A stretch of DNA of 64,000 nucleotides from NCBI RefSeq assembly GCF_006345805.1, contig NC_043001.1, positions 41,974,001-42,038,000 on the forward strand. The letters are read 5' to 3'. Below the pieces are notes generated by a model. It was not told the origin of the DNA, made no database searches, and worked only from the letters and a program-made list of their open reading frames with translations. The stretch comes from Octopus sinensis (taxonomy: Eukaryota). Both the position numbers and the translations under genes were made by a program. Numbering within the stretch: position 1 is the first letter of the stretch; each line of letters begins with the position of its first letter. Positions 1 through 64,000 of the stretch are shown here, piece after piece.

Positions 1-422
1 ATTACTTCCTCAATTTCTTTCTTAAAGTTGGTTGAATAACACTAATTAACTAATTACATGATGATTCATGACTGCAGTATATATTAAAAATTTTGGACAG
101 TTATTTTGAAAGATGTGAAGCTTAAAATATTGCCAAACCAAATATGATACCTTGTAAATGCAAGTTAGATGATTTCATCAGAAATTATAAACTTTTGGTA
201 GAAGTAGTAACAGCGTACACAAAAGGGTGATCTCTTTTTTATTGTAAATGGATAGCTTGGATACTGATATTATAGATTGAAAGATGAATTAAATTTTCAA
301 TCATCTCATTCCTATTCAGTTATTATTTTGAGCAGAATTACATTTAATCGTTCTACATGAAATAGATTATCCTGATACTCCAATTTAAAAGACAAAATTG
401 AATTTTATAACATAAATTAATG

Positions 423-570
423 GGCACAGACATGGCTGTGTGGTTAAGAAGTTCACTTTGTAATCACCTGCTTCTGGATTCAATCCTATTGAGTGGCACT
501 TTAGGTGTCTTCCACTGTAAGCTTGTATCATCCAAAGTCTTGTAAGTGAAATTGAATAGGCAGAAAACTG
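423..570 (+). mobile_element. tRNA-derived SINE, 5' part
   Basis: A-box-like tggctgtgtggttaag, B-box-like ggattcaatcc, and body shared with copies at 8344, 14767 and 24017. Confidence 0.7.
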
Positions 571-619
571 AAAACGTTCACTGAATATATTGTAAGGTGG
601 ATGGTAGAATCAATGGAGC

Positions 620-830
620 AACAGACAATACTTTGTGATGGTATTTTGTTATGTCCCTTTATGTTCTGAGTTCAAACCTTCCTAAAGTCAGCTTAACTTT
701 TCACTCTTCATAGGCCAATAAAATAAGTACTAATTGATGAAATATTGGGATCAATGTTAACTGACAATATCGTAAGTGGTTCTCCAAGATGGCTACAGGC
801 CAATCACAGAAACAAATTAATAAGTAAAAA
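620..830 (+). mobile_element. Second SINE family (MetaSINE-like central domain), degraded
   Basis: gttctgagttcaaac...ataagtactaattgatg...ggatcaatgttaactgac. A related segment lies on the minus strand at about 50770-50865. The Meta-domain assignment is from memory. Confidence 0.45.
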
Positions 831-838
831 ATTAAGCA

Positions 839-1210
839 TCTCTATATATATAAACGGCAAAATGTCTGTCTGTGTGTGCGTGTCCTTTATACAAATCCAC
901 AATTTTTCAGTTAGAGGGCTCGCACCTTCTATGGTCATTCAAAACTGTCCAAGGGTGGTCGTGCACATCTTTACATTTCCCCAGTCACCCAACAAAGCCA
1001 TTAAAAAAAATCAATAGAAGTGACTTTTTTGTGAATTTTCTATCCAAAACCCAATCAAAATGCTCAAAACTTGATACACCAATTGAATGCCAGCTAGCTG
1101 TATGTGATTGGTCAGAGATTTGGACAGTACTCGCGTGTATGTGCGCACACAGGCAGCTGTATATGCATGCACTAGCACTATGACCCGGCATTGCCGGGTC
1201 ATAGTGCTAG
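839..1210 (+). mobile_element. Non-autonomous Helitron (372 bp)
   Basis: Starts A|TCTCTATATATATAAA followed by a tgtc/tgtg tract, ends with a GC-rich hairpin and CTAG|T. Inserted between A and T with no TSD. Confidence 0.75.
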
Positions 1211-2334
1211 TTTTCAAATAATAAAAAAAAAACCCTTAGTGAATGAAAGTGTTACTACTTAAATTTCCAGGCTCTTCAAAATACCTGACAAAATATGCAC
1301 ACATCTTAAATCAGAGAGCTGAAGAATATATTTCACTCAAAGAACTTACCATAGTACCAATGTAAATCACTTTATTTCAAAATGTTTCTAACATTCTGGC
1401 TTCCTGAAGAAAACATTTTCCTCCAATATGCAACACTATGTTGGTTAAGTTTCAGCAAGTATATGCAGTCATAATGTGATTAATTTGTCTATACAAAATA
1501 AACACACACTGGTAGCAGCAGTGCTGCTACCAGAAACACACAAAAGATATCCTCCTGTTCAGCAAAGGTTTATTCACCATAACACTGCAACCAATAACTC
1601 ATGGGCATGATCCCTTTGTCTTTTGATTTCATAATAGCTTGTTTCTCTCAATTTGTAAGTTACATACCACATTAACCCAAGCTCATCCGATGCATCTGCC
1701 TTACTACTTATTTATATTTTACCAAATTCTTCTTGCCCAAGTTTATAGTCTTCTGGGAGGTGTCTCAGCTCACATTTATTTACTTCACAGAATAAACCTT
1801 AACATCAGTTGTATCAACCTCCTTTATTTGGAGTAGGTGGGGGCTTGTGACAACCATGGTCACTATATCTCCTCTCTCACATTACATAATGATAATGATG
1901 ATGATTTCTAACAATGTCACAGGGTCACACATTTTGAAAAGAAACAGTCAATTAAAATGGTTAATAAATACTTCCTTTATTGACTCCAGGGACATTAAAG
2001 GGGGCGTCAATTCCAGAAGCACTTGAATTCAGGATGTAAATAAATACCATTAGACATTTAATTAATCATTCTTAATTTCCACTACCTACTTGCTACCACC
2101 CCAATAATAAACTTCTTCAGTATGCTTACTAACAACCAACTATCCACAAGTGTTTATTAGATTTCACGACATATCAAATTTTTGATCAAAATTAAGATTT
2201 TAATTTTACTCTTCTTCAGGCTTCATGATCACAGATTACCAATCATATCAGGATGAAGGTGGGGAACAAATTAGAAGCAATTTCATTCTAGGTGAATTCT
2301 GTAATATCAGAAAACATCAAAGAAAATTTCATTG

Positions 2335-3739
<1,405 letters not shown>

Positions 3740-4221
3740 TTAAAAATGTACCAAATTATTAATGTTCTCTACATTATAAAAATAGTAAACTAAGTTGTGC
3801 TACGACAATCATCATATAAATAGCATTTAATTTATTTAGAAAATACAAAATTATATCAATAGAATTCTCATTTAAACTATACAATATAGATAGTTAACTA
3901 CTAAGTTTGTAGAAAATAATCTACTTATGCATATTTCTGGATACATAAAATATATACAGAAATAAGTATAATTAGTAGTGCAAAATAAAAGTTGTAAACT
4001 AGCTGAAATCCAAATGAAATTGAAAACTTTTGTATAAAACTGTTACTCTTTAAAGTTGTAGGACATTATACAAGCAAAAATAATGTTAATTTTATAAACT
4101 GAGATTGAATTTGCTTTCTTTATACCTGTTAAGCTCTTACAAAGTAGTTGATAACTATATCCAGTTTAAGTAGTGTATTTTTAGGATCTATTTTTAATAA
4201 CATTCCTTTTCAGCAGCTTAC

Positions 4222-4232
4222 CTACAAGAAGC
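4222..4232 (-). CDS. Candidate 11-nt microexon GCTTCTTGTAG (A-S-C-R), or a recursive splice site
   Basis: Acceptor tttgttttcattctatatag| at 4233/4232 and strong donor TAG|GTAAGC at 4222/4221, 508 nt upstream of the Sec7 exon acceptor. Confidence 0.4.
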
Positions 4233-6084
4233 CTATATAGAATGAAAACAAATTCTGTTTTCAGAGCTAAAAGTATTTTTCATTTAGCTATGAAAGGAAT
4301 CAAAATGTTCTAAATAAAAATTAGCCTAACTCTCCACAAACGAAGAAAATAAATATTGGGGACCAATAATAATTTTTGTTTTTAAGTTTCCATAAAAAGA
4401 AATAAAGATCAAACCATGAGGTTTAAAGCAATTTACCAAAGTTCTCTTCCTCTATCAACATGGTACTTCACAATTTTAATGCTTATAATACTTTTAATAT
4501 ACCATCTACTTATTAGCTTAAAAACCAAAGCTTTATTTTTTTTTTTACCAAATATCCATTTGACCAAACTTAAAACTTTCCTAACAGAATAGCTATCAAG
4601 CATAATGAAAAATAATAAAAATAACTATAGCAGAAACACAGTCATAAAGTCCCATGTGTATATGTATCTATATATCTTTACTATTCTAAGCTGTAACACT
4701 TTAGATGCTTAATGGTTATTAAGATGAGTAAACAGCAGCCCTCCATATGTCTTGATCTTTCCTTTGACATGTTTTGTGTTGTATATTCTGCTCTGTGAAA
4801 ACCTTCCACTACCAACTTACGGCAAGCACTGTTTTACTTGGCATGCATCTTCCATTCAGTCACATGCCTAAATTTAGAGTTATTTCTGACAAACTAGTGA
4901 TTAACTTCTCCTGCACACATCTGTTGATATCTCTGATGTTCAATTATTTTATTTGCTTGCTTGCTTGTACCCAGTCTTTCTTGTGGGTTATCATTGTCAA
5001 ATTATCTACCTACACCCAGAATAACAATTTTTACACAACGTACGATCTGTTTTTTTCTCAGGGCAAGACTCACTTGTGGTAAGCTAGTTCTAAGAGTTGT
5101 GAGATTAGTGCAAGAGGTGAGGCTAGTTATAACAAAGTGCTTTGTAATAACTAACCTCACCTCTTATACTAATCTAACAGCTATTAGCAGAACTAGTTTA
5201 CTTACTACTTTTAGTGCTTAGGTAAATGAAGCTACTATGCCCTATCAGTCAACACAATATACCATTCTATTACTTATGAACCCACTTACTACAGTGGCTA
5301 TAGTACATTTAGTTCCTATTCACATCTTTCCTGCTCACTGAGCAAGGTCACTTCACTGAAATTTTTGGTCTTCATTTCAAATAAAAAATTTAATATTTGC
5401 TGTTAACTTTTATTTCTTTTGTTTCAAATGTTAGTTTTTGATGTTTTACAGACTTCTTTGAGAGATTTGAGTAGAAGAGCTGGAGAGAACGGTATCCTTG
5501 CTGGATACCAATCTTTTCACTCATTGCAACCTTTTTGTGTCTACAGATAATACAAGCCTTACTTAATGTACTCTCACACATCTTGCACTGTCTACGCACA
5601 CCATTCTTTCATGCCTGATATCAATCATACTTCAGATGATATTATCCTATTGAAAGCTTCCTCTAAGTCATGCAAAAAAAGGATCCTCATTTTTTTTTCT
5701 TTGCCAAATATTTCTACAATTTTTTTGTGAAAATTTAGAAGTTTAGTCTCACAGTTTGGCACAAATCCAAGTTGTATACTCTCTTAGTTCAGCCAAGCCT
5801 ATATTCATTTTATAACTCAACTCCAACCACTGGGGTATAGTACAATCTTACACAAAATTCTGATAGTAATTTGATGAACTTAACATATTCTCTACCAGAA
5901 CTTCTAACATTTCAGTTTCCAGATAAACCAGTAGCTTTCCCTGCCTTCAATGGTTTTACTTGCTATTTCCATGCAGGTTAACTATAATACTCTATATTGG
6001 TTGTTTAACCCTGACTATGATCAAAAGGATTCTAACCATAATCACACATTTACATTTAATAGCATCTCTTAGATCATGTTTTCC

Positions 6085-6300
6085 AATCCTTGTCATTTAA
6101 CATCTGTATTCCATGCTAGCATGGGTTGGACAGTTTGGCAGGATCTAATGCACTATGCTCCAATGTCTGCTTTGGTATAGTTTCTACAGCTAAATGCTCT
6201 CCCTAATGCCAACCATTTTACAGTGTGGACTGAGTGCTTTTTTTTATGCCACCTGTATCAATGAGGTTATCATGCAGCCTGCAGAACTACAAACCTCTGG
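6085..6300 (-). mobile_element. Short repeat carrying the RTE 3' tail
   Basis: Reverse complement of ggcattagg..gcat..agctgtagaaac...ccaacccatgctagcatggaa...gttaaatga, shared with the 2335-3482 tail. Confidence 0.65.
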
Positions 6301-7962
6301 GGAGGAGAGGAAGGGTCAGCTTTGTGCTAGTGGACAAGGAAATTGAACTATGAAAAGGAGGTGAGGTAGTGCAGGTTCCTGTAGAGGATCTGCAAGGCTA
6401 CTCATGTCTAGTAGGGAAAGGGGAGAGAAAGAGAAAATGAACAGTTGGAGCTGCAAGAGATTGATAATGGCGATGAAGTGTTTCATCACCATATATGTTT
6501 GGTAAGATCAGCTGAAATGGACCTATAATACTGTATACTTTGTGTGTGCGTTTGTGTGCGCATGTACAATATGTCCTGTTTTTTGTTAAGATGGAAAGGT
6601 GTGATTTAAGAAAGATTCATCTTATTTTCATAAAGTCGAGTGACCATGTATAGTTTCCTTCAATGGTAATATGTGTATACAACATCTTCCTCGGCCTTTC
6701 ATAACATTTTCCATCTCTTTTGCTCCAAAAATCTTTTTAAACACTTCATTCCAATAATATTCTTGTTACTTTTTATGTAACTGCCTTCACAACTGTCTAA
6801 TTTCTACTTCTTTCTTGAATAGTAATAGTGTTGTTGCCTAGTTTTGGCATTATTTTTTGTTTATCCATCTTCCATTTACGCCTCATCTGTAAGTTTTGAG
6901 ATACTATTCCTCTACTATACTGGTTGCTACCCTGTTGAATATTTACTACCTGTAAATTGATAAGTATTTTAAGTTAGCTCCAACTCTGCAAAAAAAAAAA
7001 AATATCTTCTCTATATTGTGAAAGTTCTCAATATCTTGCTGTCTAAACAAACATTAAGAGCTAAATGGAAATTGTCTCACTGTCTTCCTTCTCTTGGCAC
7101 TAGCAGTTCTTAATTCCATTCTGGCTTTCCCTTTGAACTTAGTGACAATAAACCATAAATTTGCCTCAAATTTAAGACACTTTGTTCCCCCTCTTCATGA
7201 TTAGGATACAATTGATGAAGTTCGCAGTTCCACCAAACTCATACGAGACCAGGTTTTCTGCAGTTGCGCACAAAAGCCTAGTATCCTGTATATTTATCAA
7301 ATTGTAGTTCCAGGTTCTACAATCTTCCCTTTTTAGCATTTCCCTATATGTTGTTAAAATTCCTTGCCCTATTAATGTCACAACCTTCTTTATAGTTATT
7401 CTCAGTAAGAGCATGCACCAACAAGGCCTGAATCATGATGGTTAAACAAACAGAAGATCAATGTTCTTGTTAGTTAATGAGGTTTGCAGAAAATAGCAGT
7501 AATCAAAGTAATTAGCCTATTGTTCACAAACTATTATAAACCTATCACTTTTGTTACATTGATAATAAAACTTCTCTACAAACACTATGTTTTTGACTTT
7601 GGATAAAAAGACGCATGTTTTTTCTCAATGATGAGCAAGTTACATTGGTGACATTCACTTTACTCCATCTCTGTAAAACATACATCAACTAATCTTTGCT
7701 AAGAGATTTCTACCTCTATCCCAGTTCTCTCTTACAAGAATTTCATTTAAACCACCTATCAGGAGTCACAACATCTCTAAAGAAAATATATTGATATTGG
7801 TGAATCCATTTAAGTCAGCTGGAAAACACAGTCAGCCTAAATGCTTGCAGGAAAAGGGTAGTTAGTGCTGGTTTCGGTTTCATTATATACATGGGAGTGT
7901 TTCTCACTTTACTGTTTTGTATTAAATCTGACAGATATCTTGATTATTATAAGACTAATTAA

Positions 7963-8183
7963 CCCTTTCGTTACCAACCCGGCCAAAACCGGCTCTGGCT
8001 CTGTAGTATAAATGTCTTGTTTCCATTAATTTTTCATTAAAATTTACCATCAAACCTTAGTCACAATTTATGTTCCTAACATTAGCTTAATGACAGCTAA
8101 GTTATTTTACTAAATTCTTTGTTATATTTAAAATAATTGAAAGAAATTTTGAGCATCTCAAAATAGATACAGTAACGAAAGGG
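7963..8183. mobile_element. piggyBac-type MITE (221 bp)
   Basis: Perfect 12-bp TIRs CCCTTTCGTTAC / GTAACGAAAGGG flanked by TTAA on both sides (7959-7962, 8184-8187). Confidence 0.85.
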
Positions 8184-8343
8184 TTAAATGAATTTAAGGT
8201 GTCAAGGTTTTGAATTTCATCTTTTTATTCTTTTATTTAATTACATTTAGTTTATATATACATTTAATTCAGTCATAGTGTGTATGTCAATAAATACAAC
8301 AGAACTAGAGAAAAATATATGTGTGAGTGTGCATATGTACAAT

Positions 8344-8688
8344 TGTGACTGTGTAGTAAGGAACTTGCTTCCCAACCACATGGTCCTAGGTTCAGTCCCA
8401 CTGCATGGCACCTTGGGTAAGGTGCCTTCTATAGCCTCAGACTGACCAAGGCCTTGTGAGTGGATTTGGCAGACAGAAACTGAAAGAAGTGTGTGTGTGT
8501 GTCCTCATCACCTCTTGACAACCGGTGTTGGTATGTTTACATCCCCTTAGTGGTTTGGCAAAAGAGGCTGACAGAATAAGTACTAGGCTTCAAGAAGAAA
8601 GTCCCATTGGATGATTTGTTTAACTAAAACCTTCAAGGCAGTGCCCCAGCATGGCCACAATCAAATCAGTGAAACAAGTAGAAGATAG
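8344..8688 (+). mobile_element. tRNA-derived SINE, full length, CR1-type tail
   Basis: Head (ggttcagtccc), body with (TG)n, tail gcagtgccccagcatggccac...gaaacaag. Confidence 0.85.
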
Positions 8689-10819
8689 ATGATTATAATC
8701 AAATTTGACACTCACTTCTGTTTTTGTAATTAGATTAATCATATATTTCTTATGTTGAAACTGCACACCATATATGGCTAATGTGAATAATCAAACTACA
8801 TTTTACCGTTACCAGTTAGAGAGTTTCAGTTTGAAGTCGTTTTTTGTTATGACGTTGTGGGTTATTTATATTATTTATTGAAGAAATTACAAACAATAAT
8901 GCATAAGACAATCTTAAAATAAATTTTTTTAGATTTTTTTTTAAATATAAGAGACTGTTTTTTTTTGTTTTTTTTTCAAAAAGATAAACATGAAATTAAA
9001 ATATAAAATTACTACATCATTCAAGAACATCTTTCATTATTAGCTCAAAAATCTAAAGCACAACAAAGTTCAAAGTAAAGGATTAAACACCTGAAGCAAC
9101 TTAAATAAGTATTTTGAAAGAAATGAAATCCATTAGATATACCTTATTTAAAGATTAAAGCATGAACGATTGCATTAAATGTTTAAAGGGTTAAAGAATG
9201 CCTCTTTTCCTTGAGCAATTTGATCAATAAAATGCAGTTCAATGGATCAATGTAAACAGCAGATAACAAAATGGTTAACCAGAAAGAGACCCTCTATGTT
9301 CTCATTGTAGATAAAATGCTATCAGCATTATATTACAAATACAATTAGTTAAGAGTCCATTAATTTCTTCTGACTCTAATAACCCAGTATTTGCCTCCAA
9401 CTTTGGTTTCACATTCTTGTTTGTTACATCTTTTATCATAATTCTAACCCTTTAACTGTCTGATAACTTGATATTTAATTACTCAATGACTGGACAACTT
9501 GTTAAATTATTTCTGTTATAAGTACCTGTGATACATACAGAAGTGGAATTTTTGATCCTGTCACAGACAGCAGCAAAATGTCAGTGCTTTGAAACAGTGC
9601 AAAAATTCTAAAGTTCAACAGAAATATTTAAGCAACGTATATGAAGAGAAGGCTTTATTTCAGAAGCAATTTTTTCCTATTTTTTAAATACATTCTTGAA
9701 AGAACAAGAAATGCTTTTCAATGAGCGTTCTGTTTCAGTCACTTAAAGAGATAACATGGTGTTCAATTTTTTGTGGATAATAGAATCTGTGACTACAAGA
9801 ATTTTAAAAGCAAACTCAAATTCCTTGATCAAAACCCAAAATTTTTAGTATAACTATGAAATGTAAAGTTGAGAATGACACAATTATGAGTTTATCTTAC
9901 TTAAAGATCAAATCTTTATTCATGTAAATGAGGTAAGAAATACGTCAGTAGTTGAAAAAACTATAATTGTTCTACTAATGTGTTAATGTGACTTCAATTT
10001 TCTTCAAGTAACAATTTCAATTTCTATTGTCTTTGTGTGCACATTTTAAGACTAAAAGATCAATTGCTTAACTTCTTGTTATCTAATATATCATAGGTGA
10101 GTAATAGCTGACTGTCCTCTATCCTACCAACCACCACATAAGTATAGAGCTGTATAATGGAGAACTAGCATAACTCATTATTTGCTTTAAAATAACAGTG
10201 AAAAAGGTATAAATAAAAACTATTCTTAGATTAATTACATATTTAGTAAACAAAGAATCTCAAAGCAAAATAAGACCACTTGAGTAGTAAGAGCAAGACA
10301 TAAATGCAAACTGTGCTGATAATACTTAGATATAGTACTTTATTATACGTCTTTGACATTTGGCATCTCTTTCAAAAGAGGAAAACAAATGTTAAAATAA
10401 TAATTCTTAGTTGAAAGGCTCTGTGGAATATCTAACTAGATTGTCATTGCTGTATATCTCTTACAACTTTCACTAATTCGCTAGTAACAGTCTCCCATTG
10501 CTTCATCATGTTTGATGTATGTTAGCTGCATCTGTTAATGCTTGTGTGGGTTAATAAAGAGCATGGAGACCAATTATTGAATGTTCTCCACAATTCAGGG
10601 AATGAGTAACTATTCTCAATTTCTTTGAAACCATTCATCATTTTCATGTCTACTTTTCCATGGGTCAGATGAGAGTGTACTGGAGCAGAATTTTCTGCAG
10701 CTTGGTGTCCTTTCTATAGCCAACCTTCACTAGTTTCCAAGTGAGGTAATAATCTTCCAATCAACCCACAGAGTTGGGTTAATAGCGGAACTTGTGGCAG
10801 TTCAGTGATGCTACACAAG

Positions 10820-11308
10820 GAAGATTGCATCAATGGAACAGCTGAGCTACTGGAAGAGACTGAGAGAGCTATGACTACTTCTTGGAGTGAAAACAGGAGA
10901 AGTATGAAGTGATATATGTGTGGAAGACACTGGAGGGGCTGGCACCAAACTTTGGAATTGAGAGTTATACTAGACCTTCAACTGGACATTACTGCACTGT
11001 CCCAGCTGTCCCATCTAAGGTGAGGGCCATGTACTGCAATAGCTTGGGGTTCAAGAGCCTACAGCTATTTAACACCTTGTCTGAGGGATCTCCATGGTGT
11101 GGGGGTAGATGTTTTCAAGAAACAACTTGACCTCTTGCTATCCAAGATCCCAGATGAACCAATATTAAGGCAGGAAGTTCAAAAGTGGGCAGCAGTGTTG
11201 AACTCCCTCCTTCACCAAAAGCTAATCACATGCAATTGGCCAATTAAAAGGTGATTACACTGGTGGTGCCCCAGCATGGTCACAGCCTTAGGGCTGAATC
11301 ATAAAAGA
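10820..11308 (+). mobile_element. CR1-group LINE 3' fragment, degraded
   Basis: SYWKRLREL..YVWKTLEGLAPNFGIESY..YCNSLGFK, homologous to the 51-kb and 57-kb copies. Tail ggtggtgccccagcatggtcacagc. Confidence 0.8.
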
Positions 11309-14300
11309 ATATATATATATATATATATGAAGAGAGAAAGAGAGAGGGTACAGTTATGTTTGTATTAACAATTTGAATCAGGAAACAAAGCTTCAGCAGA
11401 TACACAAAAAAAAAAGGCGATTGCTCTCTTCAGACAATTCTGAGAGATGAGGCACCTTCAATATGTGCAGAAGCAGTTTTTGTTATTTTTGCTAGAAAAT
11501 TCCAATGACATTGAAAATCCTGAAGTTTATGAAATAGTATTAAACAAGTGAAAGTCATTAATACCAGTGAACAAAGAGACCCACTGGTAGCAGTAAGGTA
11601 ACTAGAGACACAGAAGCTTGTTTTCTATCAATGTGTGCACACACACATACGCACACAAATATGTGTACATACAATGATGATGAAAATTACATGGAAAAAT
11701 CAAAAACTGTCCAGAAAATTATTTTTAACAGACACACCCAATGTGACAAGCATCTTATTCTGGAACCTTTCAACAACTTTGTTTAAAAATATTGCTGAGC
11801 GTAGTAGCACTATAAAGAAATTTTAAAGAGCAACACTAATGAGAATTCTTTTAGGCCATAGAGCAGTAGAATATTGATAGGGAACAAAATTGATAGTGAA
11901 TAAAACTTAATATAAGTAGTTTACATTTATTAACAGTAAAGTTTACAAAAATCTGCAATCTACAAATAGATTTATCTAAATCACTTTTTCTCTCTCCCCT
12001 CCCCCTGTTAGCACCAGCTGGAAAAATAAATAATTAGCTAATTAATTGTTGAAACTCTATACATCCAGAGTCTAAAGATTAACTGAAACAGGCTATTTTG
12101 TACTGCACTATCCCATTAATTGCATCTAAAATTAAATATTTTAGCTGTACAAGATATACAAATCAAATTTAAAACATATATAATTGAAGATAAATCTATT
12201 AACAACAAGCATTCAGTTAGAAGCAGTAACTATCATATAGCTATAAATTTTGATTGCTTGGATATGAAACAAAGATTTGTTTTATGAAAAGTTCCATTTA
12301 AGTATCACAATGACTCATAGCAAATAGCTGTTTCCTTTTTGTCTCCTACTATGTAGCAACTGGACATTTCAGAAGCAGGATATTTCTAACCAAAATATTT
12401 CCTGCAATGTTACTGAGATATAATTGATTTACATCTGATTTTTTTTTTTTTTTATATACTAATTATATTAGTGTCTGACTTTAAACATGGCTCTATAGTC
12501 CAGCATATACGTTTTTTCCCCCCTCAAAGAGTAACCATTTGAGAACATTCAGTTTCTAAAATAAGTGTATTTTATAGGATTCCTCATACACAATGAACAT
12601 TGTTTTGTAACATACTGAAGACTTAAAGAAACTTGATAATTCAATTTGTTTCACATTCATATTTTGTATGCTTACCTTCTATTTCAGATCTCAGAAGTAA
12701 TTTTCAGCCTTATCTATATATTTTACCCCCAGTTTCATGGTTCTGTTTTGAGTACTAGTCTCAGTTTATAAAGAAAGCTAAATGTAATTGAAACATTAAA
12801 AAGCAGGATCAAAAGACATTTTTTTATGTCCTACTTGCAATCTGTTTTGCTACATGATTTAGAAATTTTCGTAATATGAATATTGTATTAAATCAGAAGG
12901 AAAACCTTGCAGTCAGTCATTAATATATAGTGATTAAAAGGAAACCATATACCTCAATAGGATGAGAATTATATTTAGATAAACTGGAAACTAAGAAAGA
13001 AAAAAAATAAACATTCAATGTACATAAAGCTGAGAACATGATATACAAATCTTTTGGATGCTTTGGCCCAGAAAGTCTGGCATTATTTAAATAAGTTTAA
13101 ATAGGTTCAATTAAAAGAGGAACTAATTAAGATTATTCTATTTCCAGTCTTGCAGAGAGATGTGAAGCTGACACGATATACAAACTGGTTGTTATTCTAG
13201 TAAAAAAAAAAATTCATTGGTAACAGACCTTGGATGGATACTGGTGTAAAGCATTAAGTTGATGGCCAACTTTTTCACAAGAAGTATAGAAGGTGCATAA
13301 ATTTATTATTTCAAACATTATGCATATGCTTATATAATCTGAAGCATATATAACTTTTTTTTTTCTATTTCACATTTTACTTGTATATCAATAATCCTTG
13401 ATAAAAGGAAATAACACAAGTGTGTGTGTGTGTTCGCACACATGCACATACAGAATAGCTGGTCATGCCGAAATTTACAATGCTTAAGAAGTACACATTG
13501 AAGATATATACATGCACCAGGAACTGGCATTAAAAGTACCAGGAAAAAGGCTAGAAGGCACAGTATGAGCCAACCCACAGATGTGGGCTATAGAGGCTTT
13601 GTAAGATGCACACTGTACTAATCTTCAACTGAATGGACTTTACAGGAGTAGCAAAGAAGAGGACCTTTCAAACTGCATGTGCAGCTATAGAGAAAGCCAC
13701 AAGGCAGCTTTAGATTAAGAGAGGTGGTTCATGACAAGTGGGAAAAGTGACATACTAGAACCTGATCAAGTCAGGTTATGTGGACCAGGTGGCAGTGTCT
13801 GATATTGAAAGACTCAAAACACCCAATAGCAAGTCACATCACCAATGACACATCACAGCTTATCCATGAAATATATCCTATACACACACATGTAAATGTA
13901 ATGTGTGTGTGTATGTGTTTAAAAATACAGGCATCCCCTGCATTATGAAAATGCTTATGGAAACATAAGTATAACTACTACTTTTCAGATACAACCTGTG
14001 ATTCTGTTTTTGCAGAAACTTAAGTAAATTTTAATTTTGAAAACATATGTATAAAAAAATCTTTTTAAGGAATAAACCACTACATAATTCCAAAATCTCT
14101 TGAGAGCACATACACACATATGTGTGTGTGTGTTACACAATCACTGCATATATCTTTGGACAAACAATAATAAGGTTGTGAGATTCCTAGTTTGAACAAT
14201 AAGTAGTGTCATTCAGTCAAAATAATAACCAGTTGAGTGCTGATTTAACTTCCTCTCGCTGTCAGATCCTGGATGTACAAGGTCAAGCGTGGGAAGACAG

Positions 14301-14766
14301 AGAAAGTATCTATGGCTCTGAGTGACAGCCACTGTATGTGTGTACGTGTAATGGGTTTTTTTTTAAGCCAATGAATGTACATCAAATGATAGCATTTTTC
14401 TAAAATATAAACTAAGATATGCTTTGGCTTCAACAGACCCTGGCTATGTCTAACTTAATAGTACCATTTTAAGTCATTGTTAAGATAGTAGTATCATCTA
14501 CTATCATATATAAACTATATAAAAAGATATTCACAACAAAACTGCAAAGATACTTAAAATATAGATTCACCTAGTATATTTGGTGTAAGAAGCTGTGTTT
14601 GGTGAGTTACTTAGAGAGAATGCAAGAGGTGGTGAAAGGAATGGTTGGCAGAGTTCCCATTACATATACAGGCATAATTACTGTAAAGATAATTTCTTTA
14701 AAATTTCATTTCAGTAAAATAAGTAAAATATAAATATACTGGTTGTATAAGGTAAGATGAAAAAAT

Positions 14767-14940
14767 TAGGCGTAGCTATGTGGTAAGAAGTTTACTTCCC
14801 AACCACATGGTTCCAGGTTCAGTTCCACTGTGTGGTACCTTTGGCAAGTGTCTACCATTATAGTCTCAGGCCAACCAAAGAGTGGATTTAGTAGATGGAA
14901 ACTGAAAGAAGCCCGTCGTGTGTGTATATGTATGTATGTA

Positions 14941-14991
<51 letters not shown>

Positions 14992-15185
14992 TATATATGT
15001 CCTTCCATCGCTGCTTGACAACTGGTGTTGGTGTGCTTATGTCTCTGTAACTTAGTGGTTTGGCAAAAGAGTTTGATAGAATAAGTAGTACAAGGTTTAA
15101 GAAATAGTCCTGGGGTAGATTGGTTCAACTAAATCCCTTCAAGGCAGTGTTCTATCATGGCCACAGTCAAATGACTAAAAGAATA
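14767..15185 (+). mobile_element. tRNA-derived SINE, full length, CR1-type tail
   Basis: Same head and body as the 8344 copy, internal (TG)n(TA)n tract, tail cttcaaggcagtg...catggccacagtcaaatgactaaaag. Confidence 0.85.
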
Positions 15186-15206
15186 TGTAAACAAATCTGG
15201 TCATGT

Positions 15207-15610
15207 ATACCATCATTGTTTTAACATCCACAGTTCTATGCTTGCATGGCTCAAATGGAATTTGTTGAAGCAGATTTTCTATGGCTGGATGGCCTTCCTG
15301 TTGTTAAACCTCACCTGTCTGCAAGCAAGGCAATATTCCTCCATAGCTGACATGTTTTCATGGAAGACTGGAAACAAAAGACACTGCTTGTATGACAATG
15401 ACATTCACTTACAACTATTATGTGGTGTCAAGGTGAGGAGATATATACAGGTGACCGACTTCTTTCAGCTTCTGTCTACCACATCCACACACAAGCCGTT
15501 GTTTAGCCTGGAATTATAGTAGGTGACATGCATCCAAGTTGCCAAGCAGTAGGGCTGAACTCAAAAGCATGTTATTGGAAAGTGAACTCCTTAAACACAT
15601 AGCTATACCT
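15207..15610 (-). mobile_element. tRNA-derived SINE with the same head but an RTE-type tail
   Basis: Minus strand: caggtatagctatgtgtttaaggagttcac...gagttcagcc...ggtagacagaagctgaaagaag...caggaaggccatccagccatagaaa...gcatagaactgtggatgttaaaacaatgatg. Confidence 0.7.
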
Positions 15611-15706
15611 GTGTCTATACACACATATATTTGAAAAATATAAAAAAATAAAATGTATTTTGCTCATTATTTACATTTGACGGATATTTGTCCTCATCTT
15701 TGTTGT

Positions 15707-15753
15707 TAACACAATGTTTCAATTGATATACCCTCCAGCCTTCATCAGGTGTC
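15707..15753 (-). ncRNA. Second copy of the same hammerhead motif (stem II damaged)
   Basis: Minus strand GACAC CTGATGA A GGCTG gagggtatat CAATT GAAAC ATT GTGTT; GACAC/GTGTT can form stem I. Confidence 0.6.
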
Positions 15754-16488
15754 TTGTGGAAATTTTGAACCTGGGTTCGCATTCCTAAGGTATTTTTCGA
15801 TGTTATTATTATTATTATTATTATTCAGGTCACTGCTTGGAATCAAACTCGGAATCTTGGGGTCAGTAGCTCAAGCTTTTAACCACTGTGGACAGTTTAT
15901 CAGTTTCATCCTTTCTTTTCTTCATAACTGGAGTGGAGAGTATGCTTTTGGGGTAGTTGTTGCTTAATAGATTGTTATTGAGCTGGATCATTACTTTGTG
16001 GTGGGTATCACGATTGCTACTTATATTCATTGCTCGATGTTTTAGGCACTGAGCAATCCCTCTCTTTACACTGTATGGATGGTGGGAGTTGAAGTTGAGG
16101 TATTGTCCAGTGAAGGCCAGCTTGTGGTATACAGATGTCCTGAATCCATACTTGTTGCACATTATTAATACGTCCAGGAATGCTAGCTGATTGTCTTTTC
16201 CCATTGTCAACTGTATTAATAACATGCCACCGCCGACAACAACAACATCATCATCATCATTGTTCGACCGTGGTCGAGACAATGGAATTTACCATGCTAC
16301 ACCAGACTTTACGGTCCATCATAGCATTACAGAGGTCCTATTGCTGGATGCCTGTATCCCTGGAGATTACATCAGGGTAGGAGAGTGTGCGCCCTCTGGT
16401 GTTGCGAGTAGATAACAACAACAACAACATCATCATCATCATCAAAAAGTACCTTAGGAATGAGAACCCAGGTTCGTAATTTCCCCAA

Positions 16489-16534
16489 GACACCTGATGA
16501 AGGCTGGAGGGTATATCAGCCGAAACATGTTAAC
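16489..16534 (+). ncRNA. Minimal type-I hammerhead ribozyme motif (cleavage-site region damaged)
   Basis: GACAC CTGATGA A GGCTG gagggtatat CAGCC GAAAC atgtt: intact core and a 5-bp stem II. Confidence 0.7.
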
Positions 16535-16844
16535 AAAGAAGATGAGGACAAATATCCGTCAAATGTAAATAATGTAAATAATGTACATAATCCCTCATCT
16601 CTTAAATATAGAACTGTATGTATTTTACTATTATGCAAACAGCACACAATCTTCTCTTAACTTTGAGAAATCTCTGTTGCTATCAGAGATCATAGCTCAA
16701 ATTTTCTCCATTCTTACTCTAGCTACTATGCTTTCGAAACAACATCTACTACTGCTAATTAGGTCACCTACACAATAGAGATTGACACCTACTTTTAGGG
16801 AGCCTGCCAACCATTTAAAAAATTTCCACATTTACTCTTACATA

Positions 16845-17740
16845 CAAGGTGATATCAAAAGGTTCCAGGGTAGTTATCTTTAATAAAAAATAATATTTAT
16901 CAAAGTTTTAACACCATCATCTTTGAAATTGTCACCTTGTGCAGCAATACACCAGTCCCAGCATTCCTGGCACTTTTGGAATCTGACCTGGATATCATTT
17001 TCTATAAGCAAGTCAAGGATCTTTTGTGATTCATTCTGGATCTCAACAATGGTGTTAAAATGGTGACCTTTGAGCTGCATTTTCATCTTGAGGAAGAGAT
17101 GGAAGTCCATAAGTGCTAAACATAGCTGGGTGGAGAAGCAATACCATGTTGTTTTTGGTGAGAAACTCACAAGTGAGGAGAGCTCGGCGATAGGGTGCAT
17201 TGTCATTATGGAGAATCCAATTCTTTGCACTCCACAGATCTGGTTGCTTTCACTGAATGCCCTCCCTCAAACACTTCAAAGCATCGCAGAAGAACTCTTG
17301 ATTGGTGGTCTGGCCCTGGAGGATGAATTATCAATGCACAACACCACATTTCCGGGGGTGACACTTGTGGAAGGTCTTCCAGATTGATCATCGTCAAGGG
17401 ATGTTCTTCCACTTTTGAAGCATCCATGCCACTCAAAACATAGCACACGATCCATTGCCTCATCACCATAAGCTTGCTGAAGCATGTTCAATGTCTCTGT
17501 AGCAGATTTCCCAACTTTAACACAAAATTTCATGTTGGTTCCTGTCCATGACAAAATCACAGACTACAGCATAACATGATCACAAAAACACAAATTTCAC
17601 AACTTGCAAAGAAAACACAATGTCACTTGGCACACTACCTCATGGAGATCACTGCTAGCTCTCACTGTGCACACAACTATGTGCTCCCATCTGTTGACAG
17701 CATACAGAGCTAGTCCAGGAATTTCTTGATACCACCTCAA
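16845..17740 (-). mobile_element. Mariner transposon, internally deleted and frameshifted
   Basis: N-terminal MKFCVKVGKSATETLNMLQQAYGDEAM..FEWHGCFKSGRTSLDDDQSGRP, a (W)ILHNDNAP-like motif, C-terminal WDWCIAAQGDNF, and ~30-bp imperfect TIRs (aggtgatatcaaaaggttcc / ggaatttcttgataccacct). Confidence 0.85.
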
Positions 17741-19105
17741 ACATGTCTTCCGCCTTTATCAGTAAACCTGTGTTCTAACTGCACCTCTTGCGCATCCATA
17801 GTTTTACATTGGGTACATCATAAAGAATTTCTACCGATTCTATTTCAGAATATCAAGATGGCCATTCCTTAATATAACAGGAGAGTGCTGGTTTTGCCTA
17901 GTTCATTATAACATTTTCATTTCCTACATTTACTTTGAGGGTCTGAATTCTCAATTTTGCTTTCACCTTTAAAATTTCTTCTCTACATCTTTGACAGATT
18001 TGGCTTAGAAAACCAACTTCTGATCTGTGGCTGGATAGTTTCTAATGCTGGTGTTGCAAATAGTTAAATGATTTGCATCACAAAACTCCAACAGACTTGA
18101 TCTCATATAATTCCTTGTGCCATGCTCATAGTTTTCACATGAGTATATACAGGAGTAGTCATTGTGGTGTTGCTCGACAAGTCCATTAAAGTAGTGATAA
18201 ATATTAACTTCACACTAAGCATTATTGAAATTTTTATTATCCCACACATCCTCTTTATTAATAAGAATATGCATCCGCAATGTTTTTCTTTCTACACAAT
18301 ACCACAAGGCATGTTTGAAACCCTCACAACCCTCCCCTATAAGAAACACTGCATTAAAGTCACAAACTATGATAATGAGGATATTCTCATTTGTTGTTAG
18401 TGCTGTCTGTCAATGCACATTATAGAAATGATTGTTTTACTCCTCTTTCAGTCCTGATTCAGTGATCACCATTTCAGTTGTGGTGTCCATGACTAGTCTA
18501 AGCTTAATAACAAAAAAACAAACAAAAATATTTACAACTACAAATCAAAAGAGGAAGAAAATTCATTGAAAATTTACTACATGAAAATAAGTGTCCAACC
18601 TTATCAAATGATAAAATTTCAATAGTTTGAATTTTAAGAGAAAGAAAAAAAATTTTCATTTCTGAGAGAAGTTTTGTAAACTATTCTCAGTGATTATAAT
18701 TAGTACAGAGAAATTGCTTATATAGGTTTAAGTATTAACATAGCTACTTTCCATCAGAGTCTAAACCCATCAAAATCAGTGATACTAAAGTAATACCAAC
18801 ACTAGCTATGTATTTTCAATAATTTCAACTTGAATTGCATCTTACCAATGGCTGTAAAATCATGCAACCATTTTAATTCTCTTATAGCTATGCCATAGCT
18901 GCTGACAATGCCAAATGTTAGAAATACCAACATTGTGAATGATATGTTTAGAGTGAAATACAATAAGTTTAATCTTAATTTATAGAATTTAGTATCAGCT
19001 TATGAAAATTCTATTGTATTGTTCATTTGTTCGAATAAGTACATACATTAGATAATTAGCAGCTACTAATCATACACATATCCCTATCGCAACTTCACAC
19101 ACACA

Positions 19106-19485
19106 CAATCTCTCATCTGAAACTCTTAGGATCAGGCAACTTTCGAAATTTGACAATGGGCATTCAGTATATTCATAGGGTGTATTCTTGGTTATAAGAT
19201 GTGGTTCTCGCGAATTCAGATTTATATGTTTCTATTATACATTGAACTCAAGTTCTGAACCAATAGTAATCTCATTGCAGTGTATTCATAGGTCTAGCCT
19301 AGGAGGGCATGTGGATGTTTTTACAAACTTAGGGTAGAAGCATATCTAACCAAGATGTAGAGACACAACTGTCATAGGTTGAGCATAGTTTGCATCCAAT
19401 CATGTTTGGCACCAAACATGAGTTTTATTGTGATGACTTCTGTGAGAAGACTTTTGGAGCTTTCAGAATTTCAGATTAGAAATTG
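19106..19485. mobile_element. Tigger/pogo-like MITE, degraded
   Basis: Imperfect TIRs caatctctcatctgaaactc / gaatttcagattagaaattg; the ends resemble Tigger-type ttttggagc.tttcggatt motifs. Confidence 0.5.
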
Positions 19486-20297
19486 CATGTGTGTGTGCGC
19501 ACACACACACACAAAATAAGATATTTCTATTTGTAGTTTTCTAAACATTTCTCAGTGTCATTTTTATGAAATTCAATAATTTGGGATACTCTAAAGAAAT
19601 CACTCAATTTTACCTAAATTTTCTTTGTCTCATTATTCCTTTATTAATTCCACTATATTTACTTATTAAGAGTACTTTACTCTCTTCACTACCTTAGTTG
19701 ACAGCTAACCATCTTTCATTATGTCAGAACTAGCCTAAGTATCCCACCTCCCAATATACAAATAACACTGCTTAAATATAATGCACAGCCTGCTTAACAA
19801 CAGGCTGCATATTCTCCATTAATTTTAAAAGCCCCATGACAGAGGAAATAACAATACCTTAACACATTTTCATGAGATATTTATAAAAGCTATCCCCCAG
19901 TCTCTCTCTCTCCCTCCCTCTCTACTTACAATCTTGTGACAAAACAAAACAACAGCCACTATTAAATCAGAAAATAAAACAATTATTCTTCAAATTCCAT
20001 AGTGTGGAAAATCTAAAAATACAATACACGTCAATTATATCTGTCCTCTTTATATAAATCATAGATTTCAATTCATTTGAATCTATTCAGAAAATATATG
20101 TAAGTTATGAAATAACATTGTGTGCATGCTTGTGTGTATATTATATATAAACGTTTTTTTTTTAATAATAAAAACAGTTTTACATTCAACTGCAGGATTA
20201 CTCAATTTTTTAGCAAGAATAGTATTAACAGTCGCTTCAAAGTTTCAGCCAGGTAAGACATCATCAGATGACAGTCCAATGATAAATGTATATTATA

Positions 20298-20493
20298 CAA
20301 GGAGGTGCTGAAAAGTTCCTGGTTTTGAAGGTATTGTGAAAGGCCTACTTGGAAGCTCAACCTTCCAAGTTCTTTTATAGGACTTAGAAAAACTGAAGGA
20401 CCACTTTAACAAGTGTGTGAATCAGAGGGGAATATGTTGAATAAAATCATAATTGATTCTCCTGTATTTTCTTTTACCCAAAACCAGGAACTT
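20298..20493 (+). mobile_element. Mariner-derived MITE
   Basis: TA|caaggaggtgctgaaaagttcctggttttg ... caaaaccaggaactt inverted ends, with an internal remnant of the transposase C-terminus (KCVN..GEYVE*). Confidence 0.7.
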
Positions 20494-21004
20494 ATAAAAA
20501 ACTGATAAGAAAAATTTCAAAAACAGCACTTCTTATAAACTAATATAACAAATAAAGAACAGTGGATACAAACTTTCAATAAAGCATTGATGTAGCGTAC
20601 GGATAATATTGCCCTTACAATCTAAGATTATCGAACTACTAAATACATAGAAAAAGAAATGATACAGAAACATCGTAATAATATATGTCTAGAGAGAATG
20701 ATTATAAGTTAGATGTTACATCTTCAAATAATCATATCAATTTCAAGAATTAGATTGAGTTGGGATTATCCCGTTGTATTTCTGGAAAGGTAATCAATTT
20801 TGTAAAGAATAAATAATTTTATTATCACCATAGTGCCTAGTGAGGTGAGATGAAAATTGTGAGGCAAAATTAAAACTTGCCACCAAATTATTAATCCAAC
20901 AGCTATAAATACAACATAAAAAGAACAATACTGAATAAATTTTACTCCATTTATTTTAAAATAATATTTAACTAAAACTATGTTAGAAATCCCAACCATT
21001 CCCA

Positions 21005-21235
21005 GTCAAGGAGTTTTGTCTTGCAAGTTGCTTGGTGACACTATCAGTGCTGATGCCAAATAAAAAGCACCCAGTACTCTCTGTAAGGTAGTTGGCATTA
21101 AGAAGGGCATCCAGCTATAGAAACCATGGAAAAACAGACAATGGAGCCTGCTGTGGCTCCAGGCCTTACCAGCTCCTGTCATACTGACCAACCCATATCA
21201 GTATAAAAAAAGGAACATTAAATGATGATGATGAA
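21005..21235 (+). mobile_element. Short repeat carrying the RTE 3' tail
   Basis: aaaagcaccc..gttggcattaagaagggcatccagctatagaaac..ccaacccat..ttaaatgatgatgatg. Confidence 0.7.
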
Positions 21236-21320
21236 ATTGAAAGAAAAGAATAATCACTTCTTTTCTGTCTTAAAGTAATGTTAATGATGTTTAATGCCAT
21301 TTTATCTACATAATTTTTAG

Positions 21321-21535
21321 TTAGCCCTTTTGTTACCATATTTCTGTTGAAATACACTGACTTTATTTCAATTAATTTCAAAAATAATAAAGAAAATAGC
21401 CAAATAACTTTGTCATTATTAAGCTAATATTTGGAATATAGATTAACAAAATTTTCATAGCACGATTTATTTTATATCAGTTTAAAACACATAAGAGGCA
21501 GTCTCAGGTGGGTTGATATCAAAAGAATTACATGA
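21321..21535. mobile_element. Degraded piggyBac-type MITE related to 7963-8183
   Basis: Starts ttagcccttttgttacc, ends gatatcaaaagaattac, with internal similarity to the reverse complement of the 7963 element. Confidence 0.4.
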
Positions 21536-21543
21536 ACCATAGT

Positions 21544-21546
<3 letters not shown>

Positions 21547-21584
<38 letters not shown>
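21547..21584. repeat. (TA)n microsatellite
   Basis: Seen directly. Confidence 0.95.
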
Positions 21585-21593
<9 letters not shown>

Positions 21594-24016
21594 ATAATAT
21601 GAGAATGATAACTATACAGTTCTCATTGAAAATTTGATCATTAATTCCATGAGATTTCCTTGACTTTTAAAGAATTCTCCAGAACTTGTTTTAAGTTTTT
21701 TCTTCGCATAAATGTTGGCAAAGAATTTGAATATTGCATAATGTTGTTCATTTAAAACAAACACTTATTTACATCTTTGTTCTTTTTAACAATCATATCA
21801 CTGATATATGATGAAACCCTTTCATGCTATGCTTCACTTAAATACCAGTGTTGTAACTGACTGTGTATGTCAAAATTAAGGTTAGTAGAAACATTGAATG
21901 TCATCATTATCACTGGAACAAATAGAACAGTAAACAAATTGTTGCAAAATAATTAATTGGAGTAGAAAGTTACAATAGTATTAAAGCAAAAATTGTTGTA
22001 GAAGAAAAGCTAACAAAAAGAATTGTAAGTAAATGGGCATGGAATGTCAAATTTGACTATTTTCATTCATTTGACATTATGAGAGGGTGTTTTCAATTTA
22101 GAAGTGCATTTGATGATAAATGTTTATAGGCTATGGAGGTTAGAACATGCTTATATAACCAACATAATAAGCAAAAGGTAAAATTTAATGAAAATAACCT
22201 TTAAGATTTTTAAAACAATAAACAGGTATATATGGTGTTTCTTATGTGTGTGCAAAAAATTCTGCCAAATAGAGAGCGTGGCTATAAAACTGGAAGCTTT
22301 ATGAAACCAAAATACAAATACAGATGCAACCACTTCTTTTAATTATAAGTATTTCCTACAAGAATGAACTCAGAAGATGTTTGGAGTGAGAGAGGGAAGC
22401 TGAAAGGATGCCAGCACTAATATTGAAGAAGTCCATCCCAAATGATGAATTTTATTAATGATGTAGAGAAGGTAGACTAATTTAAATTTGGAATTAAGTG
22501 TACTGCTAGTAACTTCAAAATTACTATAACGTGTACACTGTCAAATCTTCTAAACTACTACAATATATACATTGTCAATAACTATCATCACAACTACTGT
22601 ATAATGTGCCCTTAAACAAATCAAATTCATATTATTTTACTGATTTAAACTGAAAGAAAAAAACCAACTTCTATGCCATAGCTGTTTATGAACAGAAGAG
22701 TCATTTAGGTAACGTCTACTCTAACAATTAGAGGGAACTACCTCTGCTTAAAAAGATATAAAAATATTACAAATATCAAAACAATAATGGTACAAAAGAA
22801 AAATTACAAATTAGAAAATGGCTATCAAAGACCTAAGAAATGTGCATTTATATACATAAAAGTAACCTAGCCATTAATCTAAAAATACAGTCTCTCACTG
22901 AAAACTATACTTCTTTTTGGGGCAGGTAGTCACATTATTTTCATACATATTTTTGCATAAGTCTATGATTTTTTAAGGCTTTAATATTTTTGGGGAAACT
23001 TTTTATGCCATGCACACAAATGAAAGCATTGCTAGCAGAGGACAAATAACTAATGTCTGTTGTTTGGTCCCGTCACTGTCTTTAACAGAGAACCTAGTTT
23101 TAAGTAAAATAAACAGGTTTCAAACCTTCCCCAAAAATGTGTTTTCCAGTTGATACATAGCTTCAGCTTCTTGGTGTGAAGTAAATAATCCCCTCTGTAA
23201 ATATCAGTCTATCTTGGGCAATATTGCCAGAGCATCTGGTGTCTATTTCTGATAGGTAGGAGAGATGAGACATATAGAAATTAGTGTATTGCCTAAATGC
23301 ACAAGAAAACAATCTCAGGTTTTTTTTGGCTAGTAGTCCAATAGCAATCTACTCAACCGTTTATTTTTTTCAAAACTAGCTCTTTAAGTAAGTTGGGTAA
23401 TGTAATTCACTATTGTAAGCAGTGGTTATACAAACTTTCAAATAATTCATAACTTTTCTTTGGTAAGAAAAGATGATCTTTATAGACTGGAATTCTGTTT
23501 TAAGAACACAGAAACTAGAGATGTGCAAAGGACAGACCATGTTAACATGAGAATAAGATAAAAAAAAAGTAAGACTAGCCGTAACTGTTATACAACCTTG
23601 CTACCAGATTTCTATTTTGCTTCTAAGCTTAAAGTACATTGCAGTGTTTGCTTCAGTCAATCAAAATCTAAATACCATTAAGTGAATATCTTTCAAATAC
23701 ATACAGCAGCAAAATACTCTTTCTTTGAAAAAAAAAAACCTGCAACATTATAATTTATATTTTATATCACACCATGAATGCTCTATCTACTTAGTGATAG
23801 TTACTGAAATTAGAGTCTATTGAGATCTCTTAAGATTTATATAAAATTTGAAGAAAGCTGCACACAATGCCTATAGATATGTATATACCCCAAAAGAGTG
23901 TGTAAAAATTAGAAATAGTTTAATATCTACAGATAGTAAATAATAAAAATGTAGATTAAGGTTTTTTAATTGATGTTTTTATGGAAAATAGAATTTTTGT
24001 GGGATATAGTATGAAT

Positions 24017-24680
24017 AAGCACAGTTATGGTTGTATGGTTAAGAAATTCACTTCCTAAACCACTTGGTTTCGGGTTCAGTTCCACTGTGTTGTATCTAGG
24101 GCAAGTGTCTTCTACTATAGCCCCATGTCAAAGTTTTCTGAGTGGATTTGGTAAATGGAAACTGAAAGAAGCCCATTGTGTATGTAAGCATGTCCTTGTT
24201 TTGACATTACCTGATAATTGTAAACAAGCATCACCATCACACTAAAAGTGTTCATTTCCTATCAACTGCATAAAATGTGTACAACTAAGGGGAAGTAGTA
24301 CTTGGAAACAGGTGAGGGATGGCATTTTTTTTCCTGCATAGGTACAGGCACGGCTGCCTGGTATGAAGTTTGCTTCCCAATCATATGGTTCTGGTCCTAC
24401 TGCATGGCACCTTGGGCATGTGTCTTCTATAGGCCAAAGCCAACCAAACCCTTGTGAGTGGATTTAGCAGCAGAAATTAGGGGGGGGGGAGCTATGTATG
24501 TGTACGTCACCATCACCATCACTTTACAATTCATGTTAGCTTGTGTCCCCCATAAACTTAGTGGTTCAGCAAAAAAGTGACAGGCAGAATAGTATCAGGC
24601 TTAAAAAATCAATTCCTTTGACTAAAACCCTTCAAGGCAGTACCTTAGCTTGGCTGTAGTCTAATGACTGAAACAAGATA
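24017..24680 (+). mobile_element. Two tandem tRNA-derived SINEs (first with a truncated RTE-type tail, second with a CR1-type tail)
   Basis: Heads at about 24017 and 24343. The first ends cttggaaacaggtgagggatggca, the second ends cttcaaggcagtacc..gctgtagtctaatgactgaaacaag. Confidence 0.75.
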
Positions 24681-25179
24681 GATGGTATAAGATGCCCTGT
24701 ATGTGAGTTCAATTAACTAAGATAAATTCACAAAAGTTGAAGGGCTCAAAAGTAAAGGGAAGAGCTACAAAACGGGTCTTCAAATTTATGTTAAAGGCTT
24801 TTCAAAAGTGGAGAAAATGAATGTTTTAAATATTCATGTGTATAAAGTGAATTGGGATGTGCACACTTGATCTGAGGCAATTTTATCCTAAGAGTATGTT
24901 CCCATTATAAAGTATGCGGACAGCAGAATTCAGATCTCTGAAAGCAATAAAATGTTAAGTGATAAACACAGGTATGGCATATGGGGAAGTGTCGAATATA
25001 GACTTGGGCTGGTCAATAGCTTTTGACTTAAATTTGGTAGATGGAAACTGTGCAGAATCTTATTACGACAGAACGACTTAAATACAACTAACATGTTTTA
25101 AAATGTTTTTCTCGGAAATGCATATAGTGAGACTTTCGAAACCTCACAAGATTTTCTGTACCAAGTTTAAAATGCTTAC

Positions 25180-25380
25180 TTGTCACTCTCGTCGTCAGAG
25201 ATAAAGTAAACCAGTGATTAGATCATTGGAGGCTTGTAACTAACGACGCCGTTGTTCACCAATTGTGATACACTATGAGAAAGACAGAAACGGTTAGTTT
25301 GTTTTTTCCACAGTTCTCCCACTCCTAAAACTAGTTGGAATATATATTGTAATCGGTCTTCAGAATAGTCCTATATGATT
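25180..25380 (-). other. Candidate exon (alternative first, poison or UTR) ending at a strong phase-2 donor
   Basis: Donor CAA|GTAAGC at 25180/25179. A long polypyrimidine tract with a TTAAC branch-like motif and GAG acceptor lies at 25381. Stops occur in the PSD frame (TAG near the start, TAA at 25220-25218). Confidence 0.35.
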
Positions 25381-27246
25381 CTCCAAAAAAAAAAAAAAAG
25401 AAAGAAAGAAAAGAAAGCATAAGGTTAAGAGTACAAAGAATGCTTTCCTGGTTGGAAGAATTCTATTTTCCTTTTTGAACCTCTTAGGCGATTTCAGACA
25501 ATAACTCAGATTTACTGATCGTAAACAACAGGGAGGGTGTGATGGTAATGTAAATGTTTCTTCTAGAATATTCGGGTGAATACCAGCAAATAATATTAAT
25601 CGCTCGTGAATGCTCTGCAATACAGCTTAGTAAGCTAATAACAGCATGTAGGAGTAAAAAACTGAATAACAAATAATAACATAAACATCGCAATCATTCG
25701 ACGTCTGTATTAATGTTGAACAAGTAACATTACGAAAAGACTGCCAGAACCAATGCAAGTTTGAATATTCAAAAATAAAATTTCATCGACGGTAGTTAGA
25801 CCTAATAACAAAAGCGAGGGAGGGAGAGGGAAGGAAAGAGGGAGACACTAATTGTTTTAAAAACAGAAGCTGCTAAGTTACCGAAATTTTGAAGAATAAG
25901 ATGTTTGAAGATACTTTTACTTCAGTGGTAGAAAAATAAAAATCAGTTTCTATTAGAGACAAGGCTGAGTTTAGTAGAAAATGTATGAGCAATTTGACTA
26001 AACTACTGTCTATTACTGGTACTTGCATACACGTTTTATTTTGATATCGAGAAATGAAGGGTAGCCCGACCATGCTGATAATCGGACCCAGAACTTAGAG
26101 AGACGAATTAAATACTGCTAAAAATTTAATCCAGATATTCGTAATTTTTGTCAACCAAAAATAAATAACCAATAGGAGATCTAGGATTTTTATTAACGAA
26201 AATTAAATAACCAATTTCTATATATCTAGTTTCCGATTATATTAAAGAATACGAATATGAAAGACCTTAATTCGGTACGAAGCGTCAACTAAGTCACCAG
26301 TTTAGCAAATACAAAACAATGAAACTAACGTAAAAGAAAAATTACTCGTGATATTCCCGGAACAAATTTCTTATTTTAGTCGCAGTCGCATGGAAGTAAA
26401 TAAAGATTTAATAAATTATCTTTTCACAATAATTTAGCTACTGGCGACTGGGCATTCTTGTTGGTCTAATTTTTATCATATATATATTAGTATTAAAAAC
26501 GAGATAAAAACTATTCGACACATATTTTTGGAAAAAGGCATGAACACCATAATCTAATATCTCCCTTCCCGAGAAATCTTACTCTTGTATATGGTTAAAA
26601 GAAATCAATATTTGATTCTGTATCATAGCTCGGGCCTTTGTAAAAGTATGTACGCCCGATGTATTACTGTCCCACCCCCTCTACAGACATGGACTGTTTT
26701 ATCATTCTAAGAAATTATGATTACCATTATTTGTGCAGGTGATCGATTATACATACCACCACCACCCCAGTGCTAGCAAAAGAAGAAAAAAAGAGGTAGA
26801 AGCGCTTGTGCCTATCCCGCCAAAAACATTACATAAGCTTATTCGTGTATATGCAAAATTTTAGTTTTATATTTGTCTTTACTTTCACTCGTGGGAAAAG
26901 AGAACCAGTTATAGGCTGCAGTCACCAAAGCCTTCATTATTATACCGAAAATGTCCTAAGAAATTGATGTCCCAACTTATTTTCTTTAAAATTATCAGCC
27001 TTGTGCCTATGCAAGAAAGTATCAACATCATTTTTAGAAAACAGCTATGTTAAAAGGAATTAGTTTAATTGAACAAAATATTTTAATAAAAATTATAGAA
27101 GAGAGTATTTTACTACCTGTTAATGTTTTAGTGTCAGATTGTTAAAACTAAATGACACATAGTGTGGAAAATAAACAACATTAAAACTTAAAAACAAACA
27201 GAAAACCAGAAACTAAACTTCAAAGGAAAACAGACATGTTTATTAC

Positions 27247-27311
27247 CTGCGTACTTTTTCTTTGATCACTTCAAGATAGCTATCTGCTGAACCATTGTCG
27301 GCAGGAACCAT
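27247..27311 (-). CDS. PSD: Candidate alternative first coding exon of PSD (MVPADNGSADSYLEVIKEKVR + AG), in frame with the Sec7 exon
   Basis: ATG at 27311 with an in-frame TGA upstream (27338-27336), 21 codons + 2 nt, donor CAG|GTAATA at 27247/27246. Phase 2 matches the Sec7 exon. Lies in a CpG-rich patch. Confidence 0.65.
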
Positions 27312-30300
27312 TGGCGAAGATGAAAACAAAAAGAATCAGGCACGCGTAAAAATCCAACCTCAGAAGAGATAGCTTTCACTAGATATATCGATGTTTTCGT
27401 TCAAGAGTCACACACCACCCTAGTTACACCATGTTGTTATTGTGATCGAGTGGAATAAACTAAATATGGCTAAGCACTTGTGATGCACCGGCAACAATGC
27501 CGTCCAAATAGAAGGCATGGCATTATGTTATTGACAATGTGTGTAGCTAAAGTGGGCGTAGAAGCTAGAGGCTCAGTTTGAGTTTGTATAAATGTTAAAT
27601 CACTGTGTTACCAGACCATTAAGAAATGATTAAGCAGACAAACAATGCCGTAACGAGAAGAGATGTATAGTTTCAACAACGACAGCTAAATTACTAAGAT
27701 GAGAGAGCTCCTGTTGTATACAGAATGCATCATGCCACTCTTGAAATCCAGCAGCAACAAAGCTTACAAAAACAAAAGGGGGCGAAAAGAAGTGGCTGAG
27801 AGTCTCCGGTTCAGTCGTAACTAGTTGCCTGCATCCCAACAGTTCGTTGCTGCAGCAGTTATAGTAGTAATCATACGAGTGAACTGATGTCTATATCAAC
27901 AGCAATATGTACAATCAGCAGCCAGTTCCTGCTGCTGTTACTTCCTGCTGCTGCACTTAATGTTAAAAATATTTCTCAAATCTTCCTATTCTAAGACACA
28001 CTTGGATCTTTGAGCATAACATTCTCGTCCAATGACTAAATGTTACCTGCTATTGGTTACTTATGCCTTAATTTTGATAGCACTCGAGATACCCAACATA
28101 TGTATTATTTCGTATAAATAAGTTACATCTAAATATTTTTTCAACTCACAAGGGAAAAATATATTTTCTTCTACATCACTCTTCAGCCAGTTATATCAAA
28201 CACAGCCAATCTGTCATCTATTCTTATGACTACATGAGCGCTACCAATCTATAACTATGTCATCGCTTTCATTTATTAGAACAAATGATGATGCTTGCAT
28301 TTTTTTATTTCCATATTCATTCGGCTTTTAATGGTTTTAGTCACTGGATTCCAGTAACCGTCTTAAAATGTTAACAATGTAACTTATGTATTTAAAGAAA
28401 GAAAGAAAAAAACATTGAATTAAGAGAATTCTGCAGATACGTGTTTTTTTGTTGTTTTTTTCTTTTGCCAGTATCCACTTCGTTCGTTATTTAATGGATA
28501 ATTACACTGGCTGGCTTAGTATATAGCTTAATGATAGTAACCTGAACATATACAAATAGCTTTTATCATGTTAGACTGCATGAAAATATTCTAACGTCAG
28601 TATGCGTAACTTGCCTGAAAGCCGAGATCTTTTGTTACTCAAAAGAAAACAGTTTTAGATATGAAACTTATAGGAAGGTGTTTTTACTAATGTAAAATTG
28701 AGAACACTGAGCTAATGATCTGATATTTTCTAGGAGAGGAATTACTTTTCCAAAGAACCCAGTGGAATAACTTTTTAAACAGATAAAGAGGATCAGCTGA
28801 GATTGATGTGTTTTAAAAATACTTTACATGGGATGAGACTTTTTTTTCCCCCACTTCATTTCAATGAAGGAAAAATATGTATAATGTATGTAAGCTTTTG
28901 AAAAACAAATGCCATTGAGCTGACAGATAGAAATGTCTTGGAAAAATGCTAATTAGCAAAAAAAAATAACAAACCACTGTATTAATAAAAACTGTCCTGT
29001 TTAAACGGCTTAAAGACACTAGGCAAATATGTACAGAGCCAACTGTTTTTCAGGAATTTAATTGCCAAAGAGCAGATTTAGTGGTGAGTTTCCAAAAAAA
29101 ATTTTGCACTGTTGCTGAAAGAAATATTGTGAGGAGAGGGCCAAGAAAGAGATTTAGTAGTTTCTGAGCAAACATTAAGGTTACTTATTGCTCTATTGTT
29201 GTTGGTTAATAAAAGGAAATAAACTAAGGACTCAAATAATGATATTACTTAAAATTTTGAAATATGTATTTGAAGGTGAGATTAGGTGAAATTGAATACA
29301 GTATCGACTATGGTTAAGAGAAGTAATGTCAAGTTTGTCACAATTGAAAACAGGTTTTTCATGAAATTGGTTGAAGTAAGTTTGGGATATCAACAAATGT
29401 ATTTAGAAAGAAATAATTTGTTAGTTAATAAAATATATATCATTTGCCTCAACAATTCTCTATATCTAAAGACAACTATATACCTGAGTCATATTTGGCT
29501 TGGAATAATCATTCTTTTGCAATTAACACATAAATGGTTAAGAAGTTCACTTTGCAACCACAATGCCCTGGGTTTGATCACAAAGTGTGGCATTTTGGGC
29601 AAATATAATTTTTTATACCTTTAGATCCACTTGCTGCTTGTGACTGAAAATGGGTAAACGGAAACAGTACAGAAACCCGTCAGGTGCATTGTACTTGTAA
29701 TTCAAAAGGTACAGCCTTATTAGACAAAGTATCACATTGATTCTTCCTGAGTAATATCTATGGAATACTCAATCAATCGTATGTTAATTCAGGAGCAGGT
29801 AATTCAGATGCTTGGACAACTGAACCCTTGTAGTCAAATGCTAGAGTTCACCATATATTTATTATTTTATGCTTGCCTTCCATGCTCCTCTCCTAGTTGG
29901 GTTAGAGGCTCAGATGTCACTCATGTTATACTTTTGGTTTAGCTTCTATAGCTGAATGCCCTCTGTAACACCAACAGCTTCACAGAATGAAATGAGTGGA
30001 TTTCATTGTGATCTCAGCACTAAAGAGTCTGTCTCGTTCTCAACAAGTATAAAGAATCATCACTATACGACCTTGTCTCCACTCATTCACTAACCCCTTT
30101 CAAAGGAGTACTGGTTGCATTTTGTGATACTAGCACTAGTGAGGTTGTTTTGTACACTTCAAGACAAAAACAGTCATCCCTTCTTTACATCGACTCCATT
30201 TATAAGGGAAAAACTTATCAACAGAGTATGAAGAGAGATACAGAGCAATTAGAGAGACTGGGAAGGAGAAAAGGAAAGTGCTAGAAGGAGTATGAAAGAA

Positions 30301-31019
30301 AGAAAGAGAGAGAGAGAGTAATGGTAGCAAAAAGGTGATAGATAGATGCAGAAACAGGCAGTTGTAAGAATGTCAATAATGATTAACCTAGGGAGAGGGA
30401 GCAATGGCTGGCAGTATAGGATAATGTTAGTGGGTAAGAGAGGCTGTCAGTGGTGGGTAAGAGAGAGGTGATACTTGAAGGAAGAGTGATAGCTAGCAAT
30501 ATAGGAGAGTAAAAGATGCATCAGATCCAATCAATCCCTCTTTAAGCAGATATCATGATCAGAGAGACATCATAATGGCAGCTACATATCTGTTGGTGAG
30601 AGAGCAAGGAGTAAATCAAATAAATAGATCTGAGGCAATCTCTCATTACTCAGGCATCATGATCAGAGAGGCAAAGAGAGATACAAACAAAAGAAGAATG
30701 TGTGTGTGTGATACATATCAATGAAATCAGTATAAGAGGGTAATGTTAGCTGGTAAATGAAGGATCTCAATAAACGAGTAACTCAAGAGAGAGAGAGAGA
30801 GTGTGTGTGTGTTGGTTGGCAGTAGAGTAAAAGAAGTGGTATCTTGGAAACCAACAAGTTTGATGTAAAGCTACTTATACAACATGATAGGAAGGAGGAA
30901 AAAATAGACACAAATGGTGGTAGAGAGGTATTGAGTGTGGAAGATCTAATGTTTCTCTCAATCCAAGGGTGACATGATAAAGTTAAGAGAGAGGGTATTG
31001 AATCAGCACAAAAGGCAGC

Positions 31020-32050
31020 TGGTACAAAATAGGTAAAATGCCAAATAATACATACATATACACACAAAACATATTTCAGCTGATATCACTGTTCACATTT
31101 TAATGTGTTCCACCAATGCTTGCATGAATGGTCAGATCTTTTCCAGCATCATATACCTCCAATCAATGTAGCTCTTTGTAATCTTCATGAGATGCAGCAT
31201 CTTGACATCAGTTTTCAGCACTTCATCTCAAGTGTTCTGGGTTTCCTTTTCCATAGGTTCCATTCACTTTGAGTGCTTAACACTTCTTTATGCAGCTGTC
31301 ATCATCCATATCACATGCCTATACCACAACAGTTGTCTCTCTTGTACACATCTAATTCTCTTTATTTCCACTTTTTCTCTCAATTCATTTGTATCACATG
31401 CATGTATACTAATATATTTACACATATCTCAAACCATGCTCACTTCATTACTCACTAGTCTTGAATACACATCTGCAATCAAAACTCACATCTCTCTACC
31501 ATGTAGAGCTACACTGTACACAAGCATCAATTTGAGAGAAAATCCCTCTATTGCTAGCTGGAGAGAAAGTTCCTTGAATTTTTCCAGCCCATTCTTACTC
31601 TAGCTACTATGTTCTCAAAACACACAACTCTACAACCAATTAGGTTGCTTAGATAACAGAAGCTACTAACTACTAGGGAATCATTTTAGACATTTGAGAG
31701 TAACTATTTCCTGCAAACTCTTTGTGTTTATTACACCTGTGTACCTGCACATATGGAGTCAACCATCTCTGTCAGCCTGCTCTTCTTTACTCATTGTTTA
31801 CACCGGGTCAACTGCATGGAATTTTCACCTATTCCTTTTTCTAAACAATCTTGGCCCTATCTCTGATAATAGCATGTTTTTGTCTTCAATCCTATTTACT
31901 AAAACTTTGATCTTTGCTCAGTTTTGCTTAAGGCTTTTCAGTTTTGGGTTTTGCTTCCATGCCTGAAATTTCCTCTCTAAATCTACAGTGTTATAGTTGC
32001 ATGCACGAGTTACCATGGGAAGCCAATTAGTTTTTGTGTGGAGGTTGTGG
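31020..32050 (-). mobile_element. Old RTE LINE relic (RT C-terminus to tail)
   Basis: DLERKFQAWKQN..KSLKQN, ..KFKELSL.., and tail remnant catgcaagcattggtggaacacattaaaatg. Confidence 0.6.
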
Positions 32051-32099
32051 AAAGAAATGTGTCTGCATGGATAATGGTTCACTTGTGCTAAATGAGGAT

Positions 32100-33048
32100 G
32101 CAAAGAGACAAGTTTGGAGACGTCACTATGAAAGGTTGCTCAATAAAGAAAATGAATGGGAGAAAGAGAGTCAGGGAAAAGCACCACTGATGCTATATTT
32201 CTGGTAAGACAGCTGCAGGAGAAATACCAAGCCAAAGGTAAACCTCTGTACCTGGCTTTCGTTGACATGGAGAAAGCCTTTGACAGAGTCCTCCGATCCC
32301 TTTTCTGGTGGTTAATGAGGAAACTAGAGATACATAAATGGTTAGTGAGAGCTGTGCGAGCCATGTACAGGGACACTGTCAGTAAGGTGAGGGTTGGCAA
32401 TGAGTACAGTGAAGAATTCCGGGTAGAAGTAGGGGTCCACCAGGGTTCAGTCCTCAACCCCCTCCTATTTATCATAGTTCTCCAAGCAATAACAGGAATT
32501 CAAGATAGGATGCCTCTGGCAGCTCCTCTATGCTGATGACCTTACTCTAATTGCTGAGTCCCTATCAGAACTATAGAAGTTTCAAGTATGGAAGCAAGGA
32601 TTAGAATCGAGGGCCTTAGAGTCAACCTAGCTAAGACCAAAGTCCTAATAAGTAGGAAGGCAGACAAACCACATACCCCTTCAGGTGGATGGCCCTGCTT
32701 GATATGTAGAAAAGGTGTTGGTAGAAACTCTATAAGATGTACCCAGTGTAAGCTATGGACACATAAGAGGTGCACCAATATGAAAGGAAGGATAACTGGG
32801 AAGATCTCGGCAAGCCAAGTGAGACCATAACCTCGTGGCCATAAAAAGCACCATTTGAGCATGGCTGTTGCCAGTACCACCTGAGTGGCCCTCAAGTTGG
32901 TGGCACGTAAAAGCGGGCATCCAGCTGTAGAAACTTTGCCAGATCAGATTGGAGCCTAGTGCAGCCATCTGATTTGCCAGACCTCAGTCAAATTGTCCAA
33001 CCCATGCTAGCATGGAAAGCAGACGTTAAATGATGATGATGGTGATGA
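32100..33048 (+). mobile_element. RTE LINE with two internal deletions (RT domains, partial PHD finger, 3' tail)
   Basis: GKSTTDAIFLVRQLQEKY..LAFVDMEKAFDRV..VGVHQGSVLNPLLF, LYADDL, WPCLICRKGVGRNSIRCTQCKLWTHKRC, and tail ttaaatgatgatgat. Confidence 0.9.
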
Positions 33049-35599
33049 TATGCTGAGTTTGATATTTTAATTGTTTACTTGATTCTCTTTAAAGGGACAA
33101 TATCTGTCCACAACAAATGCAGTTTTCTTGTTGCAACTATAGGCTGATTTGCTAACAATATCTATTACAAACTTCACTCAGCAAGCCATGCCTTTTGCAA
33201 AATTGGACTTGATCAACTTGTCAAAATCTAAAACCTATAAATATCAAATACAATACAAATGGTTCTGTTGCTGCTACCAGAGAAATGTGGTTCACATTTC
33301 ATGACAGCAAGGAGACCTTAGAGGAAAAAGTCATCATCTTGGGTTCATCAATCTCACTGCTTGCTGTCTAACTGATTGTTGAACCCAAGTTTCACAAGCA
33401 TTAAATGTTTGTGAACAGACTATTTGATTTTTACGCAGTTCATCTTTATAAAAGACTACTTTATCATGTCAAAACTGTACATCTTTTGCAGCACTCCATG
33501 TTACAACTTTGCTCTAGTTACTACACCTGGTCTTTCTTTCCCAGAACATTAGTTCCTTCACTGCTCATGTCATTTCCACAGGTTCAAGTGGAACATTAAT
33601 AATATCAATCTCACTAGTTTAAGAAGGTTTTTAAAGACCATAGGTACTACCTCTTCCTCTAGACACACACACACACACATACACAAATGGAGATAGTATC
33701 AATTAAGTACAATCTGGTTTGGAAACATCTAAAGCATATTACAACTGATGGTAAAAAAATATTAAAAAAACCTCAGTGGAAAAGGTTTTGTTGGACAAGC
33801 CTACAAAGACAGTTATAGACTGGGTTGTGCAAAACATTTTTTTTTAATACCACATTATTTATCAGAAGGCACTTAGGGGAAAACATTTAGTCTATTGCTT
33901 AATACAAACCAATAATAACAGTAAATTTTATTTGATTGCATACACTCAATCATCAGAGTTTCAAACAATTTTGGAAGAATTAGAAGTTAAATAGAGTTCA
34001 TTGTATCATGCTAATTGTAAGATAGCTTAGTAATGGTAAAGTTTTTTTTTAAACTTCAGATGGAGATTGACATTTTGGGGGGAAATGAGAAAAACTGTGC
34101 TCAACTGCAAATGGTTGCAGAAATTGGAATTTTTAGCTACCTTAACCATGCATTTTAATGAGTTCAGTCTTAGAAAACAACTCAGAGCTAATATGCAACA
34201 TAATATTCTGCAGTGAAGATTTTTCAATGTAGATTAATCTTTTAATCCCAGCTTATAAATAACTTCAACCACTTTCTCTATGAAAAATACAACCAAGAAG
34301 GAAATCCATTTGCTCTCGAATATGCTCATGACATTCTCACTTGTCTGAAGCCACAGTTTCAATAGAGTTTGTTAAATCCCAATGAAAATATGAAAGCATT
34401 AAAAAGAAAACATGACCAACTTTTATAAATGCCTCCTAGGCAAAGGATATGCTTTTTTTAAAGCCCTAAGCTCAGGAATGTGTTTTATCATTTGGCATAA
34501 ACTATTTATGGCGGGGGAGGGGGGCATTTTCAAAGATTACATATATTAATAAGTCAGTGTTAACTGATCATCACTTACAGTTAGTTTTGATTACAGGAAA
34601 CAAGATTTGAACTATTGTTTAACAAAATTTTGTTTCCACAAAAATAGCAACAATTTCAATTGATAGAGCATAGTTTATGTAGGAATCTACTCCAATAATG
34701 AAAAACAAGTGACTAAAAATACGATTTCCATAGCCTGGTACTGTACAATCATAGTCTCATCTCTTATTCAGCTTGTTTCAAGGTTTACAGCCTATTGCCT
34801 AAGAAATAAAATCAGTTCCACTGTATAGCTAAATGTGAACAATTCCTGAATTTTTTATACAGTATTAACTGGAAAACAGCATATTTAGCAAAAATATGTT
34901 ATAACAATGAAAGAAGGGAAAGAACTATGCTTCAGTGTGATAAACAGAACAAGCAAAACTAGTTCACAGCAAAACATGTACCCTAAACCTTAGGTTGAAT
35001 GGACCTTGATTTATTTTTTAGATATAGAACTGTTTTGTAGAGTAAAAAGGGGGAGAGGGAATGAAGTTGTTGAAATAGGTTAAAGAATTATTGAAAGAAA
35101 AGCAAGGGATGTATATGAGTGGGAGTGAGAGGGAAAAAAGAATGAAAAGAGTTCATAGAAAGTATTGGAGTTATGAATTAAAACAGGGCATTCTTTATAA
35201 ATAAGGTGCCAGTTTCACTTTATCAGACTATAGTTGCTTTCACTTTGGTAAGCAAGCATGTCTTAATAGGAATTTTGATGAATTATGATTTTATGATACA
35301 ATTAAATTTTTAATAGTGCTGATTTTGCTCATGTGTTTTTTTGTTACTTCAGGGGTATCCAAAGGTACAGTATTCAATGCATTCTTTACTTTTTTTTTAG
35401 GATGGTAGGCTAAATTTTACCTGTTGTCAGGTTTATACAGTGTTCCTTGGTTTCCAAATTATTCACATTTAAAAAATTGTGCAATCCTTACAAATTAAAT
35501 TTACATAGAGTAATAGAAATTAAAGAAAAAGAAAGAATTTAAAAGAAAGTGAACTTAAATGCTGCATAGAAATTCTAGTTAATTGATAAATTAGAATAA

Positions 35600-36850
35600 A
35601 GTGTTCCAGCAGCATGTGTTTGTGACTTTTACAGTGTTAAAAGCTAAGTTGTTTCAGATATATGCAAATCAAAGAATAAATTGTGACAGCTCTCTTTAAA
35701 AATCAAGAGTTAGCACTAAACACAGCTCTGCAGTGTGTAACAGACAATATATGAGCTGTGTTTAATATGTTCAAGAAAAATGTAGAGTGTGTGAAATCTG
35801 CAAGTGAAACTTTTGGAAAACATGTTAAGGCTTTTTGGAATACAGTTAAGGCTGGGTGGTAGGGCAGTTTAGAAAAAGCAGAGCAATGTGAACAAAAAAG
35901 CCTATAGTGACTCTTGGCACAGTCACTTCACAGACTGAGCTATGTAGAAAATTTTTAAATGAACTTATTAGATGTAAGGACTTTATTTTGTCCAAAGTTT
36001 ATACTGCTGCTGAAACTAACTTGTTCTATTGGGCTGTAAATATTTCACACTACAAACATAAATACAACACTCTTGGTTGCTTTATATGTGCAAATGCTTG
36101 CATCATTTTTAGTCTAGGTGTTAGGGAAATCAAAAGAAACTATGTACATGGTTTCCTTCAGAGATTTTTTTTCTGACTAACTTTCCAATCCTGATGTGAG
36201 ATGCTTTCAGACAGATTTTCTTGCATTATATAAAGCTTCTTGACAATGCCTAATGCTGAGAATTAAATAAATAGAAATTGCAAGATTAAATGTTTTTCTT
36301 TATCACCTTATACATCTTCAGTTAGTCAACCAATGGAAAATGCAATAATTATTGCTTGCAAGAGAGTGTATAAGAATTTTAGAGGGAAAAAAATTATGGA
36401 TGTGTTAGAGGATGAAGAAGATACAAAAGGAACCAGGACACTTCAGAATCGATGAGTCTTACAACTTAAAAATCTGAATTTACACTTCGCAGATGTTTGG
36501 AAGGAGTGGAGTACAACTTTCACAGACTGATGGATGAAATTGTCGAATAATATAGAACCCAATTTGGATTTTGAAGGATTTCAGGCAATAGACTTTTAGT
36601 ACACCTTTATAAATGCTGATAACTGGGATATAACTGAAAGGGGGTCTGTTATCAAGTCCTTGCTAATGAAGAAATTGTGAATTAGGTTCTACTAACAAGA
36701 CAGAAGAAAAAGACATTGAAGAAAGTACAGCAGCATAATCAACACTGCCTGAAATAATGAATCTCACAGACTACACAAGGATATTGCACCTTACTATGAA
36801 CATTTTTGATAGTTCAGAGTGATCATAATGAAGAAAACATCAAAGTTGTA
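35600..36850 (+). mobile_element. Highly degraded Tigger/pogo transposase relic
   Basis: KVYTAAETNLFYW resembles the YNADETGLFW motif; later xCANA and QPMENAII (QPMDQGII-like) remnants, with many stops. Confidence 0.4.
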
Positions 36851-38347
36851 AACAACTGAGGCTAGATGCATATTGCCCTAATTTACTTCTTATCCAACTC
36901 CAGCAGCACATACATCACAACTGCCTACAAACAAACAGAACACACCAGTGCCTTCTTGTGTTCACATCCCAGAAAAGTCTAGATATAGCAGATTCCCTTC
37001 CATTTCCATTATGGTTATGGCAAAATACTTTTCAAATACACTGTGAAAAAGGTAAATGAAAATTATACATATATAATTGTAATTTAATAAACTTTAAACC
37101 ATGCAGTAATGTATATTGCATTAAAACTTTTTTAGATCAGAAACAATAGAAAACTGGCTTTATGTTACCCTCAATGTAATAGATTTTGGATATTAACATA
37201 TGTATATTTCATCCAATTAGCCTACTTACTTTCAACTTAAATTTTGGTGTTAATGGATAAGCATTCCCCACTATTAGTCTATTAAATTACAGGTGTAGTA
37301 AGACCTGCGTTTCTTTTAGTTTCCATGTACGAGATCCACTGACAGCCAAATAATAACTCTTCCATTTGATAGTCTGTATTTTAAAATAATATCATAATTT
37401 TGTCAATTAAATCACTCTTAAATCATTTTAAATAAGTCACTTATTAATATGATTAGGAATAGTATGAATTAAATCCTTTCTGTGCAAGAGTTTCAGCTAA
37501 CCTTAAAATTATAGTACTTATTAATGCTTCAGGATATCATGCTGCCTCTGAAATTATAAATCAATTTAATGAAATAATCTAAGAAGTGACATTAAGACCT
37601 AACTTCTAAGTAAAAAGTAGCTATATCCTCTGATAAAATTTTTTTTTTTTTTAAATATAAATTTAGAAATATAAAATTTAGTATGAACATAAAATAAAGA
37701 TATCAAATAATCTAACAAACACAAAAATTAAGAATGCCATAAAATATGTTACTTTAAATTCAATCATTTCAGCAAACAAAAGTATGCCTTGTAAAAAAAA
37801 AAAAAAAATCAACAAAGAAATTTCTAAATTTTTTAAAATAAAATTCTTGGAATATTACAGTTCATATGATTGAAATTAATACATTTTTGCTTTGATTATT
37901 AAACAGCTAGATGGAACAGACATAGTAAATCATGTTTTTCTCTAGGTTATGGACAAGAAAGGAAGACATATATTTTATAAATATAGTCAACATAATTTCT
38001 AATATTGACACAAAGTCCAAGATGTTTTAGAGTAAAGGACTAATGATATCATGGTCATTTCCAAATAAAATCATTATAGAAATGATTGGAAAGTATGTCC
38101 CAAAGTAAGTTCACAGAATGGGAACCAGTTTCAAAATAAAGGTAATTCCACAGTTACTCCCCTTGAATAATGAACTTGAAAATCCTTCTGGTCCATTTTT
38201 CTGATTGTGTGTGTAACAAAGAATTTACGAACACACATACACGTGTGTGAACTTAGTATGTGATAGATGCACTGAAGCGGTATGTATTAGGAAATGTTTA
38301 TTCTAAAATGCCAAAATGGTTCACAAGTAGTTGATAGTTTTTGTTAC

Positions 38348-38401
38348 CTCAGAAATGTAATAAACAAGGGAAGTGGTTGCTCTGAAAGTATAGCAGCCCA
38401 T
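38348..38401 (-). CDS. Candidate alternative first coding exon (MGCYTFRATTSLVYYISE), phase 0
   Basis: Strong Kozak context aacATGG, in-frame TAG upstream, 18 codons, donor GAG|GTAACA at 38348/38347. It needs a phase 0-to-2 adapter or a more distal acceptor. Confidence 0.45.
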
Positions 38402-41400
38402 GTTAGAATGAGCTGGAAGTTCAGAGAGCTGCTACTGCTACTGACAACAAAGATTTTTTTTAAATTTTAGAATAAAGAGCAGATTGCATGATAATTGTGC
38501 TAAAACTGTTATGTTGTTTTGGCAGTTCACTGTCTCTGAGCAACAAATCATGACAAAACGAACGATTTTCTGAATGTCTGTCCAGTATATCAACCATGGC
38601 TATGCATCTCCCTCAACCCAGTTTGGTGGTGCTGTAGAGATGAGAAGTACCAATTTTTTTTTATCTCTTGTTCAACTAACAGAAAAAGGCTCACAAACAA
38701 CTTCCCACAAAAGAAATCTATTCAGTCAGCTGCCAGCTTTAGACTCAATATAATCATACTAGTAATACAGATGCTCAGTTCTCAACCACAGTAATCACAG
38801 AATTCATTTTCACAATCACAACATACCAACAAATACAATCAACACGATCAGCTTTCATTTCTCAGGAAATGGACTTTGGTGAATCTCACAGAAATTGCAA
38901 CTGATCAAGAAGAAGATTCAGGACTTTCAGATCTTTATAAAAATTTCATTTTTCTACTTGATACGTTCAGAAGCTTTTGAAACACTTTTGAATAGCAGAC
39001 CATTCTCACAGCAAGCAATTCCATCAATAGCTAAATCATTCTCATTTACATTTTTCTTTCATTTATTTTGTTATTTTTCATGCAATTATAGCTCATTTAT
39101 AGCTCAACTGTTTTGCACAGGTATTTTGTATTTCCTTTCAATTGTTATTTTTTTTTTCCATGTTGGTTTGTTTACCATACAAACATACAGCATAAATTTT
39201 TCTACCCATAGAAAAATGATATCAGCCATTTCTTCAGCTACTCTCATTAAAAAGCATCAGAAAAAAACTGAATCAACTCAAATGTGTGTTTCTTAAGATT
39301 TCATTCAGTCTTTCCCAAGCATCTGTATCAACTCACAAATCAAACACATTTGAATATTTACACCTTGTATACATATCATACAGCCTCTCTATATAAACAG
39401 CTGAACTGATGGTCCAATATATGAATGACTCGATTTCTCCTGCACATTTTCACGATCATTCTTCTTAGATTTAAAAATGTACAGCAACTAATACTTATTC
39501 TTTTTCTTTTCTTTATTACACATGTACAAACATGTAATAGTTGACTATCTGATGAGGAAGTCATGAAGTTTATTTGCTACTATTAACCTGCCATGCTTGC
39601 TTCTGTTAGTCTACATACTCACATACACAGGCAAAAATATATACATCCACATTAACTAAATGAAAATCTCACCCTTCATCAAATTTGGCATTATTCAGCT
39701 CTTCACATCTGTTAAACACCATTCTACTAGTTATCAATTACTGCTACAGCTGACAACATTCGATTTAGTTAAATCTACTCTATGTATAATATATAAACTG
39801 ATCTAACAAATTAACTTCACAGCTGAGGAAACTACAAATGGGAATCACATTAGCAAAAAGTTGGCTCCAGCCTAGCACATCAACACCCTTACACAAACAC
39901 ACACTTTGAACTAGCACACAAGAGAACACATACATATATGCTGCCACACACAAATATGAATTCAAATTTGATCTTCACTTCCCTTGAATTGAACTCTCCT
40001 ATTATACTCTCAATATGAAGAAAAAGAAACTTCATTTTAAAAATATTATTCAGCACATTCATTCATGTTCTGTTTTCATTTTCCAAATGCTTAGATCATG
40101 TGGTAATGCACAAGAATCATTACCAGAATCTGTTAAAGAAGAGAGAAGATTTCTGAATACAAGAATTTGGTTCTGGTGATTCATGACCTCTTTGCTTAAT
40201 TGCTGGAACAGATTTAGGAGGTGGCTGAATTCATGCTGGTCTGAAGAGAATCATGTGCTCAGTGAGTTTCCACAGTATACCTTTCCTCTTGGAAGACTTT
40301 GTACTTTGTATGGGGGAAGAATTTATGCACATATTTTCTTTCATTTAAAGAAACTACATTAGTACCACAGAAGTTATTAGAGATGGTGGTGGGGGGGGGG
40401 TGAGTGAAGGATTAGAACTAGCTGCTCTAAAGACTTTTCACCATGACTGTCACATGAATGATGACCACTTGGTTTCTCCTACACATGAAATGAAATACAA
40501 GATAATGCACTGTTCTTACTTTCACAGAAAATAGTTTGATTAGAAATATGCAACCTTCACCTTCTCATGAAAAGTTCTAAAGTTTCCTGCTTTCATTGTC
40601 ATCTAATATTGGAAATGATTTTGAAGAATCTTTTTGTATTGCATTTTCTATTACAGAATTCAAATGATGAATATCAGAACTAGAACTTCCAGATATAGTG
40701 TGTACTGGGGTGGTCTGTGGATTGATCTAGTTGATAATGGAAGGAAGAAAGACTTGGGAATTGGCTTCAGCTGAAGAGAAACTTTAGGAACCATAGCTAA
40801 GAGAAGTTTGAGGAAAGACATTCTATGTTTTAATTAATTAACACAAATGTTATTCTCCTTATCTTGCTAGCCATCTTTCAAATTGTTTCTGATACTTTTC
40901 TGTTCTGTGCTTGGAACAATGGCATTGACAATAGAAAAATGAACAGTTAAAAAAATTTGGTTCACAACGTCATAATGATTGACAGGACAAAGTCCAGTTT
41001 CATTGTCTTCCCTGCAAGAAAACAATATCGACCCCTACTGTTGTAATATTGTAATTATGTCTTCCTTCTTCCAATTAAGGTCTCCATTGGTTTCTACTTC
41101 GCAAATATATTTAACTAAATCATAATATTTTTCTCTTGGTAGTCAAAAGTTGAGGTGAATGCTAATTTATCAGAACTATCCTTTGAGCTAAATATGTTGA
41201 AGACTTCAGATCCAAATACAGACAGTTTACAATGATATCCACACAACTGGCAGGGGAAAATTCTGGTTTAGATTTCCATGCTAAACTGTTATAATCTAAT
41301 AATTTATAAAAGCATTTCTGGAAGAGATTCAGTGCTATCCATTGTTATATATGGTGTATAGGTAGGTGAAGTGGTGCATGAAAGAGAGACACAAATGATG

Positions 41401-41699
41401 ACTACAAAGAGCAAGAGCATGTCTTCAATATAATATATCCAAGAAGGTGAGTGGAAGAGAGCATGGTATTAGTAAAATCAGGAAGGGTGGGTAAAAGCTG
41501 CTACGGTGCAATCCCTCCACACTCAAGCTTCATAATTTTAAAGGATAGAGGAAGGAAGAGTAATAGCATATGGATAGTGGTGTTAAGGTAGAGGATATTC
41601 ACTATGCACAGATCAAGTACTTTCCTCTAAATAATAGTGGTATGGTACAGTAAGTAAAAGAGAGAGAGTACAGAAGAGGTAGCAAATAGAAGAGATGGT

Positions 41700-44040
41700 G
41701 GGTAAATATGAGGATACAGACTAGGCAATATGCAAGAGTGGTGTACAAGAGGGATCGGCAATACCATGCATTACCACACGATATGGTCCTTCATCGTTTC
41801 TTTTATCAAATTTAGTATCTTGAGACAATTTTTACCACCTCATCCCAAGTCTTCCTCAGTTTTTGCTTTTTTACAGATACCATGCACTTACAGAGCTTAG
41901 CACTTCTTTATGTAGCTGCCATCCTCGATTTGTACCACATACTCACACCAGTAGTTTCCTCTCTTGCACACTACATCTGATTCCTCTTATACACTTATCA
42001 GTTCATTTACATTTTGTTGTTCATGCACACTAACAAGGAATATCTAACAAAGTATGCTTGCTTCATTTCTTTCTCAACTTAGAAGATCTTTCATGTTACC
42101 ATGCAGCAATGCACTTCACACACAAGCATCTTACAATTGTCAGCAGAGTTCACGGATCTTCCTCCGACTCATTCTGGATATCATGCTTTCAGAACACTAG
42201 CTCTTGTCACTGCTTATGAGGTCACCCAGACAACAAGCATGCTATTGACAGATTCAACTGGATATTTGAGAACAATTACTTCCCAGGAGCTCAGTCCTTA
42301 TTACCTAGTGTACCTGCTGCATGTGTCTACTGTTAACACTGAGTATAACTTAAAGAATTTCTATCAATTTCTTTTCTTCAAATGAAGTACAACTATTTCC
42401 CTTATGCTATAAAGATTCTGTCTTCCTCCCTACTTATTAAAATTTTTTTTTTTTAAATTTACCTTAAGGCACATCAACTGCAGATTTTGCTTCCATGTTT
42501 GGAACTTTTGCTTCAATTGTTTAAGAGATTTTGCAATGAGAGCTAAGTTACCAGCATACAGGGGTTTCCAAGGACACTCACTCACTCACTCAAGCTCTTG
42601 CGGAATTCCTGAGACTTTTCAATAATGAGATGAAAGGCAAAAATATGGCCTGCAGTAGATTGATTTAGCACGAATATGGTTTTAACAGGAGAGCACTAAT
42701 GAACCCCTACCAACATATTTCATTGCTGACTGTCTCCCAACATACCTTTAGCCCCCATTCTTTTATCTACACAGACTTCTTTCTTGCATGCTACATCTGA
42801 TTCCTCTTATGCTCAGTTTTTCTCTCTGCCCATTTGTACTAAGTTATTCTGAAGCACTTACACTGCACATCCAACAGAACAAGCCTGCTTCATTTCCTTC
42901 TAGTCTTCTCAAGTTCTTTGTATTCAAGGCTCATGTCTCACTATCATATAGCATCACAGTTCTAACAACAACATCATACAATCTGCTTGTCACTCTGAGG
43001 GAAAAGACAATTGTTAGCAGTAGCAGTAGAAGCTCCCTGAACTTTTTCCAGTCTGTTCTTACTCTGGCTACCATACTTTCAGAGTAACTATCTTCCTTAC
43101 TAATTATGTCTTCTAGATAACAAAAACTTCTAGTGAGCCATCTGGATATTTAAGAGTCTACTTCTGGATTACTCCAAGTACATACCATGCTAGTGCATCT
43201 GTCACATATGAAGCTTATGTTCTTTGTTAGTCTGCCTGTGATTCCACAGTTGTGTGCAAAGCTTACACTGTGTAAAGTATATGGAGTTTATAACAAATTG
43301 TTTCTTGCATATTGAGCAAAACCATTTCCCTGAAAATACTAAGCCTGTCTTGTTTCCTACTTACTAAAGTCTTAGTCTTTGCTAAGTTTACCTTAAGGCT
43401 TTTCAATTTTAGGTTTAGCTTCTGTGAGTCTTAAACTATGATAGCCTGTAGGACTAGGATGACTATAAGAGAACTGAACCTTGATAAACATCTATTTTCA
43501 TGCTAAATTCATCACCAAAATTGTTGACAACTCTCGCTTTACTTAATGAATCTTTGTACAAAGCATGTACAGCCCTCACAAGCCATTTGTCTATACCTAA
43601 TTTCTTCAATGACCACCAAATTACTGAAAATGGTACTCTGTTAAATGCTTTCTCAAAACAATGAAAGTTAGGAATAGTGGTTAATTCTTAGCCAAGTATT
43701 TCTCCAGCAAGTTGCTGCATAGAGAAGATTGCATCTTCTAGGCATGAAGTCTAACTGCATTTCAACTATGTCCACTATCACAAATCAATTGTGCTATGAT
43801 TCTCCTTCATAACCTGATCCAGTAGTTTGATTCCTCTTAAATGCTGCTCTCTAAGGCCTTTGTGCAGTGTATGATGATTCTGCTATGCCAGTCATTAAGT
43901 ATGATACCTTCCTGTATGATTTGATTAACTATCCAGATGGTGATCATGTATCCTACCAAACCAGATACTTTGAATGTCTCTGCAACTATCCCTGATAGAC
44001 CACCAGCTTCCCCTCTTTTATTGTATTCATCCATTGTTCA
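41700..44040 (-). mobile_element. Cluster of old RTE LINE relics
   Basis: AGGLSGIVAETFKVSG..IVNQIIQEGIILNDWHSRII..RGIKLLDQVMK, plus LKPKIESLKVNLAKTK and KFRELLL remnants homologous to the 58-59-kb copy. Confidence 0.6.
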
Positions 44041-46812
44041 GCTAACAGTATACCTATCCAACTCCTGCTGTTACTATTACCCACCAGAAGAATTTGTACT
44101 GCTTTCTCTTGTCTAAGGAATTTGGTGGAGGAACCATCCCCTTTTACCTCTTGCACACACCCACTTATCTCTGCTCCAGTATTTCTGCAATCTCACCAGA
44201 CTTACTTTTCATCGTGCTTATGTTTATAGTTGCAGCCCTAAAGTTTTGGAATCAGTGGGAAGAAAGCTGTTTGGTTTTTTTGTTCATAACTGTTTGGCAG
44301 TATCTGCACTCATGAGGAATAAGAAAAATTGTGCTGCAGCTTGCCAGCTTTACATAAATAATCACATAAATAATCATATTTGTCCCTTCAAATAATTTGT
44401 CATCATTCATTCATTCTCCAATACTTGCTACATATGGTATATGCGCCAACTACAATTATCATCATTATATAACAAATATTTGTAATGCCGTTAACATTAC
44501 CATTATTGTCAGCATATGCATATATAAGTACAAAAATTATAAGTGTCTGAATCAGATGCAGACAATTTTTTTTAAAGTCTAAAAGTGCCTGTTACAAATT
44601 ATATAACCTCACTGTATTTACCAATAGCTAAACTGGAACTGAATCCCTGGGTTAAACAGCATAGCACAGTCAAAATGTGGCTGAAATGCTTCCTGCTCAG
44701 GCTTTAAAGTTATTTTCTATACAAGTTACTGGCAGTCATCAGACAAGCTACACTCCATGGATGAAGACGTTTTAATAAAACTGAGCAAAAATAATATACA
44801 TGGAATGGAAGAGAAAGATACAACAGAACATTTGCCAAGCCTTGAAAACACAAGAACTTGGCTGCCCAGCTCTTTAAGTACATCAACTTAATGAAGTATG
44901 GATTATAAAAAAAATTATCTTTGCTCTAAATAGTCATCTCCATTTATTTGTTGCACAACTAGAGCATTGTTTTATAACATTTGGCTTAAACCACAGGTAA
45001 ATGAAACAGACGCAAGCTTTATATGAAAAGCAATAAGGTTTCACAGCTACTCATACAACCAGGCTCAAATGCATTATAAGATCATTATGAACTGAAAGAT
45101 AAATTGTTTTAGATCTGTGCGTATGTTGGGGTTCTACCTTAAAGAGTTTTAGAACCTGGAACTATGTGGTTGGGAAGCAAACTTCTTACCACACAGACTT
45201 CATATGGACACTTATTTTATCAATATATTCATCGCACCACAAAAATAAAGACAAAAGAAACCAAATGTAAACACACACACACAGACATGCTTTCCATAAC
45301 AGTTTTTATCGATGAAAGAAATCTCAGGGAAGGTTTTTGTCAACCGTGTCTATAGGAGAAAACACCTGCATTAGATGCTGTGCATTGGGAATGAATTTCT
45401 TCAGGGGGGATATGAGAAAGGTTAGGAGAGAGAAGGTGGTTAGGAAGGAGAAAAGAATGTAAGTAGGCTGGTATAAAAAGATATATAAATATAAATACAT
45501 ATAGATAAATAGAATGATACACATGTATACATACACAAAAATACTGACAAAATCATTTGCATTGCCAGTAGTATTTAATGTATGGTATTTCTTAACAGAA
45601 AAAATGAACATCAATGAAAAATCTCAAGAAATTCCAGTTGAAGTGGTGAGTTCTATTAAATTGTTACCAATAAAAATGTAAAAATGTACAGAAAGAAAAT
45701 AGGTTTACTTTAGATTTACTACTTTTTCTTCAGCAAACTTTTGAATCTTCAAAAATACTTCTGCATTAATTGTACTAGCTTAACCTCTCGGCTTTATAAA
45801 TAAATAAATAAATAAATAATGACTAAAAAACAATTTCCAGTGTCCTCTTGCTTCACCTTTTTCTGCTTTTCTGCAATCAAATACCCACCAATTATCAAGT
45901 TTTAACACTTCTCATAGTATAATTTAGTATTTTGTTTTTAATTTAGTGTAATTCAATCTCCCCATCTATTTTCAACAAATCAGGAGACTAAAATCTCAAC
46001 TTCTTGCTGAAACTGATTCTGTACTGAGTGCACCATTAGTTATACAGTATTACCAAAATTTATTTTAAGATTGCAAAATCATTGAATACTTAGTAATAAA
46101 AATAAATCAGTTCTCTTTCTATCCTCTCAAGAGGTAACTAATCACTACCAAATTTACCCTACAATTTTCTGTAGAGACACATGAATTGCTTATACATTGA
46201 TAGTCATACCTCCTCACCTTATTTGCCTGAAAACTGATTTTGACTGTCAATTGATTTCTGTCAAAAAAGAGATTTTTTTTCAACAAATATATCGAAACAG
46301 CTTAGCATAGTGAAAACTTGACTCCACCAATCTTTGTATACTATGTACCACCAAAAACACACGCACTAACATCATATATCTACAGATCATAGCTACACTT
46401 GTTCTCTATTCCTAATAAAGGATTTTTTTTTTAATGGAAATACTAAAATACCTAGTGAAAACTTCCTTTTCATCCTTTTATTCTATCTTGCAACAATATC
46501 ATTTAACAAATGAATTTTTACAGCTATATCACCTTCCATCAGAAAATAATCTTTAAACTTAAAATGTCAGTATTATAGGAAATGATTCATTAAATATAAC
46601 ATTTTCTGTAAATAAAAATAAATCTAATAAATTTACTTACAAATTTAACCAGTTCTAAAAGTTTTAGCTACAGTTGACATTCTAGTCTTTTATCCTGGAT
46701 TACAGAATAAAACAGTTAAAACAATAGTTTAGCACCACAGAAGAGAAATACCTAAATGAAAAAAAACTATTTCAAAAAAGGCTAATATGGGAAATTTTAT
46801 AAATATACTCAC

Positions 46813-48551
46813 TTTTTACAGAGATGTCTTGAGACATCAGATTTACGAAATCCATCCAAATTGTAAAGCCGTTTAGCTAAGCGAGCAGCTGATGGACGAT
46901 CCACACTTTTGAATGGTTGGTGATATAAGCAATCAGAATCTAAATGTTCATTGCCAGGTTCCACAGTTTCTCGAAGACTAGTTATAAAATCAGGTTTATT
47001 GTCTACTCCTATAAAAGCTTCCTTTGATACACCCTCCTCAGCAGACTCAACACCAATGCGGGAATTAAGTATTGATGCTACAAGGTTAGAAGTTGGTGCT
47101 TCTATTTTCCTATCAGTTGCCTCTGAAGAGACTGGTGACTGTGGTTCTAGAAGACTGGAAAGAGGTCCACCGTCATTACATACTCCTGAAGGAATGTTTG
47201 AGTCTGTAGCACCTTCAACTGAGGAATCCACTTTAGAACAAGTGGAAGCAGCATCTTTTGTTTTAGTCTCCTTACCTTTAGGTTTGATAGCCCGTGGTTC
47301 ATCAAGGCTTATGAAACCTGGCATGAAGACACGATCAGATGATTTTTCACTTGATTTCCGTTCCGGTGAGCTCTGCAGACTCCTTGAAACAGGCACCAGT
47401 CCATCCTTATCACCTAATTTCTCCAGAGAGGATCCAGAGCTCTGATATGCAAGAGTATCTAGAGAGTAAGCCAAATTATCATCATCTATATCAATGCTGA
47501 CTAATGTGATATCAGTGCCTGACTGTAGATAGTTTTCATGGCTTTTACTTGTACGAACCAATGAATGACTGCCTCTTGAAGCAGCAACTATTTTTTCAGC
47601 ACTTTTACTCGTTACTATATTCGATTTTACTTCATTGTCTGATGATGATGATGCCATTGTGCTGCTTTTATCATCTGAAGACTCCACTACTTCAGGACTG
47701 GGCTCAGAATCACTATTTGATAGACTTCGTTTGGAGCTCTCCTTCATTGTGAATAATTGTGTGCATTGTTGTTGCTGATAATATTGATGGTTGGCAGGGT
47801 CAAGAGGATGGGGTTCAAACTGATCCCAAGATTCCATAGAACTGGAGGGAGTTTGTCGCAGAGACGGAATGAACTCCTCTGGACTTGCAATGGGAGGACT
47901 TGACATAGAAAGAGGTGGTGATGGCCAGTTCATGTTACCATCATTTCTATTGTCTGCAGGAGCAGACTCAACCCGACCAAGAGGTGTGTGTACTGTTTTG
48001 GGGTTATCAGGCCCGCTAAAAGAGTGATGCCGGGGCGCCCCTACTACTCTGTTTTCATTCACTTTCTTCTCGGCTGCTATGCGATTGAACTCTGCAGAGA
48101 TGAGACAAATTTCTTCATCATCATCATCTTCTTCTTCTTCTTCTTCTTCTTCTGCAATATTACTGCCATAAACCATTTGCTTATAAGGCACCTTTTTGGG
48201 ACTGTCTACCTTTTTGGGAGATTTGTGTGGAGCTGTTGTCTTAATGATCATATCACCTGTCATGACAAATGTCTCAAAACCAGTTCCTTTGCCTGGAGAC
48301 TCTGCAGGAGTTCCTTCTTTTGGGGATTCTTTTTTAGTGGTTGCATTGGGTGTGCACTGAGCCACGGCATCCAAGATACCGTTCTCAAAGCACATGGCCT
48401 TTACATAGCTGTCGTTGTGTTTAGGGTTAACATCTGAAGGACGACGTAACTTGCCATTACTGCTAGCAGAGCTTTTATGCAGACTGCAAGATACTGGGAT
48501 TGGGATGCGGGATGGACTGCTGGAGACCCTGTCAACCATCTTGACTGGCAT
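46813..48551 (-). CDS. PSD: PH and SEC7 domain-containing protein (EFA6-type Arf6 GEF), large first coding exon of the long isoform: disordered N-terminus, MTED-like motif, SxIP motifs, start of Sec7
   Basis: 581-aa ORF ending AARLAKRLYNLDGFRKSDVSRHLCKK, matching the start of the EFA6/PSD Sec7 domain. Acceptor ttttcttctttgcag at 48596/48595. An in-frame TAA (48581-48579) precedes the ATG at 48551. Donor AA|GTGAGT at 46813/46812 (phase 2). Confidence 0.93.
48110..48153 (-). repeat. (GAA)n(GAT)n coding trinucleotide run encoding EEEEEEEDDDDEE
   Basis: Seen directly within the 581-aa ORF. Confidence 0.9.
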
Positions 48552-51067
48552 CAAACTCTGGTTCCTTCTGTTTGGCCATTAGTCATTTGCTCTTTCTGCA
48601 AAGAAGAAAAGAAAAAAAATTGAAGAATTTAACAATCAGTCACTTGGATTAGCCAATAATTAAATCCAACATTAATGAAATGGAAAAAAAAATTGATGTT
48701 TTCAGAACTTTATAAACTATGCAATTTGCAATTTTCCTTCTGTTTCATTTACAAATTTTTGTTTACAACATAATATATTAGTATAACAATATTTCAATGA
48801 ATTTAATTTGTGAAGTATTATATATACTTGTATTTTGTTTATATGAGTTGTTAATGATGAACAAATTTCACAGATTGTAAACATTAGATTTTTAATGAAA
48901 CAATATTTGAAGGATTTAGTTTCTGTCATTATGTACTCTAGCTGATAATGATACAAATTTATTTCATATAAGGTTACATCACACTTGTTCTCTATGCTAT
49001 TAGTAAGTGTATTTTATATGTGACACCAGACAATAAACAAAGACATTTGAAATAAGTTTTACTATGATGTATGTTGTTACAGAGAGAAATTCAATGGCTG
49101 TCAAAGAGAAACTGTATGAAAGTTTCTATTCCCTTTTTAAAACAGTGGTTGAATTCTTACAAGACTCTTATTCTGTTCTTTGTGATGAACTAAGAAACAT
49201 CAAGCATGACATTGCTTCTATGACAGATATTGTTCAATAAAGTTAATTGGTAACTGCAAGGAAAAGAGATGAAACTTTATCAAAGTAAAATCAGCCCAAT
49301 CACATTGGACTAGGGTTTGTGTTTACTTTTTGATTACAAAAGGACAAAGCTCTTAGAAGCTAGAGGTTATGTTTAGGGAGAAATAAGTACCTAGCAAACT
49401 TGTGACTAAGTACTTAAGAGCATTTATACATTTGTGAAAATTAAGTTAATTTCTCAAACTATGCATTCTTTTATAAAAATGTCTTCCTATAATAATATAG
49501 CATTAAGTGGCAGAAATCTCCAATTTCGTGAGTTTTCCTTTCAACCTAAATAATAATCTAATCACTTAACAAAAAAAAAAACAAAAATCCAAATATGAAA
49601 TATCCAATTATTCTAAAAGTAACTGAATATTTTAGCAGAAAATTACTTAAAATAGTGAAGTTCTGTTTAAAACTGGTTGAAAGGTAAACCTCATATATGT
49701 AATTGTATTACATCAAATACTAGTAATGATATTTCTGAATGTAAATGACTTAAATAATTCTGAAGTTCATTCAAGAAAAAAAAATTGAGCATAAAGAAAA
49801 ACAGAATTTAAGTCCAAAATAGAAAAGGCTTTCAGGTATAGCAAATTGGTGCCAGGAAGAATTTTGATATTTTGGAAAATTCCCAAGCTGTAAGCAAGTA
49901 TACTTTACAACAGATATTTATAGAACATCCATGGATAGATAAGAAAAAAAAGAGAACTAGACCAAAATATATAAAACAAAAAAAATACTAGAAATTAAAT
50001 GTTTACACGATAAATCAAGATTACATTGAATTTTTTAATTTTGCATCTGAAACTAAATATTATAATCAACAGATACAGACAACTGTTTATAGCTTTTCAG
50101 TTTACTTACTGTCATAAAAAAGGAGATACAAAGTAAGAGAACTACTTTTGTTATTAAGGAAATATTTTCCAATATAATGCATTAGAAGTATTATGCTACT
50201 AAACTGTGAAATGTAGACAGTAAAGGATGAAAAAATTTCAGAAGCTATTATGATTTATAGAATATATCTAAAATGTAGGAACTTTGAAAAAGAGACATCA
50301 ATATTTACAAGAAGGTAATGGAGTGAGTGCATATTATAAACCAGCTAATAACAACCTAAAGAAGGTAGATCACTGGATCCTTCAAATGGATTTAAAATTC
50401 TACTGAATCACAAGTTCTTGTTCTTAGACTGCAAGTAAAGGAGAGTGTGGTTTTGTTCTTAAAATATATATACATGTAACTTCATATATTGAGTAACCCT
50501 CATTAGTTTTGCTCAAGTAGATCTATGTGTGAAGATAACCAATCAATTGCTAGAGTACAATACACATACCTGGCAGCACAGGAATTTCAAAATGCACTGC
50601 ACTCTCCACCATACATTCTGCTGTTTGATTGCCATTTATTACCACATCATTCACTCAGACAGACTGTATCATTGTTTAGTTGTAGAAAATTTGGTTGCTG
50701 TGTCTATCAGGTTAACCAACACTGTAGAAGCATCTTTCTTTTACTCATGTCATAGTTGGTTGTGTGAAATCCTTTCTAGTATAGGCACAAGGCTTGAAAT
50801 TTTGGGGAGGGGGATATGTCAATTACATTGACCCCCAGTACACAACAGGTACTTAATTTATAATAAGAGTATTGCTGGCTGAGAGATATCTCATTGTAGA
50901 GGAATAGTATTTAACTGCTATTTCTAAATTTGGTATGTGGTGAAGCAATTTGCTGAACCCTTTTTTGTATAAGATTACCGATAAAGGTTATTTTAACATA
51001 CCAAACTACTTGGTAAAATTATTAATTAATTTTATTCTTTATTATTCTTCAGGATTTTTTTTTTTTA

Positions 51068-52130
51068 TCTAGTTTCAGCTCACGAGCTGTGACCATGCTG
51101 GGGCACCACCATTTGGTGTTGCTACATGATTTTACTTCATGAATGCTTTTTAGCAACTGCCATTTGGTGCATGAGAGAGTTCGATGCAGCTACCCTCATC
51201 TGCACCTCCTGCCATGAAGTTGGTTCATCTGGGACACCTGACAGGAAGAGATCCAGTTTTATTTTAAAGACATCTGCATCCACCCATGCAGGTCTCTCAG
51301 GTTCTTCGGGAGGATATTGAAGAGCTGTGGGCCTCTGAAGCCCAGGCTATCACAGTATCTTGTCCTACATCTTGATGGCAAATTTGGAGTCCTTGGCACC
51401 ATGCAGTGGCGCCCAGTTCTAGCATTTGTGTAACTCTCGATGCCAAAGTTTGAGTATATTATGGCATATCTTTCTCGCCTATGCTCTAAGGAATAGAGTC
51501 TTAATCTCTTGAGTCTTTCCCAGTAGCTTATATGCTGCACAGAGGCTATCTTCTTCATGTAGCTTCGTTGGATCGCCTCAAGTTCTGTGATTAACTTGAC
51601 ACTAGATGGTGACCATAGCTGAGAGCAATAGTCAAAGTGGCTTAGGACAACTGTCCTCCAGAAGACCATCATGGTTTCCTGGTCTCTCGTTCTAAAGGTT
51701 CTAAGAATCCATCCGGTCAGCCGCCTACATTTCATTGCCAATTTAGCAACATGCACATGAAAGGTTGCATCATCACTCATGTAAATACCCAGGTCTCGCA
51801 CTGATTGTGCCTCTGGGATTGCAATCCCTCCAGGTCCAGTGTATTTATTGGGTATTCCATTTAGTTTTGCATGCTGATAGCATAAAGCTTGAAACTTTTC
51901 AGCATTGAACTGCATGCTATTCTTTATATTTTGTCCAGCTCACATTGCAGGTGCTTAGTGTCTTCAGGGTTCTGTATTGCCTGTGGAACTTTTGTATCAT
52001 CTGCATAACTTGTGATCGTGGCTCTCTGCGTGGCTGAGGGCATGTCTGAGAGGGCCATTATGAACAGTAGTGGTCCCAAAACAGTGCCTTGCGGAACACC
52101 GCTCACTATTTGCGTGTTAATGGACTTCTA
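51068..52130 (-). mobile_element. CR1-group LINE, 5'-truncated (RT domains 4-7 and C-terminus, 3' tail)
   Basis: SGVPQGTVLGPLLF, YADDTK, FNAEKFQ, VRDLGI, YWERLKRLRLYSLEHRRERY, and tail ggtggtgccccagcatggtcacagc..gctgaaactagataaaaaaa. Confidence 0.9.
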
Positions 52131-52135
52131 TCCTT

Positions 52136-52176
52136 CATATATATATATGTATACATGTATACAAATATATATACAC

Positions 52177-52211
<35 letters not shown>

Positions 52212-52223
52212 TATATATACAGA

Positions 52224-52265
<42 letters not shown>

Positions 52266-52413
52266 CACACACACACATATATACACATATATATACACAC
52301 ACACACACACACATACATATATATACACACACACATATACACATATATACACACACACACACACACATATATATATACACATACACACACACACACATAT
52401 ATACACATATATA
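52136..52413. repeat. Compound (CA)n/(TA)n microsatellite
   Basis: Seen directly; it explains the Cys-Val and His-Thr pseudo-ORFs. Confidence 0.95.
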
Positions 52414-52511
52414 ACGGGAAGCTTTATGAAAATAGACAAAAGACGAAGGCAGGTGGAAAACAAACAAACAATTGTATTAGTATGGCGCTCAGGAAATATA
52501 AATAAAACAAG

Positions 52512-52549
52512 TCTTTAACGTTTCAAGCCTACGCTCTTCAACAGAAAGA
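52512..52549 (-). ncRNA. Minimal hammerhead-like motif in the 3' terminal region of the Neptune PLE
   Basis: TCTTT CTGTTGA A GAGC gtag GCTT GAAAC GTT AAAGA: stem I, stem II and palindromic ACGT stem III. The core reads CUGUUGA rather than CUGANGA. Confidence 0.6.
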
Positions 52550-52727
52550 TACACAGAGAGAAAAAAAACACAGAAAGAAGGAGAGAAAAAAAATGCGTGC
52601 AGTAACTAACGAATCAACATGGCGATCTGATTTCGGCCAGAAGTCAAAGATCAAACATGAGACGCGAGAGCGAAATAAGGGGAGATAATAGGGTTGATAA
52701 TAGGGTTGAATGACCACCTATTAGTGC

Positions 52728-53056
52728 GTAGGAGGGGGTCTGGACGTGTGTATGTATAGGGTTGGTGTATGTATTAGTATGTATAAGGGTGTGTGTGTGT
52801 GTGTGTATGAGAGAGTATTAGTGCGTAGGATAGGTCTGGACAGGTGTATGTATGGGGTTGGTGTATGTATTAGTACGTATTAGTATGTATAAGTGTGTGT
52901 GTGTGTGTGTATGAGAGAGTATAAGTGCGTATGAGGGGTCTGTATGTATGAGGGGTCTGTATGTATGAGGGGTCTGTGTGTATGTATAGGGTTGGTGTAT
53001 GTATTAGTATGTATTAGTACGTATTAGTATGTATTAGTTGGTGTATGTATTAGTAT
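52728..53056. repeat. Tandem repeats (~100-bp units plus short gtattagtat units) in the PLE 3' UTR
   Basis: tattagtgcgtagga...gggttggtgtatgtattagtatgtataag(tg)n atgagagag is repeated. Confidence 0.8.
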
Positions 53057-56000
53057 GGCACATCATATATGATGTGATGTGTAAAGTCATGTGGTGTAGT
53101 GAGGAGAAGAGGGGGGGAGAAGAGGGGGAGGGGAGGGGAAGAAGAGGGGGAGGGGGAGAGAAGGGGAGTGAGGGGGCAGAGGGAAGGGGAAGAGGGAAGG
53201 AGGGAGGGAGAAAGAGGGAAGGGAAGGGGAGTAGGGGTGAAAGGATGAAGGACTGAAGAAGTAGGGGTCGGGGGGGGAAGGATAGGTGAGGAGGGGGGAG
53301 AGGGGGTTAGATGAGGAGGGGGGAGAGTTGAGACCAAATGGCGTATAAGAGCGAAGAGAGAAGATTAATTCCTGTTCACGGCGCAAACGGGAAGCTGGAT
53401 GGCCTCTGTGTAAGGACAAACCGAACACAGATAGGTGTTGCAAGGAGTGACCGGTGGAGCGGAAATGGCGTGAGACCGGTGTGTCGTTCGCAAGGTGGAT
53501 GTCACGAAGGTGTTCCGCGAACCGGTCAGCCAAGCGGCGTCCCGTTTGTCCGATGTACAAGAAATTGCAGAGAGAGCAAGAGACGCAATAGATAATATTG
53601 CTGGAGGTGCAGGTGAAGGAGTGGATGATGGGATAGGGTCAATGGTGGGTGCTAGTGAGGTGGGTGGTGTTGGAGAGGTAAGGGCAAGTGCGGCAACGTG
53701 GGCGGGAGCAGGGGAACGAGCCGGGTTGGGAGGTAGGGTCAGGGAAGGAGCTATGGACTAAAAGGTCTCGAAGGTTGTGGGCTCGTTTGAAAGAGGGGAG
53801 GGGTCGGTTAGGGAAGAGGTGTGAAGTGGACGGGTCGGACTGGAGATGACGGAAAGCTCGAAGAATGGTGCGTGGAGTGGTAAGTGAGGGGAAAAGGGAG
53901 GCGGGAGACTACAGGGCGGGTTCGGGGAGAGAGAGCAGCTACATGGTCCACAGACCGTGCTCTGGCAAGGGCGGTGTGGATAGTGGCGAGGGGGTATCCA
54001 CGTAGGGTGAAGTGGTGAGCCATACGTTGAGACTGAGTCTCAAAGTCATGGTCGTCACTACAGAGCCTACGTAGACGGAGGAATTGGGAATAGGGGATGG
54101 AAAGCTTGGTGTGTTCTGGGTGGGAGGAAGAGAAGTTGAGGTATGAGTGTGAGTCTGTGTGTTTGTAGTGAATGGAGGTGGTAAGAGTGGAGTGAAGAAT
54201 GCTAACCGAAATGTCGAGGAAGGAGACAGAGGTGTTGGAGATAGTGGAAGTGAAGTGGAGGGCTGGATGGAAAGATTGGACGAAAGAGAGGAAGGAATCT
54301 AGATGTTCACGGGAGAGTGAGGTGGCACCGATAATGTCGTCAATGTAACGACCATATAGTTCAGGAGTGGGACCAGTGAAATTAGAGAATATTTGGGCCT
54401 CAACATAGCCAACGAACAGGTTCGCATAGTTGGGGCCCATTCGCGTTCCCATGGCCACTCCCGAGACCTGATGGTAGAACTCGCCCGCGAACGAGAAGCA
54501 GTTTAGAGTAAGGACAAGTTCGGCTAGACGAATGAGTGTGGAGGTGTCAGGTACAGGGTTAGAGCGGAGGTCAAGAAAGTGTCGAAGGGCCTGCAGTCCT
54601 TCATGGTGAGGGATAACAGTATAGAGGCTTTGGATGTCCATAGTAAAAAGGATTTTGGAGGAGCCGGGAGGAAAGGAGAAAGAGTTGAAAAGCCGGAGAG
54701 CATGGTTGGTATCATGGATGTGGGAGGGAAGAGATGCCACTAGGGGGGCAAGGACACGGTAGAGGTATTTAGAGATGAGCTCCGTGGGGCAGTTACAGGC
54801 GGAGACGATGGGGCGGCCAGGGTTGTTGGGTTTGTGGATTTTGGGGAGGAAGTAAATGGTGGGGGTACGTGGGGTTCGCACAATTAGGTTGGATGCGGTG
54901 CGGGGGAGACGGGAGGACGAGATGAGGTCGCGGACAGTAGAGGATACCGTCTGTTGGTAGCTACGTGTGGGGTTAGAGGGCAGAGGGGAATAGAAGGAGG
55001 TGTCATTGAGTTGGCGGAAAGCCTCAGCCTATAGAGGTCCGCGCGCCACACCACTACAGCTCCACCCTTGTCAGCCGGTTTGATGATAATGTCAGCGCGC
55101 CGTTGGAGGGAACGAAGAGCCAAGAGCTCAGCCGGGGAGATGTTGAGGCGGCGTTGGCGCCTGGAGAAGTTGAACCGCTCCAATGCACGCTGACAAGCGC
55201 CCGCGAAAAGATCCACTGCTAGGATCTGGCCAGGGGCAGGCGTCCACGGGGATGGTCGGCGGCCCAGGCCAGTGAAGCAGTCCTTTTCATTGGGTGTGGG
55301 TGGCGAGTCGTGGTAATGCGCACCCAACCGGACACGGCGCACAAAGCTGTGGACATCAACTCGCGTCTGGAATTCCTTACAGGATGGAGTGAGGGGAATG
55401 AAACGCAGACCCCTACCAAGGACGGAGCGTTCAGCCGCAGATAGGGGAAGATCGGGGGGAATGGTAACAACAGACGGAAGTGGAGAAGGGGTGGGTGGAA
55501 TAGAAGTAGGAGGGGTGGTAGGTCTCGTGGAGGTCTGAGGGGGAGGGATTGGGGAGGTGTGTGTGGGGGGGTTGGGGGGGGGGCAGTAGGGTTAGGTGTA
55601 GGTGGATGGAACCTATCGGGAGGGGAGAAGGGGTTGTAGGGAGGGGCAGTGGGGTTAGGTGTGGGTGGATGGAGCCTATCGGGAGGGGAGAAGGGTGGTG
55701 GAGGAGTTGGGGTAGTGGCGTCGGGTAGGGTGGAATGGAAGAGTGATTGGAGTTTACGAAGTTTGGTATCAGAAAGAAATTGATGGAAGAGTTGATTCAA
55801 ATGGATAATGAAGCATAGCGTGTTTGGAGCATAGAGAGGCGGCAGAGAGGAGAAGAAGGTGGAGAAAGCAGGAGGAAGAAGGCGGTTGATGGCATGTAGT
55901 TTAGAGAGATTGGAGCGAATGGTGGCCTGCATAAGGCGGTAAGATGTGGTGCGGAGTATGGGTAAGATGGAAGAATCCGAGTGGAGAGCAGGGTGGAAGT

Positions 56001-56802
56001 GGAGGCGAAAACCTTTAGGGATGAGTCGGTGATGTAGGCAGCGGCTTAGGAAAGAGACATGGCTAGAGAAGCGGGTTTTTTTAAAAAGAAGTAGAGAGAG
56101 ATTAACGGACGGTTGAAGGCAATATACAGGAAGAGAACGGAGATAATCCTTCAAACGGTGATGGAGGGTGAGGAGGTAGGACCTAGGATCCGGCATGATG
56201 GGATAGCGGAAAAAAAACAAACAAACGTTCGAAAAAACAAAAAAAAACCAAAAAACAAAAAATTATCGTATGAAAAAAATAGAAAAAAAGGAGATAGCGA
56301 AAAAAGAGGAAAAAACAAACGTTCAAAAAAAAAAATAATCGTATGTAAAAACTAGATAAGTAAGCGATAGGGGCAGAAAAGACGGGGCAAACGGAAAAGG
56401 GAAAGAAAGAAGGGAAGCAGAGAGAGGGGGAGGCAAAAAAGGGGGGTGCAGGCAGAGGAAACAGAGTATGGACATCCAGAGAGGGAAGAAAGACGGAAAG
56501 GAGAACAAAAATGCAGGAAAATGTGGAAAGCATGAAATGAATGTAAAAAAAGTGGTAATATATGAGAAAATAAAAGTACAAAAAACGGACAGTTTATGCG
56601 AACAAGTTCAAGTTGAAAGTTCAAGGTGAGAAATGTGTAGACGTCGTGGTATATTTTTTAAGGATTTCACATCAATGCAAAGTCACTTTGATCCGCGAAA
56701 GAGAGGTGCAGCCAATGGTAAGTATCCAAGAGGTAAAGAAAATCCAAGGTAGAGGTAAGTGTTGATAGTGGTATTGGTAGAATATAGGATGAAAGTGAGA
56801 CC

Positions 56803-57447
<645 letters not shown>

Positions 57448-57449
57448 TA

Positions 57450-58120
57450 CTTATTTGGTAATAAAATGCAGACGGCTAGCTGAATAGATTCTCCGAACTT
57501 TCAGAACAAGAGAGAAGGAGACACTGATGGTCCTTTGGAAAACTTCCGTCCTCAGCCGCTTGGACTACTGCTCCCAACTATGGTCACCTCACAATATAAA
57601 GCTAACAGCAGAACTCGAAGCAATTCAAAGAAGCTACACTAAGAAGATCGTCTCAATGCAACATATCAGCTACTGGGAAAGACTGAAAGTATTAAAATTC
57701 TTCTCCCTAGAGCGAAGGCGGGAGAGATATGCAGTGATATACATCTGGAAAATCCTGGAGTTTCTTGTCCCAAACTTTGGCATTCAACGTTACCCCAACT
57801 GCAGAACGGGGCACCACTGCATGGTGCCAAAGATTCCAACATCACCATCAAAATACAGGACCAGATACTGCAACAGTTTGGGTTTCAGAGGACCACAGCT
57901 CTTCAACATCCTCCCAAAATGCCTGAGAGATTTGCATGGTGTGGATGTGGGTTTCTTTAAAACTAAATTGGATCTCTTCTTGTCAGGGATCCCAGATGAG
58001 CCTACCTCTTGACAGGAGACACAGATGTGGGCAGCGGCATCAAACTCCCTTGTTGACCAAGTGCCACATAACAGAGGTGGATTCACATACTAGTGTAGCT
58101 CATTCAGCGGTGGTGCCCCA
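57450..58120 (+). mobile_element. CR1-group LINE 3' fragment, tail truncated
   Basis: KCRRL..ILRTFRT..LDYCSQLWSP..YWERLKVLKFFSLERRRERY; ends at ggtggtgcccca. Confidence 0.88.
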
Positions 58121-59622
58121 TCCGTTCTCGCCACATAGCCATACCAGCGCAGTCGTCTCTCTTGCACTCCACATCTGATACTTCTTAGGTCCAACTTTTC
58201 TCTCAAGGTACTAACACTCTGTCAAGTATGCACACTAATATTACACATCCATTGGAGCATACTGGCTTCATTCCTTGTGAGTTTACACATGTCCTCAGCA
58301 GTGAAGGCCAATGTTTCACTGCCATGTAGCATGGCTGTTCATACACAAACGTCATACAGTCTACCTTTTACTCTGAGCGAGAGGCCCTTTGTCACCAACA
58401 GAGGTAAGGAGCTACACTTTCAGCGCAACCTCCCCCGCTACTGACTTGGTCACCTAGGTAAGGGAACCTATCAACTACTTCTAATTTTTCTCCCTGGAAT
58501 GTGGCGGAAGTTGGTCTCTGCAAATTTTCAGTGTTTATTGCACCTGAGCATCTGCCACATACAAAAACTATCTTCCCAGTTAGCCTTTCTTTGATATTGC
58601 TGCACCTCTTATGTAGCCATAGCTTACACTGGGTACATCTTATAAAGTTTCTACCTATGCCTTTTCTACAGATCAAGCAGGGCCATCTACCTGAAGGGAT
58701 TTGTGGTTTGCCTGCCTTCCTACTTATTAGGACTTTGGTTTTAGCTAGGTTGACTCTAAGGCTCTTTGATTCTAATCCTTGCTTCCACACCTGAAACTCC
58801 TCCTATAGTTCTGATAGTGACTCAGCAATTAGAGTAAGGTTGTCAGCATAGAGGAGCTCCTAGGGTCATCCTGTCTTGAATTCCTCTGTTATTGCCTGGA
58901 GGACTGATAAATAAGAAGGGGCTGAGGACTGAACCTTGGGGGACCCCTACCTCTACCAGAAATTCTGCACTATACTCATTACCAACTCTCACCTTACTAA
59001 CAGTGTCCCTGTACTGGCTTGCACAGCTCTCACTAACAATTCATCTATCCCTAGTTTCCTCATTGACCACCAGATAAGGGATCGGGGGACCCTGTCAAAG
59101 GCTTTCTCCATGTCAAAGAAAGCCAGGTACAGAAGTTTACCTTTGGCTAGGTATTTCTCCTGTAGTTGTCTTACCAGAAATATAGCATCAGTGGTGCTTT
59201 TCCCTGGCATGAACCCAAACTGCATCTCATCTAAACTGACTCTCTCCCTAATTAGTTGGGCTATGACCCTCTCCATGACCTTCATTACCTGATCCAACAA
59301 CTTGATACCTCTGTAATTATTTGTATCTAAAGCATCACCTTTACCTTTGTAGCAGTTGACAATTATGCTGCTACACCAGTCAATGGGTATGACTCCTTCG
59401 TGTATCACCTGGTTAACTATACACGTGACTAGGCTATAGCTGACACTGCCAGATATTTTCAGCATCTCTGCAGTAATTCCTGATGGGCCGGGGGCTCTCC
59501 CTGTCTTTATACTCTTAATTGCTGTATCTACCAAGGTACTGTTAACTCAGATAGCTGGTCCCTCTGTTGGGTCAACATTCAGCAGATACTCTTTCTCCCA
59601 TTGATTTTCTTTATTGAGCAAC
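58121..59622 (-). mobile_element. RTE LINE internal fragment (RT domains with complete PHD-like finger), both ends missing
   Basis: KTGRAPGPSGITAEMLK, YRGIKLL, QFGFMPGKSTTDAIF, DMEKAFDRV, LYADNL, C4HC3 finger, VVDRFPYLG, RLRWYG. Confidence 0.92.
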
Positions 59623-62421
59623 CACATTCGGCAGAGAGAGAGGGGGGGGGCGAGAAGGAGAGTTAAGTAAATTTCTTATCTAAATAACAGAAAAGTCTTC
59701 ACAAACAAATGCAAAAGGCTTTATGAAACAGAAAGGTTTTATACTCACTGGAAAATAATCTTTCTTTCTTTGCATATGTAAACTGAACAATTACCTAAAA
59801 CTATCGTATATCTTTAACATTCCTAATGACAAGGGTAACACACAATTTTAAGTCTGTTGAAACTTATTTGAACAGGTTTGCAGTTGAATCATTTGAGATC
59901 TCTCAACACAGCTATTTTATATTATATCATATTATCTTTTTCCTTTCCTTCTATTAATTAAAAAATATATCCACTTACACAAACTAACACTATTGTTTTA
60001 TCATACCTACTTATGCTTGCTATGAAGATTACAATAACTCAGCAGACCTATCTAAAAGAAATATGGAAAATTAGATACTAAACTTGACATGTAGCAAAAT
60101 AAAGTACAATCTAATATTAAATGAAGCAGTTAGCATCAAAGATATGGCAATTAATAGTTTGGAAGAATTACAATATTTATAAAATAATTTACCCTAGTTT
60201 CAATGTATCCATCTAAAACTGAAAATACCAAGCAAAGTTGTCTGTTCTATCTCTGGGATAGAGAGATTTGTGCCAGACTGTTATACTACACCAGGAATTG
60301 TTAAGCTTCTCTCTGATCAATCTTTTATTAATTCGTTTCACTTTACTTCTCACCACATATGCTCCTCAGAAACATTACATTGATTCCTCCGATTGTTTTG
60401 GGGTCATTCACATGCAGTCTAGACCATGTCACATTAGACTCATACTGCTTCTATGAACAGATACCATGAAAAAATTTTCCAATGGAAACAATAACGCTTG
60501 AGATATACATTAGATGTATTGTCTCCCACAATAATGCTTAAGATATACTCATATTACATAAGAAATATCCATATACTTCTATGTCATTCAAGGATTTTAA
60601 TCTACTATATTCAGCCTCATTACATTGTCTAGCTTTTGTTTTTATCTACTATGGGGGTTTTCAACCCCCATAGGGGTTGAAAACCAGTTAACTGAACACA
60701 ATAGAGGTGACTGAAACAAAAAGAAATACCACATGGTATCTTCATTCAATGTACCAATTCTGCCATCCCATATCTATCAATCTATACATACAAATATACA
60801 CATCTGACAAGTTCTATGGATTCCCTCAACCAAATTTCACTCTTTAGTCAAGGAAATAATACAACAGGTCTGCAAAGTGATTTTAATCACACAGGTATTC
60901 CAGCACAAATAGAAACTTTCTGAAAGTCATTGATTAAAGTGATATTAATAATTCTGGCTAACTTTTCAAATAAAAAATTATCCTATGAGAAGTAATAAGA
61001 CATAAAATGCAATGTCCAAAAGATCAGGTGTGATGAATTTGCAGTTGTTAACTTCAATGTTACATTTGAAACATCAGTTTCATTAACATCAAAATATTTC
61101 TCCACAACATATATGATTATACTACTTTCAATTTTTACCAAACTAAATATAATTAATAATATAAAATACAAGTATCATCCAGTGAAAATTAAATGCATAG
61201 CCAATGACATTTGAACTGTGATGAAAAAAATAATCTAAATGCTTTTTTCAGGTGTATCAACTTGTATACAGGCACATGTGTGTGAGAGAGAGAGGGAGGG
61301 GGGAGAGTATTTAATATTCATTTTTTCTCAAGCTGCCATGGGTTGATCATGTCTGCAATGCAGTACATTTCTATGTATCCCAATTCTACATCATTTTACA
61401 ACTTTGATCTAAATTATATATTTTCTCTTTTATACAGAAAGAAATTTGGGCTGTTCCTTTGGTAAGAGGAAAATACTATCAAAAGCTTTAGCTTCCTTTC
61501 TAATTTCTTGGTCATTAAACATCAGTAAACACCAGATAAAAATTATTATCGCACACATAGATATAAACATTTATGGGTAATAAATACTGAAAACAAATTC
61601 AAGTAAATATAACTTTTGTCAGTGAAGAAATGTTGACATAGCTTCATTATTGAAAACTTTCAATGCCTAAATTTGATACAACTTCACTAGAATTACACAC
61701 TGACATATTTGAAGTAGTGTCACATTGGCTGTTATAAGCACAATGCTTTGACTATGTTCTCTTCAGTTTTCATATTCAATATGATTCTCAGAATTTTGAA
61801 TTGAAACTTTTCGTGAATTTATGTTCTCATTCTGCTGTCCATACCATAAAAAATGGCTCTAATGGAATAGTGAATGTAAATGTAGTAATTTAGCTAGTGG
61901 GTGTGAGTTAGTACATACCTTCTAGTTCGAGAAGAACAAGTTAGCAAACAAAATCACAAGTAGAATGATAAGAAATAGAATATCCTTGGTGCAGACAATA
62001 GAAAGAGAACAATTTATCACTGCAGATTTTAATAGAGGTTTCAATTTGAAATTCTGAGAAAATTATTGAATGTGACAGCGACCTGAAGAAGTACAATAGC
62101 TGAAACATGACTATAACTACTATAAGAACACCAGTCTGAATTTCTCAAAGTATAATAATATCAAACAATGTCTAAAAAAAATGAGAAATCACAAATATCC
62201 ACTCTTGTCTAATTTTAAAAACCTAGCTTTACTCATAACTTCTTCCAAGAAAAATTTATATCGTTATTTTATACATAGTTTATGTTACATAAAATGGTCC
62301 AAGAAAACTGTTAAAACAGGACTGCTTCATAAATATAAGTGAGAGACTTCTTATGCACTAGCCAGAAAAAAAATATATAATATTCTATCAGAAAAGATCA
62401 CATATACAAACTTTTTAGTAC

Positions 62422-62427
62422 TTTATT
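62422..62427 (-). terminator. Candidate polyadenylation signal AATAAA for the 63.6-kb exon
   Basis: tttatt on the plus strand, with U/GU-rich sequence downstream on the minus strand. Other copies lie at 63117-63122 and 63150-63155. Confidence 0.3.
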
Positions 62428-63595
62428 TAAGGCATAAAAGAGTTTCAATCTTTTTCAGTAATTTAAATATATCCAAACTATAGTGTCAATATGGTAATTT
62501 GTTACATCATGAACCATATTAATTGTTAAAAAAATAAACAGAAATATACCAGCTGTAAAGCTAAAAATTAGCAAAATACATTTGAATTTTAACATTGTTT
62601 CTAGTATGAAAATTAATAACAAAATGCGAAAATGAAGTTAAATTTTAAAGTTGCCTAGAATGAACTTCAAAAGTAAATCATCTAAAATATCATATCCAAG
62701 ATATTTTATCAGAACTATACCACTTAGTATTGAATTGTTTTTGTTGTCATCATGATAACAATCTCTCCAGTCATTCAATACCTCTAATTGTTCTTTCAGT
62801 TCCATTGCACGGAATCTGTCACAAATCCAATGAATGTATCATACTCAGCAAATTCATCCCTTAGCATTCCATTGTCATAAAATGGTTCATTAACACAGTG
62901 CAACACTTATCTTTGTATTTGTCTAAATAGATAACAATTCCAAATTATTTCACTATGCTAGAATATATTATTGGCTGAACATTGGTAGTCAACGTTGAAT
63001 AATTGGGTTTTAGTTGTCAATGTTTGTTGCATTAGAACATTAGAATAATGTAAAGTGTTCGCTTTTGGTCTTAGATTTCACATAACTCTTGGACCCAACT
63101 TGTTTTACAATTCTTATTTATTCCCTACCATATGTATTTTAGAACTTGTTTTATTATATTCAGTTCTGAAAATTGCTTCCCAGTTGTTATCATAAACTGA
63201 ATTTTAAAAATAGAATAAACTGGAGAAGCCTGAGAATTTTTTTTTTAACATCAAATGTAAATTCATCAATTATCAAAGTGACCGTCCTAACCCCCCATTT
63301 TCATATAGGTTTCAGTAACTTTTTTAACCACATAATAAAAAATCATTTTAAAATTAACTATCCAAAGTAAAAGCATTTTCAAAGTAGTCTAACATAACTT
63401 TATACAAGCAACAAATCCAATATCCTTCAGAAAACTCAATCTTTGTATTATGAGTTTCCTGATACAATAAGAGAAACCACTTTCTTTATCTTACAAAGAA
63501 AGTATTCCCTTATGAAGTTATTTACAAGAACACCAGAAAGGATCGCCATGCAATTCACTTCTTGTAATAAAATTCCAATCAATCTCCTATGAATA

Positions 63596-63648
63596 TCATC
63601 CAGTTTTAAATCTGGCAATATTTTCTTCTATTTGGTTCTTCATGTCGT
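63596..63648 (-). CDS. Probable terminal coding exon of an unidentified upstream gene (x-DMKNQIEENIARFKTG*), or a uORF-bearing UTR exon
   Basis: Acceptor tctttctttgctctctgctttatttag| at 63649/63648, helix-like open frame to TGA at 63598-63596, followed by AT-rich UTR-like sequence with AATAAA signals. Confidence 0.45.
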
Positions 63649-64000
63649 CTAAATAAAGCAGAGAGCAAAGAAAGATAAAAGCTGTAGATGTTGTTTAGTT
63701 CCAGGTCAGCTCCTAATTGGACAGACCTTTAATCTAAGTCATTCCAGCCATCACCATCTCATCTATGTACAAGGAACGCAGAACCACATTATGTCATGCA
63801 TCATTTTTTTACTATGATGGTCTGGGTCAGATTTGATTACTATTTCTTGTAGGTTGAGTGACTATAGTTTTCTTCACTGGTTTACAACAGGTAAGTATCT
63901 ACAAATGGTGTAACCCTACATTCTAAATTCAGTCAGATTTTTATTAGATAAAAATTAAAGAGAAATTACAATATATCTCAAAGAGCATGAAAATCCTCCC

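What the first reader, a model, noticed from the sequence alone, without database searches (positions are those of the whole stretch)
27247..27311. Intronic alternative first exon that would produce an EFA6 isoform lacking the microtubule-regulating N-terminus
MVPADNGSADSYLEVIKEKVR-R splices in the correct phase onto [12 protein letters not shown]. The product would drop about 580 aa containing the MTED-like and SxIP motifs and also the first Sec7 helices (RLAKRLY..HLCK), but keep the catalytic GETQER glutamate. Promoter choice could thus separate the microtubule-inhibiting function from the Arf6-GEF/PH functions. Short alternative-promoter isoforms are known for vertebrate EFA6A and EFA6D; a start inside Sec7 that retains the glutamate is the unusual aspect.
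Basis: partly seen in the sequence, partly recalled or inferred. Interest (0 to 1): 0.75.

Follow-up and report, generated by a model that had tools for sequence, protein, structure and literature searches.

The report
Conserved hidden start exon in octopus EFA6
A 65-base start-codon exon with a promoter-like flank lies in the 43-kb intron of the octopus EFA6 gene and is conserved in the paper nautilus, so it is probably a real unannotated alternative start, but no transcript showing its use was found.

Summary
The window is the Octopus sinensis EFA6/PSD gene on the minus strand. The sequence is as described. ATG 27311 opens 21 codons plus AG, followed by a CAG|GTAATA donor at 27247/27246. It is in the same phase as the canonical donor at 46813, so it would join the Sec7 exon at 3713 in frame.

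The ORF and donor alone are weak evidence. Conservation makes the case:
- Against Argonauta hians, this exon plus about 230 bp upstream is the only strong unique syntenic match in the 43-kb intron.
- The ATG, frame, length and GT donor are kept, with 57/65 bases identical and no indels. No substitution falls on a second codon position.
- It lies in the main non-repeat CpG-rich island of the locus, in three species.

No structured-RNA signal was found.

Evidence against: no annotated or assembled cephalopod protein starts this way. Only canonical splicing (46813|3713) is seen in a transcript.

The product would be 473–487 aa. It would lack the SxIP and MTED motifs and the first two recognisable Sec7 helices, and keep helices E–J, PH and the coiled coil. 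Retained GEF activity is doubtful.

Verdict: probably a real octopod alternative first exon and internal promoter (about 0.65). Its function is inferred. Moderate interest.

The parts
27247..27311 (-). Candidate alternative first coding exon: ATG plus 20 further codons plus AG (MVPADNGSADSYLEVIKEKVR, then R completed by the A at 3713).
   Evidence: Sequence read and translated. O. bimaculoides has one change, E to D. Argonauta has 57/65 identical bases, no indels, and keeps the ATG and frame (MVPADNGSAQSHLELIKEKVR). Only this frame is open in all three species.
27241..27249 (-). 5' splice site CAG|GTAATA, with GT at 27246-27245.
   Evidence: Seen. Approximate PWM score 6.9 bits, against 8.3 and 10.3 for the two canonical donors in the window. 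Conserved as CAG|GTAAAT in Argonauta, and alignment decays about 20 nt downstream.
27312..27543 (-). Conserved upstream block: putative core promoter plus 5' UTR of the alternative exon.
   Evidence: Part of the only strong unique syntenic Octopus-Argonauta match in the intron: window 27543-27227 against L002 21078-21378, E 1e-53. Identity is 165/211 aligned bases with 5 indel events. O. sinensis versus O. bimaculoides identity is 98.7%, the 99.6th percentile of intron windows. The TSS has not been mapped.
27380..27391 (-). Invariant TCGATATATCTA motif, beginning 80 nt upstream of the ATG. It resembles a TATA box or DRE and is a possible core-promoter element.
   Evidence: Identical in all three species. 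Its function is inferred only.
24900..28700 (.). CpG-rich domain, taken to indicate hypomethylation, that encloses the exon inside an otherwise CpG-depleted gene body.
   Evidence: CpG o/e is 0.5-1.7 here against a window median of 0.19. The orthologous region is the top CpG peak of the 115-kb O. bimaculoides locus (L001 34.2-39 kb). It is also elevated in Argonauta (L002 18.5-25.2 kb). As a control, the neighbouring gene's 5' end in Argonauta shows a peak too.
3520..3713 (-). Shared acceptor exon, the second Sec7 coding exon: [12 protein letters not shown]...[10 protein letters not shown]...YNSE. The catalytic Glu codon is at 3599-3601.
   Evidence: A transcript contig joins 46813 directly to 3713. 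The acceptor is conserved in O. bimaculoides and Argonauta.
46813..48595 (-). Canonical large exon: ATG at 48551, 580 codons, ending HLCK+AA. It encodes the disordered N-terminus with SRIP (48501-48512), the MTED-like FETFVMTGDMII (48243-48278) and the first Sec7 helices (RLAKRLY..HLCKK). The alternative start bypasses it.
   Evidence: It is 100% identical to XP_029636333. The exon start is approximate, set by the cag| acceptor read; the transcript contig aligns from 48598.
3714..46812 (-). The 43.1-kb phase-2 intron that hosts the element.
   Evidence: The same intron position in the limpet Patella vulgata is only about 300 bp and holds no such exon.

Best explanation
This is an unannotated alternative first exon of the octopus EFA6/PSD gene, driven by an internal promoter in the 43-kb intron that splits the Sec7 domain. 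It is conserved across octopods.

Proposed mechanism, with each step marked:
1. Transcription starts within the conserved block of about 230 bp upstream of ATG 27311 (inferred). It probably starts downstream of the invariant TCGATATATCTA motif, which would make 27311 the first ATG of the transcript.
2. The 65-nt coding part ends at the CAG|GTAATA donor. It is spliced to the next conserved acceptor on the strand, the Sec7 exon at 3713, in frame. The phase is shown; the splice itself is inferred.
3. The product is 473-487 aa, depending on the known C-terminal variants. It lacks the whole disordered N-terminus, including the EB-binding SxIP and the tubulin-binding MTED. It also lacks the segment that aligns to ARNO helices C and D.
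4. It keeps Sec7 helices E-J with the glutamate finger, the PH domain and the coiled coil.

The isoform most likely works as a membrane- and actin-targeting PH-coiled-coil module that cannot inhibit microtubules. Its Arf6 exchange activity is probably weakened or lost. In function it would be closer to vertebrate EFA6As/EFA6D-s than to a full GEF (inferred).
For: Gene and phase:
- The window encodes O. sinensis PH and SEC7 domain-containing protein, 100% identical over 644 aa.
- The canonical and alternative donors share the same phase.

Conservation:
- In Argonauta hians the only strong unique colinear match within the intron is window 27543-27227 (75% identity, E 1e-53). The other intronic hits are dispersed repeats, non-colinear or inverted, apart from one weak 73-bp colinear match.
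- Within that match the exon is 57/65 identical with no gaps. The upstream part is 165/211 identical with 5 indel events.
- The ATG, the reading frame and the GT donor are kept, and only this frame is open in all three species.
- Of 9 substitutions, 6 fall on third codon positions, 3 on first and none on second (P about 0.03-0.04).
- Similarity decays about 20 nt after the donor.
- Between O. sinensis and O. bimaculoides the block is 98.7% identical against an intron median of 93.7%, the 99.6th percentile.

Promoter signature:
- The block sits in a CpG o/e island of 0.5-1.7 against a background of 0.19.
- The orthologous region is the strongest CpG peak of the 115-kb O. bimaculoides locus, and the region is elevated in Argonauta. 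A known gene 5' end there shows the same signature.

Other points:
- No upstream acceptor is conserved. The only AG with a pyrimidine tract, ctgAG|GT, is lost in Argonauta.
- No ATG lies between the TCGATATATCTA motif and 27311.
- Rivals were tested: no Rfam match and no covariation.
Against: - No transcript or protein evidence exists. All database models for O. sinensis, O. bimaculoides, O. vulgaris and Argonauta hians begin at the canonical ATG.
- The three predicted short isoforms are absent from a collection of 15 billion sequences.
- Searches in the 55-150 aa and 350-840 aa length ranges found no cephalopod protein with this N-terminus.
- The one transcript contig examined splices 46813 directly to 3713.
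- The donor is weaker than the canonical ones, and the Kozak -3 base is C.
- The most conserved 24-mer, GCCAATGGTTCCTGCCGACAATGG, contains CCAAT-like and SOX-like (ACAATG) motifs. Part of the conservation could therefore be regulatory rather than coding.
- The exon is less conserved than the canonical exons: 88% against 91.5-92.8%.
- Only three species could be compared, and two of them are close relatives.
- A Sec7 domain that starts at helix E has no known precedent and may not fold.
Confidence: 0.65

Rival explanations
1. The block is a conserved intronic cis-regulatory element: an enhancer, a CpG island, or the promoter of a non-coding or antisense transcript. The ATG, open frame and GT donor are incidental.
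For: - The block contains TF-like motifs (CATTGT, GCCAATGG, GACAATGG, TCGATATATCTA) that are invariant across species.
- No short isoform is annotated or assembled despite RNA-seq-based annotation in several species.
- CpG islands also mark enhancers.
Against: - An ATG-ORF-donor of this quality occurs about once per 10 kb in the intron (4 in 43 kb). About 0.03 would be expected in a 317-bp block.
- In Argonauta it also keeps the ATG, frame and GT, and has no indel, while the adjacent 236 columns have 5 indel events (P of none is about 0.25).
- Substitutions avoid second codon positions.
- Conservation stops just past the donor.
Confidence: 0.2
2. It is a real 5' exon, but of a separate nested transcript. 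This could be a lncRNA, a micropeptide mRNA or an mRNA that uses another acceptor. It would not join the Sec7 exon, so no truncated EFA6 would be made.
For: The exon-like conservation and promoter signature apply equally to this reading. A weak second colinear match exists about 4 kb downstream: window 23272-23200 against L002 30540-30612.
Against: - The weak match has no evident splice sites or open frame.
- No other conserved exon-like block lies between 27247 and 3713.
- Exact preservation of the phase that fits 3713 is most simply explained by splicing to it.
Confidence: 0.08
3. It is an internal element of canonical transcripts, either a cassette or poison exon or a recursive-splicing site that helps remove the 43-kb intron.
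For: Long introns often contain recursive sites. In Octopus a pyrimidine tract followed by AG|GT (ctatctcttctgAG|GTtgga) lies 64 nt upstream of the ATG.
Against: - That AG is GAT in Argonauta, so the site is not conserved.
- The sequence upstream of the conserved CAG|GTAA donor is purine-rich, which does not fit a ratchet site.
- Read from the canonical phase, that candidate exon hits a stop.
- The transcript contig shows direct 46813|3713 joining.
Confidence: 0.04
4. It is a chance open frame in neutral intron sequence, or a conserved structured RNA (miRNA or snoRNA) hosted by the intron.
For: By sequence alone the ORF and donor are unremarkable: the intron holds 242 phase-2 candidates.
Against: - It is the only strong unique Octopus-Argonauta match in 43 kb and lies in the 99.6th identity percentile against O. 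bimaculoides.
- No Rfam hit appears even at E<=1 or at gathering score over the whole intron.
- The consensus fold has a positive (unfavourable) covariation term and many broken pairs.
Confidence: 0.03

Closest known systems
Vertebrate EFA6As (PSD1 short isoform) and EFA6D1s/2s (PSD3 short isoforms), cited in PMC6522047 from Sironi et al. 2009
   Same: Short isoforms of an EFA6-family gene that share the C-terminal PH domain and coiled coil and lack the long N-terminus. EFA6As reportedly acts in dendrite formation, probably independently of Arf6. The likely functional outcome is similar: a PH-coiled-coil module without full GEF function.
   Different: Those isoforms lack the Sec7 domain entirely. 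The octopus product would keep about two thirds of it (Pfam HMM 58-183), including the glutamate finger. There is no sequence similarity in the unique N-terminal peptide. The octopus isoform has not been seen as RNA or protein.
Vertebrate PSD3/EFA6D isoforms of about 490-520 aa (for example human isoform 201, 513 aa)
   Same: Short isoforms with their own N-termini that drop the long N-terminal region and are close in size to the predicted 473-487 aa (PMC6884004).
   Different: All start 30-45 residues upstream of RLAKRLY and keep the complete EFA6-type Sec7 domain. The octopus exon splices in after ...HLCKK and removes that segment.
Canonical invertebrate Efa6 (Drosophila Efa6, C. elegans EFA-6) with an N-terminal MTED and SxIP
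   Same: The octopus canonical isoform has SRIP (aa 14-17) and FETFVMTGDMII (aa 92-103), which match the fly MTED peptide. [quoted passage not shown]
   Different: The candidate isoform would remove precisely these motifs. Whether flies or worms make a comparable isoform that starts inside the Sec7 domain was not examined here.

Membership tests
EFA6/PSD family gene (the host gene) | Sec7 domain followed by a PH domain and a C-terminal coiled coil. | tested here: met
   Pfam Sec7 (E 3e-44), PH_9 (E 7e-46) and PH on P0060. Named PH and SEC7 domain-containing protein by NCBI.
EFA6/PSD family gene (the host gene) | Invertebrate-type N-terminal MTED motif and SxIP. | tested here: met
   FETFVMTGDMII (aa 92-103) compared with the fly peptide APRFEAYMMTGDLILNLSRT; SRIP at aa 14-17.
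Alternative first exon with internal promoter | Start codon, open frame and consensus 5' splice site in the phase of the downstream acceptor. | tested here: met
Alternative first exon with internal promoter | Purifying selection on the exon across species: ATG, frame and donor kept, with a coding-like substitution pattern. | tested here: met
   Compared across O. bimaculoides and Argonauta hians. The sample is small, with 9 substitutions.
Alternative first exon with internal promoter | No functional upstream acceptor, so it is a first exon rather than an internal one. | tested here: inconclusive
   The only plausible acceptor in Octopus is not conserved in Argonauta. Absence of use cannot be shown without RNA data.
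Alternative first exon with internal promoter | Promoter signature at the site. | tested here: met
   CpG o/e island in three species, with a control at a known gene 5' end, plus a conserved upstream block with a TATA-like motif. This is indirect; methylation and the TSS were not measured.
Alternative first exon with internal promoter | Transcript evidence: junction reads, a cDNA or an annotated isoform. | tested here: not met
   No annotated isoform. Exact look-ups were negative. Homology searches were negative. Proteins of 150-350 aa and raw reads could not be searched.
EFA6As / EFA6D-s type short isoforms | Lack the catalytic Sec7 domain but keep PH and coiled coil. | tested here: not met
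   The predicted product still matches Sec7 HMM 58-183 (E 7e-39) and keeps GETQER. PH and the C-terminus are kept.
Catalytically competent Sec7 ARF-GEF domain | Glutamate finger and the F-G-H groove helices are present. | tested here: met
   GETQER and everything downstream are retained.
Catalytically competent Sec7 ARF-GEF domain | Intact N-terminal helical subdomain supporting the fold. | tested here: not met
   The canonical EFA6 domain already starts at HMM position 30, and the short form starts at 58. The lost 25 residues align to ARNO chain positions 45-69, which I take from memory to be helices C and D. Folding and activity cannot be tested with these tools.

The most novel reading that the evidence does not exclude
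Octopods evolved an internal, CpG-island promoter inside the greatly expanded Sec7-splitting intron of EFA6. The same intron is about 0.3 kb in a limpet and 27-48 kb in octopods. The promoter would produce a stable isoform whose N-terminally truncated Sec7 domain (helices E-J, capped by the new peptide ...LEVIKEKVRR, which partly mimics the lost ...SDVSRHLCKK helix) still binds Arf6. It would act either as a minimal GEF or as a dominant-negative trap. Promoter choice would then uncouple microtubule elimination from Arf6 signalling in particular tissues, for example the nervous system.
Probability: 0.15. Interest if true: 0.6.

Novelty: new variant of a known kind. Interest (0 to 1): 0.4.

Why it matters
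In flies and worms, EFA6 limits axon growth and regeneration through its N-terminal microtubule-eliminating motif. Its Sec7-PH-coiled-coil half acts on Arf6 and cortical actin.

A conserved internal promoter that removes the MTED and SxIP half would give octopods a natural way to separate these two activities. It would also be a natural test of how much of a Sec7 domain is needed for function.

The practical points are two. First, an apparently functional exon and promoter is missing from current cephalopod annotations. Second, in these heavily CpG-depleted gene bodies, combining a CpG-island scan with Octopus-Argonauta alignment picks out candidate hidden promoters.

If RNA data show no use of the exon, the element is still the one deeply conserved non-coding block of this intron and a candidate enhancer.

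Tried and rejected
- Protein database search with the 86-aa alternative N-terminus. It returned only single-exon ORF fragments, the best 83% identical over the Sec7 exon alone, and none had the new peptide.
- Search with the 478-aa predicted isoform. The tool returned proteins of 352-836 aa. The best was 66% identical, so no cephalopod short isoform exists in that length range.
- Exact look-ups of the three predicted isoforms. All were absent.
- Exact 20-mer scan of JGI metagenome contigs. It gave two unrelated chance matches.
- A more distant cephalopod contig, L003, with a big exon 74% identical at the DNA level. It carries only 10 kb downstream of the big exon. nhmmer, tblastn and blastn found no copy of the exon there, which is uninformative because the intron is probably longer.
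- O. vulgaris locus. No DNA was returned because the gene range exceeds 100 kb.
- Liolophura protein. Not on record.
- Patella vulgata. The orthologous intron is about 300 bp and holds no alternative exon, so the element is not pan-molluscan.
- Rfam scans and the RNAalifold consensus fold. No RNA family and no covariation.
- Recursive-splice-site and cassette-exon readings. Rejected because the acceptor is not conserved.
- Young transposon as the cause of the CpG island. Not supported: the region aligns uniquely and colinearly to O. bimaculoides, apart from one short repeat near 24.1 kb, and has no TE-like ORF.
- Structure prediction of the spliced short isoform.
- A moth gene model, P0183, starts MPLGLSPPI-NEFS at the same boundary. 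I judged it a probable gene-prediction artefact and not evidence.

Full report
**What the window is.** The minus strand encodes the N-terminal 644 residues of Octopus sinensis "PH and SEC7 domain-containing protein isoform X1". This is XP_029636333, 100% identical, and it is the octopus EFA6/PSD orthologue. O. vulgaris differs at one residue.

- One large exon runs from ATG 48551 to 46813. It encodes 580 residues of mostly disordered N-terminus plus the first recognisable Sec7 helices (RLAKRLY...HLCKK).
- The next coding exon is 3713-3520 ([12 protein letters not shown]...GETQER...YNSE).
- A Logan transcript contig from a closely related octopus (L006, run SRR3401912) joins 46813 directly to 3713. 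So 3714-46812 is a single intron of 43.1 kb in the main isoform.

The N-terminus carries SRIP (aa 14-17) and FETFVMTGDMII (aa 92-103). The second clearly matches the Drosophila microtubule-elimination peptide APRFEAYMMTGDLILNLSRT (PMC6884004).

**The observation.** ATG at 27311 opens 21 codons (MVPADNGSADSYLEVIKEKVR), then AG, then GTAATA. The canonical donor also carries two bases (AA|GTGAGT). Either donor therefore joins A|AAT GAC at 3713 in frame, giving K-NDFS or R-NDFS.

An in-frame stop lies 9 codons upstream of the ATG in Octopus, and no in-frame ATG precedes it in any of the three species.

On sequence alone this is weak evidence. The intron holds 242 ATG-initiated phase-2 open frames of at least 15 codons that end at a GT. 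Four have a donor at least as good on an approximate PWM built from general knowledge, and only this one has 21 or more codons.

**Comparative evidence.** I fetched the whole orthologous gene from O. bimaculoides (L001) and from the paper nautilus Argonauta hians (L002).

*O. bimaculoides.* The intron aligns almost throughout (82% of it) at a median 93.7% identity. The 300-bp windows covering 27214-27563 are 98.7% identical, which is the 99.6th percentile. The exon has one change, GAA to GAC (E to D).

*Argonauta.* The intron is essentially unalignable. Most hits are dispersed repeats that also match elsewhere in the locus. The exceptions are:
- one strong unique colinear match, window 27543-27227 against L002 21078-21378 (75% identity, E 1e-53);
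- one weak 73-bp colinear match near 23.2 kb;
- one short inverted match near 10.4 kb.

The strong match is the candidate exon plus about 230 bp upstream and about 20 bp downstream. Within it:
- The 65 exon bases are 57/65 identical with no gaps. The upstream part is 165/211 identical with 25 gap columns in 5 events.
- Argonauta reads ATG GTT CCT GCC GAC AAT GGC TCT GCA CAA AGC CAC CTT GAA TTG ATT AAA GAA AAA GTA CGC AG|GTAAAT, which is MVPADNGSAQSHLELIKEKVR.
- The ATG, length, frame, phase and GT donor are all kept. The other two frames contain stops in every species.
- Of nine substitutions, including the O. bimaculoides one, six are at third codon positions, three at first and none at second.
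- Similarity decays just past the donor.

**Promoter-like context.** The gene body is strongly CpG-depleted, with a median o/e of 0.19. The region 24.9-28.7 kb has o/e of 0.5-1.7.

- The orthologous region is the highest and broadest CpG peak in the 115-kb O. bimaculoides locus.
- The region is also elevated in Argonauta.
- In Argonauta the 5' end of the neighbouring Ribosomal_S11-domain gene shows a comparable peak. This serves as a positive control that such peaks mark promoters there.

The region aligns uniquely and colinearly between the two Octopus species, apart from one short repeat near 24.1 kb, and has no transposon-like ORFs. The other CpG-rich stretch of the window (52-57 kb) does contain such ORFs.

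The upstream block contains an invariant TCGATATATCTA that begins 80 nt before the ATG (TATA/DRE-like). It also holds several invariant short motifs. No ATG lies between TCGATATATCTA and 27311.

**Rivals tested.**
- *Structured RNA.* No Rfam match at E<=1 around the block, and none at gathering score across the intron. The consensus fold has no covariation support.
- *Cassette or recursive exon.* The only acceptor-like site in Octopus (ctgAG|GT) is GAT in Argonauta. Read from the canonical phase, that exon would hit a stop.
- *Enhancer with an incidental ORF.* This remains the main rival. The most conserved 24-mer, GCCAATGGTTCCTGCCGACAATGG, contains CCAAT- and SOX-like cores.
  - About 0.03 ORF-plus-donor candidates of this quality are expected in a 317-bp block.
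  - The ATG, GT and frame would also have to be retained, with no indel in a block that otherwise accumulates indels.
  - On my rough estimate the joint probability is of order 10^-3.

**Evidence against use of the exon.**
- Every database model for O. sinensis (X1-X3), O. bimaculoides (X1, X2), O. vulgaris (three models) and Argonauta starts at the canonical ATG. They differ only at the C-terminus.
- The three predicted short isoforms (487, 478 and 473 aa) are not in the collection of 15 billion sequences.
- Homology searches returned no cephalopod protein carrying the new peptide, in the roughly 55-150 aa range or the 352-836 aa range.
- Proteins of 150-350 aa and raw reads could not be searched.

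If the exon is used, it is probably used at a low level or in tissues or stages that have not been sampled.

**What the product would be.**
- Pfam places the canonical Sec7 match at HMM positions 30-183 and the short form at 58-183.
- The 25 lost residues (ARLAKRLYNLDGFRKSDVSRHLCKK) align to ARNO chain positions 45-69. From my memory of the ARNO structure these are helices C and D.
- The short form keeps helices E-J with the glutamate finger, the PH domain and the coiled coil. It loses SxIP and the MTED.
- MAFFT aligns the end of the new peptide (LEVIKEKVRR) to the lost ...SDVSRHLCKK columns, matching the V and the terminal basic pair. This is suggestive only.

I therefore regard retained GEF activity as unproven and rather unlikely. 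The safest inference is a PH-coiled-coil membrane and actin module that lacks the microtubule-inhibiting part.

**Comparison with known isoforms.**
- Vertebrate PSD3 short forms of about 490-520 aa all start 30-45 residues before RLAKRLY and keep the full Sec7 domain (PMC6884004).
- EFA6As and EFA6D1/2s lack Sec7 altogether (PMC6522047).
- A start inside Sec7 that keeps the catalytic half would be a new variant.

It is also lineage-restricted. The same phase-2 intron is about 300 bp in the limpet Patella vulgata and has no such exon. Many invertebrate contigs show the same exon boundary before N[DE]FS.

**Verdict.**
This is very likely a functional conserved element and probably (about 0.65) a genuine alternative first exon with an internal promoter.
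- Its expression and the claimed retention of Arf6-GEF function remain unshown.
- Junction reads or 5' RACE would settle it.

Noticed in passing
window 10000-10660 (minus strand of the gene): A second very highly conserved intronic block between O. sinensis and O. bimaculoides: 98-99% identity against a 93.7% median, the highest in the intron. A 67-bp piece matches Argonauta L002 34700-34763 in inverted orientation, next to a CpG o/e peak there. No Rfam hit and no obvious ORF.
   Followed up: partly
window 23200-23272; L002 30540-30612: A weak colinear Octopus-Argonauta match (75% over 73 bp) about 4 kb downstream of the candidate exon. No clear splice sites or open frame.
   Followed up: partly
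window 48551-48590: A short upstream ORF (ATG ACT AAT GGC CAA ACA GAA GGA ACC AGA GTT TGA) in the 5' UTR part of the big exon. Its TGA overlaps the annotated start (TGATG). A better-context ATG (caagATGg) lies four codons later, so the true canonical start may be Met5.
   Followed up: no
L006 1-322 (Logan transcript SRR3401912): The first 322 nt of the canonical transcript's 5' UTR match neither the window (15 kb upstream of the ATG exon) nor the 10 kb upstream in O. bimaculoides. The canonical promoter and first exon therefore lie more than 10-15 kb further upstream.
   Followed up: partly
window 51100-59600: A cluster of retroelement-like ORFs (reverse-transcriptase-like stretches at 58.4-59.5 kb and 51.2-52.1 kb). 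It includes a G+C-rich (55-60%), strongly GC-skewed element at 53-56 kb that is not CpG-depleted and has long ORFs, flanked by (TG)n/(CA)n microsatellites at 52.1-52.5 and 56.7-57.5 kb. These look like young insertions upstream of the ATG exon and are partly absent or rearranged in O. bimaculoides.
   Followed up: no
window 16880-17560 and 42900-44200: Degenerate transposon remnants inside the intron. One is mariner-like (frame-shifted ORF fragments such as ...LNMLQQAYGDEAMDRVLCFEWHGCFKSGRTSLDDDQSGRPSTS). The others are RT-like fragments.
   Followed up: no
window 32916-33056, 3291-3490 and other sites: A short interspersed repeat family present many times in the octopus and Argonauta loci on both strands. 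It accounts for most of the non-syntenic BLAST hits.
   Followed up: no
P0183 (Phthorimaea operculella gene model, 411 aa): A deposited moth EFA6 model begins MPLGLSPPI-NEFSKAVAEEY, at the same exon boundary as the octopus candidate. It may be a prediction artefact, or a hint that starts at this intron recur in other lineages.
   Followed up: no

What the first reader, a model, noticed from the sequence alone, without database searches (positions are those of the whole stretch)
47190..48512. Mollusc EFA6 N-terminus carries an MTED-like motif and two SxIP motifs
GFETFVMTGDMIIKT (48281-48237) resembles the short microtubule elimination domain shared by C. elegans and Drosophila EFA-6 (as I recall it, FEAYMMTGDLIL) and reported absent from vertebrate EFA6. 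SRIP (48512-48501) and SNIP (47201-47190) fit the EB-binding SxIP consensus. This would extend the cortical microtubule-inhibiting module to lophotrochozoans, encoded within a single exon that the internal promoters bypass.
Basis: partly seen in the sequence, partly recalled or inferred. Interest (0 to 1): 0.7.

Follow-up and report, generated by a model that had tools for sequence, protein, structure and literature searches.

The report
Known microtubule-blocking motif in mollusc EFA6
The first coding exon of a mollusc EFA6/PSD gene carries the conserved 15-residue microtubule elimination motif and one conserved EB-binding-type SxIP motif, but a 2019 paper already reported both for mollusc EFA6, so this is a correct but ordinary annotation.

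Summary
On the minus strand, 48281-48237 encodes GFETFVMTGDMIIKT, 48512-48501 encodes SRIP and 47201-47190 encodes SNIP. All three lie in one 1.78-kb exon of an EFA6/PSD (Sec7-PH) gene.

The motif aligns without gaps to the tested fly MTED peptide (FEAYMMTGDLIL; 7 of 12 identical, the rest conservative). It fits the published consensus ExxxMxG[D/E]. It is present in 63 of 69 relatives (chiton, gastropods, bivalves) and, by cluster membership, in two annelids and a bryozoan. AlphaFold2 predicts it as the only ordered element, a beta-hairpin, in an otherwise disordered N-terminus.

The N-terminal SRIP (consensus SPSRIPVPV, net positive context) is conserved across molluscs. SNIP is not: it is absent outside the two closest relatives, its context is acidic, and it is expected by chance.

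The novelty claim fails. Qu et al. [quoted passage not shown] No lophotrochozoan MTED has been tested functionally. Internal promoters were not demonstrated.

Verdict: real, correctly interpreted, already known. Interest is low.

The parts
46813..48595 (-). First coding exon of the EFA6/PSD gene: short 5'UTR part, start codon, and about 580 codons of N-terminal region up to the pre-Sec7 block. Ends in phase 2.
   Evidence: Acceptor ttgcag| at 48597-48596 and donor |gtgagt at 46812-46811. tblastn of the full-length relative P0002 covers aa 1-563 in one piece. Nucleotide similarity to relative L001 is confined to 48639-46806.
48537..48551 (-). Two in-frame start codons: ATG 48551-48549 (MPVKMVDR) and ATG 48539-37 (MVDR). 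Most molluscs start at the second.
   Evidence: relatives begin MVDR... or MAIKMVDR....
48501..48512 (-). SRIP, a conserved N-terminal SxIP motif within MVDRVSSSPSRIPIPVS. Candidate EB1/EBH-binding microtubule-tip localisation signal.
   Evidence: An SxI/LP lies within the first 32 residues in 53 of 69 relatives. Context net charge is +2 here, and averages +2.8 (range +1 to +4) over the 50 relatives with strict SxIP. It is a conserved island in alignment A4. EB binding itself was not tested.
48378..48386 (-). ENG, a three-residue conserved island between SRIP and the MTED. Function unknown.
   Evidence: N invariant and E, G at least 90% conserved in 28 mollusc N-termini; confirmed.
48237..48281 (-). 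GFETFVMTGDMIIKT, the microtubule elimination domain (MTED) core. Predicted beta-hairpin: strands TFVMT and MIIKT, turn G-D.
   Evidence: Gapless alignment to the fly MTED peptide APRFEAYMMTGDLILNLSRT. Present in 63 of 69 relatives. A motif profile finds 71 clusters at E<=1e-3 among 1.84 billion representatives. AF2 predicts strands at 90-94 and 97-101, with mean pLDDT about 89 over residues 91-100. Against the relative there are 2 synonymous and 0 non-synonymous differences over 45 nt.
47451..47561 (-). Conserved island LVRTSKSHENYLQ...VSIDIDD..AYSLDTL. By eye it also appears in arthropod and other EFA6 N-termini.
   Evidence: Conservation profile over 22 mollusc proteins. Similar strings are visible in P0071, P0082, P0099, P0205 and P0214.
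47298..47336 (-). Conserved island DRVFMPGFISLDE (R.F.P.FI.L).
   Evidence: The bryozoan-type proteins have EFIPGFIRVDE.
47190..47201 (-). SNIP, which matches the SxIP regex but is most likely a chance match with no function.
   Evidence: It lies in a stretch with no conservation. Only the two closest relatives have SDIP or SNIP there. Context has net charge -4 and no K/R. About 0.4 chance matches are expected per exon.
46813..46928 (-). Pre-Sec7 block LYHQPFKSVDRPSAARLAKRLYNLDGFRKSDVSRHLCKK, conserved across the EFA6/PSD family.
3714..46812 (-). 43.1-kb intron between the N-terminal exon and the first Sec7 exon.
3520..3713 (-). Next coding exon, inside the Sec7 domain. The rest of the gene lies beyond the start of the window.
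   Evidence: tblastn gives 94% identity to P0002 aa 563-627. Pfam Sec7 scores 60 bits, E 2.3e-16. Splice sites were read.
48551..48586 (-). Upstream ORF of 11 codons (MTNGQTEGTRV*). Its stop overlaps the first ATG (TGATG).
   Evidence: Read. The same arrangement (11 codons, TGATG overlap) occurs in relative L001. A regulatory role is only inferred.

Best explanation
The window holds the 5' part of a mollusc EFA6/PSD gene (an Arf6 exchange factor with Sec7, PH and coiled-coil regions). The closest named relative is a chiton.

Its single large first coding exon encodes an intrinsically disordered N-terminal region carrying a few short conserved motifs. One is an orthologous copy of the microtubule elimination domain (MTED, GFETFVMTGDMIIKT), predicted to fold as a small beta-hairpin.

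By homology with fly and worm EFA-6, the C-terminal PH domain would anchor the protein to the plasma membrane. The MTED would then bind tubulin and block microtubule polymerisation at the cortex. The conserved basic SxIP motif at the extreme N-terminus (SPSRIPIPV) would bind EB proteins and help capture growing plus ends.

Shown here: sequence, exon structure, orthology, conservation, predicted hairpin. Inferred: tubulin binding, EB binding and cortical microtubule inhibition in this animal. SNIP is a chance match.
For: - Exact sequences and exon structure.
- Family assignment: all full-length relatives have Sec7+PH_9/PH, and the next exon scores as Sec7.
- The motif aligns without gaps to the fly peptide that bound tubulin and cut microtubule polymer about 10-fold in vitro (Qu 2019; alignment). 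It fits their consensus ExxxMxG[D/E].
- The T-G-D of the mollusc motif corresponds to worm S33-G34-D35. Mutating these reduces activity (Chen 2015; 2024 preprint).
- Conservation: 63 of 69 relatives. 71 clusters reach E<=1e-3 in an exhaustive HMM search, and every newly found one printed carries the core, with one variant (MTGN). Only some could be shown to be EFA6-type.
- Named non-mollusc carriers by cluster membership: the annelids Paralvinella and Ridgeia and the bryozoan Bugula.
- Only synonymous differences across the motif against a 74%-identical relative.
- AF2 predicts a hairpin at residues 90-101 (mean pLDDT about 89 over 91-100) in an otherwise disordered 130 residues. This matches the hairpin reported for worm MTED.
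- SRIP is conserved with a positive context. That agrees with the need for favourable flanks and positive charges for EBH binding (PMC12695022) and with the Qu 2019 supplementary legend.
Against: - No functional data exist for any lophotrochozoan MTED.
- In fly, removing both SxIP motifs did not weaken microtubule loss, so SxIP may be dispensable.
- In worm, the 18-aa motif alone was only weakly active. It was needed for binding TAC-1 and ZYG-8, so the mechanism may be indirect.
- Purified fly N-terminus showed no activity in vitro; only the synthetic peptide did.
- The worm letters could not be retrieved, so the alignment to worm rests on three numbered residues only.
- The AF2 model has low overall confidence (mean pLDDT 58.8, pTM 0.20).
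Confidence: 0.85

Rival explanations
1. The conserved hairpin does not block tubulin directly. It is a docking or folding element that recruits microtubule-associated proteins (TACC and doublecortin-like kinase orthologues) or drives condensate formation, and these partners change microtubule dynamics.
For: Chen 2015: TAC-1 and ZYG-8 bind the worm N-terminus only when the 18-aa motif is present, and the motif alone is weakly active. The 2024 preprint: the MTED is needed for tubulin-mutant-induced EFA-6 condensates and for TAC-1 recruitment. Further conserved islands in the mollusc exon (ENG; LVRTSKSHENYLQ...IDIDD; FMPGFI) suggest additional partners.
Against: The fly MTED peptide alone bound tubulin and inhibited polymerisation without cofactors. 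The two mechanisms are not mutually exclusive.
Confidence: 0.25
2. The resemblance to the MTED and SxIP motifs is chance similarity in a low-complexity disordered region and has no function.
For: SxIP-type matches are expected 0.39 times in this exon. SNIP is unconserved and acidic. Pfam finds nothing in the exon.
Against: ExxxMxG[DE] is expected only 0.007 times. The 15-mer is nearly invariant across mollusc classes and present in two annelids and a bryozoan, while its flanks are unalignable. Only synonymous changes occur in the motif. SRIP is conserved at the same position in 53 of 69 relatives. The chance reading holds for SNIP only.
Confidence: 0.02
3. The conserved N-terminal SPSRIPVPV block is not an EB-binding signal. 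It may be a proline-directed phosphorylation site, another proline-recognition ligand, or an N-terminal stability signal.
For: The block sits within about 15 residues of the initiator Met and includes SP and PxP elements. In fly, SxIP mutation did not change microtubule loss. No EB binding was tested here.
Against: The strict S-x-I-P core is kept in 50 of 69 relatives, always in a net positive, acid-poor context. Hydrophobic post-SxIP residues followed by a basic residue are the features found to raise EBH affinity. The fly Efa6 N-terminus tip-tracks.
Confidence: 0.2

Closest known systems
Drosophila melanogaster Efa6 N-terminus (MTED plus two SxIP motifs; Qu et al. 2019, eLife 8:e50319)
   Same: Same family (Sec7-PH) with a disordered N-terminus. 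The MTED core is F-E-x-[YF]-x-M-T-G-D-x-I-x, with 7 of 12 residues identical and the rest conservative. An SxIP (SRIP in both) lies upstream of the MTED in a basic context. The module lies N-terminal to the Sec7 domain.
   Different: Fly has two SxIP sites at aa 233-236 and 262-265 and an insect-type PDZ domain. The mollusc has one conserved SxIP at aa 10-13 and no PDZ (Pfam finds nothing). Spacing and all flanking sequence are unrelated. Fly is functionally tested; the mollusc is not.
C. elegans EFA-6 18-aa motif (aa 25-42; O'Rourke et al. 2010; Chen et al. 2015)
   Same: A short ordered motif in a disordered N-terminus near the protein start. Critical residues S33-G34-D35 correspond to T-G-D here. 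A beta-hairpin is predicted for both.
   Different: Worm has S where the mollusc and fly have T. The full worm letters could not be retrieved with the tools, so no residue-by-residue alignment was made.
Mollusc Efa6 sequences already analysed in silico by Qu et al. 2019 (supplementary logos from 37 sequences of molluscs, nematodes and arthropods)
   Same: The same observation: MTED conserved in molluscs, and positively flanked SxIP sites in mollusc N-termini.
   Different: This window comes from a species whose protein was not among the database hits; the closest relatives are unnamed, at 75-77% identity. Annelids and bryozoans, found here, are not named in that paper.
Vertebrate PSD1-4 / EFA6A-D
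   Same: Orthologous Sec7-PH-coiled-coil C-terminus (about 50% identity) and the pre-Sec7 block.
   Different: According to Qu 2019 they have no canonical MTED, only a divergent MxG[E/D] 'MTED-like' stretch without microtubule-eliminating activity. This was not re-tested properly here, because one search returned mostly short isoforms.
Stathmin N-terminal beta-hairpin cap on alpha-tubulin (own knowledge; analogy only)
   Same: A short peptide in a disordered protein that forms a hairpin, binds soluble tubulin and hinders assembly.
   Different: No sequence similarity. No structure of an MTED-tubulin complex exists. This is a mechanistic analogy and was not tested.

Membership tests
EFA6/PSD family of Arf6 exchange factors | Sec7 domain | tested here: met
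   The exon at 3713-3520 scores as Pfam Sec7 (60 bits against a cutoff of 22), covering profile positions 60-121 only. The rest of the domain is off the window. The 75%-identical relative P0002 has a near-complete Sec7.
EFA6/PSD family of Arf6 exchange factors | PH domain (PH_9 type) and C-terminal coiled coil after Sec7 | not testable with these tools
   These exons lie outside the 64-kb window. Relatives P0002, P0003 and others carry PF15410/PF00169.
EFA6/PSD family of Arf6 exchange factors | Family-specific pre-Sec7 block (SAxRLAKRLYxLxGFxxSDV) | tested here: met
   RPSAARLAKRLYNLDGFRKSDVSRHLCKK ends the exon. It is conserved in molluscs, arthropods and vertebrates.
MTED (microtubule elimination domain) of invertebrate EFA-6 | Consensus ExxxMxG[E/D] (Qu 2019) in the N-terminal half | tested here: met
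   E-TFV-M-T-G-D at residues 89-96 (MVDR numbering). Chance expectation is 0.007.
MTED (microtubule elimination domain) of invertebrate EFA-6 | Alignable to the functionally tested fly and worm motifs | tested here: met
   Fly: gapless alignment with 7 of 12 core identities.
MTED (microtubule elimination domain) of invertebrate EFA-6 | Conservation within an otherwise unalignable disordered N-terminus | tested here: met
MTED (microtubule elimination domain) of invertebrate EFA-6 | Binds tubulin and inhibits microtubule polymerisation | not testable with these tools
   This needs peptide pull-down or polymerisation assays, or expression in cells.
SxIP microtubule-tip localisation signal (EB1 EBH ligand) | [ST]-x-[IL]-P core in a disordered region | tested here: met
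   Both SRIP and SNIP match, and the region is predicted disordered (for SRIP).
SxIP microtubule-tip localisation signal (EB1 EBH ligand) | Basic, Ser/Pro-rich, acid-poor flanks | tested here: met
   SRIP: net +2, 3 K/R against 1 D/E. SNIP fails: net -4, no K/R. The rule comes from Honnappa 2009 as cited, and from PMC12695022.
SxIP microtubule-tip localisation signal (EB1 EBH ligand) | Evolutionary conservation of the site | tested here: met
   SRIP: 53 of 69 relatives at the same N-terminal position. SNIP is not conserved.
SxIP microtubule-tip localisation signal (EB1 EBH ligand) | Binding to EB proteins / plus-end tracking | not testable with these tools
   Needs EB1 pull-down, ITC or live imaging.

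The most novel reading that the evidence does not exclude
The SxIP-plus-MTED pair may be an ancestral protostome 'capture and block' module whose MTED is a tubulin-capping beta-hairpin. It would be kept almost letter for letter ([FY]ETFxMTGDMII[KR]T) across molluscs, annelids and bryozoans, much more tightly than between fly and worm. It would have decayed independently in some heterobranch gastropods (for example Plakobranchus YEAHCLRDDMVICT) as well as in vertebrates. Such natural loss-of-motif lineages would give a comparative test of what cortical microtubule elimination is needed for.
Probability: 0.4. Interest if true: 0.35.

Novelty: already known. Interest (0 to 1): 0.15.

Why it matters
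If the mollusc motif works like the fly one, cortical microtubule elimination by EFA6 is a protostome-wide mechanism limiting axon growth and regeneration, one that vertebrates lost or replaced (Qu 2019 proposes Kif21A). That inference is already in the literature.

This analysis adds modest points:
- The motif is kept nearly unchanged in two annelids and a bryozoan.
- It is the only predicted ordered element in the N-terminus.
- The N-terminal SRIP is as conserved as the MTED within molluscs.
- Some heterobranch snails have eroded the motif.

The near-invariant lophotrochozoan version could be a useful second peptide for structural work on the MTED-tubulin complex.

Tried and rejected
1. A motif-only search with the search for homologous proteins failed twice. 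In one search only 9 candidates shared words and none scored, so the word index cannot find a 15-residue motif.
2. A Sec7-PH query returned mostly short isoforms and did not even list the query's own parent protein. It could not be used to map MTED presence or absence across phyla or in vertebrates.
3. tblastn of the N-termini of short isoforms against the window found no alternative first exon in the 43-kb intron. The 'internal promoters' idea is therefore neither supported nor excluded.
4. Naming the many unnamed MTED-bearing proteins gave only three names (Bugula, Paralvinella, Ridgeia). Assembly accessions could not be turned into species names. P0091, which has the MTED at its extreme N-terminus, is equally distant from all named lophotrochozoans.
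5. The worm motif letters were not available: O'Rourke 2010 is not held.
6. The Qu 2019 supplementary files held as text name no mollusc species.
7. The species of the window could not be determined. The best named relative is the chiton Liolophura sinensis, at only 47% identity in the N-terminal exon.
8. No fold search was run on the AF2 model, because a 12-residue hairpin in a low-pTM model would give meaningless matches.

Full report
**Observation.** Reverse-complement translation confirms the three strings at the stated coordinates: GFETFVMTGDMIIKT at 48281-48237, SRIP at 48512-48501 and SNIP at 47201-47190. They lie in one long minus-strand frame. These are the only two [ST]x[IL]P matches in that frame.

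**Gene and exon.**
- The frame starts after a splice acceptor (ttgcag|, AG at 48597-48596).
- It has two in-frame ATGs. The first, at 48551, gives MPVKMVDR. The second, at 48539, gives MVDR, which is the start used by most mollusc relatives.
- It ends at a phase-2 donor (AA|gtgagt, GT at 46812-46811).
- tblastn of a full-length relative (P0002, 1011 aa, Sec7 + PH) covers its residues 1-563 in one block at 48551-46812. Residues 563-627 then map to 3715-3521.
- The spliced junction reads ...HLCKK|[17 protein letters not shown], exactly as in P0002.
- The window therefore holds the first coding exon (48595-46813), a 43.1-kb intron and the first Sec7 exon (3713-3520). That exon scores as Pfam Sec7 at 60 bits. 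The rest of the gene is off the window.
- Nucleotide similarity to the contig of a related species (L001, encoding P0001) runs from 48639 to 46806 at 74% identity and stops at both exon borders. This independently supports a single exon.

**Family and source organism.** All 69 proteins found with the exon product are PH-and-SEC7 (PSD/EFA6) proteins wherever the model is full length. All named ones are molluscs: the chiton Liolophura sinensis is best at 47% identity, followed by Patella, Haliotis, caenogastropods, heterobranchs and bivalves. Two unnamed entries are 75-77% identical. The source is a mollusc without an annotated genome in the collection, and I could not name it.

**Is the motif an MTED?**
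- Qu et al. 2019 give the fly peptide used in their tubulin assays as APRFEAYMMTGDLILNLSRT, and the consensus as ExxxMxG[E/D].
- The window motif aligns to the fly peptide without gaps. F, E, M, T, G, D and I are identical (7 of the 12 core positions). A/T, Y/F, M/V, L/M and L/I are conservative.
- The worm residues reported as critical, S33, G34 and D35, correspond to T-G-D here.
- A match to ExxxMxG[DE] is expected 0.007 times in a protein of this size and composition.

**Conservation.**
- 63 of 69 relatives carry [FY][EDQ][TA][FY]xMTG[DE], and 59 carry the strict form.
- In an alignment of 28 mollusc N-termini the only conserved islands in the first 110 residues are M..R..SPSRIPxPV, ENG and GFETFxMTGDMIIxT. 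Everything between them is unalignable.
- Over the 45 nt of the motif, the window and its 74%-identical relative differ at two synonymous sites only.
- An exhaustive HMMER search of 1.84 billion representative proteins with a 44-position motif profile gave 71 clusters at E<=1e-3 and 21 at E<=1e-10. Every newly found cluster printed carries the core, with one variant (MTGN). Several of those I read are N-terminal-exon products ending in the pre-Sec7 block.
- Cluster membership puts names on three non-mollusc carriers. These are the bryozoan Bugula neritina (GFHTFVMTGDAIIRT), the annelid Paralvinella palmiformis (RFETFVMTGDMIIQT, in a 1373-aa PSD protein) and the annelid Ridgeia piscesae (GFETFMMTGDMIIRT).
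- Some heterobranch gastropods have an eroded motif, for example Plakobranchus ocellatus YEAHCLRDDMVICT.

**Structure.** AlphaFold2 on the first 130 residues with the 28-sequence alignment predicts disorder throughout. The exception is a beta-hairpin with strands at 90-94 (TFVMT) and 97-101 (MIIKT) and G-D in the turn. Mean pLDDT is about 89 over residues 91-100, against a whole-model mean of 58.8. A 2024 preprint reports the same kind of hairpin prediction for the worm MTED. Pfam has no model for anything in this exon.

**SxIP motifs.** By composition, 0.39 [ST]xIP matches are expected in this Ser/Pro-rich exon (P>=1 = 0.33, P>=2 = 0.06). The regex alone therefore proves nothing.
- *SRIP* is different. 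An SxI/LP sits within the first 32 residues of 53 of 69 relatives, usually as SPSRIPVPV[RK]. Its context is always net positive: mean +2.8 (range +1 to +4) over the 50 relatives with strict SxIP, and +2 here. Hydrophobic post-SxIP residues and nearby positive charge are what raise affinity for the EB1 EBH domain (PMC12695022).
- *SNIP* lies in an unconserved stretch, is shared only with the two closest relatives (as SDIP and SNIP), and has four acidic and no basic residues around it. I regard it as a chance match.
- The putatively non-mollusc relatives lack the N-terminal SxIP. They carry S[RK]IPKP-type motifs downstream of the MTED instead, and heterobranchs add ESHIPR and SKIPGP. Basic SxIP sites near the MTED are thus a recurrent feature whose position varies.

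**Mechanism (inferred).** In fly and worm the PH domain holds EFA-6 at the cortex. [quoted passage not shown] The mollusc protein has all the sequence elements for the same mechanism. An alternative or additional mode is docking of TACC and DCLK orthologues or condensate formation, which comes from the worm work. Nothing has been tested in a lophotrochozoan.

**Comparison with the literature.** Qu et al. [quoted passage not shown] The preprint's supplementary legend says the logos were built from 37 sequences of molluscs, nematodes and arthropods, and that positively flanked SxIP/SxLP sites occur in molluscs. Chen et al. 2015 already describe the motif as found in invertebrate family members, citing O'Rourke 2010. 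I did not see annelids or bryozoans named in those texts, so that part is a small increment.

**Internal promoters.** I found no alternative first exon in the intron by protein similarity, and there are no transcript data. Short Sec7-PH proteins lacking the N-terminus exist in many taxa. One unnamed relative, P0071, starts just before the LVRTSKS island, so MTED-less isoforms are plausible. Many of these short proteins may, however, be truncated gene models.

Noticed in passing
window 48586-48551 (minus strand); L001 about 966-1001: An 11-codon upstream ORF (MTNGQTEGTRV*) has a stop that overlaps the first ATG of the main frame (TGATG). The related species has the same layout (MTDGKSGGVGG*, also 11 codons with a TGATG overlap). 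This suggests conserved translational control of EFA6.
   Followed up: partly
window 48386-48378 (ENG), 47561-47451 (LVRTSKSHENYLQ...VSIDIDD..AYSLDTL), 47387-47361 (SRSLQSSPE), 47336-47298 (DRVFMPGFISLDE), minus strand: The disordered N-terminus has further short conserved islands of unknown function. By eye, the LVRxSKSxENYLQ...IDIxD island also appears in arthropod and other unnamed EFA6 N-termini, and the FIPGFI island in bryozoan-type ones.
   Followed up: partly
relatives P0037, P0035, P0042, P0040: Some heterobranch gastropods, including the sacoglossan Plakobranchus ocellatus, have a degraded MTED (YEAHCLRDDMVICT; HKTLLMTGDMVY; RFDSQLLTGEML) while keeping the rest of the protein. This may be an independent loss of the microtubule-eliminating function.
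   Followed up: partly
relatives P0050-P0055, P0065-P0069, P0194-P0202: The putatively non-mollusc MTED-bearing proteins (two clusters contain annelid members) lack the N-terminal SxIP. They carry one to several S[RK]IPKP-type motifs downstream of the MTED, so the order of the two motifs is not fixed.
   Followed up: no
P0091, P0193, P0200: Unnamed Sec7-PH proteins (P0091 comes from a JGI sample, 3300018840) have an MTED (CEAFIMTGEMMIRTS, closer to the fly EAY form) within the first 25 residues. The taxon could not be identified.
   Followed up: partly
window 48152-48111 (minus strand): A (GAA)n/(GAT)n trinucleotide run encodes EEEEEEEEDDDDEE just after the MTED region. The acidic tract is shorter and different in the closest relative (DDDDEAD), so its length is not conserved.
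   Followed up: no
window 51259-59534: Upstream of the gene lie retroelement remains. Reverse-transcriptase ORFs at 53811-54881 and 58992-59534 score as Pfam RVT_1. There is an ORF with a GIY-YIG-like start at 53087-53560, which is my reading and has no Pfam hit. Two similar ORFs on opposite strands sit at 51259-51915 and 57527-58012. Long (TG/CA)n-type microsatellites lie at about 52.1-52.5 kb and 56.7-57.5 kb.
   Followed up: partly
(tool behaviour): The word-indexed protein search with a Sec7-PH query listed only proteins of about 400-710 aa. It omitted the query's own 1011-aa parent, so absence from such a list says nothing about long isoforms.
   Followed up: no
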